This document shows positions 1-64,000 of a stretch of 64,000 bases of DNA, piece by piece. The notes below the pieces were generated by a model, which was given only the letters and a program-made list of their open reading frames with translations, was not told where the DNA came from and made no database searches. Origin of the DNA: Candidatus Latescibacterota bacterium. Lineage in GTDB: Bacteria > Latescibacterota > UBA2968 > UBA8231. Numbering within the stretch: the first letter of the stretch is position 1; each line of letters begins with the position of its first letter. The stretch spans positions 5,632,001-5,696,000 of the forward strand of contig OZ242214.1 in assembly GCA_965206595.1 (NCBI GenBank). The letters run 5' to 3'. A program made the position numbers and the translations under genes.

Positions 1-2038
1 TGGTCGGCTCCCGCAGTGAGTAGCGCACCGAGGCGGGGGTGAAGGCCTGCCCCGTGGCGTACACGAGGTTGGAGCCCAGGCGCCATCTCCCAACCCGGTA
101 GGAGAGCACGAAGGAGAGGTCGTGGCGGCGGTCGTACTTGGGCGGAAAGGCGCGCCCCTGGTTCAGCTCCGGGAAGGTGCGCCGCGTCCAACCCAGGGTG
201 TAGCCCACCCAGCCGGTGAGAGCTCCCGAGCGCCGCTGCAGGAAGAGCTCGACTCCGCTGGCCCAGCCGGTACCGCCGCTGACGAAGATGTCTTCGGAGC
301 GCGCGGCTTCGCTGTCGGCGGCCACGGCGGTGTCGAGCACCAAGAGGTTCGCCAAGTCCGTGTAGTAGCCCTCCACCGTGAACTGGTACCGCCGCGACGG
401 GTTCCACTCGGCGCCTGCCACCCCCTGCCAGGAGCGCCCCGGCTCGACGCTGTCGTCCAGGGGCACCCAGAGGTCGCCGCCGCTGAAAGTCTCCGTGGTG
501 ATCAGCTGCAGGTACTGGCGGTACATCCCCCCGGCGAGCTTGAGGCGGACCTTCTCGGTGAGGGCCCGGCTGAGGGAGAGGCGCGGGCTGAAGTGCAGGC
601 GGTTGCCGACGCTGAACCAGGTGGACCGCCCCCCGAGCCGCAGCCGCGTGACCGGATCGGCCTGCCACTCGTCCTGCAGGTAGGCCGAGACCAGCCGCGA
701 GCCCTGGCGCAGGTCGTCCTGCTCCTCCCGGTTGAAGGTCTGGGAGAATCGGAACCTGAACAGGGTGGCCAGGAAGCCGAGGGAGAGGGTGTGGTCGCGG
801 TGGGCGAAGTAGTCGAGGTCGCCCTTGAGCGACAGGTCCCGAATGCTGTTCTCGATGGCGACGGGCGTGTTGAAGACGCTGAAGTCCATGGCGCTCCGGT
901 AGTACGAGCCGGCGGCCATGAAGTGACCGAAGAGATCGGGCGAGAACACCCGCGTCCAGCGTGCGGTCAGGGCGCGGTTGCCCCAGCGCATGTCGACGAA
1001 GGAGTCCTCCGCTTCTTCCTGGCCGGTGCCCACCGTGTCAACGCTGGACTCCTCTCCCCCGAAGAGGTCGGCCCAAAGGTCGTCCTGGCCCCAGTAGGTG
1101 CTCAGCGTGAAGGTGTCGTCGCCGCGCCGTTGGTTGATCTTGCCGTTGAAGTCGTAGAAGTAGTACCTGAGGGGGATGTCGACGTCGAATGCGCGGATGG
1201 TGCCGAAGACGGGCTCCAGGTAGGTGCGGCGGCCGGCCGCCATCCACGAGCCGTCCTCCACCGGCCCCTCGGCCAGCAGGCGGCTGGAGATGAGACTGAT
1301 GCCGCCGCGGCCGCTGAAGCGCTGCCGGTTGCCCTCGCGGTTGCTCACGTCGAGGACGGCCCCGAGGGTGCGGCCGTACGGCGCCGGGTAGGCCCCCTTG
1401 TAGAGTTGCACGTCCTTGATGGCATCGGGGTTGAAGGTGGAGAAGAACCCGAAGAAGTGGGAGGGGTTGTACAGGGGGATGTGGTCGAGGAGGATGGCCG
1501 TCTGGTCAGGCCCGCCGCCGCGCACGTAGAGGCCGCTGCTGAGGTCGGAGGCCGACTGGATGCCGGGCAGCAGCTGCAGGCTGCGCAGCAAGTCGGCCTC
1601 GCCCATGGCCGGCATCCGCTGCAGGGGCTCGACCGGCAGACTGAGAAAGCTGCCCTGGGTGGCCTGCTCGAGCTCCATGCGCTCCGCCTCGACCACGATC
1701 TCCTCTTCGAGGGCCAGGGGCCGGGGCGCCAGGGCCCAGTCGCGGCGCAGTTCCCCCGTCTCCTCGAAGCGCAATGTGTCGCGTCCGGTATCGTAGCCTA
1801 TGTAGGACACGGACACCGCGTAGGTGCCGGCCGGGATATCCTTTACGGCGTAGTAGCCGCTGCTGTTGCTCACCGCCCCGAGCCGGATATCCTCGATTGC
1901 GATGGTTGCAAGAGGCAGGGACTCGCCGTTTTCGGCGTCGGTCACGAAGCCGCCGAGGGTGGCCGCACGGGCGCTTGCCGCGGCCAGCAGCAGCCATGCC
2001 GGCAACCGCCCGGCTCTTCTGATTCTTCGGGTTGGCAT
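1..2038 (-). CDS. TonB-dependent receptor (carboxypeptidase-regulatory-like N-domain, plug, barrel); runs off the left edge
   Basis: Not in the ORF track. Manual translation from ATG 2038: MPTRRIRRAGRLPAWLLLAAASARAATLGGFVTDAENGESLPLATI...GEADLLRSLQLLPGI...GLYVRGGGPDQTAILLDHIPLYNPSHFFGFFSTFNPDAIKDV, a typical signal peptide and plug signature. Confidence 0.92.
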   Translation of the reverse strand, partial: MPTRRIRRAGRLPAWLLLAAASARAATLGGFVTDAENGESLPLATIAIEDIRLGAVSNSSGYYAVKDIPAGTYAVSVSYIGYDTGRDTLRFEETGELRRDWALAPRPLALEEEIVVEAERMELEQATQGSFLSLPVEPLQRMPAMGEADLLRSLQLLPGIQSASDLSSGLYVRGGGPDQTAILLDHIPLYNPSHFFGFFSTFNPDAIKDVQLYKGAYPAPYGRTLGAVLDVSNREGNRQRFSGRGGISLISSRLLAEGPVEDGSWMAAGRRTYLEPVFGTIRAFDVDIPLRYYFYDFNGKINQRRGDDTFTLSTYWGQDDLWADLFGGEESSVDTVGTGQEEAEDSFVDMRWGNRALTARWTRVFSPDLFGHFMAAGSYYRSAMDFSVFNTPVAIENSIRDLSLKGDLDYFAHRDHTLSLGFLATLFRFRFSQTFNREEQDDLRQGSRLVSAYLQDEWQADPVTRLRLGGRSTWFSVGNRLHFSPRLSLSRALTEKVRLKLAGGMYRQYLQLITTETFSGGDLWVPLDDSVEPGRSWQGVAGAEWNPSRRYQFTVEGYYTDLANLLVLDTAVAADSEAARSEDIFVSGGTGWASGVELFLQRRSGALTGWVGYTLGWTRRTFPELNQGRAFPPKYDRRHDLSFVLSYRVGRWRLGSNLVYATGQAFTPASVRYSLREPT

Positions 2039-2437
2039 TTCTGAAGCGGAAGACTCACGGCGGCTTGCCCGGTTTCGTATCGGGACTGGTTTCCTCACAG
2101 GGCAACCAAATTACCGATCCTCCCGGTCAATGCGAACCAAGGCTTCGTGTTGGAGGTGGACCGACCGAGGCCCCGGCATTCCGCCCCCAGGCCACGTTGG
2201 CGGAGATAACGGGCGCCTCGGGGGCGCGGCCTGCATGCGCTGCCGGTGGGCAGGCGGCGTTCCTTCGTTAACGCCCGACGCGTTCTTTCTCAAATGGATC
2301 GGGTTTCGCCAGGCCGTGCATCAGAATCCGGAAGGAGGCTCCCCGCAAATGGGACAAAAGCACTCGATACCCCGCCGGACCGGGTTTGAGCAGGCGCGGG
2401 CAGTTGTACAGATTACCACCGAGGAGGCACAGACAGC

Positions 2438-3313
2438 ATGCAGATCGTTCTGAATTCCAAGTTTTTTTCCGGCCTTTCGGTTCCCGAGCTGGGGGACAAG
2501 GCGCTCGAGCTGGGGTACGACGGCATCGACGTCTGCGTCCGCCCGGGCCACCCGGTCCACCCCGGCAACGCCGCGGCCGAGCTTCCCGGGGCGGTGGCCT
2601 CCTGGCGCCGGCAGGGGCTTTCCTGTCCGTTGGCGACCGCGGCGACGGACTTCATCGATCCGGCCGCTCCCGGCGCGGAAAGCCTGTACGCCGCCTGCGC
2701 CGAGGCCGGCGTCCCGCGGCTGAAGATCGGCTTCTGGCGGCATTCCCCTGGGAACGACTACTGGCAGGCAGTCGATGCGGCGCGCAGAGACTTGGAGGGC
2801 TTCGCCAGGCACAGCGAGAAGCACGGCGTGCAGACCTGCTACCAGGTCCACAGCGGGGCCTGCATCGGCTCGAACTGCGCCGGGTTGATGCATCTGATCC
2901 GGGGGTTCGACCCGCGTCACGTCGGGGCGTATCCCGATTTCGGCCACCTTGCCCTCGACGGCGAGGACTGGGATATGGGGTTGGCGATGGTCCGCCCGTA
3001 CCTCTCTGTGGTGGGGGTCAAGGACGCTCTGTACCGCCACGAACCGGAGAGGAAGCCCCCCTGGAACCCCTGTTTCGTCAAGGTGGGGGAGGGGTGCGTC
3101 GACTGGGACAGATGCCTCGGAATCCTGAGCGGCTTCGGTTTCGACGGACCGCTGACCGTGCATACCGAGTACAGCTTCGACGAAGCGATCATCCGGCAGG
3201 TGGGCTGGGCCGACAGCTCGCCGCCGAACCTGGAGGAATGGGCCCGGGCGGACGCGGCGTACCTGCGGCAGGCGCTGGCCGCTCTCCGTCCGTCCGCCGC
3301 GGACAAACAGTGA
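2438..3313 (+). CDS. Sugar phosphate isomerase/epimerase (xylose isomerase-like TIM barrel)
   Basis: ELGYDGID, DFGH, VKD, GEGCVDW and GFDGPLTVHTEY motifs; GAGGAGG RBS upstream. Confidence 0.85.
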   Translation: MQIVLNSKFFSGLSVPELGDKALELGYDGIDVCVRPGHPVHPGNAAAELPGAVASWRRQGLSCPLATAATDFIDPAAPGAESLYAACAEAGVPRLKIGFWRHSPGNDYWQAVDAARRDLEGFARHSEKHGVQTCYQVHSGACIGSNCAGLMHLIRGFDPRHVGAYPDFGHLALDGEDWDMGLAMVRPYLSVVGVKDALYRHEPERKPPWNPCFVKVGEGCVDWDRCLGILSGFGFDGPLTVHTEYSFDEAIIRQVGWADSSPPNLEEWARADAAYLRQALAALRPSAADKQ

Positions 3314-3324
3314 ATCGAGGCGAC

Positions 3325-4137
3325 ATGCGGCTGAACGAACAGCAGCTGCGGCACTTCCACACCTTCGGATACCTGATCGTCCGCAAGCTCCTTTCCCCGG
3401 CGGAAGTCGAGTGGGTCACCGAGGAGTTCGAGTGGTCGATCCGGAATCGCGGCGGCGGCAACGGGCACGACGGCAGCCGCCGCACCATGTTCGGCGGCCC
3501 GATCGAGCACACCCGGAAGATGTGCACCCTTCTCGACCACCCGGGGGTTCGAGGCCTGATCGGAGGGGTGATCGGAGAGGACTTCAACTACTGCAGCGGG
3601 GACGGCAACTACTACGCCGGCGACACCCACTGGCATCCGGACGGCAACTGGGGGCAGCTGTGGGCGACCAAGACCGCCTTCTACCTCGACGAGCTGAGGG
3701 CGGACAGCGGCTGTCTTCGGTTGATTCCGGGCAGCCATCGCCCCGACCACTTCGTCCGCAGGGAGGGGATCAACCCGAACGATTCCGAGGAGCTGTTCGG
3801 AATGCCGAGGAGTGAGTTCCCCGGCAACGTCGCCATCGAAACCGATGCGGGGGACGTGGTCCTCTTCAACCACGACCTCTACCACGCCTCCTTCGGCGGC
3901 GGCGGCCGCAGGCGCATGTTCACCATGAACTGCACCCGCCACGCCCGCACTCCGGAGGAGCACGACCTCGCCCGCCAGTACCTCTCAGTGCACTCACCCG
4001 GGAGGAACAAGGTCGACACCGGCGCCGGCATGTTCTATCCCACCATGGTCGACACCGCCGACGAAAGCCGCATGGTCCATCTGCGGCAGGCGGCGGAGAT
4101 CCACGACGAGCTGTTCCCGGAATTCGCCCGCGGGTAG
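3325..4137 (+). CDS. Phytanoyl-CoA dioxygenase (PhyH) family Fe(II)/2OG dioxygenase
   Basis: C-terminal part of ORF 2386-4137: MRLNEQQLRHFHTFGYL, WHPD (HxD), GCLRLIPGSH, AGDVVLFNHDLYHAS; GAGG RBS before ATG 3325. Confidence 0.9.
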   Translation: MRLNEQQLRHFHTFGYLIVRKLLSPAEVEWVTEEFEWSIRNRGGGNGHDGSRRTMFGGPIEHTRKMCTLLDHPGVRGLIGGVIGEDFNYCSGDGNYYAGDTHWHPDGNWGQLWATKTAFYLDELRADSGCLRLIPGSHRPDHFVRREGINPNDSEELFGMPRSEFPGNVAIETDAGDVVLFNHDLYHASFGGGGRRRMFTMNCTRHARTPEEHDLARQYLSVHSPGRNKVDTGAGMFYPTMVDTADESRMVHLRQAAEIHDELFPEFARG

Positions 4138-4192
4138 TGTCCCGGCACAAATATGTCGCCATAAAGACGCCGATCCATCCCGGCTCCCGGCG

Positions 4193-4246
4193 TTGCCTTC
4201 ACTCGCTGTACGCCCTCGGTACGACTCGCTCAGGCGCTTTGTCAGC
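4193..4246. repeat. Dispersed 54-bp intergenic REP-like repeat, copy 1
   Basis: 45/54 identical, ungapped, to 28779-28832; shared core GGTACGACTCGCTCAGGCGC. Confidence 0.7.
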
Positions 4247-4494
4247 GGGGGGCCTCGGCGCCAGGTTCGCGGTCGGCCCGGGTCAAGCGGTGGGCACTTA
4301 CGGGGGCAGGGAGCCGAATCCGGTTCAGAGCCCTGCCCCTCTCCTTCAAATCAAATAGCGGCTTTCACCAAGGCTCGCGCACCGCAGTCTGGGGGCGCTT
4401 CGGCAGCACAGGCTCACAGGGCAACCCCCGTGCCGCTCGCAGGAATCGGGCCGGGACCTCTGCTCCCCTCTCATCAGGCAGGATTCTGTCAGAC

Positions 4495-5461
4495 CTACCC
4501 GGAGTACGGCGCCAGGTCGAGACCCGGGAACAGCACCTCGAGGTTCGCCAGGGTGTTGCCGTCGTAGTACGGGGTGCCCGGGAGGCGGCCATCCGAACAA
4601 GGTCCGCACCCGCGGCGTGGTGCTTTCCCAGAACGGCTTGACGTGCTCCCGCTCGGGACCGGCCCAGGGGTTGGCGAGCTTCGTCCAGCGGCTGTTGTCG
4701 GCGCGGCACATCGACAGGGTCCAGAAGGCGCGCTGCCTGCGCCGGTTCCGGAAGGGGACGGCGGCGTGCACGAGATAGGACGAGACGAACAGCGCCGACC
4801 CGGCCCTGGCGGTGGTCGGCACCGGCGCGGCGAACTCCGGCACCTTGCGAATGTCCCCTACGCTGCCCGAGGTGAGGTTGCCCTCGGCGCCAAGCCTCGG
4901 GAACAGCTCGACGACCTGGTGGTGGGATCCGGGAATCACGTGCATCGGCGCGCCGTTCTCCGCGACGTCGTGGAGGTAGACGCCGCTGTTGACGTAGTCG
5001 AAGGCGCCGACGCCGTGGCTCGGGGGCAGGAAGCAGTTGGTGTAGTGATCGATGTGGTATCCCTGCCAGGGATGCTCGGCGTGGCGCTCGTCGGTGGGGC
5101 CGGAGCGCATGAACAGATGGGCGTTGCAGTAGCTGGCTTCCGCCCCCAGGCACTGCTCGAAGACGTCGAGGTACTCGTCGTTCTCGATCAGCCTGTCGAG
5201 GGCATCCGCCCCGGTCGGAAACTGGGCGCGCCCGTGCTCGGTGTTGCCGTAATGGGGTACCGCGACCGTGGGGACCGGCTCGACCGAGTCGGCCTTCGCC
5301 CCGGCGTCGAGGTCGGCGAGGTGGTCGTCGAAGCTCTTGCCGTAGAAGATCTTCTCCATCTCCTCGAGGGCCGCCCCGACCGCGGCGGGGGAGAACAGGC
5401 CGGGCACCAGGATGTAGCCGTCGCGACGGAAGTCGGCGAGCTGGCTTTCTGTCAGTGGCAT
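4495..5461 (-). CDS. PhyH family dioxygenase with a +1 frameshift near the C-terminus
   Basis: MPLTESQLADFRRDGY, YHID, GAPMHVIPGSH, LVHAA. Removing one base from the G4 run at 4571-4574 restores WPPPGHPYYDGNTLANLEVLFPGLDLAPYSG-stop (TAG 4495-4497). Confidence 0.85.
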
Positions 5462-5568
5462 GGGATTTCTCTCGCTGGGGTATCCGCAGAGCGGAGTGGG
5501 CAAGGGGCCAAGGCGGCTTCCGTATTTCTTGTGAAAACGGCGACAAGGTACGGGACCGCGGCGGGATA

Positions 5569-6918
5569 TCAACCTCGTCGCGGCGATGGGTTCCGGCCCC
5601 GTTGTCGTGCCGTTGCTCGGCGGCCGTCGCCACCGGCAGCATCGGGAGAGCGGTCCGCATCGAGGGTAAACCGCTGGTCCTGCCGCGGCGCGAGGCCGAA
5701 GAAGGCGGCCATGATCGCGCCGCTGGCAATCCGCGCTGCTCCGGCCAGGCCGAAGGAAACCCAGTACCCGTGCTCGAGGATCAGCATCCCTCCGAGAATG
5801 CTGCCGGCGAAGCTGAAGATCTGGAACCCGCAGACGCGGAAACCCTGGATCCGGGCCCAGTAGCGCCGCGGCAGAACCCGGGTGGAGAAGTGCTGGTCGG
5901 AGGGGTTGTCGATCACCTCCCCGGCGCGCACGAGCAGGAACATCGCCACCGCCACGGGCAGGCTGATGACGGCGCCCATGACGCCGACGGCGCTGCCGCC
6001 GACGGTGCGGGCGCAGAGGATCGCCGCGGTCGCCCCCAGCCGGCGCACCAGGAAGGGCGCCCCGAAGGTGACGGGCAGGCTCACGAGCTGGCTGAGAAAG
6101 AAAATCGCCCCGATCGCCGCGGGCCCGACCTGCAGCTCCTCTTCGAAGAAGACGTTGAAGAACGGATAGGTCAGCCCCATCGAGAAGCCGCGGCTGGCGC
6201 TCAGGGCGGCGATGGCGGTATAGACGCGCCAGGGCGGGTCGCCCTCGGTGCCGGGTTCTTCCGGCGGCGCATAGGCGGGAAGCGGGTGAGCGGTCCTCCC
6301 CTCGACCGCCAGCAGGGGCAGCGCCGCGGCCAGCGAGAAGAAAGCCCCGAGCAGCAACGAGTAGCGGAACGGCTCGGGCATTTCCGTGGAGGCGCCGAGG
6401 AACCAGGCCAGGGCTCCGGGCATGACGCCCCCCGCCATGCTGAGAAGCATGCGGATCACCACCTGCAGGGCGGTCCAGATCACCAGCGCCTCGGCGCGCC
6501 GCGAGGGGTGGGCGTTGTCGGAGAGGAAGGGGACGTGGTTGACCCAGATGCAGGCCGAGCCCAGGCCGCCGACGAAGGAGAAGGCCAGCAGGGCTCCGGG
6601 GGCGCCGGCGAAGCAGAGCCCCAGCTGGGATACGGTCAGCAGCAGACTCGAACCCACCAGGAACGCCTTGCGGCCGAAGCGGTCGCTCAGCATGCCGACA
6701 GGGAGAGCGAGAAGCCCGGTGGCCAGCGGCGCCATGCCGGCGACCTGACCGATGAAGTCCTCCTGGTATCCCAGGCGCAGCAGGTAGAGGTTGTAGAGCA
6801 GCGAGAACAGCGCCATGCCGGCGTTGATCGAGATGCCGTAGAGGAAGAAGAGCCGGACGTTGCGGTTGAACTCGCGCAGGCGGAATCCGCTGAGGGTGGC
6901 GGGGATCGATATGGGCAT
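5569..6918 (-). CDS. MFS transporter
   Basis: About 12 hydrophobic segments; motif A GMLSDRFGRK. Confidence 0.9.
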   Translation of the reverse strand: MPISIPATLSGFRLREFNRNVRLFFLYGISINAGMALFSLLYNLYLLRLGYQEDFIGQVAGMAPLATGLLALPVGMLSDRFGRKAFLVGSSLLLTVSQLGLCFAGAPGALLAFSFVGGLGSACIWVNHVPFLSDNAHPSRRAEALVIWTALQVVIRMLLSMAGGVMPGALAWFLGASTEMPEPFRYSLLLGAFFSLAAALPLLAVEGRTAHPLPAYAPPEEPGTEGDPPWRVYTAIAALSASRGFSMGLTYPFFNVFFEEELQVGPAAIGAIFFLSQLVSLPVTFGAPFLVRRLGATAAILCARTVGGSAVGVMGAVISLPVAVAMFLLVRAGEVIDNPSDQHFSTRVLPRRYWARIQGFRVCGFQIFSFAGSILGGMLILEHGYWVSFGLAGAARIASGAIMAAFFGLAPRQDQRFTLDADRSPDAAGGDGRRATARQRGRNPSPRRG

Positions 6919-7168
6919 CTGTTATCGGAGGTGGGGGGCGGGGCTCACGTTTTTTTCAGGCTGCGCCGGCAATGGCCCGCCCGGGGCGCAAAGGAGCAGG
7001 GCCGGCCGCGAAGTACCCGGTGCCTGAGGCGCTCTCCTGCGGAGGAAGGTCCCGGGGGAGGACTGCCTCCTCCGGCTGCCGGAAGTCCGGGGGAAATCCA
7101 ATCGGGAGGAGGAGACAGGCGGGCGACAGGCTGGCCGCCCCGCTTTCTTCACGAGTCGGAGCCTGCTC

Positions 7169-8131
7169 TCACCCTGTCAGGATCTGGGAGAGCAGGCCCG
7201 GCTCGACGTTGCCGCCGCTGACGACGGCCACCGCGGTTTCCCCGGCCGGCAGGCGGTCGCGCCGGAACATCCACGCCGCCGCGGCGACGGCGCCGCTCGG
7301 CTCGGCCACCAGGCGGGCGTCGAGAACGATGCGCCGCATCGCTGCGGCGATCTCCTCCTCGCTGACGCTGACGACGTCGTCGACGAACGCCGTCATGTGC
7401 TCGAAAGTGATGGCGCCGACGCGGGTGGCGCGAAGGCCGTCGGCCATGGTGCGGCGCGTCTGCGCGAGCTCGAACTCGACGATTTCGCCGCGCTCGAAGC
7501 TCGCCCTCGCGTCTCCTGCCAGCTCCGGCTCGACCCCGACGACCCTGACGCCGCAGCCGCGGAGCTTGATGGCCGCGGCCACGCCGCTCAGCAGTCCGCC
7601 GCCGCCGATGGGGGCGAGCACGAGGTCCGCCTGCGGAAGATCCTCGCAGATCTCGAGGCCCGTGGTTCCCGCCCCGGCGATGATGGTCTCGTCGTCGAAG
7701 GGAGGCACCATCGCGTACCCGTGTTCCGCGGCCATTTCCTCGGCGGCGAGGCGCCAGTCTTCCTCGGACCCCTCGGCCAGCTCGACGACCTCGGCACCGA
7801 GTTTCCGCGTCTTCCGTTTCTTGACCTCCGGGGCGATCGCCGGCATGGCGATCGTCGCCTTTATTCCGAGGGCGCGCGCCGCGTAGGCGACCCCCTGGGC
7901 GTGGTTGCCGCTGGAGAAGGCGATCACGCCGCGCCCTTTCTCTTCCGCGGTCAGCGAGGCGATCTTGTTGTACGCCCCGCGCAGCTTGAAAGCCCCTACC
8001 GGCTGCAGGTTCTCCGCCTTCAGGTACAGAGGCCCTGACGTCGAGCCGTCATGGAGGGGGACAAGCGGGGTGCGTAGCACCACGCCTTCGATACGGTTTC
8101 TGGCTTCCTGGAGATCGGCGAGGGTAATCAT
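7169..8131 (-). CDS. PLP-dependent threonine/serine dehydratase (catalytic domain only, no ACT domain)
   Basis: KAENLQPVGAFKLRGA (PLP lysine), SSGNHAQG, PIGGGGLLSG, EPSGA, SGGN. Confidence 0.93.
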   Translation of the reverse strand: MITLADLQEARNRIEGVVLRTPLVPLHDGSTSGPLYLKAENLQPVGAFKLRGAYNKIASLTAEEKGRGVIAFSSGNHAQGVAYAARALGIKATIAMPAIAPEVKKRKTRKLGAEVVELAEGSEEDWRLAAEEMAAEHGYAMVPPFDDETIIAGAGTTGLEICEDLPQADLVLAPIGGGGLLSGVAAAIKLRGCGVRVVGVEPELAGDARASFERGEIVEFELAQTRRTMADGLRATRVGAITFEHMTAFVDDVVSVSEEEIAAAMRRIVLDARLVAEPSGAVAAAAWMFRRDRLPAGETAVAVVSGGNVEPGLLSQILTG

Positions 8132-8136
8132 CGGTC

Positions 8137-8179
8137 GTGTGACAGAAGGTTTGTCGGTAGTGTGACAGGAGGTTTGTCG
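8137..8179. promoter_or_regulatory. Tandem operator-like direct repeat in a divergent promoter
   Basis: GTGTGACAGAAGGTTTGTCG (8137-8156) and GTGTGACAGGAGGTTTGTCG (8160-8179), 19/20 identical, each containing GACA-N7-TGTC. Confidence 0.55.
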
Positions 8180-8222
8180 CGGCTGCCGAATATCGTAGCA
8201 TTGTCCTTCAGGGAGAAGAAGA

Positions 8223-9278
8223 ATGCGAATTTCGGTCGGACACGACCCCGGGCTTTCCGAAGGCTATCTGCGCAAGATGTGCCAGCTCGGGGTCGATTGC
8301 ATCGATTTCGGCAGCGGGGACTGGTTTCCGGGGGTGAAGGAACAGGGCTACCCCGATCTGGACGGGTTGATCCGCATCCGCCGCAGGCTGCAGTCCTGGG
8401 GGATGGACTGGAACCGGGTCACCCTGCCGGACATGACCGAGGCGTTCTTTCTCGACCGCGACGGGGCCGAGCGCGAGCTCGAAAACAGCGCCGCGGCGCT
8501 TGCCGTCTTCGCCGAGGCCGGGGCCCCGATCGCCCGCCAGCGTTGCGAGGGGGACACCTTCAACCACCTGCTCCGCCACTATCGCTCCGTGCACCGCGGC
8601 GGCTATCTCGGCGCCGGCGACACGGTGTTGCAAGGAGGCGCGCTGCAGCTATCCGAGCAGGAGCTGAGGAGCCGTAGGGTGCACGTCTGGGACGGCGCGA
8701 GCACGGAACCGCCCGGCAGGGAGGCCCTCGACGACTGGTGGGACCACTTCTGCCGCATCTACAGGGAGCTCGTCCCGATCGCCGACGAAACCGGCATCCG
8801 GCTCGTCATGCACCCCAGCGACATCCCCATGCCGGACACCCCGTTCGGAGGGCTCGGCTTCCACCGCATCAGCGACTGCTTTCCCAGCAGACAGGTCGGC
8901 TACCTCTACTGCTGCGGCACCCGCGCCGAGGCAGGCGGCCTGCCGCTGGTGCTCGACGAGGTCGAGAACTACGGGCGCAAGGGGCGCATCTTCACCGTGC
9001 ACTTCCGCAACGTCCGGGCGTCGCTGGCCACGGCGCAGGCGTATGAGGAGGTGGCCCTCGACGACGGCGACATGAACATGTTCAGGATCCTGCTCGCCCT
9101 GGACCGGGTCGGGTTCGACGGCTGCGTCAACCCCGACCACATGCCGATCGTCGAGGGGGATTGGGCCGACAACATGAACCCTGCGAGCAGGCAGGTTTCG
9201 CACCAGGCGCTGGCGTACGCCATCGGCTATATCAAAGCCCTGTTGGCGGCCTTGGCGGAGCTCAAGGGAAGGGGATAG
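8223..9278 (+). CDS. Mannonate dehydratase (UxuA-like) family protein
   Basis: LVPIADETGIRLVMHPSD, FTVHFRNV, DDGDMNM, PDHMP, AYAIGYIKAL. Confidence 0.8.
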   Translation: MRISVGHDPGLSEGYLRKMCQLGVDCIDFGSGDWFPGVKEQGYPDLDGLIRIRRRLQSWGMDWNRVTLPDMTEAFFLDRDGAERELENSAAALAVFAEAGAPIARQRCEGDTFNHLLRHYRSVHRGGYLGAGDTVLQGGALQLSEQELRSRRVHVWDGASTEPPGREALDDWWDHFCRIYRELVPIADETGIRLVMHPSDIPMPDTPFGGLGFHRISDCFPSRQVGYLYCCGTRAEAGGLPLVLDEVENYGRKGRIFTVHFRNVRASLATAQAYEEVALDDGDMNMFRILLALDRVGFDGCVNPDHMPIVEGDWADNMNPASRQVSHQALAYAIGYIKALLAALAELKGRG

Positions 9279-9284
9279 CCGCAC

Positions 9285-10388
9285 ATGGCGAAAACATTCA
9301 GGATCGCAATCGTCGGGCACACCGGGCGCGGCAGCTACGGGCACGGACTCGACATGGGGTTCGTCGGCGTAGAAGGGGCGCATATAGCCGCCCTCGCCGA
9401 TCCCGACGAGGAGGGGCGGGCGGCGGCGCTCGCGAAGACCGGGGCCGAAGCGGGCTACGCCGAGTACCGGGAGATGCTCCCCAGGGAAAAGCCCGACATA
9501 GCGGTCCTCGCCTCGCGCGAGATCGGCGACCATTGCCAGCTCGTGCTCGACGCCGCCGAAGCCGGCTGCAATATCTACCTCGAAAAGCCGGTGGCCGCCT
9601 CTCCCGCCGAGGTCGACCGGATGATGGCCGCCTGCGAAAAGGCAGGGGTGCTCTGCGTCGTCGCTCACCCCTGGCGCGGCCACCCGCCGATTCAGCGCGT
9701 CGCCATCCCGATGATCCGGGCCGGCGACAAGATCGGCGAGCCGCGGCTGTGCCGCGTCTACGGCATGAACGGCCACCACGGCGGCGACCAGCTCTTCCTC
9801 GACCTCTACCCCCACTTCTTCGATTTCCTCTGGCAGCTGTTCGGCGCGCCCCTGTGGTGCCACGCCCATCTGACGGAAGGCGGGCGGGACGCGGTGCCCG
9901 CCGATCTCGAGCCGGGCGCCGAGGGCATGGGCCTGGTTGCCGGCGACGGCATCAGGGCCTACTACCAGTTCCCGTCGGGGGTGGCCGCGGACTTCGAGTC
10001 GTACCGGGGCGACTCCGGCGAGATGCCCTACCGCATCGACATCCACGGCACCACGGGAACCCTGTCGATCCCGGGGCCGATGTCGAGCCAGCCCGACATC
10101 TACTACCACCCGCAGGTCAGCCCGAAGCTGTTCGGCGACGACCGCTGGGAGGTGGTCCCCTCCGAGCCGCCGCCGGACGCGGAGAAATGGGTGCAGGCCC
10201 ACCATCGCATGGCGCGCTCGATGATGGACATGCTGGAGGGGAAGGAACCGGAGTGGGAACTGGTACAGCTGGGGAATGCGCGGCTGTATCTCGAGATGGC
10301 GATGATTGCCCACGCCTCGCACATGGCGGGCTCGCGGGTGTCGCTGCCGCTGGCGACCGCGGACAACCCGTTCGACGACTGGGAGTAA
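9285..10388 (+). CDS. Gfo/Idh/MocA family oxidoreductase
   Basis: N-terminal Rossmann IAIVGHTGRGSYGH; YLEKP motif. Confidence 0.88.
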   Translation: MAKTFRIAIVGHTGRGSYGHGLDMGFVGVEGAHIAALADPDEEGRAAALAKTGAEAGYAEYREMLPREKPDIAVLASREIGDHCQLVLDAAEAGCNIYLEKPVAASPAEVDRMMAACEKAGVLCVVAHPWRGHPPIQRVAIPMIRAGDKIGEPRLCRVYGMNGHHGGDQLFLDLYPHFFDFLWQLFGAPLWCHAHLTEGGRDAVPADLEPGAEGMGLVAGDGIRAYYQFPSGVAADFESYRGDSGEMPYRIDIHGTTGTLSIPGPMSSQPDIYYHPQVSPKLFGDDRWEVVPSEPPPDAEKWVQAHHRMARSMMDMLEGKEPEWELVQLGNARLYLEMAMIAHASHMAGSRVSLPLATADNPFDDWE

Positions 10389-10425
10389 AAGCGGGGCGGG
10401 CGCGCTGACCGGGGGGGACCCTCAG

Positions 10426-10890
10426 CTACTCGACCGGGGCTCCGGCCTCGACCCAGGCTTCGACCAGAGCGATCTCCTCCGGCTCGAGAGCCCTCGCCGG
10501 GGGCATGCGGTCGCCGGCGATCCTTTCGTCTCCCCGGACCTTCATCAACAGGTACGAGTTCACCGGGTCGCCCGGTGCGATGAGCTGGTAGTCCGGCCTG
10601 GCGGCGCTGGAGACGCTGACGATCTGCGCGATATCCTCGCCCCGGAGCGACAGGTTGGCGGCAGGGTTGTTCCCCCCGTGGCAGCCGGAAGTGGCGCATT
10701 GCGGGGTGAAGATCTCATCGCTCAGGCGGGCAAGGGTCACTGGCTGATCGCCGTCGCCGCCAGATGACTCCCCATCGGTGGTGCCGTTCGGACCTACGGA
10801 GGAGTCCTCCCCCGAGCACCCCCAGGCCAGCAGTACCGCGGCGAGGCCGCGGTGTAGGAGGGAAACTGCGTGCCTTGTTCCGGATTTCAT
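10426..10890 (-). CDS. Lipoprotein with a c-type cytochrome-like domain (CxxxxCH)
   Basis: Lipobox LLAWG-C; IFTPQCATSGCHGG; PGDPVNSYLLMKV...RMP...WVEAGA tail like planctomycete-type cytochrome c domains. Confidence 0.65.
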   Translation of the reverse strand: MKSGTRHAVSLLHRGLAAVLLAWGCSGEDSSVGPNGTTDGESSGGDGDQPVTLARLSDEIFTPQCATSGCHGGNNPAANLSLRGEDIAQIVSVSSAARPDYQLIAPGDPVNSYLLMKVRGDERIAGDRMPPARALEPEEIALVEAWVEAGAPVE

Positions 10891-11034
10891 CTGGTTTCCC
10901 CATCTGGTGAAGCAGGGCCGTGTCGTCAGGACATCCCCTCCGGTGCGAATCACAACGGGTGAAGGCGGAAGAAAGCCTCGCCGGCAGTTGCTGACGCTCT
11001 TTCGAGTACCAGAAGCGAAATCAATTTCCTTCTC

Positions 11035-12003
11035 TCACTTCTCGGTCTCCTTCGGCTGCGCCGACTTCCACCCGCGCCTGGGACCTTTGGGCCTGGTGCG
11101 CTCGTAGCGCTGCCGGATCTCGGTGAACTCCTGCCACTCGCTCACTACCGACTCGGGGTGGGCCCGGCTCTGGAGGACGAAATCGGCCTCGGGCGGGTAG
11201 CAGGCGATCTGTTCGTTCTGCCTGCCGGGATCGAAATCCGCGGGCAGCTCGCCGACGTTGTTGGGCACCCTGGCCGACTGGTAGCGGACGTCGACCGCCC
11301 AGCGCACGATATCGACGTTGTGCTGCGTCGATGAGTGGGGGGTCAGGTTGGTGAGAAACAGGACGCCTCCGACAGGCACAGGCACGGTCACCGGTTCCGC
11401 TGGCGGCAGGTCGGGATCGGTGATGACGAGGTAGCCTCCCGGACCGTTGGTGTGGTGGCGGGACACGCCGCGTCGGTGGCAGCGCGGCAGCACCCGCAGG
11501 CAGCCGTTCTCGGGGGTCGCGTCGACCAGCGGAATCCAGCAGGTGACGATCAGCTCGCCGTCGCAGTGGGGGCTGAAGTATCCCGAGTCCTGGTGCCAGG
11601 GGACGGCCCCCCGGTTCCATTCCGGTATCTTGGGGCGGATCCGGTAGACGGAGGAACCGACGATCTCCTTGCCGACCAGCGATTCGATCTTCGCCAGGAT
11701 CCTGGGATTGCGCACGAAGTCGAAGAACGCCGGACCGCTGTGGCCGCCGCCCCCCTTGCCCATGATCGCGCCAATGATTTCCGGCGCCTCCCTGAACACC
11801 CGGGTGAGCCGGCGTTCGAACGGCTCTTCCTCGTACAGGCGGCTGAGCTTTCCCTCGGCCTGCAGCTCGAGCGCCCTGGCGTGGATGACCTCGGTGAGCT
11901 CGTCGCGGAGGGGCTGGATGTCCTCCGGGGCGAACACGTCGGGAACCATGACGTACCCTTCGTCGAGGTACTGCTCGACCTGTGCTTTCGTGAGACCTTG
12001 CAT
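11035..12003 (-). CDS. PhyH family dioxygenase
   Basis: QYLDEGYV, PWHQDSGY, WIPLVDATPENGCL, LTPHSS. Confidence 0.92.
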   Translation of the reverse strand: MQGLTKAQVEQYLDEGYVMVPDVFAPEDIQPLRDELTEVIHARALELQAEGKLSRLYEEEPFERRLTRVFREAPEIIGAIMGKGGGGHSGPAFFDFVRNPRILAKIESLVGKEIVGSSVYRIRPKIPEWNRGAVPWHQDSGYFSPHCDGELIVTCWIPLVDATPENGCLRVLPRCHRRGVSRHHTNGPGGYLVITDPDLPPAEPVTVPVPVGGVLFLTNLTPHSSTQHNVDIVRWAVDVRYQSARVPNNVGELPADFDPGRQNEQIACYPPEADFVLQSRAHPESVVSEWQEFTEIRQRYERTRPKGPRRGWKSAQPKETEK

Positions 12004-12172
12004 CAGTTTCCTTATCTCCGGGAATGAATTGCCTCAAAATAACCGGGGCGGAGCCGTGCCGGCAACCGGGAAAAACCGCTTGCCCGGGTATCGCATCGAG
12101 TCTCTTTTTTGTCCTCCGGTTCGGCGCGGTGGACCGGCTTGGAAATCTGCAACCCGTACCTCGGCGAACGAA

Positions 12173-12550
12173 ATGGCGATGAACAGCAGACAAGCGGAAC
12201 TGACCGAGACTCTCGTGGGCAACCTGAAGAACGGCGCCTTGACCGAAGAGGGTCTGCGCGCCGGCATCGCCGCGGTCGCAGCGGCCAACGGAACCCGCCA
12301 GGACCTCCTCTACCTGCACTGCGGATCGACTTCGCCGAGTTCACCCGTGCAGGGGATCTCCCTTTTCGAAGGGGGGCGCCAGCAGGAGTTGAGCGCCGAC
12401 CCGGAGGAGTGGCCGTACGAGTCGGTGCTCGACGCAATCGCCAAGGGCTGGCGGGTGATCTCCTTCCCCGACATGTCCCTTCTCACCCTGAGTGCCGATG
12501 AGTTCCACGGCCTCGGGTTCCTCTTCGTCCTCGAACGGTGGAGTCAGTGA
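12173..12550 (+). CDS. Hypothetical protein (about 125 aa), coupled to the downstream PhyH gene
   Basis: 3' part of ORF 11669-12550 (MAMNSRQ...RQDLLYLH...WPYESVLDAIAKGWRVISFP); host-like codon usage; GTGA overlap with the next gene. Confidence 0.65.
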   Translation: MAMNSRQAELTETLVGNLKNGALTEEGLRAGIAAVAAANGTRQDLLYLHCGSTSPSSPVQGISLFEGGRQQELSADPEEWPYESVLDAIAKGWRVISFPDMSLLTLSADEFHGLGFLFVLERWSQ

Positions 12551-13398
12551 GGGCAGCAACCGGCGGCAGGACCCACGACTGCGAGCCGACCCTGACCGAC
12601 TCGCAGATCCTCGAGTTCTGCAAGAACGGGTACCTCCTCCTCGAAGGGGTGGTGCCCGGGGAAGTCAACCGGAGGGTGAGGGAGTACCTCGAAGCCGATA
12701 CCTACTACGAGCCGACAGGGATTCTAGGCGAGGACTGGTTCCTCGAGGGGGTGATCTGCAACCGGGAGGCGGCCGGTGCGGTGCGCTCCCTGCTCGGCGC
12801 CGGCTTCCACGTCCCGGTGCTGATGAGCAACCACAGGGTGACCGGGCCGTATCCGGCGACCAGCGGCTGGCACGTCGACGGCAACTCCTTCTGGGGCCCG
12901 GAGCTCAACTACCTTCAGGTCTTCTATTACCCGCAGGACACCCCGGCCGAGGCGGGGCCGACCGAGGTGCTGCCCGGCTCCCACCTCATCCACAACAAGG
13001 CCCGCTTCATGGGCCACTTGAACGCCATCCGCGGCGCCGTGTCCACCACCGCCCCGGAGGGTTCGATTTTCCTGACAGCGTACCAGATCTGGCACCGCCG
13101 CGGCGGTTCGACGACGAATAGGCTGCGCAACATGCTGAAGTACTTCTACTGGCGCACCGCATCTCCGAAGCGCGACTGGATCCGCGAGCCCGGCTTCGAT
13201 TTCTCCACCGCCGGCTACGGGGGTCCTTCAAGCCAGTTCGTCGAACAGTTCCGCGGCGACTGCAAGACCGCGGAGATGTTCCTGTGGCTGTGCGGCTGCC
13301 ACGAGTTCTACCGGAATCTCGGCGGCCAGAGCTGGCCGCTGCCGGGCAATCGCAACGAATTGCCGTACGGATTCCCGGATGAACTTGCGGCGCGCTGA
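12547..13398 (+). CDS. PhyH family dioxygenase
   Basis: LTDSQILEFCKNGYL, WHVD, GPTEVLPGSH, IWHRR. Confidence 0.9.
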   Translation: MRAATGGRTHDCEPTLTDSQILEFCKNGYLLLEGVVPGEVNRRVREYLEADTYYEPTGILGEDWFLEGVICNREAAGAVRSLLGAGFHVPVLMSNHRVTGPYPATSGWHVDGNSFWGPELNYLQVFYYPQDTPAEAGPTEVLPGSHLIHNKARFMGHLNAIRGAVSTTAPEGSIFLTAYQIWHRRGGSTTNRLRNMLKYFYWRTASPKRDWIREPGFDFSTAGYGGPSSQFVEQFRGDCKTAEMFLWLCGCHEFYRNLGGQSWPLPGNRNELPYGFPDELAAR

Positions 13399-13416
13399 TC
13401 CGGGGGTGCCTTCCCA

Positions 13417-14517
13417 ATGACCGACATCGCCGGCTACAACCTGCCCTTCGACAGCCGCGGCGCCCCGGCTCACCGCGGCCGCGCCACCGTCCTCAACACG
13501 GCCAACCGCTTCGAGCCGCTGCATGTCGAGCTCGATCCGGTCGAGCCCGACAGCGAGGAGGCCGAACGGCCTGCGGCGCGCACCCGGTACTTCGTCGACA
13601 GCAGCCGCTCTGCCCTTTCCGCCAACGACAGTCCCGACCTCGGCTTCCGCTTCAGCATCAACCCCTACCGCGGCTGCGAGCACGGCTGCATCTACTGCTA
13701 CGCCCGCCCGAGCCACGAGTACCTCGGATTTTCCGCGGGCCTCGACTTCGAGACGAAGATTCTGGTCAAGGAGAACCTGCCCGGGCTGCTGGCCGCGGAG
13801 TTCCGCCGCAAGTCCTGGCAGCCCCAGACCGTAGCCCTGTCGGGCAACACCGACTGCTACCAGCCGGTCGAGCGCAAGCTCGGGATCACGCGCCGCTGCC
13901 TGCAGACCTTCCTCGAGTTTCGCAACCCGGTCACCATCATCACCAAGAACCACCTGGTCACCCGCGACCTCGACCTCCTCGTCGAGCTGGCGGCCCTCGA
14001 CCTCGTGCACGTCACCCTGTCGATAACCAGCCTGCGGCCCGAGCTCACCAACATCATGGAGCCGCGCACCTCGCGGCCGCAGCGGCGCCTGCGGGCCATC
14101 GAGCAGCTCGCCGCGGCCGGAGTGCCGGTCGGAGTCAACGTCGCCCCGCTGATACCGGGGCTCACCGACCACGAGGCGCCGGAAATCCTGAAGGAAGTGG
14201 CAGCTTGCGGAGGCCGCTGGGCAGGTTTCCAGATCGTCCGCCTGCCGGGTGCAGTCGCCCCCCTCTTCCTCGACTGGCTGAAGCGGAATTTTCCCGGGCA
14301 GGCGGAAAAAGTGGCCGGCAGGATCGAGAAAATCCGCGGCGGCCGCATCAGCGATTCCCGCTTCGGCACCCGCTTCACCGGGGAGGGGGAGCTCGCCGAC
14401 CTGACCAGGAGCCTGTTCGAGATGGCCCGGCGCAAGCACGGGCTCGACGGCGACGACCACCGGCTGACCACCGGCCACTTCCGCCGCGGCGGCGGCGACC
14501 AGTTGGAGTTGTTCTGA
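13417..14517 (+). CDS. PA0069/Rv2578c-type radical SAM protein (SplB-like, putative DNA repair)
   Basis: SINPYRGCEHGCIYCYARP (CxxxCxxC), SGNTDCYQP, EPRT; C-terminal QLELF. Confidence 0.9.
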   Translation: MTDIAGYNLPFDSRGAPAHRGRATVLNTANRFEPLHVELDPVEPDSEEAERPAARTRYFVDSSRSALSANDSPDLGFRFSINPYRGCEHGCIYCYARPSHEYLGFSAGLDFETKILVKENLPGLLAAEFRRKSWQPQTVALSGNTDCYQPVERKLGITRRCLQTFLEFRNPVTIITKNHLVTRDLDLLVELAALDLVHVTLSITSLRPELTNIMEPRTSRPQRRLRAIEQLAAAGVPVGVNVAPLIPGLTDHEAPEILKEVAACGGRWAGFQIVRLPGAVAPLFLDWLKRNFPGQAEKVAGRIEKIRGGRISDSRFGTRFTGEGELADLTRSLFEMARRKHGLDGDDHRLTTGHFRRGGGDQLELF

Positions 14518-14833
14518 GACCAGGGGTAGCTGCGTATCCAGGAAGTGCACGATCAATACAACGGTCCGTTGAACAAACGCATGGTCGAAGAGGGTGACGA
14601 GCTGATTTGGGAGAAGGCCGGGGTCTGTGAATTCCGGATGAACGAAAAGCGAGGTCATTCCAAAAACGGAAGCCCGGCAACACGAGTCGTTGAGAAGCGG
14701 ATTTACGTGCCCTTGGCCTCAGGCCAGGGATGGGGAGCGGTAAATAGATGAGGCCAATTCCCTTCAAGGATGGTGTCAATTTTCAAATGACTTCCGTACT
14801 ATGTGAGCCCCCATGACGATTGGAAAGGGTTTC

Positions 14834-15841
<1,008 letters not shown>

Positions 15842-15978
15842 GGCCTCCGATGCATCTCGAGGGGAAACAATCGCGGTCCCAACCCAAACCGGTCATCTGG
15901 GCGTTTTTCCCCCTCGATCCCTACTCGGTGCCCTCCTCTGGCGCGAGAAGCCTTGCGGGAAAGCACCAGGACTGAACG

Positions 15979-16896
15979 ATGACCACGGCGACCGCCGGCA
16001 GGGCGGACTCCTTTCTCGATCCCGAAACCGTGTCCGGACTGGGACGTCTCGACCTGATCGCCCGTCTCGTCGTCGAGGGGTTCATCACCGGCCTGCACCG
16101 GTCTCCCTACCACGGGTTCTCGGTCGAGTTCTCCGAGCACCGGCCGTACATGCCGGGCGACCCGATCCGCGATCTCGACTGGAAGGCCCTGGCCAAGACC
16201 GACCGCCTGTACGTCAAGCGCTACGAGGAAGAGACCAACCTCAAGGCCTATCTCCTCGTCGACGCCAGCGGCTCGATGGCCTTCCGGGGGGCCGGGGCGA
16301 TCAGCAAGTTCCGCTACGGCTGCTGCCTGGCAGCGGCCCTTGCCTACCTGATGCTGCGGCAGCGCGACGCCGTCGGCCTGACCCTGTTTCGCGACCGCGC
16401 CCTGGCGCACGTGCCGCCGCGGTCGGTGCAGAGCCACCTCCACGTAATGCTGACCCAGCTTGCCCGCGCCGAGCCCGAGGCCGACACCCGCACCGCCCCG
16501 GTACTGCACGACCTCGCCGAGCGCCTCTCGCGGCGGGGGCTGGTCATCCTGATATCCGACCTCCTCGACGACCCCGAGGAGATCCTCGGCGGCCTGCGCC
16601 ACTTCTGCCACCGCGGCCACGAGGTGATCGTCTTTCACCTGCTCGACCCCCGCGAGCGGGACCTCGACTTCCGCCGCGGCGACACCCGCTTCGTCGACCT
16701 CGAGGATCCTGAGCAGCAGTTGCGAACGCAGCCCTGGCACATGCAGGCGGATTACCAGGAGATGATGAACCGGCTGCTCGACCGCTACCGACGCGGTTGC
16801 GCCGAAGCCGGCGTCGACTACGCCCTCATCGACACGGCGACCCCCTTCGACGCCGCCCTGTCCCGCTACCTGGTGCGCCGGAAACGCCTCGGATAG
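15979..16896 (+). CDS. DUF58 (vWA-like) MoxR partner protein
   Basis: GLHRSPYHGFSVEFSEHRPYMPGD, DWK, YEEET, LVDASGSM, LISD. Confidence 0.92.
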   Translation: MTTATAGRADSFLDPETVSGLGRLDLIARLVVEGFITGLHRSPYHGFSVEFSEHRPYMPGDPIRDLDWKALAKTDRLYVKRYEEETNLKAYLLVDASGSMAFRGAGAISKFRYGCCLAAALAYLMLRQRDAVGLTLFRDRALAHVPPRSVQSHLHVMLTQLARAEPEADTRTAPVLHDLAERLSRRGLVILISDLLDDPEEILGGLRHFCHRGHEVIVFHLLDPRERDLDFRRGDTRFVDLEDPEQQLRTQPWHMQADYQEMMNRLLDRYRRGCAEAGVDYALIDTATPFDAALSRYLVRRKRLG

Positions 16897-16953
16897 CGTC
16901 CCGTCCCGACGATATCCACCCTCGGTCCGACTCTTTCAGGGGGGCGGCTCCTT

Positions 16954-16985
16954 AATCTTGACATTTTTTTCAAGATTCTTAGGTT
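16954..16985 (+). promoter_or_regulatory. suf promoter with an Rrf2/IscR-like palindromic operator
   Basis: AATCTTGA-N8-TCAAGATT (16954-16977) overlapping TTGACA (16958-16963); candidate -10 TAGGTT at 16980-16985. Confidence 0.65.
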
Positions 16986-17076
16986 CACAAGCCGTAACTC
17001 GCCGATTTACAGAAACTAACGTCCCCTTTACAGGCAGCGCCGCGGGGGTTGTCCGCCCCCCGGAGGCGGCCAGAGG

Positions 17077-18572
<1,496 letters not shown>

Positions 18573-18576
<4 letters not shown>

Positions 18577-19343
18577 CGGCGATGCTCGCAATCGAGAACC
18601 TGCACGCCAGCGTCGCCGGCACCGAGATCCTGAAAGGGGTCGACCTCGAAGTCGCCGCCGGGGAGATCCACGCCATCATGGGGCCGAACGGCTCCGGCAA
18701 GTCGACCCTGGCCCAGGTGCTGGCCGGCCGCGAGGAGTACGAGGTGACCGAAGGTTCGGTCACCTACTGCGGCAGCGACCTCCTGGAGATGGAGCCGGAG
18801 GAACGCGCCCGCGAGGGGCTGTTCATGGCTTTTCAGTACCCGGTGGAAATCCCCGGGGTCAACTCCGCCTACTTCCTGCGCACCGGGCTCAACGAGATCC
18901 GCAAGCACCGCGGCGAGCAGGAAATCGACGCCATCGACTTCCTGACCCTGGTCAGGGAGAAGCTCGAGCTCGTCGAAATGGACGAGAGCTTTCTCAGGCG
19001 CCCGGTCAACGAGGGGTTCTCCGGAGGGGAGAAGAAGCGCCACGAGATCCTGCAGCTCGCCGTCCTCGAGCCGAAGCTGGCAGTGCTGGACGAGACCGAT
19101 TCCGGCCTCGACATCGACGCCCTGCGAGTCGTCGCCGACGGCGTCAACAGGCTGCACGCCCCCGAAAAGAGCGTCGTCCTCGTCACCCACTACCAGCGGC
19201 TGCTGCAATACATAGTGCCCGACGTCGTGCACGTGCTGATCGACGGCCGCATCGCCCGTTCCGGGGGCAAGGAGCTCGCCCTCGAGCTCGAGCGGAAGGG
19301 GTACGAGTGGGTGCGCAAAGAGACCGCCGAGGCCGGGGCATGA
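18573..19343 (+). CDS. sufC: Fe-S cluster assembly ATPase SufC
   Basis: [43 protein letters not shown]; ATGA overlap with sufB. Confidence 0.97.
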
Positions 19344-20695
19344 GCCGGGCGAAACGGCAGCCCCAGGATCGCCGTGAGTGGTACCTCGACTGCTTCCGGG
19401 AGTTCGAACAACGGCTCAACGGCGGTGTCCAAACCCCCTTGCACGCTCTGCGCCGGGAGGCGGCCGCCCACCTCGCCGAGCACGGGCTGCCGACCAGCAG
19501 GGACGAGAGCTGGCGTCACTCCAACCCGCAGCTGGTGACGCGGGTTCCATTCTCTCCCAGCGCCGCCGCGGGAACGGTGCGCCCGGCCGATATCGAGCCG
19601 CACGTGCTGGAAGGGGCCGCGGCGCGGCTGGTTTTCGCCGACGGCCGCTTCGTTCCCGGGCTGTCGCACACCGACCGGCTGCCCCCGGGGGTGCAGGCAG
19701 TGAGCATCGCCGAGTCCATGCGCGGCGGCGGCAGCGGCTTCGCCGCGGAGATCGCCCGCCACGCCGGCAACGGCGTCTCCGGGTTCGCCGCCCTCAACAC
19801 CGCCTTCGTCGAGGACGGAGCGTCCCTGCGTATCCCGGCGCGCACCGGGATCGAGGGCCCTGTTCAGATCCTCTACGTGTCGACCGGCGCAGGGGACGGC
19901 CCGGTGGCCTCCTTCCCCCGCACCCTCGTCGTCGCCGAAGAGGGAAGCAGCGCGGCCGTCGTCGAGTCGTTCGTCGGCAGCGGAACCGTTTCCGGCAGCG
20001 CTTCCCGTCTCACCAACGCCGTGTGCGAAATTCTGCTGGAACGCGGCAGCAGCGTCGAGCACTGCACCCTCCAGCAGGAGGGGGACCAGGCGAGCCACGT
20101 CGGCCTCCTGCACGTTACCGAGAGCCGGGACAGCCGCTTCACCTCGACCAGCGCCTCCCTGTCGGGCCGCTTCCTGCGCCGGGACGTCGTCACCCTGCTC
20201 AACGGGGAGGGAGTCGAATCGACGCTCAACGGGCTCTACCTCGGCGCCGGCAGCGAGCATATCGACAACTTTACCACGGTGGAACACGCGCGGCCCGACT
20301 GTGTCAGTCACGAGCTCTACAAGGGGGTTCTCGGGGATTCCTCCACGGGTGTGTTTCGCGGCAGGATTTTCGTGCATCGAAGCGCCCAGAACACCGACGC
20401 CTACCAGTCGAACCAGAACCTGCTGCTGTCGGACGACGCCGACGTCACCTCGCAGCCGCAGCTCGAGATCTACGCCGACGACGTGCGCTGCAGCCACGGT
20501 TCGACCGCCGGCGAGCTGGACGAAGATGCCCTGTTCTACCTGCAGGCGCGCGCCATTCCTCGAGCCGAGGCGGTCAGCGTGCTGGCGCGGGCATTCTGCG
20601 GCGACGTGGTCGACCGCGTCGGCCCGGATCAGCTGCGGGCGCACCTGCGCGCCCTCGCCGACGCCAAGGTCGAACGCCTGATTTCCGGGGGATAG
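19340..20695 (+). CDS. sufD: Fe-S cluster assembly protein SufD
   Basis: FAALNTAF, ELYKGVL, GVFRGRIFV, PQLEIYADDVRCSHG, LFYLQARAI; ATGA overlap with sufC. Confidence 0.95.
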   Translation: MSRAKRQPQDRREWYLDCFREFEQRLNGGVQTPLHALRREAAAHLAEHGLPTSRDESWRHSNPQLVTRVPFSPSAAAGTVRPADIEPHVLEGAAARLVFADGRFVPGLSHTDRLPPGVQAVSIAESMRGGGSGFAAEIARHAGNGVSGFAALNTAFVEDGASLRIPARTGIEGPVQILYVSTGAGDGPVASFPRTLVVAEEGSSAAVVESFVGSGTVSGSASRLTNAVCEILLERGSSVEHCTLQQEGDQASHVGLLHVTESRDSRFTSTSASLSGRFLRRDVVTLLNGEGVESTLNGLYLGAGSEHIDNFTTVEHARPDCVSHELYKGVLGDSSTGVFRGRIFVHRSAQNTDAYQSNQNLLLSDDADVTSQPQLEIYADDVRCSHGSTAGELDEDALFYLQARAIPRAEAVSVLARAFCGDVVDRVGPDQLRAHLRALADAKVERLISGG

Positions 20696-20699
20696 AGGG

Positions 20700-21947
20700 A
20701 TGGTCATTCAGGCGACGGTAGCCAGCGATCAGCTCAACGTCGAAGCGGTGCGGCGCGACTTCCCCATCCTCGCGCGGCGCGTGCGGCACAAGCCCCTCGT
20801 CTATCTCGACAACGCCGCGACGTCGCAGAAGCCGCGCTCCGTCATCGCCGCGGTGTCGCGCTACTACGAGGAGGAGAACTCCAACATCCACCGCGGCGTC
20901 CACCGCCTGTCCCAGGAGGCGACCTTCGCGTACGAACGCGCCCGCGGGCGCATCGCGCAGTTCCTCAACGCCGGAAGCAGCGAGGAAATCGTCTTCGTTC
21001 GCGGCACCACCGAGGGGATCAACCTCGTGGCATCGAGCTTCGGGCGCGCCCGGATCGGGGCCGGCGACGAGGTGCTGATCACCCAAATGGAGCACCATTC
21101 CAACATCGTGCCGTGGCAGATGGCCTGCAGCGAGCGCCAGGCGACTCTCAAGGCCGCCCCCATCGACGACTCCGGTCGCCTCGACATGGATGCCTTCGCG
21201 AACCTGCTCTCGGAGCGCACCCGCATGGTGGCGGTCGCCCACGCCTCGAACGTGCTCGGGACGATCAACCCTGTCGCCGAGATCGCCCGCCTCGCCCACG
21301 AGCGCGGGGCCGTCCTGCTCGTCGACGGTGCCCAGGGCGCACCCCACCTTCCCGTGGACGTGCGCGACCTCGACTGCGACTTCTACCTGTTTTCCGGCCA
21401 CAAGCTCTTCGGTCCGACCGGCGTCGGGGTGCTCTACGGCAAGCGGGAGCTGCTCGAGGCCATGCCCCCTTGGGAAGGTGGCGGCTCGATGATCGAGTCG
21501 GTCAGCTTCGAGGAGACAACCTTCGCCGAGCCGCCGGCCAGGTTCGAGGCCGGGACCCCGAACATCGCCGGCGCCCTGGGGCTCGAAGCGGCCATCGACT
21601 ACGTCAACGAAGTCGGCGCCGAACGGATCGACCAGTACGAGAGGAGCCTGCTCGCCTACGCCACCGAGAAGCTGGCGGATGTCGAGGGGCTGCGGATCTT
21701 CGGAACCGCGCCCGACAAGGTCGCTGTCATTGCGTTCGAGCTGGCCGGGGTTCACCCCCACGACACAGGCACGATCCTCGACCTCGAGGGGGTGGCCATA
21801 CGCACCGGCCACCATTGCGCGCAGCCGCTGATGGCCCGCTTCGGGGTACCGGCGATGGCGCGCGCCTCGCTGGCCTTCTACAACACCCGCGAGGAAGTCG
21901 ACGTGCTGGCCGGGGCCCTCGCGTCGGTGCGCTCGGTGCTGGCATGA
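20700..21947 (+). CDS. sufS: Cysteine desulfurase SufS
   Basis: YLDNAATSQKP, EHHSN, SGHKLFGPTG (PLP lysine), RTGHHCAQP (catalytic Cys). Confidence 0.97.
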   Translation: MVIQATVASDQLNVEAVRRDFPILARRVRHKPLVYLDNAATSQKPRSVIAAVSRYYEEENSNIHRGVHRLSQEATFAYERARGRIAQFLNAGSSEEIVFVRGTTEGINLVASSFGRARIGAGDEVLITQMEHHSNIVPWQMACSERQATLKAAPIDDSGRLDMDAFANLLSERTRMVAVAHASNVLGTINPVAEIARLAHERGAVLLVDGAQGAPHLPVDVRDLDCDFYLFSGHKLFGPTGVGVLYGKRELLEAMPPWEGGGSMIESVSFEETTFAEPPARFEAGTPNIAGALGLEAAIDYVNEVGAERIDQYERSLLAYATEKLADVEGLRIFGTAPDKVAVIAFELAGVHPHDTGTILDLEGVAIRTGHHCAQPLMARFGVPAMARASLAFYNTREEVDVLAGALASVRSVLA

Positions 21948-22426
21948 TGGAAGAGCTAAGGGAGCTGTACCAGCAGGTCATCCTCGACCACAACCGCAAC
22001 CCGCGGAACTTCGGCCGGATCGCCGGCGCCAATCGCCGGCAGGAGGGGTACAACCCGCTGTGCGGCGATCACCTGCACCTTCACCTCCAGGTCGCCGAAG
22101 GGGAGGGCGGGGACGCCGTGATCGAGGACATCTCTTTCGAGGGCTCCGGCTGCGCCATTTCGAAGGCGTCGGCGTCGCTGATGACGGAAGCCCTGAAAGG
22201 CAGCTCCGCGGCCGCGGCGAAGCAGCTGTTCGAGCGCTTCCACAACCTGGTCACGTCCGACCCCGAGACCGCCGTCGATACCGGCGGCGTCGGCAAGCTG
22301 GCTGTGTTCGCCGGGGTGCGGGAGTTTCCGATGCGGGTGAAGTGCGCGACCCTGGCCTGGCACGCGATGATGGCCGCCCTCGAGGGCCGCGGCTCCCGGG
22401 AAGACCGGGCGCCGGTCAAGCGATAA
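21944..22426 (+). CDS. sufU: SUF system NifU-family sulfur transfer protein SufU
   Basis: LYQQVILDH, NPLCGD, GCAISKASAS, RVKCATL. Confidence 0.95.
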   Translation: MMEELRELYQQVILDHNRNPRNFGRIAGANRRQEGYNPLCGDHLHLHLQVAEGEGGDAVIEDISFEGSGCAISKASASLMTEALKGSSAAAAKQLFERFHNLVTSDPETAVDTGGVGKLAVFAGVREFPMRVKCATLAWHAMMAALEGRGSREDRAPVKR

Positions 22427-22444
22427 CTACGGAGTGAGTGAAAA

Positions 22445-22771
22445 ATGCAGAAGGAATACCCGACCGACAGCGTCGAGGAGAAAGTGGTCGCCGTCCTCAA
22501 GACCTGCTACGACCCGGAGATCCCGGTCGACATCTACGAGCTGGGTCTGATCTACGACATCAGCGCCGACGAGGCCGCCAAGGTCCACGTGACCATGACC
22601 CTGACCTCGCCGGCCTGCCCGGTTGCCGGAACCCTGCCTCCCGAGGTGCAGCAGAAGATCGCGGACAGGGTCGACGAAGCCTCGGGCGCCGAGGTCGAGG
22701 TCGTCTGGGATCCTCCCTGGAACACCGACATGATGTCCGACGCGGCCAAGCTGGAACTGGGCATGTTCTAA
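22445..22771 (+). CDS. DUF59 / SufT-like Fe-S assembly protein
   Basis: DPEIPVDIYELGLIY, MTLTSPACP, WDPPW. Confidence 0.92.
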   Translation: MQKEYPTDSVEEKVVAVLKTCYDPEIPVDIYELGLIYDISADEAAKVHVTMTLTSPACPVAGTLPPEVQQKIADRVDEASGAEVEVVWDPPWNTDMMSDAAKLELGMF

Positions 22772-22785
22772 CCAGGAGAGCGGCG

Positions 22786-23256
22786 ATGAAGCTGAGTGCA
22801 CAGGAAGAGTACGGACTGCGCTGCCTGCTGACTCTCGCGCGCAACCCGGCGGGCAGCCTGACGATACCCGAGATCGCCCAGGCCGAGGGAATCACCTCCC
22901 ACAGCGCCGCCAAGTACCTGCGCATCCTGCGCCAGGCCGGCATCATCGAGAGCGAGCGCGGCCAGCACGGAGGCTATTCCCTGGCCAGGGACGCCTCCCT
23001 GATCCCGGTCGCCGAGGTGCTGACCGCCCTCGGCGGGCGCCTCTACGACTCCGGCTTCTGCGACCACTTCACCGGCATGGAGGAGGCCTGCCAGCACTCC
23101 TCCGTCGACTGCTCGATCCGCGGCCTGTGGATGCGGGTGCAGCGCGCCGTCGACGGTGTGCTGAGCAGCACTACCCTGCACGATCTGCTCACCGCGGTCG
23201 AGGGCAGCGCCAGCGGCGGGGAGAAGGAGTTGCTGCAGGTCAGTCCGAGCGGATAG
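22786..23256 (+). CDS. Rrf2 family transcriptional regulator (three Cys, likely Fe-S sensing)
   Basis: MKLSAQEEYGLRCL, SERGQHGGYSLAR, CDHFTGMEEACQHSSVDC; AGGAG RBS. Confidence 0.92.
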   Translation: MKLSAQEEYGLRCLLTLARNPAGSLTIPEIAQAEGITSHSAAKYLRILRQAGIIESERGQHGGYSLARDASLIPVAEVLTALGGRLYDSGFCDHFTGMEEACQHSSVDCSIRGLWMRVQRAVDGVLSSTTLHDLLTAVEGSASGGEKELLQVSPSG

Positions 23257-23541
23257 CGTCAAGGATCAAGAGAGGATGCGATCCGCGTGAATTCTCAACT
23301 CAGGACGGACATGCTCCCCCAGCGTTCCCAGATGGACGGGTAACCCTTCTCTTCTCGCCACCTTGAGTGCGGGGACCAAGTCCGAGTCTCCGCCTCAAGA
23401 TGACAACAGTGGGTACGTGGCCAGGTCAAGGCCGATGCACATGTCGACCCCTTTAGCTGAATATTGGGAGCAAGATCCTCAGCTTCAATTTTGTTCCGGG
23501 AACCTTTGCTAACCAGCTAGGGACATTCGAATGTCCTGCCG

Positions 23542-23580
23542 AAACCGCCATCAGCTGTCTGGTTCCTATGGCGGTTTTTT
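23542..23580 (+). terminator. Hairpin followed by a T tract (possible intrinsic terminator)
   Basis: AAACCGCCAT-N16-ATGGCGGTTT followed by TTT; the long loop lowers confidence. Confidence 0.3.
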
Positions 23581-25733
23581 CCTCCTGCATTGAAACTGCG
23601 CACAGTCAGGCCGTTATCCTGGCCTCAGTCGGGTGGGCAGAATCCAATTTTACTATTGGCCAGTACATCCCTCGGTCTGCGTACCAGGCGGAGGAGCCGC
23701 CACCCTTCCCATTTCCTACCTGAGGGGCCACCGGCCCCCGCGCGACGTACACCCGTCCCGAAACCGCCCCGAGACCCCACAAATGGCGGGACCCCGACTG
23801 AAAGCAGATCACGACCCCATCGGGGACCTCAACTCTCGCGCACCGGGTTTGCGTTCGCTACTCATTGGCGCTGCGGGAGCCATCGTTATCGGCGCCGGCC
23901 TGTCGTACGGCAACATGGTGCTGAAGGGGTCCAACATTGCCTCTTACTACAACACCCCCGCCGCCCTCATACTCTTTTTCTTCCTGGTCCAAGTCGCCAA
24001 TTTCCTGGCAGGACTGGCGCGCCGGTTCCGGATGCTCAGCCGGTCCGAACTGGGTCTCATCTACATCATGTGGATCGTCGCTACCGCCCTTCCCGAATGG
24101 GGGTTGACTCCCTTTCTGGTGCCCCACCTGACCAGCGCCATTTACTGGGCAACTCCGGAGAATAACTGGAGCGAGATACTGCTGCCGCTCATCCCGGATT
24201 GGATCATCGTCCATCACGGCTTCTCCCAGATCAAGGATTTCTTCGAAGGCGCCCCGGAGGGACGGGGCGTTCCCTGGGAACTGTGGCTGCGCCCTCTGGC
24301 CTACTGGGTCCCCTTCCTCCTGGCACTCTGCCTGGCCATGGTCTCGATAATGGCCATGCTGCGAAAACAGTGGATCGAGCACGAACGGTTCATCTTCCCC
24401 CTTGTGCAGACGCCGCTGGCCATGGTTCAGGACGACGGTGGCCGGCAGTCCGTGATCCACCCATTCTTCCGGAACCGGCTGATGTGGGGGGGATTCGCCG
24501 TGCCGGCCATTTTCCACAGTTTCAACGGACTGCACCACTACTTCCCCTTCATTCCCCGGATCATGCCGGACAGCTTTTCGATTCCGCTGCCGTTTTTTGA
24601 AGGTGTGGGGATCGGGATTATTCTCAACTTTCAGATGCTCGGGTTCTGCTATTTCATCAGCAGGGAGATCGCCGCGGGTCTGTGCTTCTTCCACCTCATC
24701 AATCTCGTTCAGCAGGGGACGTTCAACCTTTTGGGGATCCAGCGCCTGGATTCCCTCTTCGGTGCCTACAGCTACTACACCAACTCCATTGTTTCCCTGC
24801 AGTGTTTCGGCGCGATTGTCGTCCTGGTGCTCTTCGGCCTGTGGACCGGCCGTGGCCATCTGATCCAGGTCTGGCGCAAGGCCGTCCGGGGAGATGTCAC
24901 GATCGACGACAGCGGTGAGATCATGTCCTACCGGGCGGCGCTCTTCACGCTGGCCGGCAGCCTCCTCTTCATGGGCCTGTGGATGGCGGAATCCGGCCTG
25001 CCGCAGTGGATTGCGCCGATCTACCTGCTCTTTGCTTTCGTCCTCTTCCTGGGCGTGACCCGGGTGGTGTGCGAAGGTGGACTGGCCTTCATCTTCGTGC
25101 CGATGACGGCCTCGGACTTCGTCACGGCCGGTTTTGGCACCCGGGCGTTGGGGTCTTCCGGAATCATTGCTCTTTCGTTCACGGCCATCTGGGCCAGCGA
25201 CATTCTGACCAGCGTGATGGCCTCCTGCGCCAACGGGCTCAAGGTGGTCGAGGAGACTATTACGAAGGGGCGGCGCCTGGTTTTCTGGGGCATCATGATC
25301 GCCGTCGTGGTGACGTTGTGCAGTTCGATCTGGGCGATACTGGACATAGCCTACCGCTACGGCGGCATCAACACCGATTCCTACTTCTACGGTCAGGGTT
25401 CCCGCTACACGTTTGAGGATGCCGCCAGGCGCCTGCAGGACCTGGAGGGGCCCCACTGGGAGAACTGGGGCTACACGGCGATCGGGGCCGCGGCCATGGG
25501 ATTGCTGATGGTCGCCCGCCAGCGCCTCCTGTGGTGGCCCTTCCACCCGCTGGGTTTTCCCATCAGCGCGGTATTCGGTGCGATGTTCTCCTCCGTCCTT
25601 CTTGCCTGGCTGGTAAAGACGGCGGTACTGAAGTACGGTGGGGTTATCACTCTACATGAAGACCCGGCCCTTTTTCATGGGCCTGATCCTGGGCCAGTTC
25701 GTCACGGCCGGCGTCTGGTACGTGGTCGACTTT

Positions 25734-26676
25734 GAACCTATCTCAAAATTGAGATTGTTTAAGTAAAATCAAAATGGATGCAAGTTGGACGAAGCCAAGA
25801 AAATTCTCCGGATACAATTCCCAGCGAGTGATCACTCGACGCTGCCATTGAAGCCAAGCAAAGAATCTCTCAACCATCCAACGCCGCACATAACGCCGCA
25901 ATCGCCGTCCGTCCTGAGTCTTTTTCTTGGTCCGATTCTGGCGATGCGGGGCGATCATCTCGATCCCGTCTTTCTTAAGCTCTTCATCCAACGAATCGCT
26001 GTCGTACGCTTTGTCACCGATCAAGTTGTCAGGTTGGTCTTCGATGAGGTAAAAGTCAAAGGTCAACTGAACCAGCGTCACTTCATGATGGTTCGCTGCA
26101 TGCGTGCTCACCGACAAGGGAAGCCCATTGCCGTCCACGATCCCCATGACCCGCACCCCCTTACCTCGCCTGGTGTGGCCGATATCGGCACCTCCACCCT
26201 TGGCCGCCGAGAACATGCCATCGATGAAAGCCTCCGATTCGTCCAGGCCCCCTTGCTCGTGAAGGGTCTGGGCCAGGTCCATGAGAACTTCGCGTACCAC
26301 CCCTTGACGACACCCGTTTTGAAAACGGCGATGCACGGTTTTGTAGTTCGGATAGCACGGCGGCAACATAGGCCATTGAGCCCCGGTGTTTAGAATCCAA
26401 AGAACGGCTTCAAAAACATCACGGGTGCAAACCGGTTTGCGACCCGGATGGCTCTTGGGACGAAGTTCTTCAGGAAAGTGATGGCGGATTCGTTGCCATT
26501 GCATGTCGGTCAGATTGACCATACACCAATGGTACATCACTGTCATTTCGAAAACAAGTTTAAGTTTGCCTATTTTGAGATAGGTTCCGAGTTCCATCGA
26601 ATTCGCGCTACCCTCTATCCTTGCCGATTATTCAGGAATTCTGCCTTTTGCAAAAGTCCAGTTTTGAGATAGGTTC
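25734..26676 (-). mobile_element. IS5-family insertion sequence with terminal IRs GAACCTATCTCAAAA, a third internal IR copy and a 2-bp TT target duplication
   Basis: IRs at 25734-25748, 26573-26587 and 26662-26676; flanks GACTTT|...|TTGTTACC; the host reading frame resumes after 26676. Confidence 0.9.
25743..26522 (-). CDS. IS5 family DDE transposase
   Basis: MVNLTDMQWQRI, AVLWILNTGAQW, YKTVHRRF, FIDG, IGDKAYDSD, RRWMVERFFAWL. Confidence 0.95.
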   Translation of the reverse strand: MVNLTDMQWQRIRHHFPEELRPKSHPGRKPVCTRDVFEAVLWILNTGAQWPMLPPCYPNYKTVHRRFQNGCRQGVVREVLMDLAQTLHEQGGLDESEAFIDGMFSAAKGGGADIGHTRRGKGVRVMGIVDGNGLPLSVSTHAANHHEVTLVQLTFDFYLIEDQPDNLIGDKAYDSDSLDEELKKDGIEMIAPHRQNRTKKKTQDGRRLRRYVRRWMVERFFAWLQWQRRVITRWELYPENFLGFVQLASILILLKQSQF

Positions 26677-26727
26677 TTGTTACCGGCACCAGCGGCAATG
26701 TCGTGATGAGTTGGTAGACATTCGCCG

Positions 26728-28629
26728 CTAATGCACGACCCCGCCCAGCACGTTATTCTGCGTGCCGGTGAAGTAGTCGATGACCACCCAGATTCCCCCC
26801 ACCGCGGCCGAGCCCAGAACCAGTCCAACAAAAAACGGCTTCAAGCGGTTGAAGAGGTTCACGCCCCCGTATCTGAGTACCATGGTTTTGCATAGCCAGG
26901 CGACGAAGACGCTGAAGAACATGGACCTGAAGCCGACGCTGATCGGATAGCCGAGCGGGTGGAACGGCAACCAGGCAAAACGACGCTGCACCATCATCAG
27001 CACCGTCATAACCGAGGCGCCAATGCCCTTGTGAATCCAGCCGTTCAGATTCGGCCCCTCGGGCATATGGATATTCTTCTCCATGAAAATGTACGGCAGC
27101 CAGGCGACATATCTGAAGTAGAACGGCTCCAGATTGATGCCTCCGTACTGGTAGCCCAGATAGATGTTCAGTGCAATGGAGACGGCCGGAGTCAGAATGA
27201 TCACCGCGACAATGCCCCAGAACAGCCGCCGCCGGTTGGCCGGCCCCACCTCGGTCATCAGCTTCAGCCCGTTGGCGCAGGCGCTCATGAACAGAATCAG
27301 CGTATCCACGTTCCAGGGGTAGCTCAACGCCAGCCCGGCCAGGCCGTGCCGCCCCAGGTTGGTAGCTCCGACCGCGGAGACCACGAAGTCCGGTCCACAC
27401 GTCGGCGGATAGATGGCGGCCACACCTCCCTGCGCCACCACCCGCGTAATGGTTATGAATACTACGAAGCCTCCGAACAACAACAGGGGCACGTACAGCA
27501 AGGGAATTCCCGACTGCCACAACCACGCCCCCATCACCGTGAAACTCAGCAAGGTGCCCAGAACGGCATTACGGTAGGAGATGATCTCGTCGGAATCATC
27601 CACTTCCGGATTCCCCTGCACGGCCTTGCTCCACACCGCTTTGAGATGACTCCGACCGACGTACAGGGTACCCAGAACCAGCACGATCATGGCGCCCATG
27701 GACTGGTGGATGATCATGGGGTCGGCGTACATGCTGTATTCGCCCATTGCCGTTTCCTGCGTCTGCCACCCGAAAACATGCTGGAACCCTTGTTGCACCT
27801 GATTCAGGAACCAGAAGAAACCGAAACCGGCCGCCACGTTCTGCGGGATGAAGTAGGAAAAACCGACAATCGACGGGCTGAAGTTAAAGCCGATCCCCTC
27901 CATGCCCCGGAACATGGGAATGTGACCCAGGGACATCTCGATTGTGGGGATGAACTCGAAGTAGTTGTGAAGTCCCTTTATGCAGCCCAGCACAAATGGC
28001 ACGGAAAAGCCCATCCACATCAGGCCGCTCCGGAACAGCGGCCTGATGATCGATCCGCTCCCGTTGTCGGCGATCATGGCCAGCGGCACTTGCACCATCG
28101 GGTATGACAGGCGCTCGTAATCCACCCACTGCCGCCGCACGATCACCATGATGCAGAACATGGCCAGAAACAGCGCGAAGGCGAATACCAGCCAGTGGAA
28201 CAGGGGCAGGAGCCAGGCTTCCCAGGGCACCTGGCCAGTGGCGTTGCCCTCGTAGAAGCCCCAGACGACATCGTGTCCCTGCGGAATGGGCCAGTCCGGC
28301 AGATAGGGCTGGACCACCTCCTTCCAGTTATTCTCCGGGGTGGCGTAGTAGTAGGCCCCGGTGATAACCGGCAGCACCATGGCCGAAAAAGCACGCCCGG
28401 TCAGGGTGTTGCCCAGCAGGATCAGAAAGTAGACCACCGCCAGCTCGCCCCGCCGCAGCGCCAGACGCGGATGGAGTTGCCGAAGGACCACATTGACGAC
28501 GGCCACCAGCAGGAAGAACAGGAAGAAGGCGGCCGGCGTCAGGTTCCAGTTGGCCATTCTGGAACCTTTGATGATCATGTCGTTGTAGGTCGAGCCAAAG
28601 CCGATGAAGACGGCCCCGCACACGCCCAC
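26728..28629 (-). CDS. DUF6785/DUF6784-type polytopic membrane protein (putative transporter); true start probably further upstream
   Basis: Many TM segments; YYATPENNW, RRQWVDYERLSYP, WLPFHPLGYP, LRYGG...LKPFFVGLVLG. In-frame RGCTLRALI precedes the GTG without a canonical start codon. Confidence 0.8.
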   Translation of the reverse strand: MGVCGAVFIGFGSTYNDMIIKGSRMANWNLTPAAFFLFFLLVAVVNVVLRQLHPRLALRRGELAVVYFLILLGNTLTGRAFSAMVLPVITGAYYYATPENNWKEVVQPYLPDWPIPQGHDVVWGFYEGNATGQVPWEAWLLPLFHWLVFAFALFLAMFCIMVIVRRQWVDYERLSYPMVQVPLAMIADNGSGSIIRPLFRSGLMWMGFSVPFVLGCIKGLHNYFEFIPTIEMSLGHIPMFRGMEGIGFNFSPSIVGFSYFIPQNVAAGFGFFWFLNQVQQGFQHVFGWQTQETAMGEYSMYADPMIIHQSMGAMIVLVLGTLYVGRSHLKAVWSKAVQGNPEVDDSDEIISYRNAVLGTLLSFTVMGAWLWQSGIPLLYVPLLLFGGFVVFITITRVVAQGGVAAIYPPTCGPDFVVSAVGATNLGRHGLAGLALSYPWNVDTLILFMSACANGLKLMTEVGPANRRRLFWGIVAVIILTPAVSIALNIYLGYQYGGINLEPFYFRYVAWLPYIFMEKNIHMPEGPNLNGWIHKGIGASVMTVLMMVQRRFAWLPFHPLGYPISVGFRSMFFSVFVAWLCKTMVLRYGGVNLFNRLKPFFVGLVLGSAAVGGIWVVIDYFTGTQNNVLGGVVH

Positions 28630-28778
28630 GATCAGAGCTCTAAGGGTGCATCCCCGGTCTCCGATGAAAATTGCTCCTTGTTGTACCCCGGGTCCGTTAC
28701 TTCTTGAAGTAAATCCTGCCGAACATCCAGGTGGCGTGGAATTCGCCCGAATAGGGAGGGCGAAGGCGGCGAGAAAGA

Positions 28779-28832
28779 TTGCCTTCGCTCGCCGTTCCCC
28801 CCTGGTACGACTCGCTCAGGCGCCTTGCGAGC
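28779..28832. repeat. Dispersed 54-bp intergenic REP-like repeat, copy 2
   Basis: 45/54 identical to 4193-4246; its 5' part can also pair with GGGCGAAGGC just upstream. Confidence 0.7.
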
Positions 28833-28851
28833 CGGGTGCCTCGGCGGCACA

Positions 28852-30483
28852 CTAGGGCATCACGGTGACGTCGATCTCGTCGATGACGATATCGCCGCCG
28901 GAGCCGTTCTCCGGCTCTGCCAGCCTTACGCCGAGTGTATTGTCCCCGTCGAGCATGTAGTCCGTGCTGAGGTCGAACACGAGGGTCGAGTAGGCTGGGA
29001 GCGGACGCCCGATGTTGGTAGAGCGGCCGTCTGCGTGCCACATTCGACGGACGCTCTCGTCAGGGATCGCCATCCCGTTCACGTCGAAAACCAGACGCTC
29101 TTCGGGCCGAAGGTTCCGGGCACGGACCGCCATGTAGGCGTGGCCGACTTCGTCCCACTGCTCGCACAGACGCAGCCGGTACTCCTGACGGACGCCCGGC
29201 GCCTCACGGCTCAAGACGATCTTGTCGTCCTTAATGGCGCCGGTCGAAGCCATGCCAGGCGCGCCGTGGTAGTCCACACCTCCGAACATCGACCGGAACA
29301 GGTATGTGCGGTGGCGTGCCTTGATGGCTTCGGGGTCCTTGAGCTCCTTGAGCAGGGCCAATTCCCCGGGGAAGCCGCCAATGAGGTTCCCCGTGTACTG
29401 CTCTTGGAAGTTGAAGCTCGAAACGCCGTCGGCCCCGGCTCCGTACATGTTGTTAGCGAGAGCGCGATAGTTGTCCGAGGCCATCGGACGCAGGTAGACC
29501 CGGGACTGAAACGCCATATGGTCCGTCGTGCCGCTTTCGCCGGTATCCGGCCGGAGCGCCCAGGGGACTGTGTCGCTCCGTGCGTCGGTTGCCGAGCAGA
29601 ACGGCAGGACTCCCGGAAGCAGGCGGCAGGCGGTCCCTTCCGTGAGCCTGGAAAACTCCTCCCATCGCGCGTTGTGGTTCGAGTACATGGTGTTGCCTGG
29701 GCTCGCGTAGTCGAGAATACCCGTTGTGATCCACTCCGGAAGGTCAAGGCCGCAATCGTGGCACTCGTCGACGGTCTCGGGAACACGAACGCCAAGAAGC
29801 AGTTCCCTGCCCTTCCTGCGCGCCTCATCGTCCAGCATGTCGCGGATGCGTTGCATCAGTTCGGTCATCAGGTGCTGTCGTTCACGAGAAATCGAGCGGG
29901 GGTAAGGGAAGTGATTGTCGCTGCGGAAGGTTATCTCGATGCCGTCCACGTCGAAACGGCGCGCGATCTCCTCAATCGCCCCGAAATGGAAGTCCCTCAC
30001 CTCGCGGAACGAGAAATCGAGCGTGTTGCCCGGCTTGCTAAGCGGCCCCGGCGGGAGGTCTCTCAAGATGAACTCCGGGTGATCGAATATCCACCGGGCG
30101 CCCTGTGTGGGCGCGCCGTGGTCGTCGCCGAACCGCGCCCCCGCGACGAACTTCATCCCGCGCTGGTGCGCTCGTTCACAGAACACCTCGATGGGATTAA
30201 TACCCCGGTCCAGCATGGGCATCCAGCGGCGATGCTGTGGCCGCTGATCGTACTCGTAAGTGTCGGAGTAGAAATGCAGCACCCACCCCTGTCCGAAGAC
30301 CTCCTGCCCAAGCGCGTCCGCCCCACTCAGAGCGAAGTGGTCGACGAGCTTGCGGATCTGCTCGGGAGTTGCCGGATCGCCAACGAACGGTTCCCGCGCG
30401 TGACTCGAAAGGTCGGCGACGAACAGCAGGCGGATGTCGCCCTCAGGCTTGATCGGTCTCGGTCCCGGCGGTGTCGAAGTCAT
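28852..30483 (-). CDS. Glycoside hydrolase-like TIM-barrel protein (GHL10/DUF187-like) with C-terminal beta-sandwich
   Basis: CERAHQRGMKF...RFGDDH, LDFSFREVRD, RFDVDGIEITF, MTELMQRIR, GLDLPEWI, GADGVSSFNF. Confidence 0.7.
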   Translation of the reverse strand: MTSTPPGPRPIKPEGDIRLLFVADLSSHAREPFVGDPATPEQIRKLVDHFALSGADALGQEVFGQGWVLHFYSDTYEYDQRPQHRRWMPMLDRGINPIEVFCERAHQRGMKFVAGARFGDDHGAPTQGARWIFDHPEFILRDLPPGPLSKPGNTLDFSFREVRDFHFGAIEEIARRFDVDGIEITFRSDNHFPYPRSISRERQHLMTELMQRIRDMLDDEARRKGRELLLGVRVPETVDECHDCGLDLPEWITTGILDYASPGNTMYSNHNARWEEFSRLTEGTACRLLPGVLPFCSATDARSDTVPWALRPDTGESGTTDHMAFQSRVYLRPMASDNYRALANNMYGAGADGVSSFNFQEQYTGNLIGGFPGELALLKELKDPEAIKARHRTYLFRSMFGGVDYHGAPGMASTGAIKDDKIVLSREAPGVRQEYRLRLCEQWDEVGHAYMAVRARNLRPEERLVFDVNGMAIPDESVRRMWHADGRSTNIGRPLPAYSTLVFDLSTDYMLDGDNTLGVRLAEPENGSGGDIVIDEIDVTVMP

Positions 30484-30543
30484 TGGTCGTCGTTCTCCTG
30501 AGGACGAGCCCCCCCGGTCCAAGGGCGCCGATCAGCAGCCTGC

Positions 30544-31464
30544 TTACTCATCGAAAAACGGGTATGGCTCCCCCGCCTCCTCAAGCCTCTGTAGCAAACT
30601 CGAGTACTTCAACACTTCCGTGAGCCGGCTGCGCCAATATGGGGAGTAAAAATCGACAAATTCCCGAAAGAACGTCCGGGCATGCTCGTTCACGCCATCG
30701 AAATATTGCGGCATCAAGAACCATGGCTGGTCGCAGCCGTAATCCAGTCCCCGCTGGCGGATCGAGAACTGGGCGGCGGCTCGTTTTTTCACCGAGATCA
30801 TCATCGTGCGTCTGAGTTTGTCCGTGTGATAGCGGCCGCGATGAATGCACAACTGGGTAAACATCGCCGCGTCACCGGGTTCCAGGTGGAGGCGAACGGC
30901 TCCCGGCATATCATTTGAGCGATTGTGAATCTCGCCGTCGGCGACACAGATTGCGTGCTCTTCGGGGGAATAGTCACGCAAGTGTGACCCCGGCACCAAT
31001 TCGAGATCGTCGGTAGGAACCAACGCAATCTGCATCTGCAATCCTGCGCCGGTTTCCCTGATCCGGGATACGTCCGCTTCTTCGCCGATTTTGTCCTTGT
31101 GCCAGAACCCGTCCTGACTCTCGAACGCCGGATTGAAGTAGAGGCTGGTCATGGCGAACAGGTACTCTTCCTCCAGTGCCGTGCTCAGTGGTTCGACAAC
31201 CTGGGGGGCTCCTATGGCATTGAGCAGAAAGGCGAGATCGTCGGGATGATCGCGGTGGTATTCCGGGTCGTTCAGGTGCCTCATATAATTCGCCCGGGGG
31301 CTGACAGGGGGATTGTCGGAGCGCGGCCCCCGCCGCCACTGTTCCAGCACTCGCTCACAGATCCCGCGCAGTCGCTCCGTTGTTGCGGCGTCGAATAATC
31401 CACGCACGACGGCATAACTGTACTCGCGTAGCTGCGCTGGTCCTGGTTCGATGCCCACTGTCAT
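30544..31464 (-). CDS. PhyH family dioxygenase
   Basis: SLYFNP, FWHKD, LELVPGSH, PGDAAMF...IHRGRY. Confidence 0.85.
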   Translation of the reverse strand: MTVGIEPGPAQLREYSYAVVRGLFDAATTERLRGICERVLEQWRRGPRSDNPPVSPRANYMRHLNDPEYHRDHPDDLAFLLNAIGAPQVVEPLSTALEEEYLFAMTSLYFNPAFESQDGFWHKDKIGEEADVSRIRETGAGLQMQIALVPTDDLELVPGSHLRDYSPEEHAICVADGEIHNRSNDMPGAVRLHLEPGDAAMFTQLCIHRGRYHTDKLRRTMMISVKKRAAAQFSIRQRGLDYGCDQPWFLMPQYFDGVNEHARTFFREFVDFYSPYWRSRLTEVLKYSSLLQRLEEAGEPYPFFDE

Positions 31465-31495
31465 TTTCGTCCTTTCGCGTTGTCGTTGAGAAAGC

Positions 31496-31926
31496 CCGAG
31501 GCCATGGGACGCAGGTAGATCCTGGACTGAAACGCCATATGGTCCGTCGTGCCGCTTTCCCCGGTACCTAGCTTGAGCGCCCTCAGTTCGGTCATCAAGT
31601 GCTGTCGTTAACGAGAAATTGAGCGGGGGTAAGGGAAGTGATTGTCGCTGCGGAAGGTTATCTCGATGCCGTCCACGTCGAAACGGCGCGCGATTTCCTC
31701 AATCGCCCCGAAATGGAAGTCCCTCACCTCGCGGAACGAGAAATCGAGCGTGTTGCCCGGCTTGCTCAACGGCCCCGGCGGGAGGTCTATCAGAATGAAC
31801 TCCGGGTGATCGAATATCCACCGGGCTCCCCTGTGTGGGCGCGCCGTGGTCGTCGCCGAACCGTGCCCTGCGATGAACTTTCCCGCGCTGGTGCGCCTGT
31901 TCACTGAATACCTCAATGGGATTAAT
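31496..31926 (-). pseudogene. Decayed partial duplicate of the 28852-30483 glycoside hydrolase-like gene
   Basis: 31496-31566 matches 29475-29545 and 31583-31926 matches 29856-30201 at high DNA identity; internal deletion, small indels and an in-frame stop. Confidence 0.9.
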
Positions 31927-31980
31927 GCCGCAATTGTTGGCTCGAACCTGGGGCCCACTTTGGTCGGTGAACCGGGAAAA

Positions 31981-34900
31981 CTACCCTCCATGCCCGATTC
32001 TCTCTCTTAATGCTTTAAGGTCTTCGGTGTCCTTCTCCAAGCCCCCAATTGTTTCATCGGTCAACCTGATGCGAAATTCATACCGTTTGGTAGGAACGCT
32101 CAGAGGCTGTTGGCTGGTGACGTCCCAGGAATCCGTGTCCACCGGCTGGTATCCGCTGGTACCTGCCCATTGAACTTCGCGCCCTGCCCTCCTCAATTCT
32201 TCGAGGGGTCGCCAGACCCAACGTATTTCGTATCCTTGTCCATCTTCCGGGAAAAGGATTGCCATAAAGTATTCATCGGTCGATCCTTCAAACCCAAGGG
32301 CTTTTCCGCATTGTAGACCGGACCAATGGAACGTGCCTGGACGGCGAGCTGCGTGCTTGACTTCAATGTGGATCCTGGGGGAACCGAAAATTACGAAGTC
32401 ACTCTCCCTGTTCTCGTCATCCCTGTCGTGACGCACCACAGAGCCGGGAAAGGCTCTCTTAAGCTTTTCTGCGAGCCAATCCTCCGCTGCAAGACCCGCC
32501 TCAGGTCGGGGTCTTGGCCCTGCACTCGTGGGGTTACTATCCTGCCTCGAGTCACTCCCAGACGGCTCCAACGGCTCGACTTGGCCACCAGTTTGCGGCG
32601 ATCGGAGATCCTGCTCTTCTACTCTCTCTGAAGGTGTATCGTCGCTGCTGGACGACTGTTCTTCAGAGGGCGGAGCCTCTTCCCAGGTCCTCCCGGCGTC
32701 TAGGATGTCATCTTCGGTTACTCCTTCCTGTCGCAGACGATCCAGATACTCTTCCATATCAGACTCACGCAGGAGGTTCTCAAACATGGAGGCACGATCA
32801 TCCTCTTGTGCGATCCAAACGGCCAACCCATGCCCCAAGGCCCTCCATTTGTCCTTATCAAGGTTGACGAGCAACCGATGGTCCTCAGTCAGCCATGACA
32901 GGACGTCGACATCAGTCACAGGAAAACCGTTCCTATCGAGCCGCAGCCGCAGCCCCTTTACGGCCTCGAGGTCCAATTCATCCGGCAACTGTTCCGCGAG
33001 ATTTGCAGCCAAACTCAAGCCCTTGCGTCGGTCGCGGTAGCGTTGAAAAACAACCGCTTCTCATAATGGTCTGAAGTCTCGTGGACGGGCTCCGCTTGGA
33101 GAACATCGGAGAGGGGCTTAATCCCAAGTCGCTTGGGCGCCCGTTCGCCCGCGCTCAACCTGATGATGAAAATCCTGTATCCTTCCCGGAGAATCTTGTC
33201 CCGAACCTCGTCGAAATGTGGTTGGTCTACATGAAAGACTTGGCAGGGGGGCGCGAACTCCAATTCCCCAGATCCGTCCTTCCAGACAATGCATGGGATG
33301 TCGATGTCCTCAGGTAATTCCTCTACCAGTTCAAGCTGCAGGTATCTTCGATAGAGAGCTTCACAAATCCTCTCAGGGAAATCATCCACCCGCCGGAACA
33401 ATTCGGGGAGTTTTCGCATCCAAGAGTGCCAATCCACGGGGTCGGCCGGCAGCTGATCACGTACTGCAAGAAAACGCAATGCAGGGTCAATCTGCTGATA
33501 CCACTCTTCGTTTTCGAAACCGCCTCTATCAACCTCTGGAAGAAGGCCCCTCAGGCCTCTACCCGGTAGGAATGTCTTGCGCGGAGCAACCCACCGGCCA
33601 TCATGAAACAAAGCCTCTTTGCAAGGCAACCACTCCTCATTACGAAGCTGGTGAGCCGCGAAGGATTCGTCCGCCCAGTGCCTCTCCCCTTTCTTCTCAA
33701 AGTAGCGACTCCTGTAGTACCTGGCCCTCTTCTGCTCCAAGGCCCCGACGAGGGGAAGCATCGTTCTGATGACAATGGCTGGTGTACCTTCATGCCACTG
33801 GAGGAGACAGTCAGGAAAGCATTCAATTCTCCAATCGACCAGCCATCTATAGTAACTGGGAATCTGATCCCTGTAGCTCTCTAGGAGATGGTTATCAGGC
33901 AGGCCCCTTACATGGCGAACTTTGGGTTCCCATGACACGCCAGACCAGCGCAGAAATCCCATCCATTGGTCCTGATCGGCTTCACCTCCTTTGATACTCG
34001 CCGGCCAGTCCTTGAAGGAACGTAGGACTCCTCTGTCTCTGATTCCTGCAAAATACCGGTCGAACGCCCGAGGACCCGACCATGCTTCACCGGCGTAGCA
34101 GTCAGCGGCTGGCAGCCATCCCTTGTCCGTGGGGAGGCGTAGGGTTTTGGCCGTTTGGTCCCGTAGTATCTCCCCCTTGTTCTTTCTCCCGTCTGGATCG
34201 TCGATCCATGGTGCCGTTGCCCCGAACTCGTGCCTCTGGGACCAGCGTAGAACCTGGCGCAATGCTGCCCATCCGCGGACCTCCCACTGTGGCAATTCCC
34301 AAGTGGCGATGAATGGCAACAGGGCGTATTCGAGAAATTCCCTTTGCCCCCGGAGTACTCGCGCCGCAAGCAGCTCCCGCCAGAATGGAGCGGTCTCCTT
34401 GTCAGAGGTCTCTTCCTCCCACTGGTTCAACTCCTCCCGCATCTTGGGGTGTAACGAATCAGCGGGGAGCCAATTTGGCCAGTCTGGCGGACGCTTGATC
34501 AACAAAGGATGGGAGCCGTCCAGGGCACGCACGCCTGTGTCCGTGCACCAACAGGGCACTTGCCGCAGGACCGCAGCGAACTCGCCTGCCCTTTCTAGGG
34601 ACGACACGAGGACCCGCCAGCTCTCGATACACTCACGGAGCGAGCCATTGCAGCAGAAGCGGAGCAGCCTGACGAAATCTGCTCCATCAAGGTTCCTTCC
34701 GTTGAGTTTTCGGAGCACAGGCCTGAGCTTCAGCAGATCAGGCGTGAGCAGCCTCGCTTGGCGCACCTCTTGGGGATCGTGTCGCAGTACCGCTCCCAGT
34801 CCATTGTCCCAAATCTGTACCTCCCGGGGCTTGACTCGCTCGCCGCCGATGACAGGAATGAAAGGCGTTTCAAGAAGCTGGGTTCTGATTTGGTTCTGGA

Positions 34901-36041
34901 GGATGTTCAGGGGAGTGTGGTCATGGTCGGCGACGACTTCACCAAATGCCTCTAGAGCGCATCGCGGCGGAATCTCTTTGAGAACATCTCGGAGCAGTTG
35001 GGCGAAGTCCTTGAGAATGTTCTCGTCGTTTTCTCCCTTTCGAGTGCGTTTCCGGTTGTGCTCAAGGTCGAAAGACGCATGAAGGAGAGCGCGTGCGGCG
35101 CTGTCCTCCTCAGTTGGGAAAAAGACATGAAGGGGAGTGGGACTATCACATGGAACAGGCAAGCCATGTCTTGTTGGTAGACAGATGCCGACCGTCAACT
35201 GCTTGCTGGTCTCGGTTGGAGCCGGTCGTTGGAGGATCCATCGGCGCCAAGATGTGGTCAAAGAATCCCCGCGGACCCTGGAGGAAAGCGTTACCTCACC
35301 ACTGGCGAACCCAGGGCACGATCTCCTTATCTCGTGGGATGTTTCGGAACCAGATATGTACAGACGGACGCAGACCAATTCCTGGGTGAGGAGCAGGAAC
35401 TTGTGATCAAGCGCGTTCAACCTGTCGACAGTCGTTATGCGAGCTTCGCTGTTGCGGAAGGGAAGCCGAATGACAGTTGTGTAGCCTGACCCTAGTAGTG
35501 TCTGAGTGCGCGAACTTGGCGGGCACTCATGGGGAATCCGGAAGGTCAAGGGAGGTGGGCTGGTGTTTGGGAATCCCTCCCGTAGTAGGCTTTGAGTCTT
35601 CTTTGCGGAGAACTGGAAATGAAAGGAGCCGGAGTGGATTTCCGGTGCATCGGTTATTTCCAGCACCGCCTTGAAACCCAACCCTTTTGATCCAATTAGA
35701 TCATCACTTGAACGCCCGGTGCCCATGGCGTCATCCGCGTTCTGAAGAAGCTCCCAGATGAACCGGCCATCATAATCGTGAGCGGTTTCCTCCTCGTCCC
35801 TGAAGTCAGAAGTCATTCGATTGACATCTGTCCGGTAGACTTCCAATTCCTTTTCGAGAATGGCCTCAGTGAGGTGTTCATCACTGGCGTCAAAATGGTC
35901 CGTTACATTACCAGAGAGCTTGTCGCTCAGGTGAGACGCGCAGGCGCTGATAACACCTGTTCGGGAGAAAGGGCGCCCGCCGTTAGCTACAAGCAAAGCG
36001 TCTTCAGCGACTTCAAAGAGTAGATCCTTGTTTTCTTGCAT
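31981..36041 (-). CDS. Large sacsin-like GHKL ATPase with C-terminal DUF3883 (NO VEIN-C, PD-(D/E)xK) nuclease; split by a frameshift near 33046-33050
   Basis: ORF 33015-36041: ANGGRPFS, WELLQNADDA, IGSKGLGFKAV, TTVIRLPF, LHVFFPT, LHASF. ORF 31981-33018: GLAAEDW...SDFVI...IHIEVK. Adding one base to the A5 run joins them (...KRLFFQRYRDRRKGLSLAAN...). Confidence 0.8.
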
Positions 36042-36050
36042 GCGCTTCCT

Positions 36051-38762
36051 CTACTCGATGCCAGCGGATCGCCGTTCTTTCAACCGTGCCAAGTCCTTCC
36101 GGACGTCCCCGGCGACCTCCTCGACCTCTTTGGGCACACGCGGCTTGCGGCCGAGTTCCAGTTCGAGCGCCGTAGTGAGCGGCAGAAAAAGCTTCGCGGA
36201 TGGAGATGCCTGGATAATCTCGATCATTGCCTCCGCCCCCAGATCGATGCTGAACTCCATCAATTCGTAGTGGATTTCCGGTAGCGAATCGCCGTCCGGT
36301 AGAATCTTCAGGACCTTCTGGATGTCTTTCGCACACCTCTTGGGGTTGCCGCTGCGCAGGCTCGCTTTCGCCCGGATCACGTGCGCACAGCGCAGATTTC
36401 CCTGCGATTGCGTGCCTCTGTCATCGATTACCTGGCTAGCGGCATTTGCGGCCGCCTCGTACCGCCGGCACTCCAGCTCTAGTTCGGCTTTTTCGAGGAG
36501 GGCGTCCTCTGCCCGTGCACGAAGCTCGGAAGAATCGCTGCCCCGAAATCGCTCTACGGCACCCTCAAGAGCCGCCCGGCTTTCCTCAACCCTGCCCAAG
36601 TCCCGGAGTGCCATCCCCTTATAGGTCAAGGCTGCAGCCTGCGCTTCGAGAAGGTCCGGTGTCTGGCTCTCGCCGAATCGCCTGAGCACCTCCTCATAGG
36701 CAGCCAATTCTTCCTCTGGTCGGTCCAACTCGCCAAGTGCGGCCCCCTTGTTGACAAGAGCCTTGGCTACCATCTCGAGAGTGTCCGCTGTTTCGCTCTC
36801 CTCGAATCGGCGTACTACCTCTTCGTAGACGGCCAGCGATTCCTTGGTTCGGCCCAGTTCCCCTAGTGCGACCCCCTTCCTGAAGAGGGCCCTGGCGAGC
36901 AACCCAAGATGGAACTCCGTTTCGCTCTCTCCGAGTCGGCGTTCCACATCGCCATAGGCGGCCAGTGCCTCCTCCGGTCGGTTCAGGGCCGCGAGGGCAA
37001 CGCCCTTACAGAAGAGGGCTGCGACGACCGATTCAAGAATCTCTGGTGACGGACACTCGCCGAATCGATTCACGACCTCTTGGCAGGCGACCTGCGCCTG
37101 CTCCGTCCGGTCGAGCTGGGCGAGTGTGATTCCCTTATTGAGAAGGGCGCTGGCGACCATCTCGACATGAACCTCGGTATCGTCCTCACCGAACCCCCAT
37201 CCCGCCTCCTCATAAACGGCCAGTGCCTCCTCATAGCCCGCAAGTGCTTCCTCCGGCCTGCCCAGCTCTCCGAGAGCCTCCGCTTTGCAGAAGAGGGCCA
37301 TGGCGACCAGTTGGAAGACCTCGGGTGACCGAATCTCCCCGAACCGCCGCACCACCTCGTCCCAGGTGGCCAGCGACCCCTCCGGGTCTTGCTCCTGCAA
37401 CTCGACCGCTCTCAGCAAGAGCGCCCTCGCATCCACCAGCTCTTCGGGTTCCTCCTCGGGAAGGAGCGCAAGCAGCTCTTCTCGATGCCCGGCCAGCGCT
37501 GGCAGCTGCACCAGCTGTTCAAGCGCCGTCCGGTGCAACGATCGCATCTCCCCGTCCAAGGTTCGCTCCTCCCGGGCCATGCTTGCTCCAATGTTCCTCA
37601 ACTCGGAGCGAGAGTAGAAGGCTTCCATGAACTGGATGAGGGCCTGGATCAGGGAGTCCGGTCCGCCGTTGCGGCGCAGCAGGTAGTAAATGTTGTACAG
37701 CCGTTCGGTCAGGTAGTACTGCTTGCGCCGGAGGCTGCCGCCTATAACCTGGACGACTCCCCGTTCGGTGAGGCGCGCGAGTTGGGCGCTGCACTTGCTC
37801 GTCTCGATCCGGCAGCGCTCCGCGATCTCCCGCGTGGTCGCCGGCTTCCACAAGTCGGCCAGCGCCAGGTAGACCCGCCGCTCCTGGGCTGGGAGGGCCT
37901 CTATGTGGCTTTTGAAGTACTCCGTATGCTCGTCCACGAGGTCGAGGAGATCGTCCATCAGCTCGCCGAAGGAGAGCCCCGGGCCGAAGCCTGCCACGAT
38001 GGCCACGAGGCGGGGGCTGCCGCCGGTGAGAATCTCCAGTGGCCGGATCGTCTGGCGCGGGGGGCGCTGGCCGGAGACCGTTTCCCACAGCACGGCGCAC
38101 TCCCCGGTATCGAGCGGCTGCAGCGTGCGTACCCGCAACAGGTCGTAGAGGGCGTGTTCCGGGTGGTCGATCTCGGCGAAACGGCTGGTGGCGCTGGCGA
38201 GCAGGATGATGCGCGGCTCGGTCTGTAGGATCTTGCGCAGCCGCCAGCCGGCGTCACGGTCCGCCATGTCACGGAACATCATGTTCAGGTTCTCGACCAT
38301 CAGCACGAGCCGCTTGTCCTCGCGGTCGGAGAAGTCGAGGAGCGCGCCGAGGCAGCGTTCGCCGAGGGTCTGGTCGTCCTTAATGGCGCGCAGGTCCCGG
38401 CAGGTGAGGCGCAGGTCCGGAGCGTCGTCCCGGGGCGGCGCCTGGTCCGCCAGCCGGGAGAGGGCTTCGAGCCAGAACTCCCCGGCGCGGGCGACCTCGT
38501 AGCTCTCCTCGGCGAAGACAACGGGAAAGAAGCGGGGCGACAGCTCCGGGTCTTGGCGGACCTCTGCCGCCACGCGCAGGAGCAGGATGGTCTTGCCGCT
38601 GCCACGCGGACCGATCACGATCTGGTGCGGGTTCGAGGTACCGGTGCATCCGCGCAGCATCTCGACGATGGAGTCGAACTCCACCTTGCGCACGCAGAAC
38701 GAGGCAGTCAGCTCCTCGTCGGTGAGAAACCCCGGGTTGAATTTCCGGGCGGTCACGGTCAT
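36051..38762 (-). CDS. P-loop ATPase (STAND-like) with winged helix and TPR-like repeats
   Basis: MTVTARKFNPGFLTDEEL; Walker A GPRGSGKT; variant Walker B LVLMVENL; TGGSPR; wHTH (TTREIAE...CSAQLARLTERGVV); about seven 43-aa helical repeats; ATGA overlap with the upstream gene. Confidence 0.85.
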   Translation of the reverse strand: MTVTARKFNPGFLTDEELTASFCVRKVEFDSIVEMLRGCTGTSNPHQIVIGPRGSGKTILLLRVAAEVRQDPELSPRFFPVVFAEESYEVARAGEFWLEALSRLADQAPPRDDAPDLRLTCRDLRAIKDDQTLGERCLGALLDFSDREDKRLVLMVENLNMMFRDMADRDAGWRLRKILQTEPRIILLASATSRFAEIDHPEHALYDLLRVRTLQPLDTGECAVLWETVSGQRPPRQTIRPLEILTGGSPRLVAIVAGFGPGLSFGELMDDLLDLVDEHTEYFKSHIEALPAQERRVYLALADLWKPATTREIAERCRIETSKCSAQLARLTERGVVQVIGGSLRRKQYYLTERLYNIYYLLRRNGGPDSLIQALIQFMEAFYSRSELRNIGASMAREERTLDGEMRSLHRTALEQLVQLPALAGHREELLALLPEEEPEELVDARALLLRAVELQEQDPEGSLATWDEVVRRFGEIRSPEVFQLVAMALFCKAEALGELGRPEEALAGYEEALAVYEEAGWGFGEDDTEVHVEMVASALLNKGITLAQLDRTEQAQVACQEVVNRFGECPSPEILESVVAALFCKGVALAALNRPEEALAAYGDVERRLGESETEFHLGLLARALFRKGVALGELGRTKESLAVYEEVVRRFEESETADTLEMVAKALVNKGAALGELDRPEEELAAYEEVLRRFGESQTPDLLEAQAAALTYKGMALRDLGRVEESRAALEGAVERFRGSDSSELRARAEDALLEKAELELECRRYEAAANAASQVIDDRGTQSQGNLRCAHVIRAKASLRSGNPKRCAKDIQKVLKILPDGDSLPEIHYELMEFSIDLGAEAMIEIIQASPSAKLFLPLTTALELELGRKPRVPKEVEEVAGDVRKDLARLKERRSAGIE

Positions 38763-40009
38763 CGCCGTTCGATTGGGGTGAAGTATCCGCCGTGCCGGGC
38801 GCGCCACCAGTCTTCGAGGAGCCCGGAAACAAACCGGTAGCCGTCTCCGTGTCGCTCCAGATACCCATCGTGTTCGAGCAGGAGAAGCACCTCCTGGACC
38901 GCCACCGGATCACCGCCGGCTTCCTCCCGCTCCTCGAACTCGCGATATCGGGCGATGGCATCGGCCCGCAACCCACCTTCACTCACCGAGGCCTCGGTCA
39001 GGATCTCAAGCGCGGTCCGGTAGCCCTCCCTCCCGAGCACCATCTTCAGCCGCCCCTCATAATGCTCCATATCCATCTGTCCGCGGACCCCGAGCATCTC
39101 GGAGGTGTACACGCGCTCCACATCTTCCATCGTGGCTTTGCGCCGGCCGGCGCGGCGCAGGTGCTCGTGGAGGTGGTCGAAAAACTGCTGGACGTGGTGG
39201 GGGATCTGGCATCGCAGCCTCCGGCACATCTCCAGGCGAACGCCAAGCGGAAGGTCGAGGCCGTAGGACTGCGCCAGAGCCGCAAGGCAGCCCGCCGCCG
39301 TCTCGTCGTCCCAGGCCTTCAGATCGAAGGGAGAGTATATATTCGCGTGGGCGCTGAGCCCGGCCTGTACCAGGATCGGCTCCAGACTTACGCTGCCGGC
39401 GAGAATCAGGCAGACGCGGCCTCGATGGGCCTGGGCGTTCTTGCGGAGCCAGCCCATGAACTCATCCGCCGCCCGCCGCCGCTCCGAGGTTATGTGGTGG
39501 TCACCTCCCTTGAGCAGCCGGTTGACGAGAATCGGGAGCTCGTCGATGGCGAGCACCACCGGCCTGTCGCTTTCGGACAGGGCCGCGAAGACCTCGTCCC
39601 CTTTCTGTCGCCAGTTCCCGGCGTCGATCCCGGCCCGGAGCTTGACCAGAACCTCGTCGACGGACACCGAATCGACTCGATCCCGAACCTCTCTCAGGGT
39701 GCTGGCGAATCCGGACTTGATCCGCTGCCAAGCGCCGTGTACCGGCCGCGACCGGGCCCCGATCTCGGCGATGGCGTCCGCCGGGGAGGCAGCGTCCTCC
39801 AGGTCGACGAAGACCGGTTGGAAGCGCCCCTGTGTGTCCAAGCGGCGCAGCAGCTCCCGGACCAGGCTCGTCTTGCCCATCCGCCGCTGCGCGGTCAGCA
39901 AGGTATGGGCGCCGTCCCTGACCCGCTCGGCGAGGGCTTCGAGATCCGCATCCCGGTTGAAGAACCGATCCCCTTCGACCCAGTTGGCTCCGGCTTTCTT
40001 GAGTACCAT
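38759..40009 (-). CDS. P-loop ATPase (AAA/STAND-like) with C-terminal winged helix
   Basis: WVEGDRFFNR, Walker A AQRRMGKTS, FVDLE, Walker B VVLAIDELP, AGSVSL, LEHDGYL...YRFVSGLLEDWW. Confidence 0.85.
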   Translation of the reverse strand: MVLKKAGANWVEGDRFFNRDADLEALAERVRDGAHTLLTAQRRMGKTSLVRELLRRLDTQGRFQPVFVDLEDAASPADAIAEIGARSRPVHGAWQRIKSGFASTLREVRDRVDSVSVDEVLVKLRAGIDAGNWRQKGDEVFAALSESDRPVVLAIDELPILVNRLLKGGDHHITSERRRAADEFMGWLRKNAQAHRGRVCLILAGSVSLEPILVQAGLSAHANIYSPFDLKAWDDETAAGCLAALAQSYGLDLPLGVRLEMCRRLRCQIPHHVQQFFDHLHEHLRRAGRRKATMEDVERVYTSEMLGVRGQMDMEHYEGRLKMVLGREGYRTALEILTEASVSEGGLRADAIARYREFEEREEAGGDPVAVQEVLLLLEHDGYLERHGDGYRFVSGLLEDWWRARHGGYFTPIERR

Positions 40010-40019
40010 TGGTGCGCCT

Positions 40020-40074
40020 TTTCGCAACGAATTCGCTGGCAACAATCATGTTGGCAACGAATGTGTTGGCAAAC
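40020..40074. repeat. Four 15-bp-period repeats with palindromic core GTTG-G-CAAC (operator-like)
   Basis: GCAA at 40024, 40039, 40054 and 40069; units TTTCGCAACGAATTC / GCTGGCAACAATCAT / GTTGGCAACGAATGT / GTTGGCAAAC. Confidence 0.7.
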
Positions 40075-40086
40075 TGGAGGTGTGTC

Positions 40087-40296
40087 AAGAAGGACCTCCG
40101 GTTCAACCTCGATTACGGTCAGCCCGAGTTCCCTGCAGCGCGCGAGACTCAGGTCGTCCACTTCGTCGACAACCTCTCGGACGACGTGAACCGGCGCCAG
40201 GTGCTGAACGACAAGGGCGAGAATCGATAGATCCGAATCCCGGTAGTCGATCAGTACGTTCGCGTCCGACAGAAGGACCGCCGGGCGATCAGGCAT
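40087..40296 (-). pseudogene. Truncated PIN-domain protein (N-terminal ~70 aa)
   Basis: VLLSDANVLIDY and VVREVVDEV (first two PIN acidic positions); homology ends at about residue 70 and the ORF runs on into unrelated repeat DNA. Confidence 0.7.
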
Positions 40297-40297
40297 C

Positions 40298-41422
40298 TCA
40301 TGTGGCCCATTCGGCGGCCAACTGACGCATATCCATCAAGGACATGCGGAGGATCTCGGCGCCCCGGCTGAGCGAGATCTCTTCGCTCTCGACCGCGCGG
40401 CGGACCAGACGGCGAAGCCGATCGTCCAGACAGTCGGTGTCGGAGAGACGATCCGGTTCCTGGCCCCGTTTTTCGTTGAACTCGTACCCGGTCAACGGCT
40501 GAGGTTCGTCGACCTTTTTCAACGTCGAGCCGAACCGCCTTCGGTGCTGCCCCTGGAAAATCCCGAAGACCTCCTTCGAGACCTCTTCCATTTCCACCAA
40601 ACGGAGCAGCACGGTCTTGTAGCTCACGTGGAAGATCCGCTTGACCTTGAGGACGCGCTCGTAAAGCGGGTGTCCTCTCGATTCCTGCCACTCCCGCTCG
40701 AAGGAGCCGCGCGGCATCAGGAAATAGCTTGCGAACTCATCGGCTTGTTTTTCCTCATCTTCGGCTTCTTCCTCCTGCGTGTGGTCGTAAGCGCCGGGGT
40801 GCAGCAGCAGGTGCCCGAGCTCGTGCGCCGCCGAAAAAATCCAGCGCTCAACCGAAATCCGATCCCAGGTATTGATGACGATCGCCGGTCCGCCGTCGTC
40901 TTCCTTGACGGAAAGGCCGAAGAACGCATCGGTCGCGCGGGGGAAGCGGAGCACCTTGATGCCGCATCTTTCCAGGATCCCGCAGATGTCGTGAATGGGC
41001 TGATCATGGAGCTTGAGGTTTTTACGCGCCTTCTCGGCGACAGCGCGTGGATCGTGCCGGCGAGGGCGGAGACCTCGCAGTTGAAAGGACGGAGAATCAT
41101 CAAACAGGTCCTCGAGGAAGCTGTAGTCGTCGAGCCAGTTGGAAACCTCCACAAGCAACTGCTCCCGCTCCCGGACACGCTTTCGAGCCCGGAAACGCAC
41201 GGTGTGCAGCCGCCGCACCGGGGTCGCGAGTTCGACGGTCGAGACCTCCAATGCGTGCGCCAACGCCCGCATGGTACCGGCGCGAGGCAGCGTCTGGCCC
41301 CGCTCGATCTTGGCCAGACCAAGACGCGACAGCTGCGCCCGATCGGCAAGGGCTTTCTGGGTCATCCCCATTGAGGCACGTAGCCGCACCACGTTGGTGC
41401 CGATTACGTTCTTGGCAGACAT
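40298..41422 (-). CDS. XRE-family HTH fused to ImmA/IrrE (COG2856) metallo-endopeptidase
   Basis: LRASMGMTQKALA...LAKIERG...LAHALEV HTH; FSAAHELGH zinc motif; EKQADEFASYFLMP. Confidence 0.93.
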   Translation of the reverse strand: MSAKNVIGTNVVRLRASMGMTQKALADRAQLSRLGLAKIERGQTLPRAGTMRALAHALEVSTVELATPVRRLHTVRFRARKRVREREQLLVEVSNWLDDYSFLEDLFDDSPSFQLRGLRPRRHDPRAVAEKARKNLKLHDQPIHDICGILERCGIKVLRFPRATDAFFGLSVKEDDGGPAIVINTWDRISVERWIFSAAHELGHLLLHPGAYDHTQEEEAEDEEKQADEFASYFLMPRGSFEREWQESRGHPLYERVLKVKRIFHVSYKTVLLRLVEMEEVSKEVFGIFQGQHRRRFGSTLKKVDEPQPLTGYEFNEKRGQEPDRLSDTDCLDDRLRRLVRRAVESEEISLSRGAEILRMSLMDMRQLAAEWAT

Positions 41423-41471
41423 CGAGGCTTCTCCCTTAATGTGTTTTCACCTGATCGGGGAGGTTGTTCGA

Positions 41472-41500
41472 AAATTACCTTATTAACAGGTTATCGTCAA
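41472..41500 (-). promoter_or_regulatory. Sigma70-type promoter for the XRE-ImmA gene with an imperfect palindrome in the spacer
   Basis: Minus strand TTGACG-N17-TAATTT; plus strand TTACCT-TATTAAC-AGGTTA dyad. Confidence 0.55.
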
Positions 41501-41529
41501 TAAGCATACTTTCATGTGCGGCCTCGGGG

Positions 41530-41700
41530 AGGGGCCAGCCCTACCCCTCCAGATAGTTCCGGATCTAGGCGGGATCGGTCAGGGCCGCCACGATCCTCAG
41601 GAGACCCCCACACGGCGGGCAGCCGCTGAAGTCGGCGGCACACACCCGGGCGAGCAGCGCCGCCCACCCCAGGCGATGGCGGCAGGGCGGAGCGCTCGAA
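41530..41700 (-). pseudogene. IS91-family transposase C-terminal remnant
   Basis: Manual translation RHRLGWAALLARVCAADFSGCPPCGGLLRIVAALTDPA*IRNYLEG*G, with two in-frame stops. Confidence 0.75.
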
Positions 41701-41779
41701 TCGCGGTCCGTCGGGAGAGCATCAGTGGGTCAGGGGAAACAACCGCCGTTGCCCATACCATAGAAACGGAGCACGACTG

Positions 41780-41977
41780 ATGACCGTATCGGAAGTTCAG
41801 CAGCCGATCATTAGCCTTTCCAAATATCCGACTACGCTTAACTGAGGCGGTGGCTCAATGAATACGACTGGAAGAGTGGGATCGACAGATCGAAGCGGAT
41901 CGGACGAAGGAAAGTTGGACTTTCTGTTGGCTCAGGCCACAGAAGCCAAACCACATTGCCCCTTGGAAGACCTGTAG
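41780..41977 (+). pseudogene. Degenerate small antitoxin-like gene
   Basis: Stitching frames gives MTVSEVQQ.IISLS...LRRWLNEYDW..WDRQIEAD.DEGKLDFLLAQATEAK...LEDL-stop, like small WDRQIExD antitoxins; no toxin follows. Confidence 0.5.
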
Positions 41978-42258
41978 TGGGTCAGCTCTGGCTTCGGTCC
42001 ACAACCGCCTTCGCCTTTGCCATGCGGCCGCGTTCTCGGGCCCGACCCAGCGCCACCGCAGACTTTGCTACCACTCGGAAGCCATCAGGAGCGGGTCAAA
42101 TTGTTCTACCCGACGCAGTGGCGGACGAGATTCTTGACGCATTTGTCACACAGGCAGTACTCCCCTCGTCCAAGAAATCGTGGGGCGTTATGTGGGATCG
42201 AGTGGTTGCTCTGGATGCTAACACGTTGAGTCGGCAAATGGAATTCCTTACGTACGCG

Positions 42259-45200
42259 CTAAAACGTCCGGCGAGAGGATTCGTCAAGCAATCGGTCCCG
42301 CGTTTTCCTGATTTCTTTAATCACCGAGTCAATCTCCTCGTGGCATCGCCACGCCGGTATCCGCAGGACTGTCCAACCGAGGTTGGACAGGACGCGGTCT
42401 CGTGTAATGTCTTGGCGCCGTTGTCGGCCTCTAGCGTCAAGGTGCTGATCGCCGTCAACTTCGATGTTCAGCTTGATCCCCTGTTCCAGTAGGGCGAAGT
42501 CCAGCTCGTACCCCTCCACCTCGGGTTTGGCGTAGGGCAACAGGTCCCGGAGTTGCATGGCGTTAAGCAGGAGTTTCTCAGACGTGCTGTCCGTGCGGAA
42601 CTCGGCGGACGGCGAACCCGTGCCCTCATTCCGGGCGACCTCATCGCGCAGATAGACCCGCAGGGAGGCCAAGGTTGGACTCCCCAAATCTCCCATGAGC
42701 GGGTGACCGAGAACGATTAGCACTCGACGGGCGCGGCTGACAGCCACGTTAAGGAGGTTTCTCTCTTTTTCTATCCAGCGGGCGCCGCTCTTGGACATGC
42801 CGGGCGAGAGCACGGAAGAAAGAACGATCCCATCACGCTCGTCTCCCTGCAGGCGGTGCGCGGTTCCGCTTACAAAATCGATGTCGTCCAGGAGATCCTG
42901 GCCGAATTGCGTTTTGGCTATCTGACCGATGAGCCGCGCCTGCGCGGTGAATGGAGTTACCACGCCGACGGTCTTGTAACCGGATTCGATTACGCCACGA
43001 AGTTGTTTCACAGTTTCCTCTGCCTCTGCCTGGTTTAGCCAGCTTCCAGTGGCGGGCCGTACTGCCGCGCCGTCGACATCGCACCAGTAGATGGCACGAT
43101 CACGCTGGGATGTATCAGAGACATCCGTCAATACGGTGAGTTCACCCTTGTAGAACGTCTTGTTGAACCAACTGGCGATGTGTGGGTGGCAGCGGTAGTG
43201 CTCGTTGAGAAGAACTGGTGATTGGGGTCTTGCGGTAAACTCGAACGCCGAGTAAGCCGAACCATCCTTGTGGTGGATGCCCCGGTGGCGTAGATCGTCG
43301 TTGTCGAACCCCGTCTGGGTGGCGATCTCCTGTAAGCGTCCATCGCTGAGGGAAACGATCGGATTCAGTTGGTATGGATCCCCCACGACCGCCAAACGTT
43401 TTGCACGGTAGGCCAACGGCAGCAGGGCCGCGAGGCTGCACTGGCTGGCCTCGTCGACGATCACGAGGTCAAACAGTCCTGATTCCAAGGGGAAGTTGGA
43501 ATGCGCTGTTAATGCCGTGCACGCCCAGCCTCGTAAGTGGTGAAGCGAATTGCCAATTGCTCTTTTAAAGCGGTCGCCGTTGGCGGGGATTGTGCCGAAA
43601 GCTGCTAGACGGTCAGCACCGGAGGAGACTCGTGTTGCCGTGTCCACGCGAATTGCGTAGAGGCTTGCATCTGCCCATTTCTGGTCTGCTTCGCGCACAC
43701 TGGTCGACGGGTCGCCCACCGCGGATTTCAGTTGTTGACGTTCAACTCGTCCAATTTCCAACTGGGAGGTCAGCTTTGCTATGCGCCGATCAATCCGAGC
43801 CCAGGAGACGAGTTGCTCCAATGGAGCGGTTTCATGGCAACCGAGTCGGCGGCGGAAGCGAAGCGCGCGGAAGCGACGGAACAACCACGTCCTCAACAAC
43901 CGTTTGGTTCGTCGCTCTATTTCGTGGGAACTGATGGGCAGTTCAGGAGAACTCGCGTTAGTCCAGAGTATTCGCGCCGCCTCTTTCAAGGCTGGCGCGA
44001 GTTTCTTTTGCTCCTCTACAAGCTGCAACAGTTTTACATCCAGTTCGTCCAGCCGCGCCAATTTCTCCATTAGCTGGGTGCGCTCAGTGGCGACTCGCTT
44101 CAACTGGGCGCGCGCTGCGGCTTGGTTGCCGCGGTGCGCTGCCGCCTGAGTCGACGCCGCGGTAATGCGATCCGGAACCTGCTCGCGCACGTCGCGATTG
44201 CCGGTGCGGACTAACAAGCCGCTACTCACGTCCTTTTCCGCACGGTCGACGGCCACGTCAACCGCACCATTGTTGGTCGAGGTCACCAAGACTTTGTCGC
44301 CGTCCAGCCACGCGTTCGTGACCGCGTTGACTACGAGTTGCGTCTTGCCGGTCCCGGGTGGACCGGTCACGACCGTCAGAGGTTCTCTGCGGAGACGCTC
44401 GAGTGCTTCCTCCTGTGATTGGTTGCATACAAGTGGAGCCGCAAGAGGCCCGGACGGGGGTCGCTTGTTTTCCTTCTGCGCGAAACCGTTGAGGAGAAGA
44501 TGTGCCGCAGCCGTAGTCGACCAGTCTTCTCGGGTCTGCAGTTGTCGCAGTTCCTCGCGAAGGGTGCTGGTGTATCCAGACCACTCTGCCACAACCGAAA
44601 TCGCGGCGTTGTAGACGCCCTTTTTGCGACCGATGTTCGATTCGAGGATTCGAGCGTTGAGAGGCGACAAGATCTGGAGTCCGAGCAGGTCGGCCGTTCG
44701 TTCGGCGAGGGCACCAAAAGCGTCGGTATCTCCGAATGGCAAGCCGTGACTTAACAGCTCGCTGATGTCTTCGGCGATCGAAGGGTCGAAGATACCGCTT
44801 GCCGTGATGGCCAAGTTGAACTCTGGCTCCATAGTAGCGTGAAGTATCCACTGGTAGTTGGGGCCTCGTTCCGGTTCGATCTGGACAGCGAAAAGAGGAG
44901 CAACCTTGGGTGTGTGATCGCGGTCGGTTACGACGATAGTCGGCCAGCCGTAGATGATCGACCGTGTGCGAGACCTCAGTTTATCGGGGAGCTCTCCGGG
45001 CGCCGGCGTCGAGTCGCTTTGCCCGACCACAAGTTTCTCTTCCCCAAGGTGTAGAAACCACTGAGAATTCTCTTTTACGTACGGGACCAGTGATTTCGCT
45101 GCTTCCGCTTCAATGCACCGTTGCGCATAATCGCATAGTTGCTGCCAGGAAGTTTGCGTGCTGTTGGCAACCGGCTGTGACGCGCTCGGACTGCGCGGTG

Positions 45201-45414
45201 CTTTCGTTGCCCTATCCCGCGAACCGCCCTCTGTGTTATCCGTTGAGACTTGGACCGAGGGACCCGCACCACCTGTGCAGTCTATACACCAGACCCCTTT
45301 TGACGATGGTGACCAGTGGGCGCGCTCACCCGCTTTCAGGCTCGTCGCGCACGATCGGCAGCGTCCATCGTACTTCAGTGAGATGAAACGTAGATCTTTG
45401 GGTAGTTCCATCAC
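42259..45414 (-). CDS. Superfamily 1 (Upf1/DNA2-like) helicase with N-terminal Zn ribbon and C-terminal DUF559/Vsr-like endonuclease
   Basis: CRSC..WCIDC; GPPGTGKT; IVDEASQ; GDPYQL; HYRC; GVVTPF; LQGDERD; LNVAVSRAR; YELDFAL..IEVDGDQH..RD..L..LGWTVLRI. Confidence 0.9.
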   Translation of the reverse strand: MMELPKDLRFISLKYDGRCRSCATSLKAGERAHWSPSSKGVWCIDCTGGAGPSVQVSTDNTEGGSRDRATKAPRSPSASQPVANSTQTSWQQLCDYAQRCIEAEAAKSLVPYVKENSQWFLHLGEEKLVVGQSDSTPAPGELPDKLRSRTRSIIYGWPTIVVTDRDHTPKVAPLFAVQIEPERGPNYQWILHATMEPEFNLAITASGIFDPSIAEDISELLSHGLPFGDTDAFGALAERTADLLGLQILSPLNARILESNIGRKKGVYNAAISVVAEWSGYTSTLREELRQLQTREDWSTTAAAHLLLNGFAQKENKRPPSGPLAAPLVCNQSQEEALERLRREPLTVVTGPPGTGKTQLVVNAVTNAWLDGDKVLVTSTNNGAVDVAVDRAEKDVSSGLLVRTGNRDVREQVPDRITAASTQAAAHRGNQAAARAQLKRVATERTQLMEKLARLDELDVKLLQLVEEQKKLAPALKEAARILWTNASSPELPISSHEIERRTKRLLRTWLFRRFRALRFRRRLGCHETAPLEQLVSWARIDRRIAKLTSQLEIGRVERQQLKSAVGDPSTSVREADQKWADASLYAIRVDTATRVSSGADRLAAFGTIPANGDRFKRAIGNSLHHLRGWACTALTAHSNFPLESGLFDLVIVDEASQCSLAALLPLAYRAKRLAVVGDPYQLNPIVSLSDGRLQEIATQTGFDNDDLRHRGIHHKDGSAYSAFEFTARPQSPVLLNEHYRCHPHIASWFNKTFYKGELTVLTDVSDTSQRDRAIYWCDVDGAAVRPATGSWLNQAEAEETVKQLRGVIESGYKTVGVVTPFTAQARLIGQIAKTQFGQDLLDDIDFVSGTAHRLQGDERDGIVLSSVLSPGMSKSGARWIEKERNLLNVAVSRARRVLIVLGHPLMGDLGSPTLASLRVYLRDEVARNEGTGSPSAEFRTDSTSEKLLLNAMQLRDLLPYAKPEVEGYELDFALLEQGIKLNIEVDGDQHLDARGRQRRQDITRDRVLSNLGWTVLRIPAWRCHEEIDSVIKEIRKTRDRLLDESSRRTF

Positions 45415-45427
45415 CGGTCCTCAGAGA

Positions 45428-45625
45428 GAGACTGTTTTAAAGTCCCTCATTCCATTCCTTGCGCGTAAAAAAAGCACCTAGCGCGAGAACATCTCGCCCT
45501 ATGAAAAGTCCCATTACACAGTGCAACAAAATGGTGGGCTCAGTGGACCATCGCCACAGGCATCCTGGCAAATCTCTGGTCTGGTCGTCCAAGACAATGT
45601 TTCGCCAACGCCTGCGGCGGCTCAA
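45428..45625 (-). mobile_element. Possible highly decayed IS5-type 3' end
   Basis: GAGACTGTTTTAAAG resembles IS5-type termini; frame-broken ETLSWTTR..RFAR resembles the transposase tail. Weak. Confidence 0.25.
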
Positions 45626-45779
45626 AACCAGTCCTCACAAGCCTCACCCATAATTTCCGCTGATTCACCGCAGCGGCCCTTTTCATGCCGGACTCCTTGA
45701 AGCCCTCCGGCGGCGCCGGTAGATTACCAACTCTCCCCAACGCCCCGGCCTCCGGCACACCCGTAACCCACTACGGCTC

Positions 45780-48700
45780 ATGAACATACTGCGCCTCCCC
45801 GGCCCGAACGCCCTGTCCGATTTTCGCCGGGAGGCGCTGCTGCAGCGCTGCCGGCAGGCCGAGCCCGCGGTCCGGGGGCTGGAGGCGCGCCATTTCTACC
45901 TGGTCCGCTGGGAAGGCGGCGACCTCGGCCGACTGGATGCCCTGGTCTTCGCCGCCGCCGCCGGCCCGGACCGCCCCGGCTCCGACCGCCCCAACACCCC
46001 CGCAGCCACTTCGATCTGCATCGCCCCGCGGCCCGGGACCATCTCCCCCTGGTCGACCAAGGCGACCGACATCCTGCGCAACTGCGGGCTCACCTCGGTG
46101 GCCCGCATCGAGCGCGGCACCGAGTACCGGATCCTCGCCGACGGCCCTTTCTCCGCCGCCTCCCTGCTGCCCCTGCTGCACGACCGCATGACCGAGGCGG
46201 TGCTGCATGAAGACGCCGCCCTGTTCTCCGAGGTCGCTCCCCGGCCGCTGCAACGGGTATCCCTCGCGGAAGGGGCCGCGGCCCTGGAGCGCGCCAACGG
46301 GGAGATGGGCCTGGCCCTGTCCGCGGACGAGATCCGCTACCTGTTCGACGCCTTCGCCGGCCTCCGGCGCGACCCGACCGACGTCGAGCTGGTGATGTTC
46401 GCCAACGTCAATTCCGAGCACTGCCGCCACAAGATCTTCAACGCGGACTGGACCATCGACGGCGCCCGGCGCGAGCGCTCCCTGTTCGCCATGATCCGCA
46501 ACACCCACGCGCGCTGCCCGCAGGGGACGGTGAAGGCGTACTCCGACAACGCCGGTGTCATCGAGGGCTGGCGGACGCCGTCGTTCCGCCCCGGCTCGGA
46601 GGGTCCCTTCGCCTACGGGTACCGCGACGAGCTCAACCACATCCTCTGCAAGGTGGAGACCCACAACCACCCGACGGCGATCTCTCCCTTCCCGGGGGCC
46701 TCGACCGGGGTCGGCGGCGAGATCCGCGACGAGGGGGCGACCGGCATCGGCGGCCAGTCCCAGGCGGGGCTCTGCGCCTTCTACACCTCCCACCTGCGCA
46801 TCCCGGGATTCGCGCAGCCCTGGGAGCGCGACTTCGCCGAGTTCCCGGAGCGCCTGGCGACGCCGCTGCAGATCATGACCGACGGCCCCCTCGGCGGCGC
46901 CGCCTTCGGCAACGAGTTCGGCCGCCCCAACATCCTCGGCCTCTTCCGCACTTTCGAGGAGACCGCGGCTGGCCGCTACTGCGGCTACCACAAGCCGATC
47001 ATGGTGGCCGGCGGGGTCGGCCTGATCGCCGCCGGGCAGGTCGAGAAGAAGCTGCCGCAACCGGGGGACCGGGTGGTGCAGCTCGGGGGGCCGGCGATGC
47101 TGATCGGGCTGGGCGGCGGCTACGCCTCGAGCATGGACAGCGGCAGCAACCTCGCCGACCTCGACTTCGCCTCGGTGCAGCGGGACAACCCGGAGATGCA
47201 GCGCCGCTGCCAGGAGCTGATCAGCCGCTGCATCTCCCTGGGCGGCGGCAACCCCATCGTCAGCATCCACGACGTCGGCGCCGGGGGGCTGTCGAACGCC
47301 TGCCCGGAGCTGGTTGAGGAACAGGGGGCCCGCTTCGACCTGCGCGCGATCCCCAACGACGACCCGGGCATGAGCCCGATGGAGATCTGGTGCAACGAGG
47401 CGCAGGAGCGCTTCGTGCTGGTGGTGCGGGCGGAGGACCTCGCGCGCTTCGAGCGCCTCGCGCGCCGCGAGCGCTGCCTCTACGCCGTCATCGGCGAGAT
47501 CACCGGCGACGGCAACCTCTCCGTATCCGACCCGCTGCTCGGCGGCGACCCGGTGGGAGAGCTGCCGCTCGAGGTCATCCTCGGCAAGCCGCCGCGCATG
47601 CACCGCGACGTGAGCCGGGGCCGGAGCAGGCCGGACCCCTTGGACCTTTCCGGGGTTACCATCGCCGAAGCCGTCCAGCGCCTGCTGCGCTTCCCCGCGG
47701 TAGCCGACAAGACCTTTCTCATTACAATAGGCGACCGCACCGTCACCGGGCTCGTCGCCCGCGACCAGATGGCCGGCCCCTGGCAGACGCCGATCGCCGA
47801 CGTCGCCGTGACCGCGGCCTCGTTCCGGGACTTCCGCGGCTCCGCCATGGCCATGGGGGAGCGCGCGCCGCTGGCGCTGATCCACCCGCCGGCCTCGGGG
47901 CGCATGGCGATCGCCGAGGCGGTCACCAACATCGCCGCGGCCCGGATCGGCGCCATCGAGAAGGTCAAGCTCTCGGCCAACTGGATGTGCGCCTGCGGCG
48001 AGGAAGGGGAGGACGCCGCCCTCTACGACACCGTCGAGGCGGTCGGCATGGAGTTCTGCCCGCGGCTCGGGGTCTCGATTCCGGTCGGCAAGGACTCCCT
48101 GTCGATGCGCGCGGCCTGGCGCGACAGCCGCGGCCGCGAGCACTCCATCGCCGCCCCTCTCAGCCTGGTGGTCTCGGCGTTCGCCCCGGTGGCCGACATC
48201 CGCGCCACGGTCACCCCGGACCTCAAGCCGGAAGCGGACAGCCGCCTGCTGCTGGTCGACCTGGGGCGCGGCCGCAACCGCCTCGGCGGCTCCTGCCTGG
48301 CCCAGGTCTACAGCCAGGTCGGAGACGACGCCCCGGACGTCGAACCCGAGGACGTGCGCCGGCTGTTCGCCGCGGTGCAGGAGCTGATCGCCGAGGGGCT
48401 GCTGCTCGCCTACCATGACCGCTCCGACGGCGGCCTCTTCGTCGCCGCCGCGGAGATGGCCTTCGGCGCCCGCACCGGGCTGGAGCTGACCATCGACGGG
48501 CTCGGCGAGGATCCGCTGGCGGCGCTGTTCTCCGAGGAAATCGGCGCCCTGCTGCAGGTCCGCGGCGCCGATCTCGAGCGCGTGCTGAAGGTGCTGGCGG
48601 CGCACGGGCTGGAGGACTGCGCGCACACCGTCGGCCGTCCGGGCAGCGGGGGGCCCAGCCTCCAGGACAGCGGAGACACCAGCCCGGATAACAGCGGCAC

Positions 48701-49778
48701 CGGTCCGGACAGCAGCGGGGCCGGTCGCCAAAACAGCCGCGACAGGCCAGACCCCTGCGAGATCGCAGTCCGCCGTAACGGCGCCGAGATCTTCCGGGAA
48801 TCCGCGGCGGAGCTGAAGGCCGCCTGGTCCGAGCTGACCTTCCGCATGCAGGCCCTGCGCGACAACCCGGACTGCGCCGAAGAGGAGCGGGCCTTCAACG
48901 CCGACTTCACCGACCCGGGGCCGCGCTACGCAGTGGCTTTCGACCCGGCCTCGACGGCCCCGGACAAATCCGAACCGAAAACGCAGGGGATCGGCCTGAC
49001 GGCTCCGCGCGCCGCCATCCTCCGCGAGCAGGGCATAAACGGCCAGGTCGAGATGGCCGCGGCCTTCGACGCCGCCGGGTTCGAGGCGGTCGACGTCACC
49101 ATGACCGACCTCATCGACGGCCGCGCCGACCTCGCGGAATTCCAGGGGCTGGCCGCCTGCGGGGGCTTCAGCTACGGCGACGTGCTCGGAGCCGGCGCCG
49201 GGTGGGCGCGCTCGATCCTCTTCAACGAGCCGCTCCGCGGCATGTTTGCCGCCTTCTTCGAGCGCCCCGGCACGGTGACCCTCGGGGTCTGCAACGGCTG
49301 CCAGATGCTCGCCCATCTCGCCGCGCTGATTCCCGGCAGCGAGGGCTGGCCGCGCTTCGCCCGCAACCGCAGCGAGCAGTTCGAGGCGCGCCAGGTCACC
49401 GTCGAGGTCGAGCCGACGCGTTCGGTGCTGCTGTCCGCCATGGAGGGATCGCGCCTGCCGATCGCCGTCGCCCACGGCGAGGGCCGGGTCGAGTTCCCGG
49501 AGGGGGGTTTCGAACGGCTGTCGGCGAACCGCCAGCTCGGCCTGCGCTACGTCGACAACCGCGGGCAGGCCGCCGCCAGCTACCCGTTCAACCCGAACGG
49601 CTCGACCGCGGGAGTGGCCGCGGTGACCAGCGCCGACGGACGCGTCACCATCATGATGCCGCACCCGGAGCGGGTCTTCCGCAACGTGCAGCTTTCCTAC
49701 CGCCCCCGGGACTGGGACGCATCCGCCTTCAGCCCGTGGATCGAGCTGTTTCGCGGGGCGTATCGCTTTGTTGTGTGA
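45780..49778 (+). CDS. purL: Phosphoribosylformylglycinamidine synthase, large single-chain type
   Basis: PRPGTISPWSTKATDI, NSEHCRHKIFNA, KVETHNHPT, IWCNEAQER, IPVGKDSLSM, CGGFSYGD, LGVCNGCQ, MMPHPER. Confidence 0.98.
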   Translation: MNILRLPGPNALSDFRREALLQRCRQAEPAVRGLEARHFYLVRWEGGDLGRLDALVFAAAAGPDRPGSDRPNTPAATSICIAPRPGTISPWSTKATDILRNCGLTSVARIERGTEYRILADGPFSAASLLPLLHDRMTEAVLHEDAALFSEVAPRPLQRVSLAEGAAALERANGEMGLALSADEIRYLFDAFAGLRRDPTDVELVMFANVNSEHCRHKIFNADWTIDGARRERSLFAMIRNTHARCPQGTVKAYSDNAGVIEGWRTPSFRPGSEGPFAYGYRDELNHILCKVETHNHPTAISPFPGASTGVGGEIRDEGATGIGGQSQAGLCAFYTSHLRIPGFAQPWERDFAEFPERLATPLQIMTDGPLGGAAFGNEFGRPNILGLFRTFEETAAGRYCGYHKPIMVAGGVGLIAAGQVEKKLPQPGDRVVQLGGPAMLIGLGGGYASSMDSGSNLADLDFASVQRDNPEMQRRCQELISRCISLGGGNPIVSIHDVGAGGLSNACPELVEEQGARFDLRAIPNDDPGMSPMEIWCNEAQERFVLVVRAEDLARFERLARRERCLYAVIGEITGDGNLSVSDPLLGGDPVGELPLEVILGKPPRMHRDVSRGRSRPDPLDLSGVTIAEAVQRLLRFPAVADKTFLITIGDRTVTGLVARDQMAGPWQTPIADVAVTAASFRDFRGSAMAMGERAPLALIHPPASGRMAIAEAVTNIAAARIGAIEKVKLSANWMCACGEEGEDAALYDTVEAVGMEFCPRLGVSIPVGKDSLSMRAAWRDSRGREHSIAAPLSLVVSAFAPVADIRATVTPDLKPEADSRLLLVDLGRGRNRLGGSCLAQVYSQVGDDAPDVEPEDVRRLFAAVQELIAEGLLLAYHDRSDGGLFVAAAEMAFGARTGLELTIDGLGEDPLAALFSEEIGALLQVRGADLERVLKVLAAHGLEDCAHTVGRPGSGGPSLQDSGDTSPDNSGTGPDSSGAGRQNSRDRPDPCEIAVRRNGAEIFRESAAELKAAWSELTFRMQALRDNPDCAEEERAFNADFTDPGPRYAVAFDPASTAPDKSEPKTQGIGLTAPRAAILREQGINGQVEMAAAFDAAGFEAVDVTMTDLIDGRADLAEFQGLAACGGFSYGDVLGAGAGWARSILFNEPLRGMFAAFFERPGTVTLGVCNGCQMLAHLAALIPGSEGWPRFARNRSEQFEARQVTVEVEPTRSVLLSAMEGSRLPIAVAHGEGRVEFPEGGFERLSANRQLGLRYVDNRGQAAASYPFNPNGSTAGVAAVTSADGRVTIMMPHPERVFRNVQLSYRPRDWDASAFSPWIELFRGAYRFVV

Positions 49779-49852
49779 TTGAATTGTCCGGCGCCTTTCG
49801 GGGCGCCGTTTTCCGGGCGCCGAGCGCGGCGCCGAGCCTGGAGGGATTCGCT

Positions 49853-50590
49853 ATGACCGACGGACAGCAGATCGACATGACCCCGCTCGACTACGGGCGC
49901 TCGTTCCTGATCGGGAAGGGGGCCGCCAACGAGGTGCGCTTCTGGATCGAGTCGCGCACCCGCATCGTCGACGACGTGGAAGGTGTCTGCGAGGATTTCT
50001 ACCAGACCGCCTCCTGCAAGAGCGAGAACACCTTCGGCGAGAAGGACCTGTTCCTGCGGGACAACTACGACTTCCTGCCGATCTTCAGCGCCCGCCACGG
50101 CCTGATCTTCCGGCGCCACGCCTACCTCAGCGACCGCTACCGGGACACGCGGCCCTACGAGGAGATGTTCGGCGGCTACGACCTGCACCTGGTGGAAGGG
50201 CCGTCGGTTCGCGAGCTGCCCTCGAACTCCGCGGTCCGCGAGGAGACCTACCGTTTCGCCCCGCTGGTGTCGCAGACCGGGATCGGCAACGGCGACACCG
50301 GCCTGCGGGCCCTGATCGAGTGCCCGGTGAAGACGATGAACACCCGCCGCGAGGACGACATCTACCAGGTCGACACCGGTCCGCTCGCCTTCCCCGACCT
50401 GTCGCAGCGGCGCGAGCGGCTCGTCGACTGCCTGGCGCTCGCCTTCGTCGCCTTCAACACCCCCCACTTCGCCGACTTCGTGATCGAGGCGCCGACCGTG
50501 ATCGACGCGGGGCACCCCGACCTTCAGGTCCGGCATTTCTCGGAGATCGTCAGCCTGCCGGCGCGCAACCGGCTGTTCGCGGTCGAGTAG
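49853..50590 (+). CDS. Hypothetical protein (about 245 aa)
   Basis: 3' part of ORF 49202-50590 from MTDGQQ; GGAGG RBS; strong host codon bias. Confidence 0.75.
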   Translation: MTDGQQIDMTPLDYGRSFLIGKGAANEVRFWIESRTRIVDDVEGVCEDFYQTASCKSENTFGEKDLFLRDNYDFLPIFSARHGLIFRRHAYLSDRYRDTRPYEEMFGGYDLHLVEGPSVRELPSNSAVREETYRFAPLVSQTGIGNGDTGLRALIECPVKTMNTRREDDIYQVDTGPLAFPDLSQRRERLVDCLALAFVAFNTPHFADFVIEAPTVIDAGHPDLQVRHFSEIVSLPARNRLFAVE

Positions 50591-50631
50591 GGCTCAGCGG
50601 TCCCAGCCAAGGTCAGCGCCCGGCCAGATCC

Positions 50632-51459
50632 TCAGCGGTCCGGCCATTCGTAGGCCGCCTTCGCGTTCTTCCAGAAGAACTTCTCCGCGGCTTCGGCCCC
50701 CTTCCCGTCGAAGTACTCGCGCACGATGCCGAAGCCGGTCGCGTAGGTCGCGGCCCGCTCGCACACCGGCCAGTTGCTGCCGTAGAACAGCCGCGCCTCG
50801 CCGAAGGCGTTCCACATCGCCTCGAGGGTCGGCCGGTAGTAGTCGAGTTCGGCTGGGGCGGGTTGCACGGCGCTGCTCTCCGTATACGCCGACACCTTCA
50901 TGTAAACCTTGGGATTGGCGCCAGCCGCCTGAATGAAGTCGACCCATTCCTGATCGGGGGGGCCGCCGTCGATCGCCACGTGGGCGACGTGCTCGATCAC
51001 CAGGGTGAGGTCCGGCAGCTCGCGGGCGAGCCGCAGGAAGCCGGCGCGCGCCTCGCCGTCACCCGGCATGCAGTCGAGCACGAGGTTCTTCTCGGCCAGC
51101 AGCTTCGTCTCGTCGAGGAAGCCGCCGTCGAGGTCGCCCCAGGCGCGGATGCCGCGGAAGACCGGATGGGCCGAGAAGCGCTCGACCTGGTCCGCGAATT
51201 GGGGGGTGCCGCTTTCGAGCCTGCCCACGTAGCCGACGATGACGGGGTCGCGGTCGGCCATGTCGAGGATCCACTGGTTGTCCTCGACGGTGCAGGCCGC
51301 CTCGACCACCACGGTCCCGGTCACCCCGTGCGGGGACGCCTCCGCCATGAAGTGCTCGGGCAGCACGGTGCGGTAGAGCAGCTCGTTGTCCGGCGGCGGC
51401 CAGGGCACGCCTTCGGGCCGGGTGGGATCGTAGAAGTGGGTGTGGGTGTCGATGATCAT
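50632..51459 (-). CDS. Amidohydrolase_2 family (L-fuconolactonase-like)
   Basis: IDTHTHF, FRGIR, VIEH, MKVS, YGSNWPV. Confidence 0.9.
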   Translation of the reverse strand: MIIDTHTHFYDPTRPEGVPWPPPDNELLYRTVLPEHFMAEASPHGVTGTVVVEAACTVEDNQWILDMADRDPVIVGYVGRLESGTPQFADQVERFSAHPVFRGIRAWGDLDGGFLDETKLLAEKNLVLDCMPGDGEARAGFLRLARELPDLTLVIEHVAHVAIDGGPPDQEWVDFIQAAGANPKVYMKVSAYTESSAVQPAPAELDYYRPTLEAMWNAFGEARLFYGSNWPVCERAATYATGFGIVREYFDGKGAEAAEKFFWKNAKAAYEWPDR

Positions 51460-51496
51460 GGCGGCTCCTCTGAGGTTATCGGGTGAAACGGGTTGG

Positions 51497-52288
51497 TTAT
51501 GCGAGGGCTTCCCGAACTACTTGCCCTGCCCAGTCCTCAGCCGGCGCCACTTCGAGCAGGGCGGCAATGGTCGCCGGGTTGTCGATGATGCTCACCGGCT
51601 CCCGCAGGCTCCGTCCGGGGGATACCGGAGGGCCGGCAATCACCCACGGGATGGTCATGTCCTCGTCCATTTCCGTGCCGTGGGTGCGCTCGTGCCCACC
51701 GTGGTCGCTGGTGACGATGACCACGGTCTCTTCCTGGTCGACCGCCTCCAGCACCGCGCCAATGGCCTCGTCGGCCCTCCCGATGGCAGCGAGATATTCG
51801 GCCGACATCCAGCCGTGATCGTGCCCGGCTATATCCGTGCAGCCGAGGTAGACAAAGGCGAAATCGGGAGTCCATTCCCGCAGCGTCGCCGCGGCCAGGC
51901 CGGCCAATTCCCGATCCCCGTCCGGATCGTTGCAGTTGTTCATGAAATAGGAGCGATCCAGCGAGCCAGGATCGGCCAGGTCGCGCAACGCCTCCCAGTT
52001 GTAGAAAAAGGCGGTGCTCTTGCCGGCCTGGTGCAGCACGTCGACCAGGCTGGGCACGGGCCTGACCTGGGGGACCCAGGTGTTGGTGGTGATGCCGTGC
52101 CGTTGCGGGGTAACGCCGCGAAACATGGAGGTGTGGCAGGGCAAGGTGGAGGAGGGCATTACAGTGCGGGCTGTATAGGTGCAGGCACCCTGGCTGATCA
52201 AGCGGTCGACCCGGGGGGTGGATGCCTGTTTCAAGCCGTCGGGGCGCAGTCCGTCGAGGACAAAGAGGATGACGCGTTGTGGAGACAT
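51497..52288 (-). CDS. Alkaline phosphatase superfamily (nucleotide pyrophosphatase/phosphodiesterase-like)
   Basis: LDGLRPD, PSSTLPCHTSMFRG (Thr nucleophile), DIAGH, TSDHGG. Confidence 0.88.
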   Translation of the reverse strand: MSPQRVILFVLDGLRPDGLKQASTPRVDRLISQGACTYTARTVMPSSTLPCHTSMFRGVTPQRHGITTNTWVPQVRPVPSLVDVLHQAGKSTAFFYNWEALRDLADPGSLDRSYFMNNCNDPDGDRELAGLAAATLREWTPDFAFVYLGCTDIAGHDHGWMSAEYLAAIGRADEAIGAVLEAVDQEETVVIVTSDHGGHERTHGTEMDEDMTIPWVIAGPPVSPGRSLREPVSIIDNPATIAALLEVAPAEDWAGQVVREALA

Positions 52289-52476
52289 GGGGATTCCCTT
52301 CTTTGGGAGGGATTATGCGAATGCCGTGATCTGGAGACCAGGCCCGTTCCCTCTGTGATCTGGATCGCAGGGCAGCAAGCCGACATCGCCGTGGAGACGG
52401 TAACGAAGTCACTGATATAGTCAGGTTATATATCCGACACAATTGGTTCGGGTACAAGCAGTGGTTTTGAGGCGGC

Positions 52477-53130
52477 TTAGGCTACCGCATCGACAGACCC
52501 CGCCCGGGGTGCCAATCCGTTCCAGCCGTCCGCCATGGCGCTCGGCTGCTTGAAGAGTTGCAAAAGCGGCGTCCACATGGCCTCGCGCGCGGGGCTGCCC
52601 GCTTCCATATCGCCGGCCATTAGGGCCTGCTTGAGTTCTTGGCCCCGGTCCTCTTGGATTTGCACGCTCTCCTGTGCTTGGGCCGCCAGGGCACGCACTG
52701 CATCGATGTGGCCATCGATCAATTCGGCCACCGGCGTGGTCGAATCCGTCCAGGTATCGTAATCGCTCGACGGCCTAAAGCGGGGGCCCTGGCGTTCGCC
52801 CTTTTCGTCGTAGAACGTATGCGTCGGCTGGATGTGCGGCGTCACTGAGAGGTACATATAAACTGGCTCGTCGCCGATGACTCGCACCGAGTGCGGCTCG
52901 TCGGTCAGGGCGTAGCACATTTGCCCCGGTCCAACTTCTTTCACCTCGCCGTTGATTTTAAACTCCACCCGACCCGACAAAATGATGAAGATCTCGTCGC
53001 CCAAGTCGTGCGTGTGCCAAGCATCGAGCGAGCCTGTGCCTGGCTCCGGACGGCAGAAGCGGGCGCGGATCTGCGGGCGCACCAAAATGTTGCGGATATC
53101 CCGGCGACAATCGTAAACCTCGAATCCCAT
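52477..53130 (-). CDS. Cupin domain protein with helical C-terminal extension
   Basis: WHTHDLGDEIFIILSG...VGPGQ...EPHSV. Confidence 0.8.
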   Translation of the reverse strand: MGFEVYDCRRDIRNILVRPQIRARFCRPEPGTGSLDAWHTHDLGDEIFIILSGRVEFKINGEVKEVGPGQMCYALTDEPHSVRVIGDEPVYMYLSVTPHIQPTHTFYDEKGERQGPRFRPSSDYDTWTDSTTPVAELIDGHIDAVRALAAQAQESVQIQEDRGQELKQALMAGDMEAGSPAREAMWTPLLQLFKQPSAMADGWNGLAPRAGSVDAVA

Positions 53131-53209
53131 GGCGTTCTTCTCCTTGAAGGGCAGATGTATAGGCATAATAAGGCACCGATATCGGTCCAGCAGGGTCCCT
53201 GAATGAATC

Positions 53210-53570
53210 GCTGGTCGTCGCACCGAATCGCACGGGACGGCTCTCAGTACCGTTGTAAAGGATGTGGGCGCGCTTCAGGGGTCAACCGGGTACTTGGGGG
53301 CGCCCACTGGCGTACCGGGCACCCGGGGCAGCACCTCGTCGACCAGACGCGCCGCCGTATCGGCCCCATACGCCGGCCGCTGCACGAGGGGCAGAACCCC
53401 CGCTTCTTGCGGTGCTGGCACACCAAACAAGGGCGCGTTAATGCCGGGACAAGCGGTGTTTTTCGACGGTTGGCTCTACCATTGTGGGGCGGCCATTCAA
53501 TCGGATGCGAGACGTCGAGTCTGCCTGATGTGTTATCAGGACGCGTGGATGAAGTCGAGAGGATCGGAAG
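53210..53570 (+). pseudogene. PhyH family dioxygenase remnant
   Basis: Frame-broken pieces RDGSQY, G(S/Q)HL and PGQAVFFDGWLYHCGAAIQSDARRRVCLMCYQDAWMKSR. Confidence 0.6.
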
Positions 53571-54563
53571 ATGGAGTATAGGATTCTTGGCAGCACCGGA
53601 ATCAAGGTTTCTGCAGTGGGCCTCGGGTGTTCCCAGATACGCGGGACCCTCCCGCCTGGCGAGAAGGGGTGGACAGGGCTGACCGACGAAGAGGCCATCG
53701 CGAACATCCGCCACGCGCGGACGGTTGGCGTCAACCTTATCGACACCGCGGAGGTCTACGCCTACGGTCACAGTGAGGAGGTTATCGGCCGAGCGATAGA
53801 GGGGCACCGGCACGAGTATGTGGTGGCCACGAAAGTCACGCCCCTGCCCGGCGCTGAGCAGGACCCTTTCTACTCGACCGATCTGAGTGATGCTTCGGTA
53901 TGCCGACGCATTCTCGAGGGGTGCGAGGGCAGCCTTCGGAGGCTCCGCACCGACCATATAGATGTCTACCAGCTCCACGCCGATCCTCCAGCTGAGACCC
54001 TTGCAACCGTGATGGACGCGCTGGCGCGGCTGAAGAAAGAGGGTAAGGTCCGCGCCATCGGAACCTCTACCGGCAACGTGGAGGTCATCCGCAGACTCAT
54101 CGAGGCCGGCGAGCTGGGAATGGTGCAAACCCAATACTCTCTGCTGAACCGGGATAATGAGGACGTGCTGAACCTGGCGATAGCCGAAAACCTTGGTGTT
54201 TTGCTCCGGAACCCCATCGGCTCCGGAGCTCTATCCGGCAAGTATTTCAATACCACACCCAGGCTCGATCCCGCTGACAAGCGCAACGACTGGTTCACCT
54301 CAGAGAGCGCGGTCGACGCGTTCAGGAAGCTATCGGAGTTGCTGTTCTTGACCGAGGATTCCGGGCGGACGATGGTACAGGCCTCTTTGCGCTTCGACCT
54401 TGACACACCTGGAGTCACATCGCCCATACCTGGCGCGAAAAACCGGCGGCAAGTAGAAGAAAATGCCGGCGCCTCGGATGTAGCTCCGCTTACCTCAGAG
54501 GAACGCCGCCGCGCCATGGCAATCGCGGATGAAGCGATGCGGATATGGAAGCGCGAAAGCTAA
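53571..54563 (+). CDS. Aldo/keto reductase
   Basis: MEYRILGSTGIKVSAVGLG, IDTAEVY, ATK, SLRRLRTDHIDVYQLH, IPGA. Confidence 0.93.
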   Translation: MEYRILGSTGIKVSAVGLGCSQIRGTLPPGEKGWTGLTDEEAIANIRHARTVGVNLIDTAEVYAYGHSEEVIGRAIEGHRHEYVVATKVTPLPGAEQDPFYSTDLSDASVCRRILEGCEGSLRRLRTDHIDVYQLHADPPAETLATVMDALARLKKEGKVRAIGTSTGNVEVIRRLIEAGELGMVQTQYSLLNRDNEDVLNLAIAENLGVLLRNPIGSGALSGKYFNTTPRLDPADKRNDWFTSESAVDAFRKLSELLFLTEDSGRTMVQASLRFDLDTPGVTSPIPGAKNRRQVEENAGASDVAPLTSEERRRAMAIADEAMRIWKRES

Positions 54564-54619
54564 GGGCTGCCAGCATTTCACGGGCGCGCAGCGCTTCGGA
54601 GATATGGAGGTGACAGCCG

Positions 54620-55789
54620 ATGAGAATCGCCGACGTTGAGTGCTTCCCCGTCAGGCGGGGCCTCTGCCTGGTCAAGATCGGGACGGACGACGGTCAATAC
54701 GGATGGGGAGAAGCGGGTCCGTCGGCTTGGGGGAGGGAGTTGGCCGCCGAGGCGATGGTAACTCACTTCCGCGAGTTGCTGATTGGCCGGGACCCGATGG
54801 ACATCGGGGCATTGTGGCAGGAAATGTTCAGCAAGGGCTCCGGCCTGGATGGGGGCAGAGTCGAGATGGCGGCCGTATCAGCTGTCGACGTGGCGCTGCA
54901 CGATCTCGTGGCAAAGAGCCTTGGGGTGCCGGTATACCACCTCCTGGGTGGCAGGCACCGAGATTTTGTCCCCTGTTTCACGCCGACAGTCAATCCCGAT
55001 GCGCCGGATGCCGTTGAGATCATCAGGAGCATGCTCGATGAAGGATGGGAGGTCTTGCGGCTGTCCATGGGCGGCTGCGAGGCAACCGACCTGTTCGAGC
55101 CGAGACACTCCATCGCCGTCACGGCGAGAGGATTGATCGAGCTGCGGGAGGCGGTCGGACCGGATCCCGTGCTTGGTATCGACTACCATACCATGTTCAC
55201 GGTCGCCGAGGCGGCCTCGTTCTGCCAGAGGCTTCCACCCGGAACGCTCGACTTCATCGAGGACCCGATTCACGAGCGAACACCGGCCGGATATCGAGCA
55301 TTGAGGCGAATGACGGAGGTGCCTTTCGCCGTCGGAGAAGCCTTTACGAGCAAGTGGGACTGGCTCCCGTACATCGAGGAAGACCTTGTCAACCTGGCGC
55401 GAATCGACGTTGCCAACGTGGGAGGTTTCACCGAGGCCATGAAGGTGGCTGCGTTGTGCGAGGCACATTACATCGAGATGATGCCCCACCTCGCCATTTC
55501 ACCGATTCAGACTGCCACTATCATTCACTTCGCGGCGGCCGTGCCCAACTTCGCCTGGATGGAGGACCGCCACCGTGATTCGCGGGCCCTGGTCGAGGGC
55601 AAGCGCAGCTCGTACCGTCCACCAGACTCCAACATGTACCCCGTGCATCTCGAGCCGGACGGGGTCAGATGGCCCGTGCCGACGGGTCCAGGCCTGGGCG
55701 TGGAAGTGAACGAAGAGATGCTTGAGGCAACGTATGAGCCGTCACCCGAAACGCCGACGCGGCGCCGGGACGGTTCGTTGACGATATAG
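54620..55789 (+). CDS. Mandelate racemase/muconate lactonizing enzyme family (galactonate dehydratase-like)
   Basis: GWGEA, SAVDVALHDL, GIDYH, FIEDP, AVGE, GGFTEAMKVAA, PTGPGLGVE. Confidence 0.9.
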   Translation: MRIADVECFPVRRGLCLVKIGTDDGQYGWGEAGPSAWGRELAAEAMVTHFRELLIGRDPMDIGALWQEMFSKGSGLDGGRVEMAAVSAVDVALHDLVAKSLGVPVYHLLGGRHRDFVPCFTPTVNPDAPDAVEIIRSMLDEGWEVLRLSMGGCEATDLFEPRHSIAVTARGLIELREAVGPDPVLGIDYHTMFTVAEAASFCQRLPPGTLDFIEDPIHERTPAGYRALRRMTEVPFAVGEAFTSKWDWLPYIEEDLVNLARIDVANVGGFTEAMKVAALCEAHYIEMMPHLAISPIQTATIIHFAAAVPNFAWMEDRHRDSRALVEGKRSSYRPPDSNMYPVHLEPDGVRWPVPTGPGLGVEVNEEMLEATYEPSPETPTRRRDGSLTI

Positions 55790-55977
55790 GGAGGCCAGCC
55801 GCGGTGAAAAGTAGAACCCGATCTTGAGATCGTGCTTCCTGCAGCCTCCAACGAACGGCTCGACGCGTCGGTGATCCCACATACGCGGTGGATTCACTAC
55901 CAGGAGCACGACGCTGAGACGGTTGACGCGAGCGTCAGCGACAATTGCTCAGGTCGTTAGGTCCAGAGAGCGAATAG

Positions 55978-56778
55978 CTAAAAGAACAGTCGCTCCGCGG
56001 TGCCACGCAGGACTTGGTCACGATCCGACTCGGAGAGGCCGAGCTTGTCGCGGACGACGGAGATCGAGTCCTCCATCGTTTCCTTGACGACCTGGTACGG
56101 GGAGTCGCTCCCCCACATGCACCGCTCCGGCCCGAACGCGTCGATGACTCGCCCTATCATGGGAATGAGATCGTCGTGAGGTTGCCCATCACCCAGGGCG
56201 TGGAGCCGAGATATCTTGACGTTGGTGTTCGGCAGGGTCGCGATGTCGGTAAGCTGTGCTATGTGATCATCATTGATGGGTTCCATTTCCCCCACGCGTG
56301 TCATGTGATCGACCACTACGGTCGTGTCGGGGTGTTTGGCGGCCATTTCCTTGATGGCGGGAGCGCCGACCGGATGCGTGAGTGGACACATCGCCTGACC
56401 GGTCCTCGCGGCAGCCTCGAACAGCCTGTCCCACTGCCGCCCGTCGTAGTCTACACCGATGCGGAAGCCGCGCACTCCCTGAGCCTTCAGCGCTTCCATG
56501 TCGTCCTGGACATTCTCCTTGGTCTCGTCGACGATTCCTATAACACTGAACACGCCGGGGAAGCGCTTGATGGCGTCGGTTGCGTAGCTGTTGTCGAACT
56601 GGTGGTAGCCCGTCTGCACAATGACGACCTTCTCTATTCCCGACGGTCGCGCGTGCCGCAGGTACATCTCCGGCGAAAAGTCGGGTGGGTCGAGATCGGC
56701 GGCCGTCTGCTCTCCCGCAAGGGGGTAGCTGCTTGTGTCGGAAGTCCAGAGATGAATATGCGCGTCAATCCAGGCCAT
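55978..56778 (-). CDS. Amidohydrolase_2 family protein
   Basis: IDAHIHLW, VRGFRI, VVDH, VKIS, WGSDSP; AAAGGAG RBS. Confidence 0.9.
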   Translation of the reverse strand: MAWIDAHIHLWTSDTSSYPLAGEQTAADLDPPDFSPEMYLRHARPSGIEKVVIVQTGYHQFDNSYATDAIKRFPGVFSVIGIVDETKENVQDDMEALKAQGVRGFRIGVDYDGRQWDRLFEAAARTGQAMCPLTHPVGAPAIKEMAAKHPDTTVVVDHMTRVGEMEPINDDHIAQLTDIATLPNTNVKISRLHALGDGQPHDDLIPMIGRVIDAFGPERCMWGSDSPYQVVKETMEDSISVVRDKLGLSESDRDQVLRGTAERLFF

Positions 56779-56860
56779 TGTTTCTCCTTTGGAAGCTGTT
56801 ATGAAAGTCCCCTTTCGCATCTCTACCCTGTCGGATGGGAGATGGGAGCGTATTGGGTGT

Positions 56861-56985
56861 TTATGCTCGCTTGAATACCTGGGAAGCGGTGGCGATTACT
56901 CTCCACCACGTATACCCGGTCCTGGTCGTTCACCGTCACAGCAACGGGGCCCCAGAAGTACGGCTCGGTCTGCGACGAGACGTGA
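56861..56985 (-). pseudogene. C-terminal fragment of an NHL-repeat protein
   Basis: EPYFWGPVAVTVNDQDRVYVVESNRHRF, then (one base removed at GGG 56881-56883) QVFKRA-stop. Confidence 0.65.
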
Positions 56986-57352
56986 AGGAGATGGCTCGGG
57001 CCATCCCGACCACGGCGTTTTGAGCGCAAAGGAAGGCGCTCGCTATCGAGGATGCGCAGACGCCCCGACGCCAAGGCCGGTCGGGCAACGTAGCGGCACA
57101 GCTGCTCCAGCCCCAGCCGGTCAGGGACCGCGATCCGCGTTGCCGCATGCAGGGAAAACCCCCTCGAAGCAAACACAAAGGGGCCGTTCGAACCCCGGTC
57201 GCCGGATCTTTCAGAACGCGTCGCAGGCGCTTATCCGCGCGTGGCCCGGTGGGGATGCTCCCATGCACCGAGGCCGCGGTGAGGGCGGCCAGCACGGGCT
57301 CCTCCTCCGTGAGTAGATCGGCTTCGGCGAACAAGCCGCGTTTTATAGCCAA
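56986..57352 (-). pseudogene. IS91-family transposase internal remnant
   Basis: EEEPVLAALTAASV...GFSLHAATRI...LEQLCRYVARPALA...LKTPWS..SHLL across two frameshifts. Confidence 0.8.
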
Positions 57353-57410
57353 GAAATGGACAAACCGAGATGAGTTCTGACGGTGCCAGCGCGGCGATCG
57401 CGGCAGGATC

Positions 57411-57602
57411 TCAGCGCATCACAAAGGGGTTCGCCATGGGTTCCTCGAAGGTATTGATCCAGACTGTTTTGGTGCGGGTGTAATCGTAAATGACGTCTAT
57501 CCCGGCTTCACGGCCATAGCCGCTTTGGCCGAAGCCGCCGAAGGGGGTGATCGGAGATATCACCCGGTACGTGTTGATCCAGACGATGCCAGAGTGGATG
57601 CA
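57411..57602 (-). pseudogene. Aldehyde dehydrogenase C-terminal fragment
   Basis: SGIVWINTYR..PFGGFGQSGYGREAG...YTRTKTVWIN; the rest of the gene is absent. Confidence 0.8.
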
Positions 57603-57851
57603 CCCATCTGGATGCCCATGGCGTAAAATACCCAAAAGGCCCAACCCCTGGTCAGCGGCAGCGGAGTTTCGCAGACTCTTTTGAAGCCGCTGCAGCGGGT
57701 CAAGCAACTGCGGTCGAAAGCGACTCCCGAGTGGAGCCGCACTATTTGGATTGGCCTCCAGGACAGGAAGCGACCACACCGGGATGGAGGGGAAGCGCAC
57801 CGCCGCCGCCCCTGCCACCGGGAGTGGAGGCCGCCGAACGAGCGGAAAAAG

Positions 57852-58844
57852 ATGACCGATAAAATTCGCTGGGGATTCATCGCCACCGGCTGGATGGCTG
57901 AAAAGTTCGCCGAGGGGATGTCCGTGGTGCCGGACGCCGAGATCGCCGCGGTCGGCTCCCGCGCCCTCGACACCGCCGACGCCTTCGGCGACCGCTTCGG
58001 GATCCCGCGGCGCTACGGCTCGTACGCCGAGCTCGTCGCCGACCCCGACATCGACATCGTCTACGTCTCCAGTCCCAACCCCTTCCACCGCGAGCACACC
58101 CTGCTTGCCCTGGAGGCGGCCAAGCCGGTGCTGTGCGAGAAGCCGTTCGCCCTCAACGCCGGCGAGGCCGAGGAGATGATCGCCGCGGCGCGCTCCCGGC
58201 AGCTGTTCCTGATGGAGGCGATGTGGGCGCGCTTCATCCCGGGGATGATCAAGGTGCGGGAATGGCTGGCCGCCGGGGCCATCGGCGAGGTGCGCATGCT
58301 CGACGCCGAGTTCGGCTTCCGCTCCCGCTTCGATCCCACGCAACGGCTTTTCAACCCGCTCCTGGGGGGCGGCAGCCTGCTCGACATCGGCATCTACACC
58401 CTCGCCTTCGCCTCGATGGTCCTGGGGCCGCACCCCGACCGCGTCGAGGCGATGGCGGAGATGGGGAAGACCGGGGTCGACGACCAGGCTGCGGTGCTCC
58501 TCGGGTACGCCGGCGGGCAGATCGCCGTGCTCCGCAGCGCCGTGCGCACCACCTTCCAGGGGCGCGCCCGCATCCACGGCGCCGAGGGCATGATCATCCT
58601 GGACCCGCCCTTCCACAAGACCGAGCGCGTCACCCTCGAGTCCGGGGGGCGCACCGAGGGCTACGAATTCCCGCTGCGCCGCAACGGCTACGAGTTCGAG
58701 GCGGACGCGGTGGGCGAGTACCTGCGCGCCGGCAAGCTCGAAAGCGAGGCCATCCCCCTGGACGAAACCCTCGCCCTGGTCCGCCTCATGGACCGCATCC
58801 GCGATATCTGGGGACTGAAGTACCCAGCCGAAAGGGGCTCGTGA
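57852..58844 (+). CDS. Gfo/Idh/MocA family oxidoreductase
   Basis: IRWGFIATG, VLCEKPF, LMEAMW, GGSLLDIGIY. Confidence 0.92.
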   Translation: MTDKIRWGFIATGWMAEKFAEGMSVVPDAEIAAVGSRALDTADAFGDRFGIPRRYGSYAELVADPDIDIVYVSSPNPFHREHTLLALEAAKPVLCEKPFALNAGEAEEMIAAARSRQLFLMEAMWARFIPGMIKVREWLAAGAIGEVRMLDAEFGFRSRFDPTQRLFNPLLGGGSLLDIGIYTLAFASMVLGPHPDRVEAMAEMGKTGVDDQAAVLLGYAGGQIAVLRSAVRTTFQGRARIHGAEGMIILDPPFHKTERVTLESGGRTEGYEFPLRRNGYEFEADAVGEYLRAGKLESEAIPLDETLALVRLMDRIRDIWGLKYPAERGS

Positions 58845-58846
58845 CC

Positions 58847-59818
58847 ATGCGCTACGGCGACCTTCCGTTCGCCCCGGTGCGGCCCTCGCGCCTCGTGTTC
58901 GGCACGATCCCGCTGAACGAGAAGGAGCTCGAGGCCGGCTTCGAGCTCCTCGACGCCGCCTTCGAGGCGGGGTACAACGCCTTCGACACCGCGGCGCTCT
59001 ACGGCGGCGGCACCTGCGAGCGCGTGCTCGGCCGCTGGATGGAGGCGCGCGGCAACCGGGACCGGGTCTTCGTCATCGGCAAGGGGGCCCATCACAACGC
59101 CGACCGCCGCCGCGTCACCCCTCTCGACATCACCGCCGACTTGTTCGATTCCCTGGGGCGCCAGCGCCACGGCCACATCGACCTGCACCTGCTGCACCGG
59201 GACGACCCGGACTGCGACGTCGGCCCGATTGTCGAGATCCTCAACGAGCACCACGCCGCCGGCCGCATCCGCGCCTTCGGCGGCTCCAACTGGACGGCGC
59301 GGCGCATCGCCGAGGCCAACGAGTACGCCGAAAAGCACGGGCTGGTTCCGTTCGCAGCGAGCAGCCCCAACCTCAGCCTCGCGGTGCAGGCGCAGCCGCC
59401 CTGGGCCGACTGCCTGTCGCTGTCCGGGCCGGACGGGGCCGCGGACCGCGGCTGGTACCGGCGGGAGGGGATGCCGCTGTTCACCTGGTCGAGCCTGGCC
59501 GGGGGATTCTTCTCCGGGCGGCTGAAGCGGCAGAACCGGGAGAAGATGGGTGCCGAGCTCGGCCGCTGGTTCACCGACTGCTACTTCACCGAAGAGAACT
59601 TCGAGCGCCTCGACCGCGCCCGGGAGCTGGCCGCGGACAAGGGGGTGTCGGTGCCGCAGATCGCCCTGGCCTGGGTCCTGCACCAGAACCTCGACATCTA
59701 CGCCCTGGTGGCGCCGCGCAACGCGCGCGAGTGCCGGGAGAACGCCGCGGTGTTCGACATCGAGCTCACCGCCGCGGAGCTGGAGTGGCTCGACCTGCAG
59801 CGCGACCAGCGGGAGTGA
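58847..59818 (+). CDS. Aldo/keto reductase
   Basis: FDTAALYG, GKG, IDLHLLHRDD, FGGSNW, QIALAWVL. Confidence 0.9.
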   Translation: MRYGDLPFAPVRPSRLVFGTIPLNEKELEAGFELLDAAFEAGYNAFDTAALYGGGTCERVLGRWMEARGNRDRVFVIGKGAHHNADRRRVTPLDITADLFDSLGRQRHGHIDLHLLHRDDPDCDVGPIVEILNEHHAAGRIRAFGGSNWTARRIAEANEYAEKHGLVPFAASSPNLSLAVQAQPPWADCLSLSGPDGAADRGWYRREGMPLFTWSSLAGGFFSGRLKRQNREKMGAELGRWFTDCYFTEENFERLDRARELAADKGVSVPQIALAWVLHQNLDIYALVAPRNARECRENAAVFDIELTAAELEWLDLQRDQRE

Positions 59819-59831
59819 GGTGAGCCCGGCC

Positions 59832-61322
59832 ATGCCCGGAGAAAAGCCCAACATCATTTACATCCTCGCCGACGACATGGGGTACGGCGACATGGGGTGC
59901 AACAACCCCGAATCGAAAATCCCCACGCCCCACCTCGACCGCCTCGCCTCCCAGGGGATGCGCTTCACCGACGCCCACGCCTCCTCCAGCGTCTGCTCCC
60001 CCAGCCGCTACGCCCTGCTGACCGGGCGCTACTGCTGGCGCACGCCGCTGAAAAGCAGCGTCCTGTGGCCCTGGGATCCGCCCCTGATCGAGCCCGGCCG
60101 CCTGACCGCTGCAACGCTCCTTCGCCAGCAGGGCTACCGCACCGCCTGCATCGGCAAGTGGCACCTCGGCTGGGAATGGGCGACCCGGGACGGCAGATCG
60201 GCCTGCGGAGACGTTCCCATCGGCCAACACGACCGGGAACAGCGCCTGGCCCTGGAGCGCAACATCGACTACAACCAACCCATCGGCGGCGGTCCCCTGG
60301 CCTGCGGCTTCGACCATTACTTCGGCGTCGACGTGCCCAACTTCCCGCCCTACACCTGGTTCGAGCAGGACCGGCTGGCCGCGGCTCCGGCCGCGCAGAA
60401 GCCCGAGGAGATGTTCGGCCTGCCCGGTGCCATGAAGCCGGGCTGGAAGCTGGAAGAGATGGTCCCGGAGTTCGTCCGCCGCGCCCGCGACTACATCGCC
60501 GCGGCCGGCTCCGACCCCTTCTTCCTCTACCTGCCGCTGACCTCCCCGCACACGCCGATCGTCCCCAACGAGCCCTTCATCGGCCGCAGCGGGACCGGCC
60601 TGTACGGCGATTTCGTCTGCGAAGTCGACTGGGTGGTCGGGGAAGTCATGGCCGCCCTCGACGAGCAGGGGCTGGCCGACGACACGCTGCTCATCTTCAC
60701 CAGCGACAACGGCCCCGAGTGCATCCCGGCCGCGGCCGGCGGCTGCTACGAGCACGCGCGCCTTTTCGGCCACTACAGCATGGCCCACCTGCGCGGCGCC
60801 AAGCGCGACACCTGGGAAGGCGGGCACCGGGTGCCCTTCGTCGCCCGCTGGCCCGGGGTCACCCCGGCCGGCTCCGTCTGCGGCCAGCTCACCCTGCTCG
60901 GGGATTTCACCGCCACCTGCACCGAGCTGACCGGGGTCCGGCTGCCCCCCGGCGAGGCGGAGGACAGCATCAGCATGCTGCCGCTGCTGCAGGGCCGGAC
61001 CGACGCTCCGGTGCGCCGCTCCGCCGTGCACCACAGCTGTTCGGGGGGCTTCGCCCTGCGCGAAGACGACTGGGTCTTCATCGACGCCCCCTCCGGCGAC
61101 GACAACGGCGAGCCGGACTGGTTCAAGAAGGAGCGGGGGTACGAGGACCACGATTTCCCCGGGGAGCTGTTCAATCTCGGGGAGGACATCTCCGAGCGGC
61201 GGAACCTGTACGGCCGCCACCCCGAGATCGTGCGCCGGCTGTCGGCCCGCCTCGAGGCCATCAAGGCCGAGGGGGAGGCTGTGGCGGGTCCGCAAGCCGG
61301 GGCGCTGGAGGAATCGGAGTAG
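59832..61322 (+). CDS. Arylsulfatase (S1 formylglycine-dependent sulfatase)
   Basis: KPNIIYILADDMGYGD, CSPSRYALLTGR, GKWHLG, FTSDNG, WEGGHRVP. Confidence 0.95.
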   Translation: MPGEKPNIIYILADDMGYGDMGCNNPESKIPTPHLDRLASQGMRFTDAHASSSVCSPSRYALLTGRYCWRTPLKSSVLWPWDPPLIEPGRLTAATLLRQQGYRTACIGKWHLGWEWATRDGRSACGDVPIGQHDREQRLALERNIDYNQPIGGGPLACGFDHYFGVDVPNFPPYTWFEQDRLAAAPAAQKPEEMFGLPGAMKPGWKLEEMVPEFVRRARDYIAAAGSDPFFLYLPLTSPHTPIVPNEPFIGRSGTGLYGDFVCEVDWVVGEVMAALDEQGLADDTLLIFTSDNGPECIPAAAGGCYEHARLFGHYSMAHLRGAKRDTWEGGHRVPFVARWPGVTPAGSVCGQLTLLGDFTATCTELTGVRLPPGEAEDSISMLPLLQGRTDAPVRRSAVHHSCSGGFALREDDWVFIDAPSGDDNGEPDWFKKERGYEDHDFPGELFNLGEDISERRNLYGRHPEIVRRLSARLEAIKAEGEAVAGPQAGALEESE

Positions 61323-61480
61323 GTCAGGGAAAGCAGTGCGTCAGTTCGGCCGGTTCGGTGAGGCAACCGCTGGCGTTTGATCCGGGCTTGGCAGCCGGTG
61401 CCCGGGCTTCCGCTGGCAACTCGAACCTGGCAGGCACGGCATCGGCTGTCCGGGCTTCACCTCCGTTCTCCCCATCAGCA

Positions 61481-61523
61481 ATTCTTTGCAAAACAGGATT
61501 TCGAATCCTAATTTGTAAAGAAT
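61481..61523 (+). promoter_or_regulatory. 43-bp inverted repeat containing a likely leaderless sigma70 promoter
   Basis: ATTCTTTGCAAA-AC-AGGATT-TCG-AATCCT-AA-TTTGTAAAGAAT; TTGCAA(61486)-N17-TAATTT(61509); ATG at 61522 with no SD. Confidence 0.6.
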
Positions 61524-62694
61524 GCGCATCCAACGTCAGCTCGGCCCCCAGCTTGAAAAGCTGGCCCAGGTCTATCCCATCCTCTCGGTCTCCGGCCCCC
61601 GCCAGTCGGGCAAGACCACCCTCGTGCGGGGCGTCTTCCCTGACTACGCCTACGTCAATCTCGAACGGCTCGACGACCGTGCTGCCGCCGAGGAAGACCC
61701 GCGCCGCTTCCTGGAACGGCACGGCGACCGGGGGGTCGTCATCGACGAAGCGCAGAAGGTTCCGGCGCTTTTCTCCTATCTGCAGGCCCTGGTGGACGAG
61801 CGCGGAGCCATGGGCCAGTTCGTCCTGACAGGCTCGCAGAACTTCCTGCTGCTCGAGCAGGTCAGCCAGTCGCTTGCCGGCCGCGTCGCCCCGCTGACGC
61901 TGCTGCCCTTTTCCCGGCAGGAGCTCGCCGCCGCCACCTCCGCTTCGAGCCTGGAGGAGACGCTGTTCAAAGGGGGCTACCCCGTCCTCTACGACCGCGG
62001 CGTGGACCCACCCGACTACTACCCGGCCTACATCCAGACCTACGTCGAACGGGACGTGAGGAGCCTGCGCAACGTCGGGGACCTGAGCGGCTTCCAGCGA
62101 TTTCTGCGAGTCTGCGCCGGGCGCGTAGGGCAGCTGCTCGATCTGAGCGGCATGGGCAATGACCTGGGTATCAACTACAAGACGGTGAGCGCCTGGATCT
62201 CGGTACTGGAAGCCAGCTACATCGCCTTCCTGCTCTATCCGCATCACGAGAACTTCGCCAAGCGGCTCATCAAGTCCCCCAAGCTCTACTTCTACGACAC
62301 GGGCCTGCTCTGCTCGCTTCTGGGGCTGGAATCGGCCGGCCACCTCGACACCCACTACCTGCGGGGGGCGATCTTCGAGAACTGGGTCATCGCCGAGACA
62401 ATCAAACAGCACGTCCACGCTGGACGGCGCCCGGACCTCTACTTCTGGCGCGACAACATCGGCAACGAGGTGGACCTGTTATACGAGCGGAAAGGCCGGC
62501 GGCAGGTGGTCGAAATCAAGGCGGGCGCGACCGTAGGGACGGACCAGTTCAAGGGCTTGCGCTACTACAGGAAGCTGGCCGCCGCCCTGCCGGTGGAGCA
62601 GGAGTACTACCTGGTCTACGGAGGGGAAGGGCGCCAGGACCGGGCGCACGGCATCGTCTTGGGATGGCAGGAGTTCGGGGAACTATCTTTATAA
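61522..62694 (+). CDS. AAA_14 ATPase with DUF4143 (COG1373)
   Basis: GPRQSGKTT, IDEAQ, LTGS, SLAGR, GGYP, KSPKLYFYDTG, FWRD...EVD...VEIK. Confidence 0.93.
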   Translation: MRIQRQLGPQLEKLAQVYPILSVSGPRQSGKTTLVRGVFPDYAYVNLERLDDRAAAEEDPRRFLERHGDRGVVIDEAQKVPALFSYLQALVDERGAMGQFVLTGSQNFLLLEQVSQSLAGRVAPLTLLPFSRQELAAATSASSLEETLFKGGYPVLYDRGVDPPDYYPAYIQTYVERDVRSLRNVGDLSGFQRFLRVCAGRVGQLLDLSGMGNDLGINYKTVSAWISVLEASYIAFLLYPHHENFAKRLIKSPKLYFYDTGLLCSLLGLESAGHLDTHYLRGAIFENWVIAETIKQHVHAGRRPDLYFWRDNIGNEVDLLYERKGRRQVVEIKAGATVGTDQFKGLRYYRKLAAALPVEQEYYLVYGGEGRQDRAHGIVLGWQEFGELSL

Positions 62695-62715
62695 AGAAGG
62701 AGGTGAATCATAATC

Positions 62716-62967
62716 ATGACAAAGGTCACCTTGGAATTGCCGGATGAAGCTTTCTCTGCTCTGCGCCGCTCCCCAGAGGAATTCGTCTCTGAATTGCGTC
62801 TGGCAGGGGCTATCCACTGGTACGAACGAGGCGTTATCTCTCAAGAAAAAGCCGCCCAGATAGCCGGTCTGGATCGCACCGACTTTCTCAAGGCCCTGGC
62901 ACGCGAGCAAGTGGATGTCTTCGGAGTGGATACCGACGCATTGGAACGGGAACTAGCGCGTGGCTGA
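62716..62967 (+). CDS. UPF0175 family antitoxin
   Basis: ELRLAGAIHWYERGVISQEKAAQIAGLDRTDF; GGAGG RBS. Confidence 0.85.
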   Translation: MTKVTLELPDEAFSALRRSPEEFVSELRLAGAIHWYERGVISQEKAAQIAGLDRTDFLKALAREQVDVFGVDTDALERELARG

Positions 62968-63441
62968 AAAGCCGGCCGTCAATGCTTCGCCGCTCATTTT
63001 CCTGGCGCGTGGCGACCTGCTCAGTCTGCTGAAAATCGCAGGTGATGAAGTCGTTGTCCCTGCCGCGGTTGCCGAAGAAATCCAACAGCGCGGGCCTGAT
63101 GATCCAACAGTCCAGGCCATCGAAAAAACATCCTGGCTGGCCGTCGTTCCTACACACCCATTCATGCACGAATCCAAGCGTGGGATTTAGGTCCAGGCGA
63201 ATCCTCTGTGCTGACTTGGGGTTATATCCATACAGGCACGGAAGTCGTAATTGACGACTCAGCCCGACGCTGCGCAACCGCATTGGGCATCCCTTTCCGA
63301 GGTACACTCGGTCTTGTTTTGGTTGCAAAGAGACGCGGGATGATCCCATCAGCACGGCCCGTAGTTGACCAACTCCGGCAGTCGGGTATGTACCTGTCCG
63401 ACCATGTCGTGGACAAGGCATTGGCTCTAGTCGGAGAATAG
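62960..63441 (+). pseudogene. DUF3368 family PIN-domain toxin, frameshifted near 63155
   Basis: VNASPLIFL...VPAAVAEE | IQAWDLGPGESSVL...VIDD.ARRCA..LG...GTLG; one base missing around 63152-63159. Confidence 0.8.
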
Positions 63442-63453
63442 GGCTTGAAACCC

Positions 63454-64000
63454 TCATTCAGTTGCGCGTTGCGGTTCCGTGGCGATGACCTGGTCGACAA
63501 GCCCTACTTGGCGGGCGATCTCCATGATCTGGACGATCTGTGCACGCGCGGCGTCCTCGTCTCCCTGGATGACAATGACAATCGTCTCAGTTTCGGGGTT
63601 GTTATGCAGCAGTCTCTTCGCCTGCAATTCCTCTTTGAGGGTCGCAAACGTCACGGATTCGTCGCCGTTCAACTTCATGTTGCCGTCCTGATCCAAGACA
63701 ATAAATAGGTTCGCCTTTTCGGGGGCCGTGAGCGCGAGAATCCGCGCCTTCAGCTCCTCGGACCATTCGTCCGGATCGGTCGCCATCGCCTCTTGCCAGA
63801 CCCTGCGACTGCGAATTTCCTCGGAAAATTCATCCAGGTCCCATCCGGCGCGCTCGATGTCGGCGTTCAGATCCTCCGTCCACTCATCCGGTGGGGTGGC
63901 CATCGCCCGTACCACCACGACCGCCGCCCGGATTAATGCTTCGGCCGACGCCGGGATTCCGCCCTCCTGGCGCTTTCGGACCGCCTCCGCAATCTCCTCG
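63454..64000 (-). CDS. Repeat-containing protein ending in an ExbD/TolR-like domain; starts beyond the right edge
   Basis: Frame open to 64000; repeats AMATPPDEWTEDL / AMATDPDEWSEEL; IVLDQDG..LNG..V...L...VIQGDEDA....IVQIMEIARQVG..QVIAT. Confidence 0.7.
   Translation of the reverse strand, partial: EEIAEAVRKRQEGGIPASAEALIRAAVVVVRAMATPPDEWTEDLNADIERAGWDLDEFSEEIRSRRVWQEAMATDPDEWSEELKARILALTAPEKANLFIVLDQDGNMKLNGDESVTFATLKEELQAKRLLHNNPETETIVIVIQGDEDAARAQIVQIMEIARQVGLVDQVIATEPQRATE

Follow-up and report, generated by a model that had tools for sequence, protein, structure and literature searches.

Throughout the GHKL superfamily, in gyrase, Hsp90 and MutL as in the histidine kinases, MORC and sacsin, the motif order N-box, G1, G2 is taken to be constant. 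The N-box helix carries the catalytic Glu and the Mg-binding Asn, and the Asp of the textbook G1 box contacts adenine. To our knowledge, GyrB, Hsp90, MutL, MORC and Topo VI-B all combine this order with a free N-terminal strap. Changed motif orders are familiar from the P-loop fold, where the circularly permuted GTPases (YlqF/YjeQ type) have undergone a circular permutation of the whole domain and kept the active site. Among systems closer to the gene described here, the Tiamat protein (TmtA) of Bacillus cereus hydrolyses ATP and cleaves DNA, according to the available passages of a preprint (bioRxiv 10.64898/2026.09.30.754977 or 10.64898/2026.09.30.755639); no permutation is mentioned in the available passages of either. 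The mechanism of Tiamat is only now emerging, and it has eukaryotic relatives in plant NO VEIN and sacsin. Sacsin SR1 (PDB 5V44-5V47) is the closest solved fold.

The window analysed here, 64,000 nucleotides from a Candidatus Latescibacterota bacterium (contig OZ242214.1), contains a gene for a Tiamat-like ATPase-nuclease whose ATPase motifs stand in another order. With a probability of roughly 0.88, we consider it a Tiamat (TmtA)-type defence gene of a clade whose members have the first two Bergerat-fold blocks exchanged, with the motifs kept, the fold predicted to be kept and a clamp-nuclease action as the likely mode of operation. The elements on which this reading rests are as follows:

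33015..36041, minus strand: main open reading frame of the permuted Tiamat-like gene, 1008 aa, covering the ATPase, the transducer and the helical middle region; cut short by a frameshift
35919..36026, minus strand: block B, aa 6-41, a beta-hairpin, G1-type loop (V-A-N20-G-G22), helix and S.K motif (K41), at the N-terminus and not after the N-box
35883..35918, minus strand: new B-to-A linker, aa 42-53, acidic, of lower confidence by AF2 pLDDT, with residues 45-47 and 49 forming part of the dimer interface in the model
35721..35882, minus strand: block A, aa 54-107, two helices preceding the N-box and the N-box helix
35727..35753, minus strand: N-box ELLQNADDA, aa 97-105, with E97, Q100, N101 and D104 invariant
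35670..35696, minus strand: G2 box IGSKGLGFK, aa 116-124, with I116, G117, K119, G120, G122 and F123 invariant
34971..35708, minus strand: block C, aa 112-357, with the remainder of the Bergerat fold and a beta-rich transducer-like domain with invariant R330; Pfam SACS covers aa 111-205
36051..38807, minus strand: upstream neighbour, a STAND/AAA_16 NTPase with winged helix and TPR repeats; not a conserved partner

Along the chain, G1 (aa 20-22) comes first, the N-box (97-105) second and G2 (116-124) third, a departure from the usual GHKL order. A first-pass annotation, made from the sequence alone, had placed the G1/S.K segment (aa 7-41) ahead of the N-box and G2 10 residues past it, and both statements are exact in the reading of the open reading frame. 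A canonical G1 box between aa 105 and 116 is impossible because the gap between N-box and G2 holds only 10 residues (106-115). That annotation had also expected the N-terminal region to give out-of-order partial hits, which is what the profiles returned. The PADLOC TmtA profile PDLC03964 aligns in three pieces, aa 6-41 on profile positions 69-104 (E 1e-7), aa 62-107 on 17-62 (E 7e-15) and aa 112-357 on 107-354 (E 2e-30), so that aa 6-41 match exactly the positions absent between the other two pieces. The pieces scanned singly against NCBIfam NF047352 (80 positions) behave likewise: aa 5-41 fall on 17-53 (E 6e-4), aa 93-106 on 2-15 (E 3e-4) and aa 111-136 on 55-80 (E 6e-5). Judged from these alignments, the arrangement is a clean exchange of two adjacent blocks, B-A-C in place of A-B-C, and lies far beyond chance. 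The break in the chain falls within the ATP lid, with S.K on one side and G2 on the other, and the former N-terminal strap is now tied at both ends by a new linker of 12-15 residues. Unlike in the YlqF/YjeQ-type GTPases, which the protein resembles in being a nucleotide-binding fold with reordered motifs and a kept active site, the change is confined to two neighbouring N-terminal blocks that trade places and does not reach the remainder of the domain.

Because of the swapped order, standard domain models give these proteins, named 'hypothetical' in databases, scores that are too low. Over the whole protein, NF047352 scores 49.5 against a cut-off of 50, in three out-of-order stretches, and Pfam SACS (PF25794) scores 27.7 against 32.8; the latter rises to 36.4 for aa 81-210, which exclude block B. 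That aa 5-41 alone match NF047352 only modestly (E 6e-4), and that no Pfam family is found when aa 1-60 are scanned alone, could be taken to mean that the N-terminal segment resembles G1 by chance or convergence and that the real G1 was deleted, leaving a degenerate, G1-less pseudo-ATPase. We regard this as very improbable: (i), the TmtA profile recognises aa 6-41 with an E of 1e-7 at precisely the missing positions; (ii), block B can be aligned residue by residue with canonical relatives, and its G22 and K41 are invariant; and (iii), AF2 packs aa 6-34 confidently, and structural aligners place the block on the hairpin that follows the N-box helix of GyrB, Hsp90 and sacsin. Furthermore, when a profile of block B was made from permuted sequences alone, it recognised the block in canonical relatives too, in its place between A and C, with E values down to 7e-11.

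The first-pass annotation had suggested looking for homologues with the same order, and they proved abundant. Of the 252 collected homologues, 214 are permuted, a single one is canonical and the other 37 are fragmentary or weak. Records from the cultured bacteria Bradyrhizobium elkanii, Sphingomonas sp. and Rubellimicrobium roseum are among the relatives. Permuted loci make up 45 of the 80 examined in genomes; 29 others are canonical in all three blocks (E <= 1e-3), block B is weak or missed in five, and one was unusable. The junctions are identical in all permuted members. Across 117 sequences sharing 39-94% identity with that of the window, the N-box, G1, S.K and G2 residues and the transducer Arg (R330) are invariant, and the invariant columns are equivalent in the permuted and canonical alignments. 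That the whole active site is invariant over these 117 sequences argues for selection on it. The existence of such a large conserved clade suggests that the Bergerat fold tolerates a cut ATP lid and the loss of a free N-terminal strap.

The same surveys bear on whether the swap could be an artefact of local misassembly, of a chimeric contig or of a wrong start codon. End-to-end cover of 35650-36041 comes only from run X1, the probable source of the window, as a chain of short contigs, and the 392-bp feature is not bridged in full by any one independent contig. However, unrelated assemblies show the same order in 214 proteins and at 45 loci, and contigs of runs X4, X5 and X6, which cover the start codon junction and some stretches of the feature, show no differences, so that the misassembly envisaged earlier is contradicted by independent runs that agree with the window. 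The start of the 33015-36041 frame (minus strand) is itself fixed, since the stop of the upstream gene precedes the ATG by 9 nt and an AGGA-type ribosome site lies in the gap. An artefact thus has a practically negligible probability.

Structure prediction agrees with an exchange of blocks. The AF2 model of aa 1-360 (pLDDT 88.5, pTM 0.89) shows a GHKL and transducer fold, and the fear that such a domain might not fold is not borne out by this confident prediction. Block B forms strands 6-11 and 15-20 and helix 27-34, with aa 6-34 packed confidently, and the helices of block A span 54-71, 74-89 and 94-105. Confidence is low only at aa 38-43 (pLDDT <50, in a stretch, aa 31-50, that averages ~66) and at 111-118, stretches that correspond to one half each of the canonical lid loop. 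A control model of the canonical relative L044 (pLDDT 89.2) contains the same elements in the canonical order; the comparison of AlphaFold topologies proposed earlier therefore gives a confident model with a canonical relative's elements in swapped order. In VIA alignments, the permuted model reaches Z scores of 9-9.5 to GyrB, sacsin, MORC, Hsp90 and Topo VI-B and the canonical control 13-16, the scores of the former being lowered because order-dependent aligners place one swapped block at a time. Sacsin SR1 shares the N-box and G2 signatures of the window protein and illustrates the difference: against chain 5v44_C, the canonical L044 aligns over 179 residues (25-229 on 90-336, Z 16.1, rmsd 2.8), whereas the permuted model aligns over 144 (3-239 on 125-336, Z 9.5, rmsd 3.0), beginning just after the N-box of sacsin because its own N-box helix comes later in the chain. 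Other VIA rows make the alternative choice of block, starting from residue 70/71 of the model on residues 5/6 of Hsp90, and the alignments reach model residue 360 against GyrB and the N+M domains of Hsp90. Foldseek matches are to Hsp90, GRP94 and TRAP1 (E ~1e-4). On the basis of the aligned ranges, the order of secondary structures and the Z differences, both blocks are predicted to be spatially equivalent to their canonical counterparts. The out-of-order profile pieces, the family-wide order, the confident AF2 model and alignments of the kind expected for a swap all uphold the original proposal of a segment-swapped Bergerat fold in one uninterrupted frame.

A homodimer modelled with ATP and Mg gave an ipSAE of 0.73 against 0.00 for the best control. 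In a calibration run without ligands, 20 of the 30 proteins whose solved structures are pairs of one chain attained that mark, as did 1 of the 23 solved as single chains. At least 97% of contacts agree between dimer runs, and the partner pLDDT is at least 86. The modelled interface is symmetric and involves the helices preceding the N-box, the lid and a transducer loop; residues 31, 35-38 and 45-49, in the helix after G1 and the B-to-A linker, belong to it and touch the partner's pre-N-box helices. This result may go back to solved GHL dimers that the model has memorised. The window protein shares with GyrB, Hsp90, MutL, MORC and Topo VI-B the Bergerat fold, a transducer-like domain with a basic residue (R330) and a predicted dimer, and differs from them by its internal strap and discontinuous lid. 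Judging by the conserved residues, we infer that the domain would still bind and hydrolyse ATP and would dimerise like other GHL ATPases.

Two alternatives touch on this function. The position of the linker and of the helix after G1 in the modelled interface, near the partner's pre-N-box helices, would suit a three-dimensional domain swap in which block B of one subunit completes the other's ATP site and the functional site exists only in the dimer. While this is conceivable, block B sits on its own chain, in cis, in the monomer model (pLDDT 88-97), and a linker of 12-15 residues is long enough for cis packing, which makes an arrangement in trans quite improbable. Catalysis could also have been lost or changed, the cut lid and tethered strap having turned a preserved fold into a nucleotide sensor or a structural dimerisation module. 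The chain break inside the lid, the low confidence of both lid halves and the decay of many copies would be in keeping with such a change, as would G1 itself, which reads V-A-N20-x-G22 with Asn where the textbook has Asp. Yet the nearest canonical relatives likewise have Asn, and the invariance of N-box, G1, S.K, G2 and transducer Arg over sequences of 39-94% identity rather argues for selection on the whole active site; we consider a loss or change of catalysis unlikely.

The kinship with Tiamat, like the frameshift ~3 kb downstream, had escaped the first-pass annotation. The best PADLOC match of the gene is TmtA PDLC03964 (E 4e-70), followed by eight further TmtA profiles at E <= 7e-4. From the N-terminus onwards, its layout consists of a GHKL ATPase of the sacsin/Hsp90 kind, a transducer-like domain, a long helical middle region and, at the C-terminus, a nuclease-like end, and the protein may work as Tiamat does, with ATP driving a clamp that licenses a nuclease against phage DNA. 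As far as the available passages on Tiamat describe it, the window gene is similar in overall length (~1400 aa in intact relatives), in layout, with a putative NOV_C/DUF3883-type end, and in patchy occurrence, but differs by the swapped ATPase blocks A and B and by the frameshift. Two more elements complete the gene:

33046..33053, minus strand: frameshift site, TTG then a T5 run; homology to full-length relatives goes on in the -1 frame
31981..33057, minus strand: C-terminal piece, an open reading frame of 345 aa with the D...E.K nuclease-like end of the family; homology from 33057

The C-terminal piece (P0122) aligns to the C-termini of homologues, with 50-57% identity to those encoded at L001 and L002, and keeps an SDF...IEVK pattern; it has no Pfam match at E <= 0.1. 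PF13020 (NOV_C) is precomputed for 18 of the 120 listed homologues, and scans of P0013, P0005 and P0078 with it stay below the cut-off (E 7e-4 to 0.013).

The -1 frameshift near 33050 (~codon 1000) is genuine: tblastn of P0005, P0013 and P0009 changes frame at 33046..33053, and the letters there are identical and gap-free in contigs of three runs from three studies. It splits the gene into 1008 and 345 codons, compared with one gene of ~1400-1500 codons in Tiamat and 1337-1480 aa in intact relatives. Because the frameshift detaches the nuclease end, the window's copy is probably inactive or split. At least seven of nine related loci checked are also disrupted, at differing places, and some of these disruptions may be long-read sequencing errors. 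In six metagenome relatives, protein ends recur near aa 742-749. A common break site at that point was considered and rejected, since the DNA of the window has no homopolymer there and the genome loci break at differing places.

The permuted forms group together on the tree. The swap may conceivably stem from a tandem duplication with reciprocal loss, as the first-pass annotation proposed; no duplication intermediate, with two copies of block A or B, was found at E < 1e-2 in the 252 proteins, and of a set of 1281 hits the best 150 were covered. The 77-row tree nevertheless needs two changes, because the canonical P0243 nests inside the permuted group, and only 18% of 200 bootstrap trees need one; the permuted order might therefore have arisen more than once, or reverted once. 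We find this rather unlikely, since P0243 is a long branch (1.55) of odd composition whose placement is weakly supported (76/47), and without it and two short rows the 41 permuted rows lie on one side of a branch with an SH-aLRT of 90. Moreover, one clade is compatible with the AU test (lnL difference 0.52, p 0.46), and every permuted member has the same junctions. In the literature searched, the passages on circular permutation concern HEPN domains and methylases, and no description of a permuted Bergerat fold was found among the papers and titles listed. It is tempting, if doubtful as a whole, to speculate that this is the first recognised natural permutation of the Bergerat fold, that it arose once in the Tiamat lineage and spread horizontally into more than 12 bacterial and archaeal phyla, and that it made the coupling of ATP binding, lid closure and dimerisation unlike that of every other GHKL ATPase, because the lid is cut and the strap is tethered by an interface linker. 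Should this be so, the clade would be a natural experiment on that coupling. The exchange of blocks in any case adds a distinct subfamily to Tiamat and provides a natural variant in which the parts played by lid continuity and strap exchange in the ATPase cycle can be probed.

As to the neighbourhood, tblastn of eight neighbouring or adjacent open reading frames against the 80 related loci found none of the STAND-TPR, AAA_16, HTH-M78, SF1 helicase/DUF559, PhyH or GH-like genes beside the gene; the STAND/AAA_16 NTPase at 36051..38807 recurs in 0 of 80, and the sole neighbour match is TPR-only, in L070. No neighbour recurring, the idea of an operon partner for the permuted gene was dropped. The genome from which the window comes holds the gene at a single locus, with no second copy. 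One contig of run X5 has a joint that skips 33773-35046, with 23 letters on its shorter side. Matches occur in 7 of 41 related genomes, a patchy occurrence, and the window sits in a low-GC island with other defence-like genes.

The minus-strand gene studied here encodes a real and conserved chain-order variant of a known fold within a known defence family, and the variant is apparently functional.

33015-36041, minus strand, main ORF of 1008 codons, with the motif feature at its 5' end

The first-pass annotation had reported GHKL motifs out of order in this frame, and in the translation the strand, G1 and S.K segment (aa 7-41), the N-box ELLQNADDA (aa 97-105) and, ten residues later, the G2 box IGSKGLGFK (aa 116-124) lie exactly as quoted. 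The out-of-order partial profile matches that it predicted were obtained when pieces of the protein were scanned one by one. On the NCBIfam model NF047352 (80 positions), aa 5-41 matched positions 17-53, aa 93-106 positions 2-15 and aa 111-136 positions 55-80; on the PADLOC TmtA profile PDLC03964, aa 6-41 matched 69-104 (E 1e-7), aa 62-107 matched 17-62 (E 7e-15) and aa 112-357 matched 107-354 (E 2e-30). We define block A as two helices plus the N-box helix, block B as a hairpin, G1, a helix and S.K, and block C as G2 onward. Since the matches are out of order both on NF047352 and on a single TmtA profile, two adjacent blocks are cleanly exchanged, the window protein reading B-A-C (permuted) against the canonical A-B-C.

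The swapped order is neither chance nor an artefact. At E <= 1e-3, a word-indexed search found 297 relatives (the best 120 listed), and an exhaustive HMMER run over cluster representatives found 1281 (the best 150 listed); the latter number falls to 417 at <= 1e-10 and to 151 at <= 1e-30. Small profiles for the three blocks were built from alignment A1, which comprises window aa 1-360 and 116 homologues and omits P0018, P0023 and P0121, three proteins without the N-terminus. Scanned with these profiles, 214 of 252 collected proteins share the order B-A-C and a single one, P0243, is A-B-C; the other 37 are fragmentary or weak, and two of them still point to the permuted order (P0236 begins within block B; P0176 has a weak B first). 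A scan with one genome per species yielded 80 loci: 45 B-A-C, 29 A-B-C, each block reaching E <= 1e-3, five with A and C found and B weak or missed (G1 still being visible between A and C), and one unusable. The start of the ORF is fixed by the stop of the upstream gene, 9 nt away. As to the misassembly that the annotation had named as a possible refutation, contigs of four sequencing runs aligned to 32800-36200 show no inserted or missing letters and a single base difference; contigs from runs besides the probable source span the junction at the start codon and some parts of the feature. In run X5, one contig passes directly from 33773 to 35046 and so lacks 1272 bases of the gene (depth 9.4; 23 letters on the shorter side); it may represent a deletion variant or a chimera.

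The blocks themselves are homologous across the two forms, and not look-alikes: (i) a block-B profile made from permuted sequences only finds B between A and C in canonical relatives, at E down to 7e-11; (ii) in a side-by-side alignment the strand, the V-A-N/D-x-G loop, the next helix and S.K are common to both forms; (iii) block A is equally alignable, helices before the N-box included; and (iv) in the canonical P0243 and L044, block B occupies the place where the window protein has only ~10 residues. The invariant columns of A1 map one to one onto those of A2, an alignment of 33 canonical sequences.

Invariant pairs (A1 permuted, A2 canonical)
G22, G79
K41, K98
R93, R47
E97, E51
Q100, Q54
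N101, N55
D104, D58
I116, I103
G117, G104
K119, K106
G120, G107
G122, G109
F123, F110
R330, R328

This correspondence argues that the nucleotide site has stayed under selection in its entirety since the swap. The textbook GHKL G1 loop has Asp whereas that of the window protein has Asn, as do most canonical near relatives in the alignment.

The segment-swapped Bergerat fold proposed in the annotation is also what prediction returns: AlphaFold2 folded aa 1-360 with A1 at pLDDT 88.5 and pTM 0.89, and the canonical control L044 (375 aa, with A2) at 89.2 and 0.88. The two models have identical elements with the first two groups exchanged.

Secondary structure of the models
Permuted, first group (block B): strands 6-11, 15-20, helix 27-34
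Permuted, second group (block A): helices 54-71, 74-89, 94-105
Permuted, third group: helix 122-128, strands 134-137, 140-144, onward
L044, first group (block A): helices 7-25, 27-43, 48-58
L044, second group (block B): strands 63-68, 72-77, helix 84-91
L044, third group: helix 109-115, strands 121-124, 127-130, onward

L044 has one low-confidence loop between S.K and G2 (95-107), and the two low-confidence loops of the permuted model (38-43 and 111-118) correspond to its halves, so that the chain is cut inside the ATP lid. Foldseek matched the permuted model to Hsp90-family N+M domains and sacsin SR1. Both models were compared with known structures using VIA, an order-dependent aligner.

VIA alignments (Z; rmsd; residues aligned; model range; chain range)
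Sacsin 5v44_C, permuted: 9.5; 3.0; 144; 3-239; 125-336
Sacsin 5v44_C, canonical: 16.1; 2.8; 179; 25-229; 90-336
E. coli GyrB 1ei1_A, permuted: 8.9; 4.7; 222; 2-360; 54-363
E. coli GyrB 1ei1_A, canonical: 13.5; 4.2; 265; 24-372; 7-375
Yeast Hsp90 2cg9_B, permuted: 9.0; 4.7; 218; 1-360; 59-407
Yeast Hsp90 2cg9_B, canonical: 13.8; 5.0; 275; 25-375; 5-431

The permuted alignments begin at GyrB 54 and Hsp90 59, just past the N-box helices of those proteins, so that the N-terminal hairpin comes to lie on its canonical counterpart. With 6xld_B, 6xlc_A, 7z37 and 7kcl, model residues from 70/71 onward fall on target residues from 5/6 onward, the N-box helix being placed and the hairpin skipped. These two alternative choices are what a non-sequential swap should produce.

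Two copies of aa 1-360 modelled with ATP and Mg gave ipSAE values of 0.73, 0.74 and 0.73 (best control 0.00); among calibration proteins, 20 of 30 whose solved form is a one-chain pair attained this mark, as did 1 of 23 whose solved form is a single chain. At least 97% of contacts are common to the runs, and partner pLDDT is at least 86. The modelled interface is symmetric and draws on the helices ahead of the N-box (64-91), the helix that follows G1 together with the new linker (31, 35-38, 45-49), the G2 lid (119-120) and the transducer loop (325-335). Solved GHL dimers memorised by the model may account for this score, and the prediction supports, rather than shows, dimerisation.

By the titles of their records, permuted loci fall into ~13 phylum-level groups, a count that wrongly binned MAGs may have affected: Latescibacterota, Binatota, Gemmatimonadota, Pseudomonadota, Planctomycetota, Nitrospirota, Nitrospinota, Myxococcota, Thermodesulfobacteriota, Verrucomicrobiota and Aquificota, and two archaeal MAGs (Methanoperedens, Woesearchaeota). 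Cultured carriers include Bradyrhizobium, Sphingomonas and Rubellimicrobium. Matches at E <= 1e-10 were found in 7 of 41 genomes related to that of the window, itself included; a same-family genome has an intact permuted copy (1419 aa) and a same-genus genome a canonical one. In a first tree of the unswapped part (273 columns, 74 rows, six short rows and the unusable locus being dropped), a single branch with SH-aLRT 90 set all 41 permuted rows apart. A more careful tree, with two short Hyphomicrobiales proteins and P0243 added, needs two order changes, since it places P0243 among the permuted sequences, a nesting with weak support (76/47) for a sequence of long branch and odd composition. One change suffices in only 18% of bootstrap trees, and the AU test did not reject a single permuted clade (lnL difference 0.52, p 0.46). 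One origin is the simplest reading, if not a proven one. By parsimony, we infer that the canonical order is ancestral, because all other GHKL families are A-B-C. The permuted order might have arisen through duplication and loss, as the annotation hypothesised; the 252 proteins scanned include no intermediate with duplicated blocks.

The permuted ATPase domain also occurs alone, as two proteins of ~270-290 aa in each of two Hyphomicrobiales MAG loci, L045 and L056, and therefore exists outside the Tiamat architecture.

L045, 97-912 and 6968-7834, stand-alone permuted domain proteins; L056 likewise

Their N-box, ELLLNANDA, stands only 4 residues before G2. The L045 pair flanks a gene for a 1629-aa RTX-repeat protein, near HlyD-type and BTLCP genes.

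PADLOC assigns the window protein to TmtA (E 4e-70), the single protein of the Tiamat system. In the parts of two October 2026 preprints available, Tiamat is described as a GHL ATPase, a repeat-rich middle region and a PD-(D/E)xK nuclease, ATP hydrolysis and DNA cleavage are reported for the Bacillus cereus protein, and the string 'permut' is absent (10.64898/2026.09.30.754977; 10.64898/2026.09.30.755639). The literature searched, which lay outside subscription journals and the supplements of these preprints, yielded no description of a permuted Bergerat fold, and the accessible portions of work treating circular permutation together with GHKL concern other domains. The nearest analogy is presumably the circularly permuted GTPases.

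Intact relatives measure ~1340-1480 aa, and PF13020 (NOV_C/DUF3883) is precomputed for 18 of the best 120 of 297 relatives. Full-length relatives align with the window in one frame to ~aa 1000 and in the -1 frame from 33057.

33046-33053, minus strand, TTG and a T5 run, -1 frameshift between the middle region and the nuclease end

The same letters run gap-free through this site in contigs of three runs from three studies; the frameshift therefore belongs to the DNA itself and not to the assembly. The gene may have lost its function, may work as two separate genes, or may still be read through if ribosomes slip on G_TTT_TTC; this genome's copy is probably inactivated. The detached 345-codon piece has no Pfam match of its own and retains a nuclease-like SDF...IEVK pattern. 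Seven of nine related permuted loci checked are disrupted, each elsewhere, by two insertions of ~1.6 and ~1.1 kb (L002), a deletion of ~480 codons (L010) or frameshifts (L007, L008, L014, L029, L037); an eighth is cut by a contig end. Such disruptions could represent real decay of a costly gene or, for some, long-read assembly errors. Six metagenome proteins (P0003, P0004, P0027, P0033, P0077, P0154) end near one place, equivalent to window aa 742-749, where the window DNA has no homopolymer.

The gene lies within a stretch of lower G+C (55-62% vs 66-71%), and upstream of it a row of defence-like genes occupies 36051-45414 (minus strand) of this low-GC island.

36051-38807, minus strand, STAND/AAA_16-wHTH-TPR gene
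38759-40045, minus strand, AAA_16/AAA_22 ATPase
40298-41422, minus strand, HTH_3 and Peptidase_M78 gene
42259-45414, minus strand, SF1 helicase fused to a DUF559/MTES_1575 endonuclease domain
45780-49778, purL, island boundary on the upstream side
25743-26597, minus strand, IS4/5-family DDE transposase, on the other side, at the edge of the low-GC stretch

In the 80 related loci the gene has none of these neighbours beside it, which fits a stand-alone, single-gene system. The transposase is itself flanked by two paralogous DUF6785 + DUF6784 genes, at 23633-25735 (plus strand) and 26728-28629 (minus strand).
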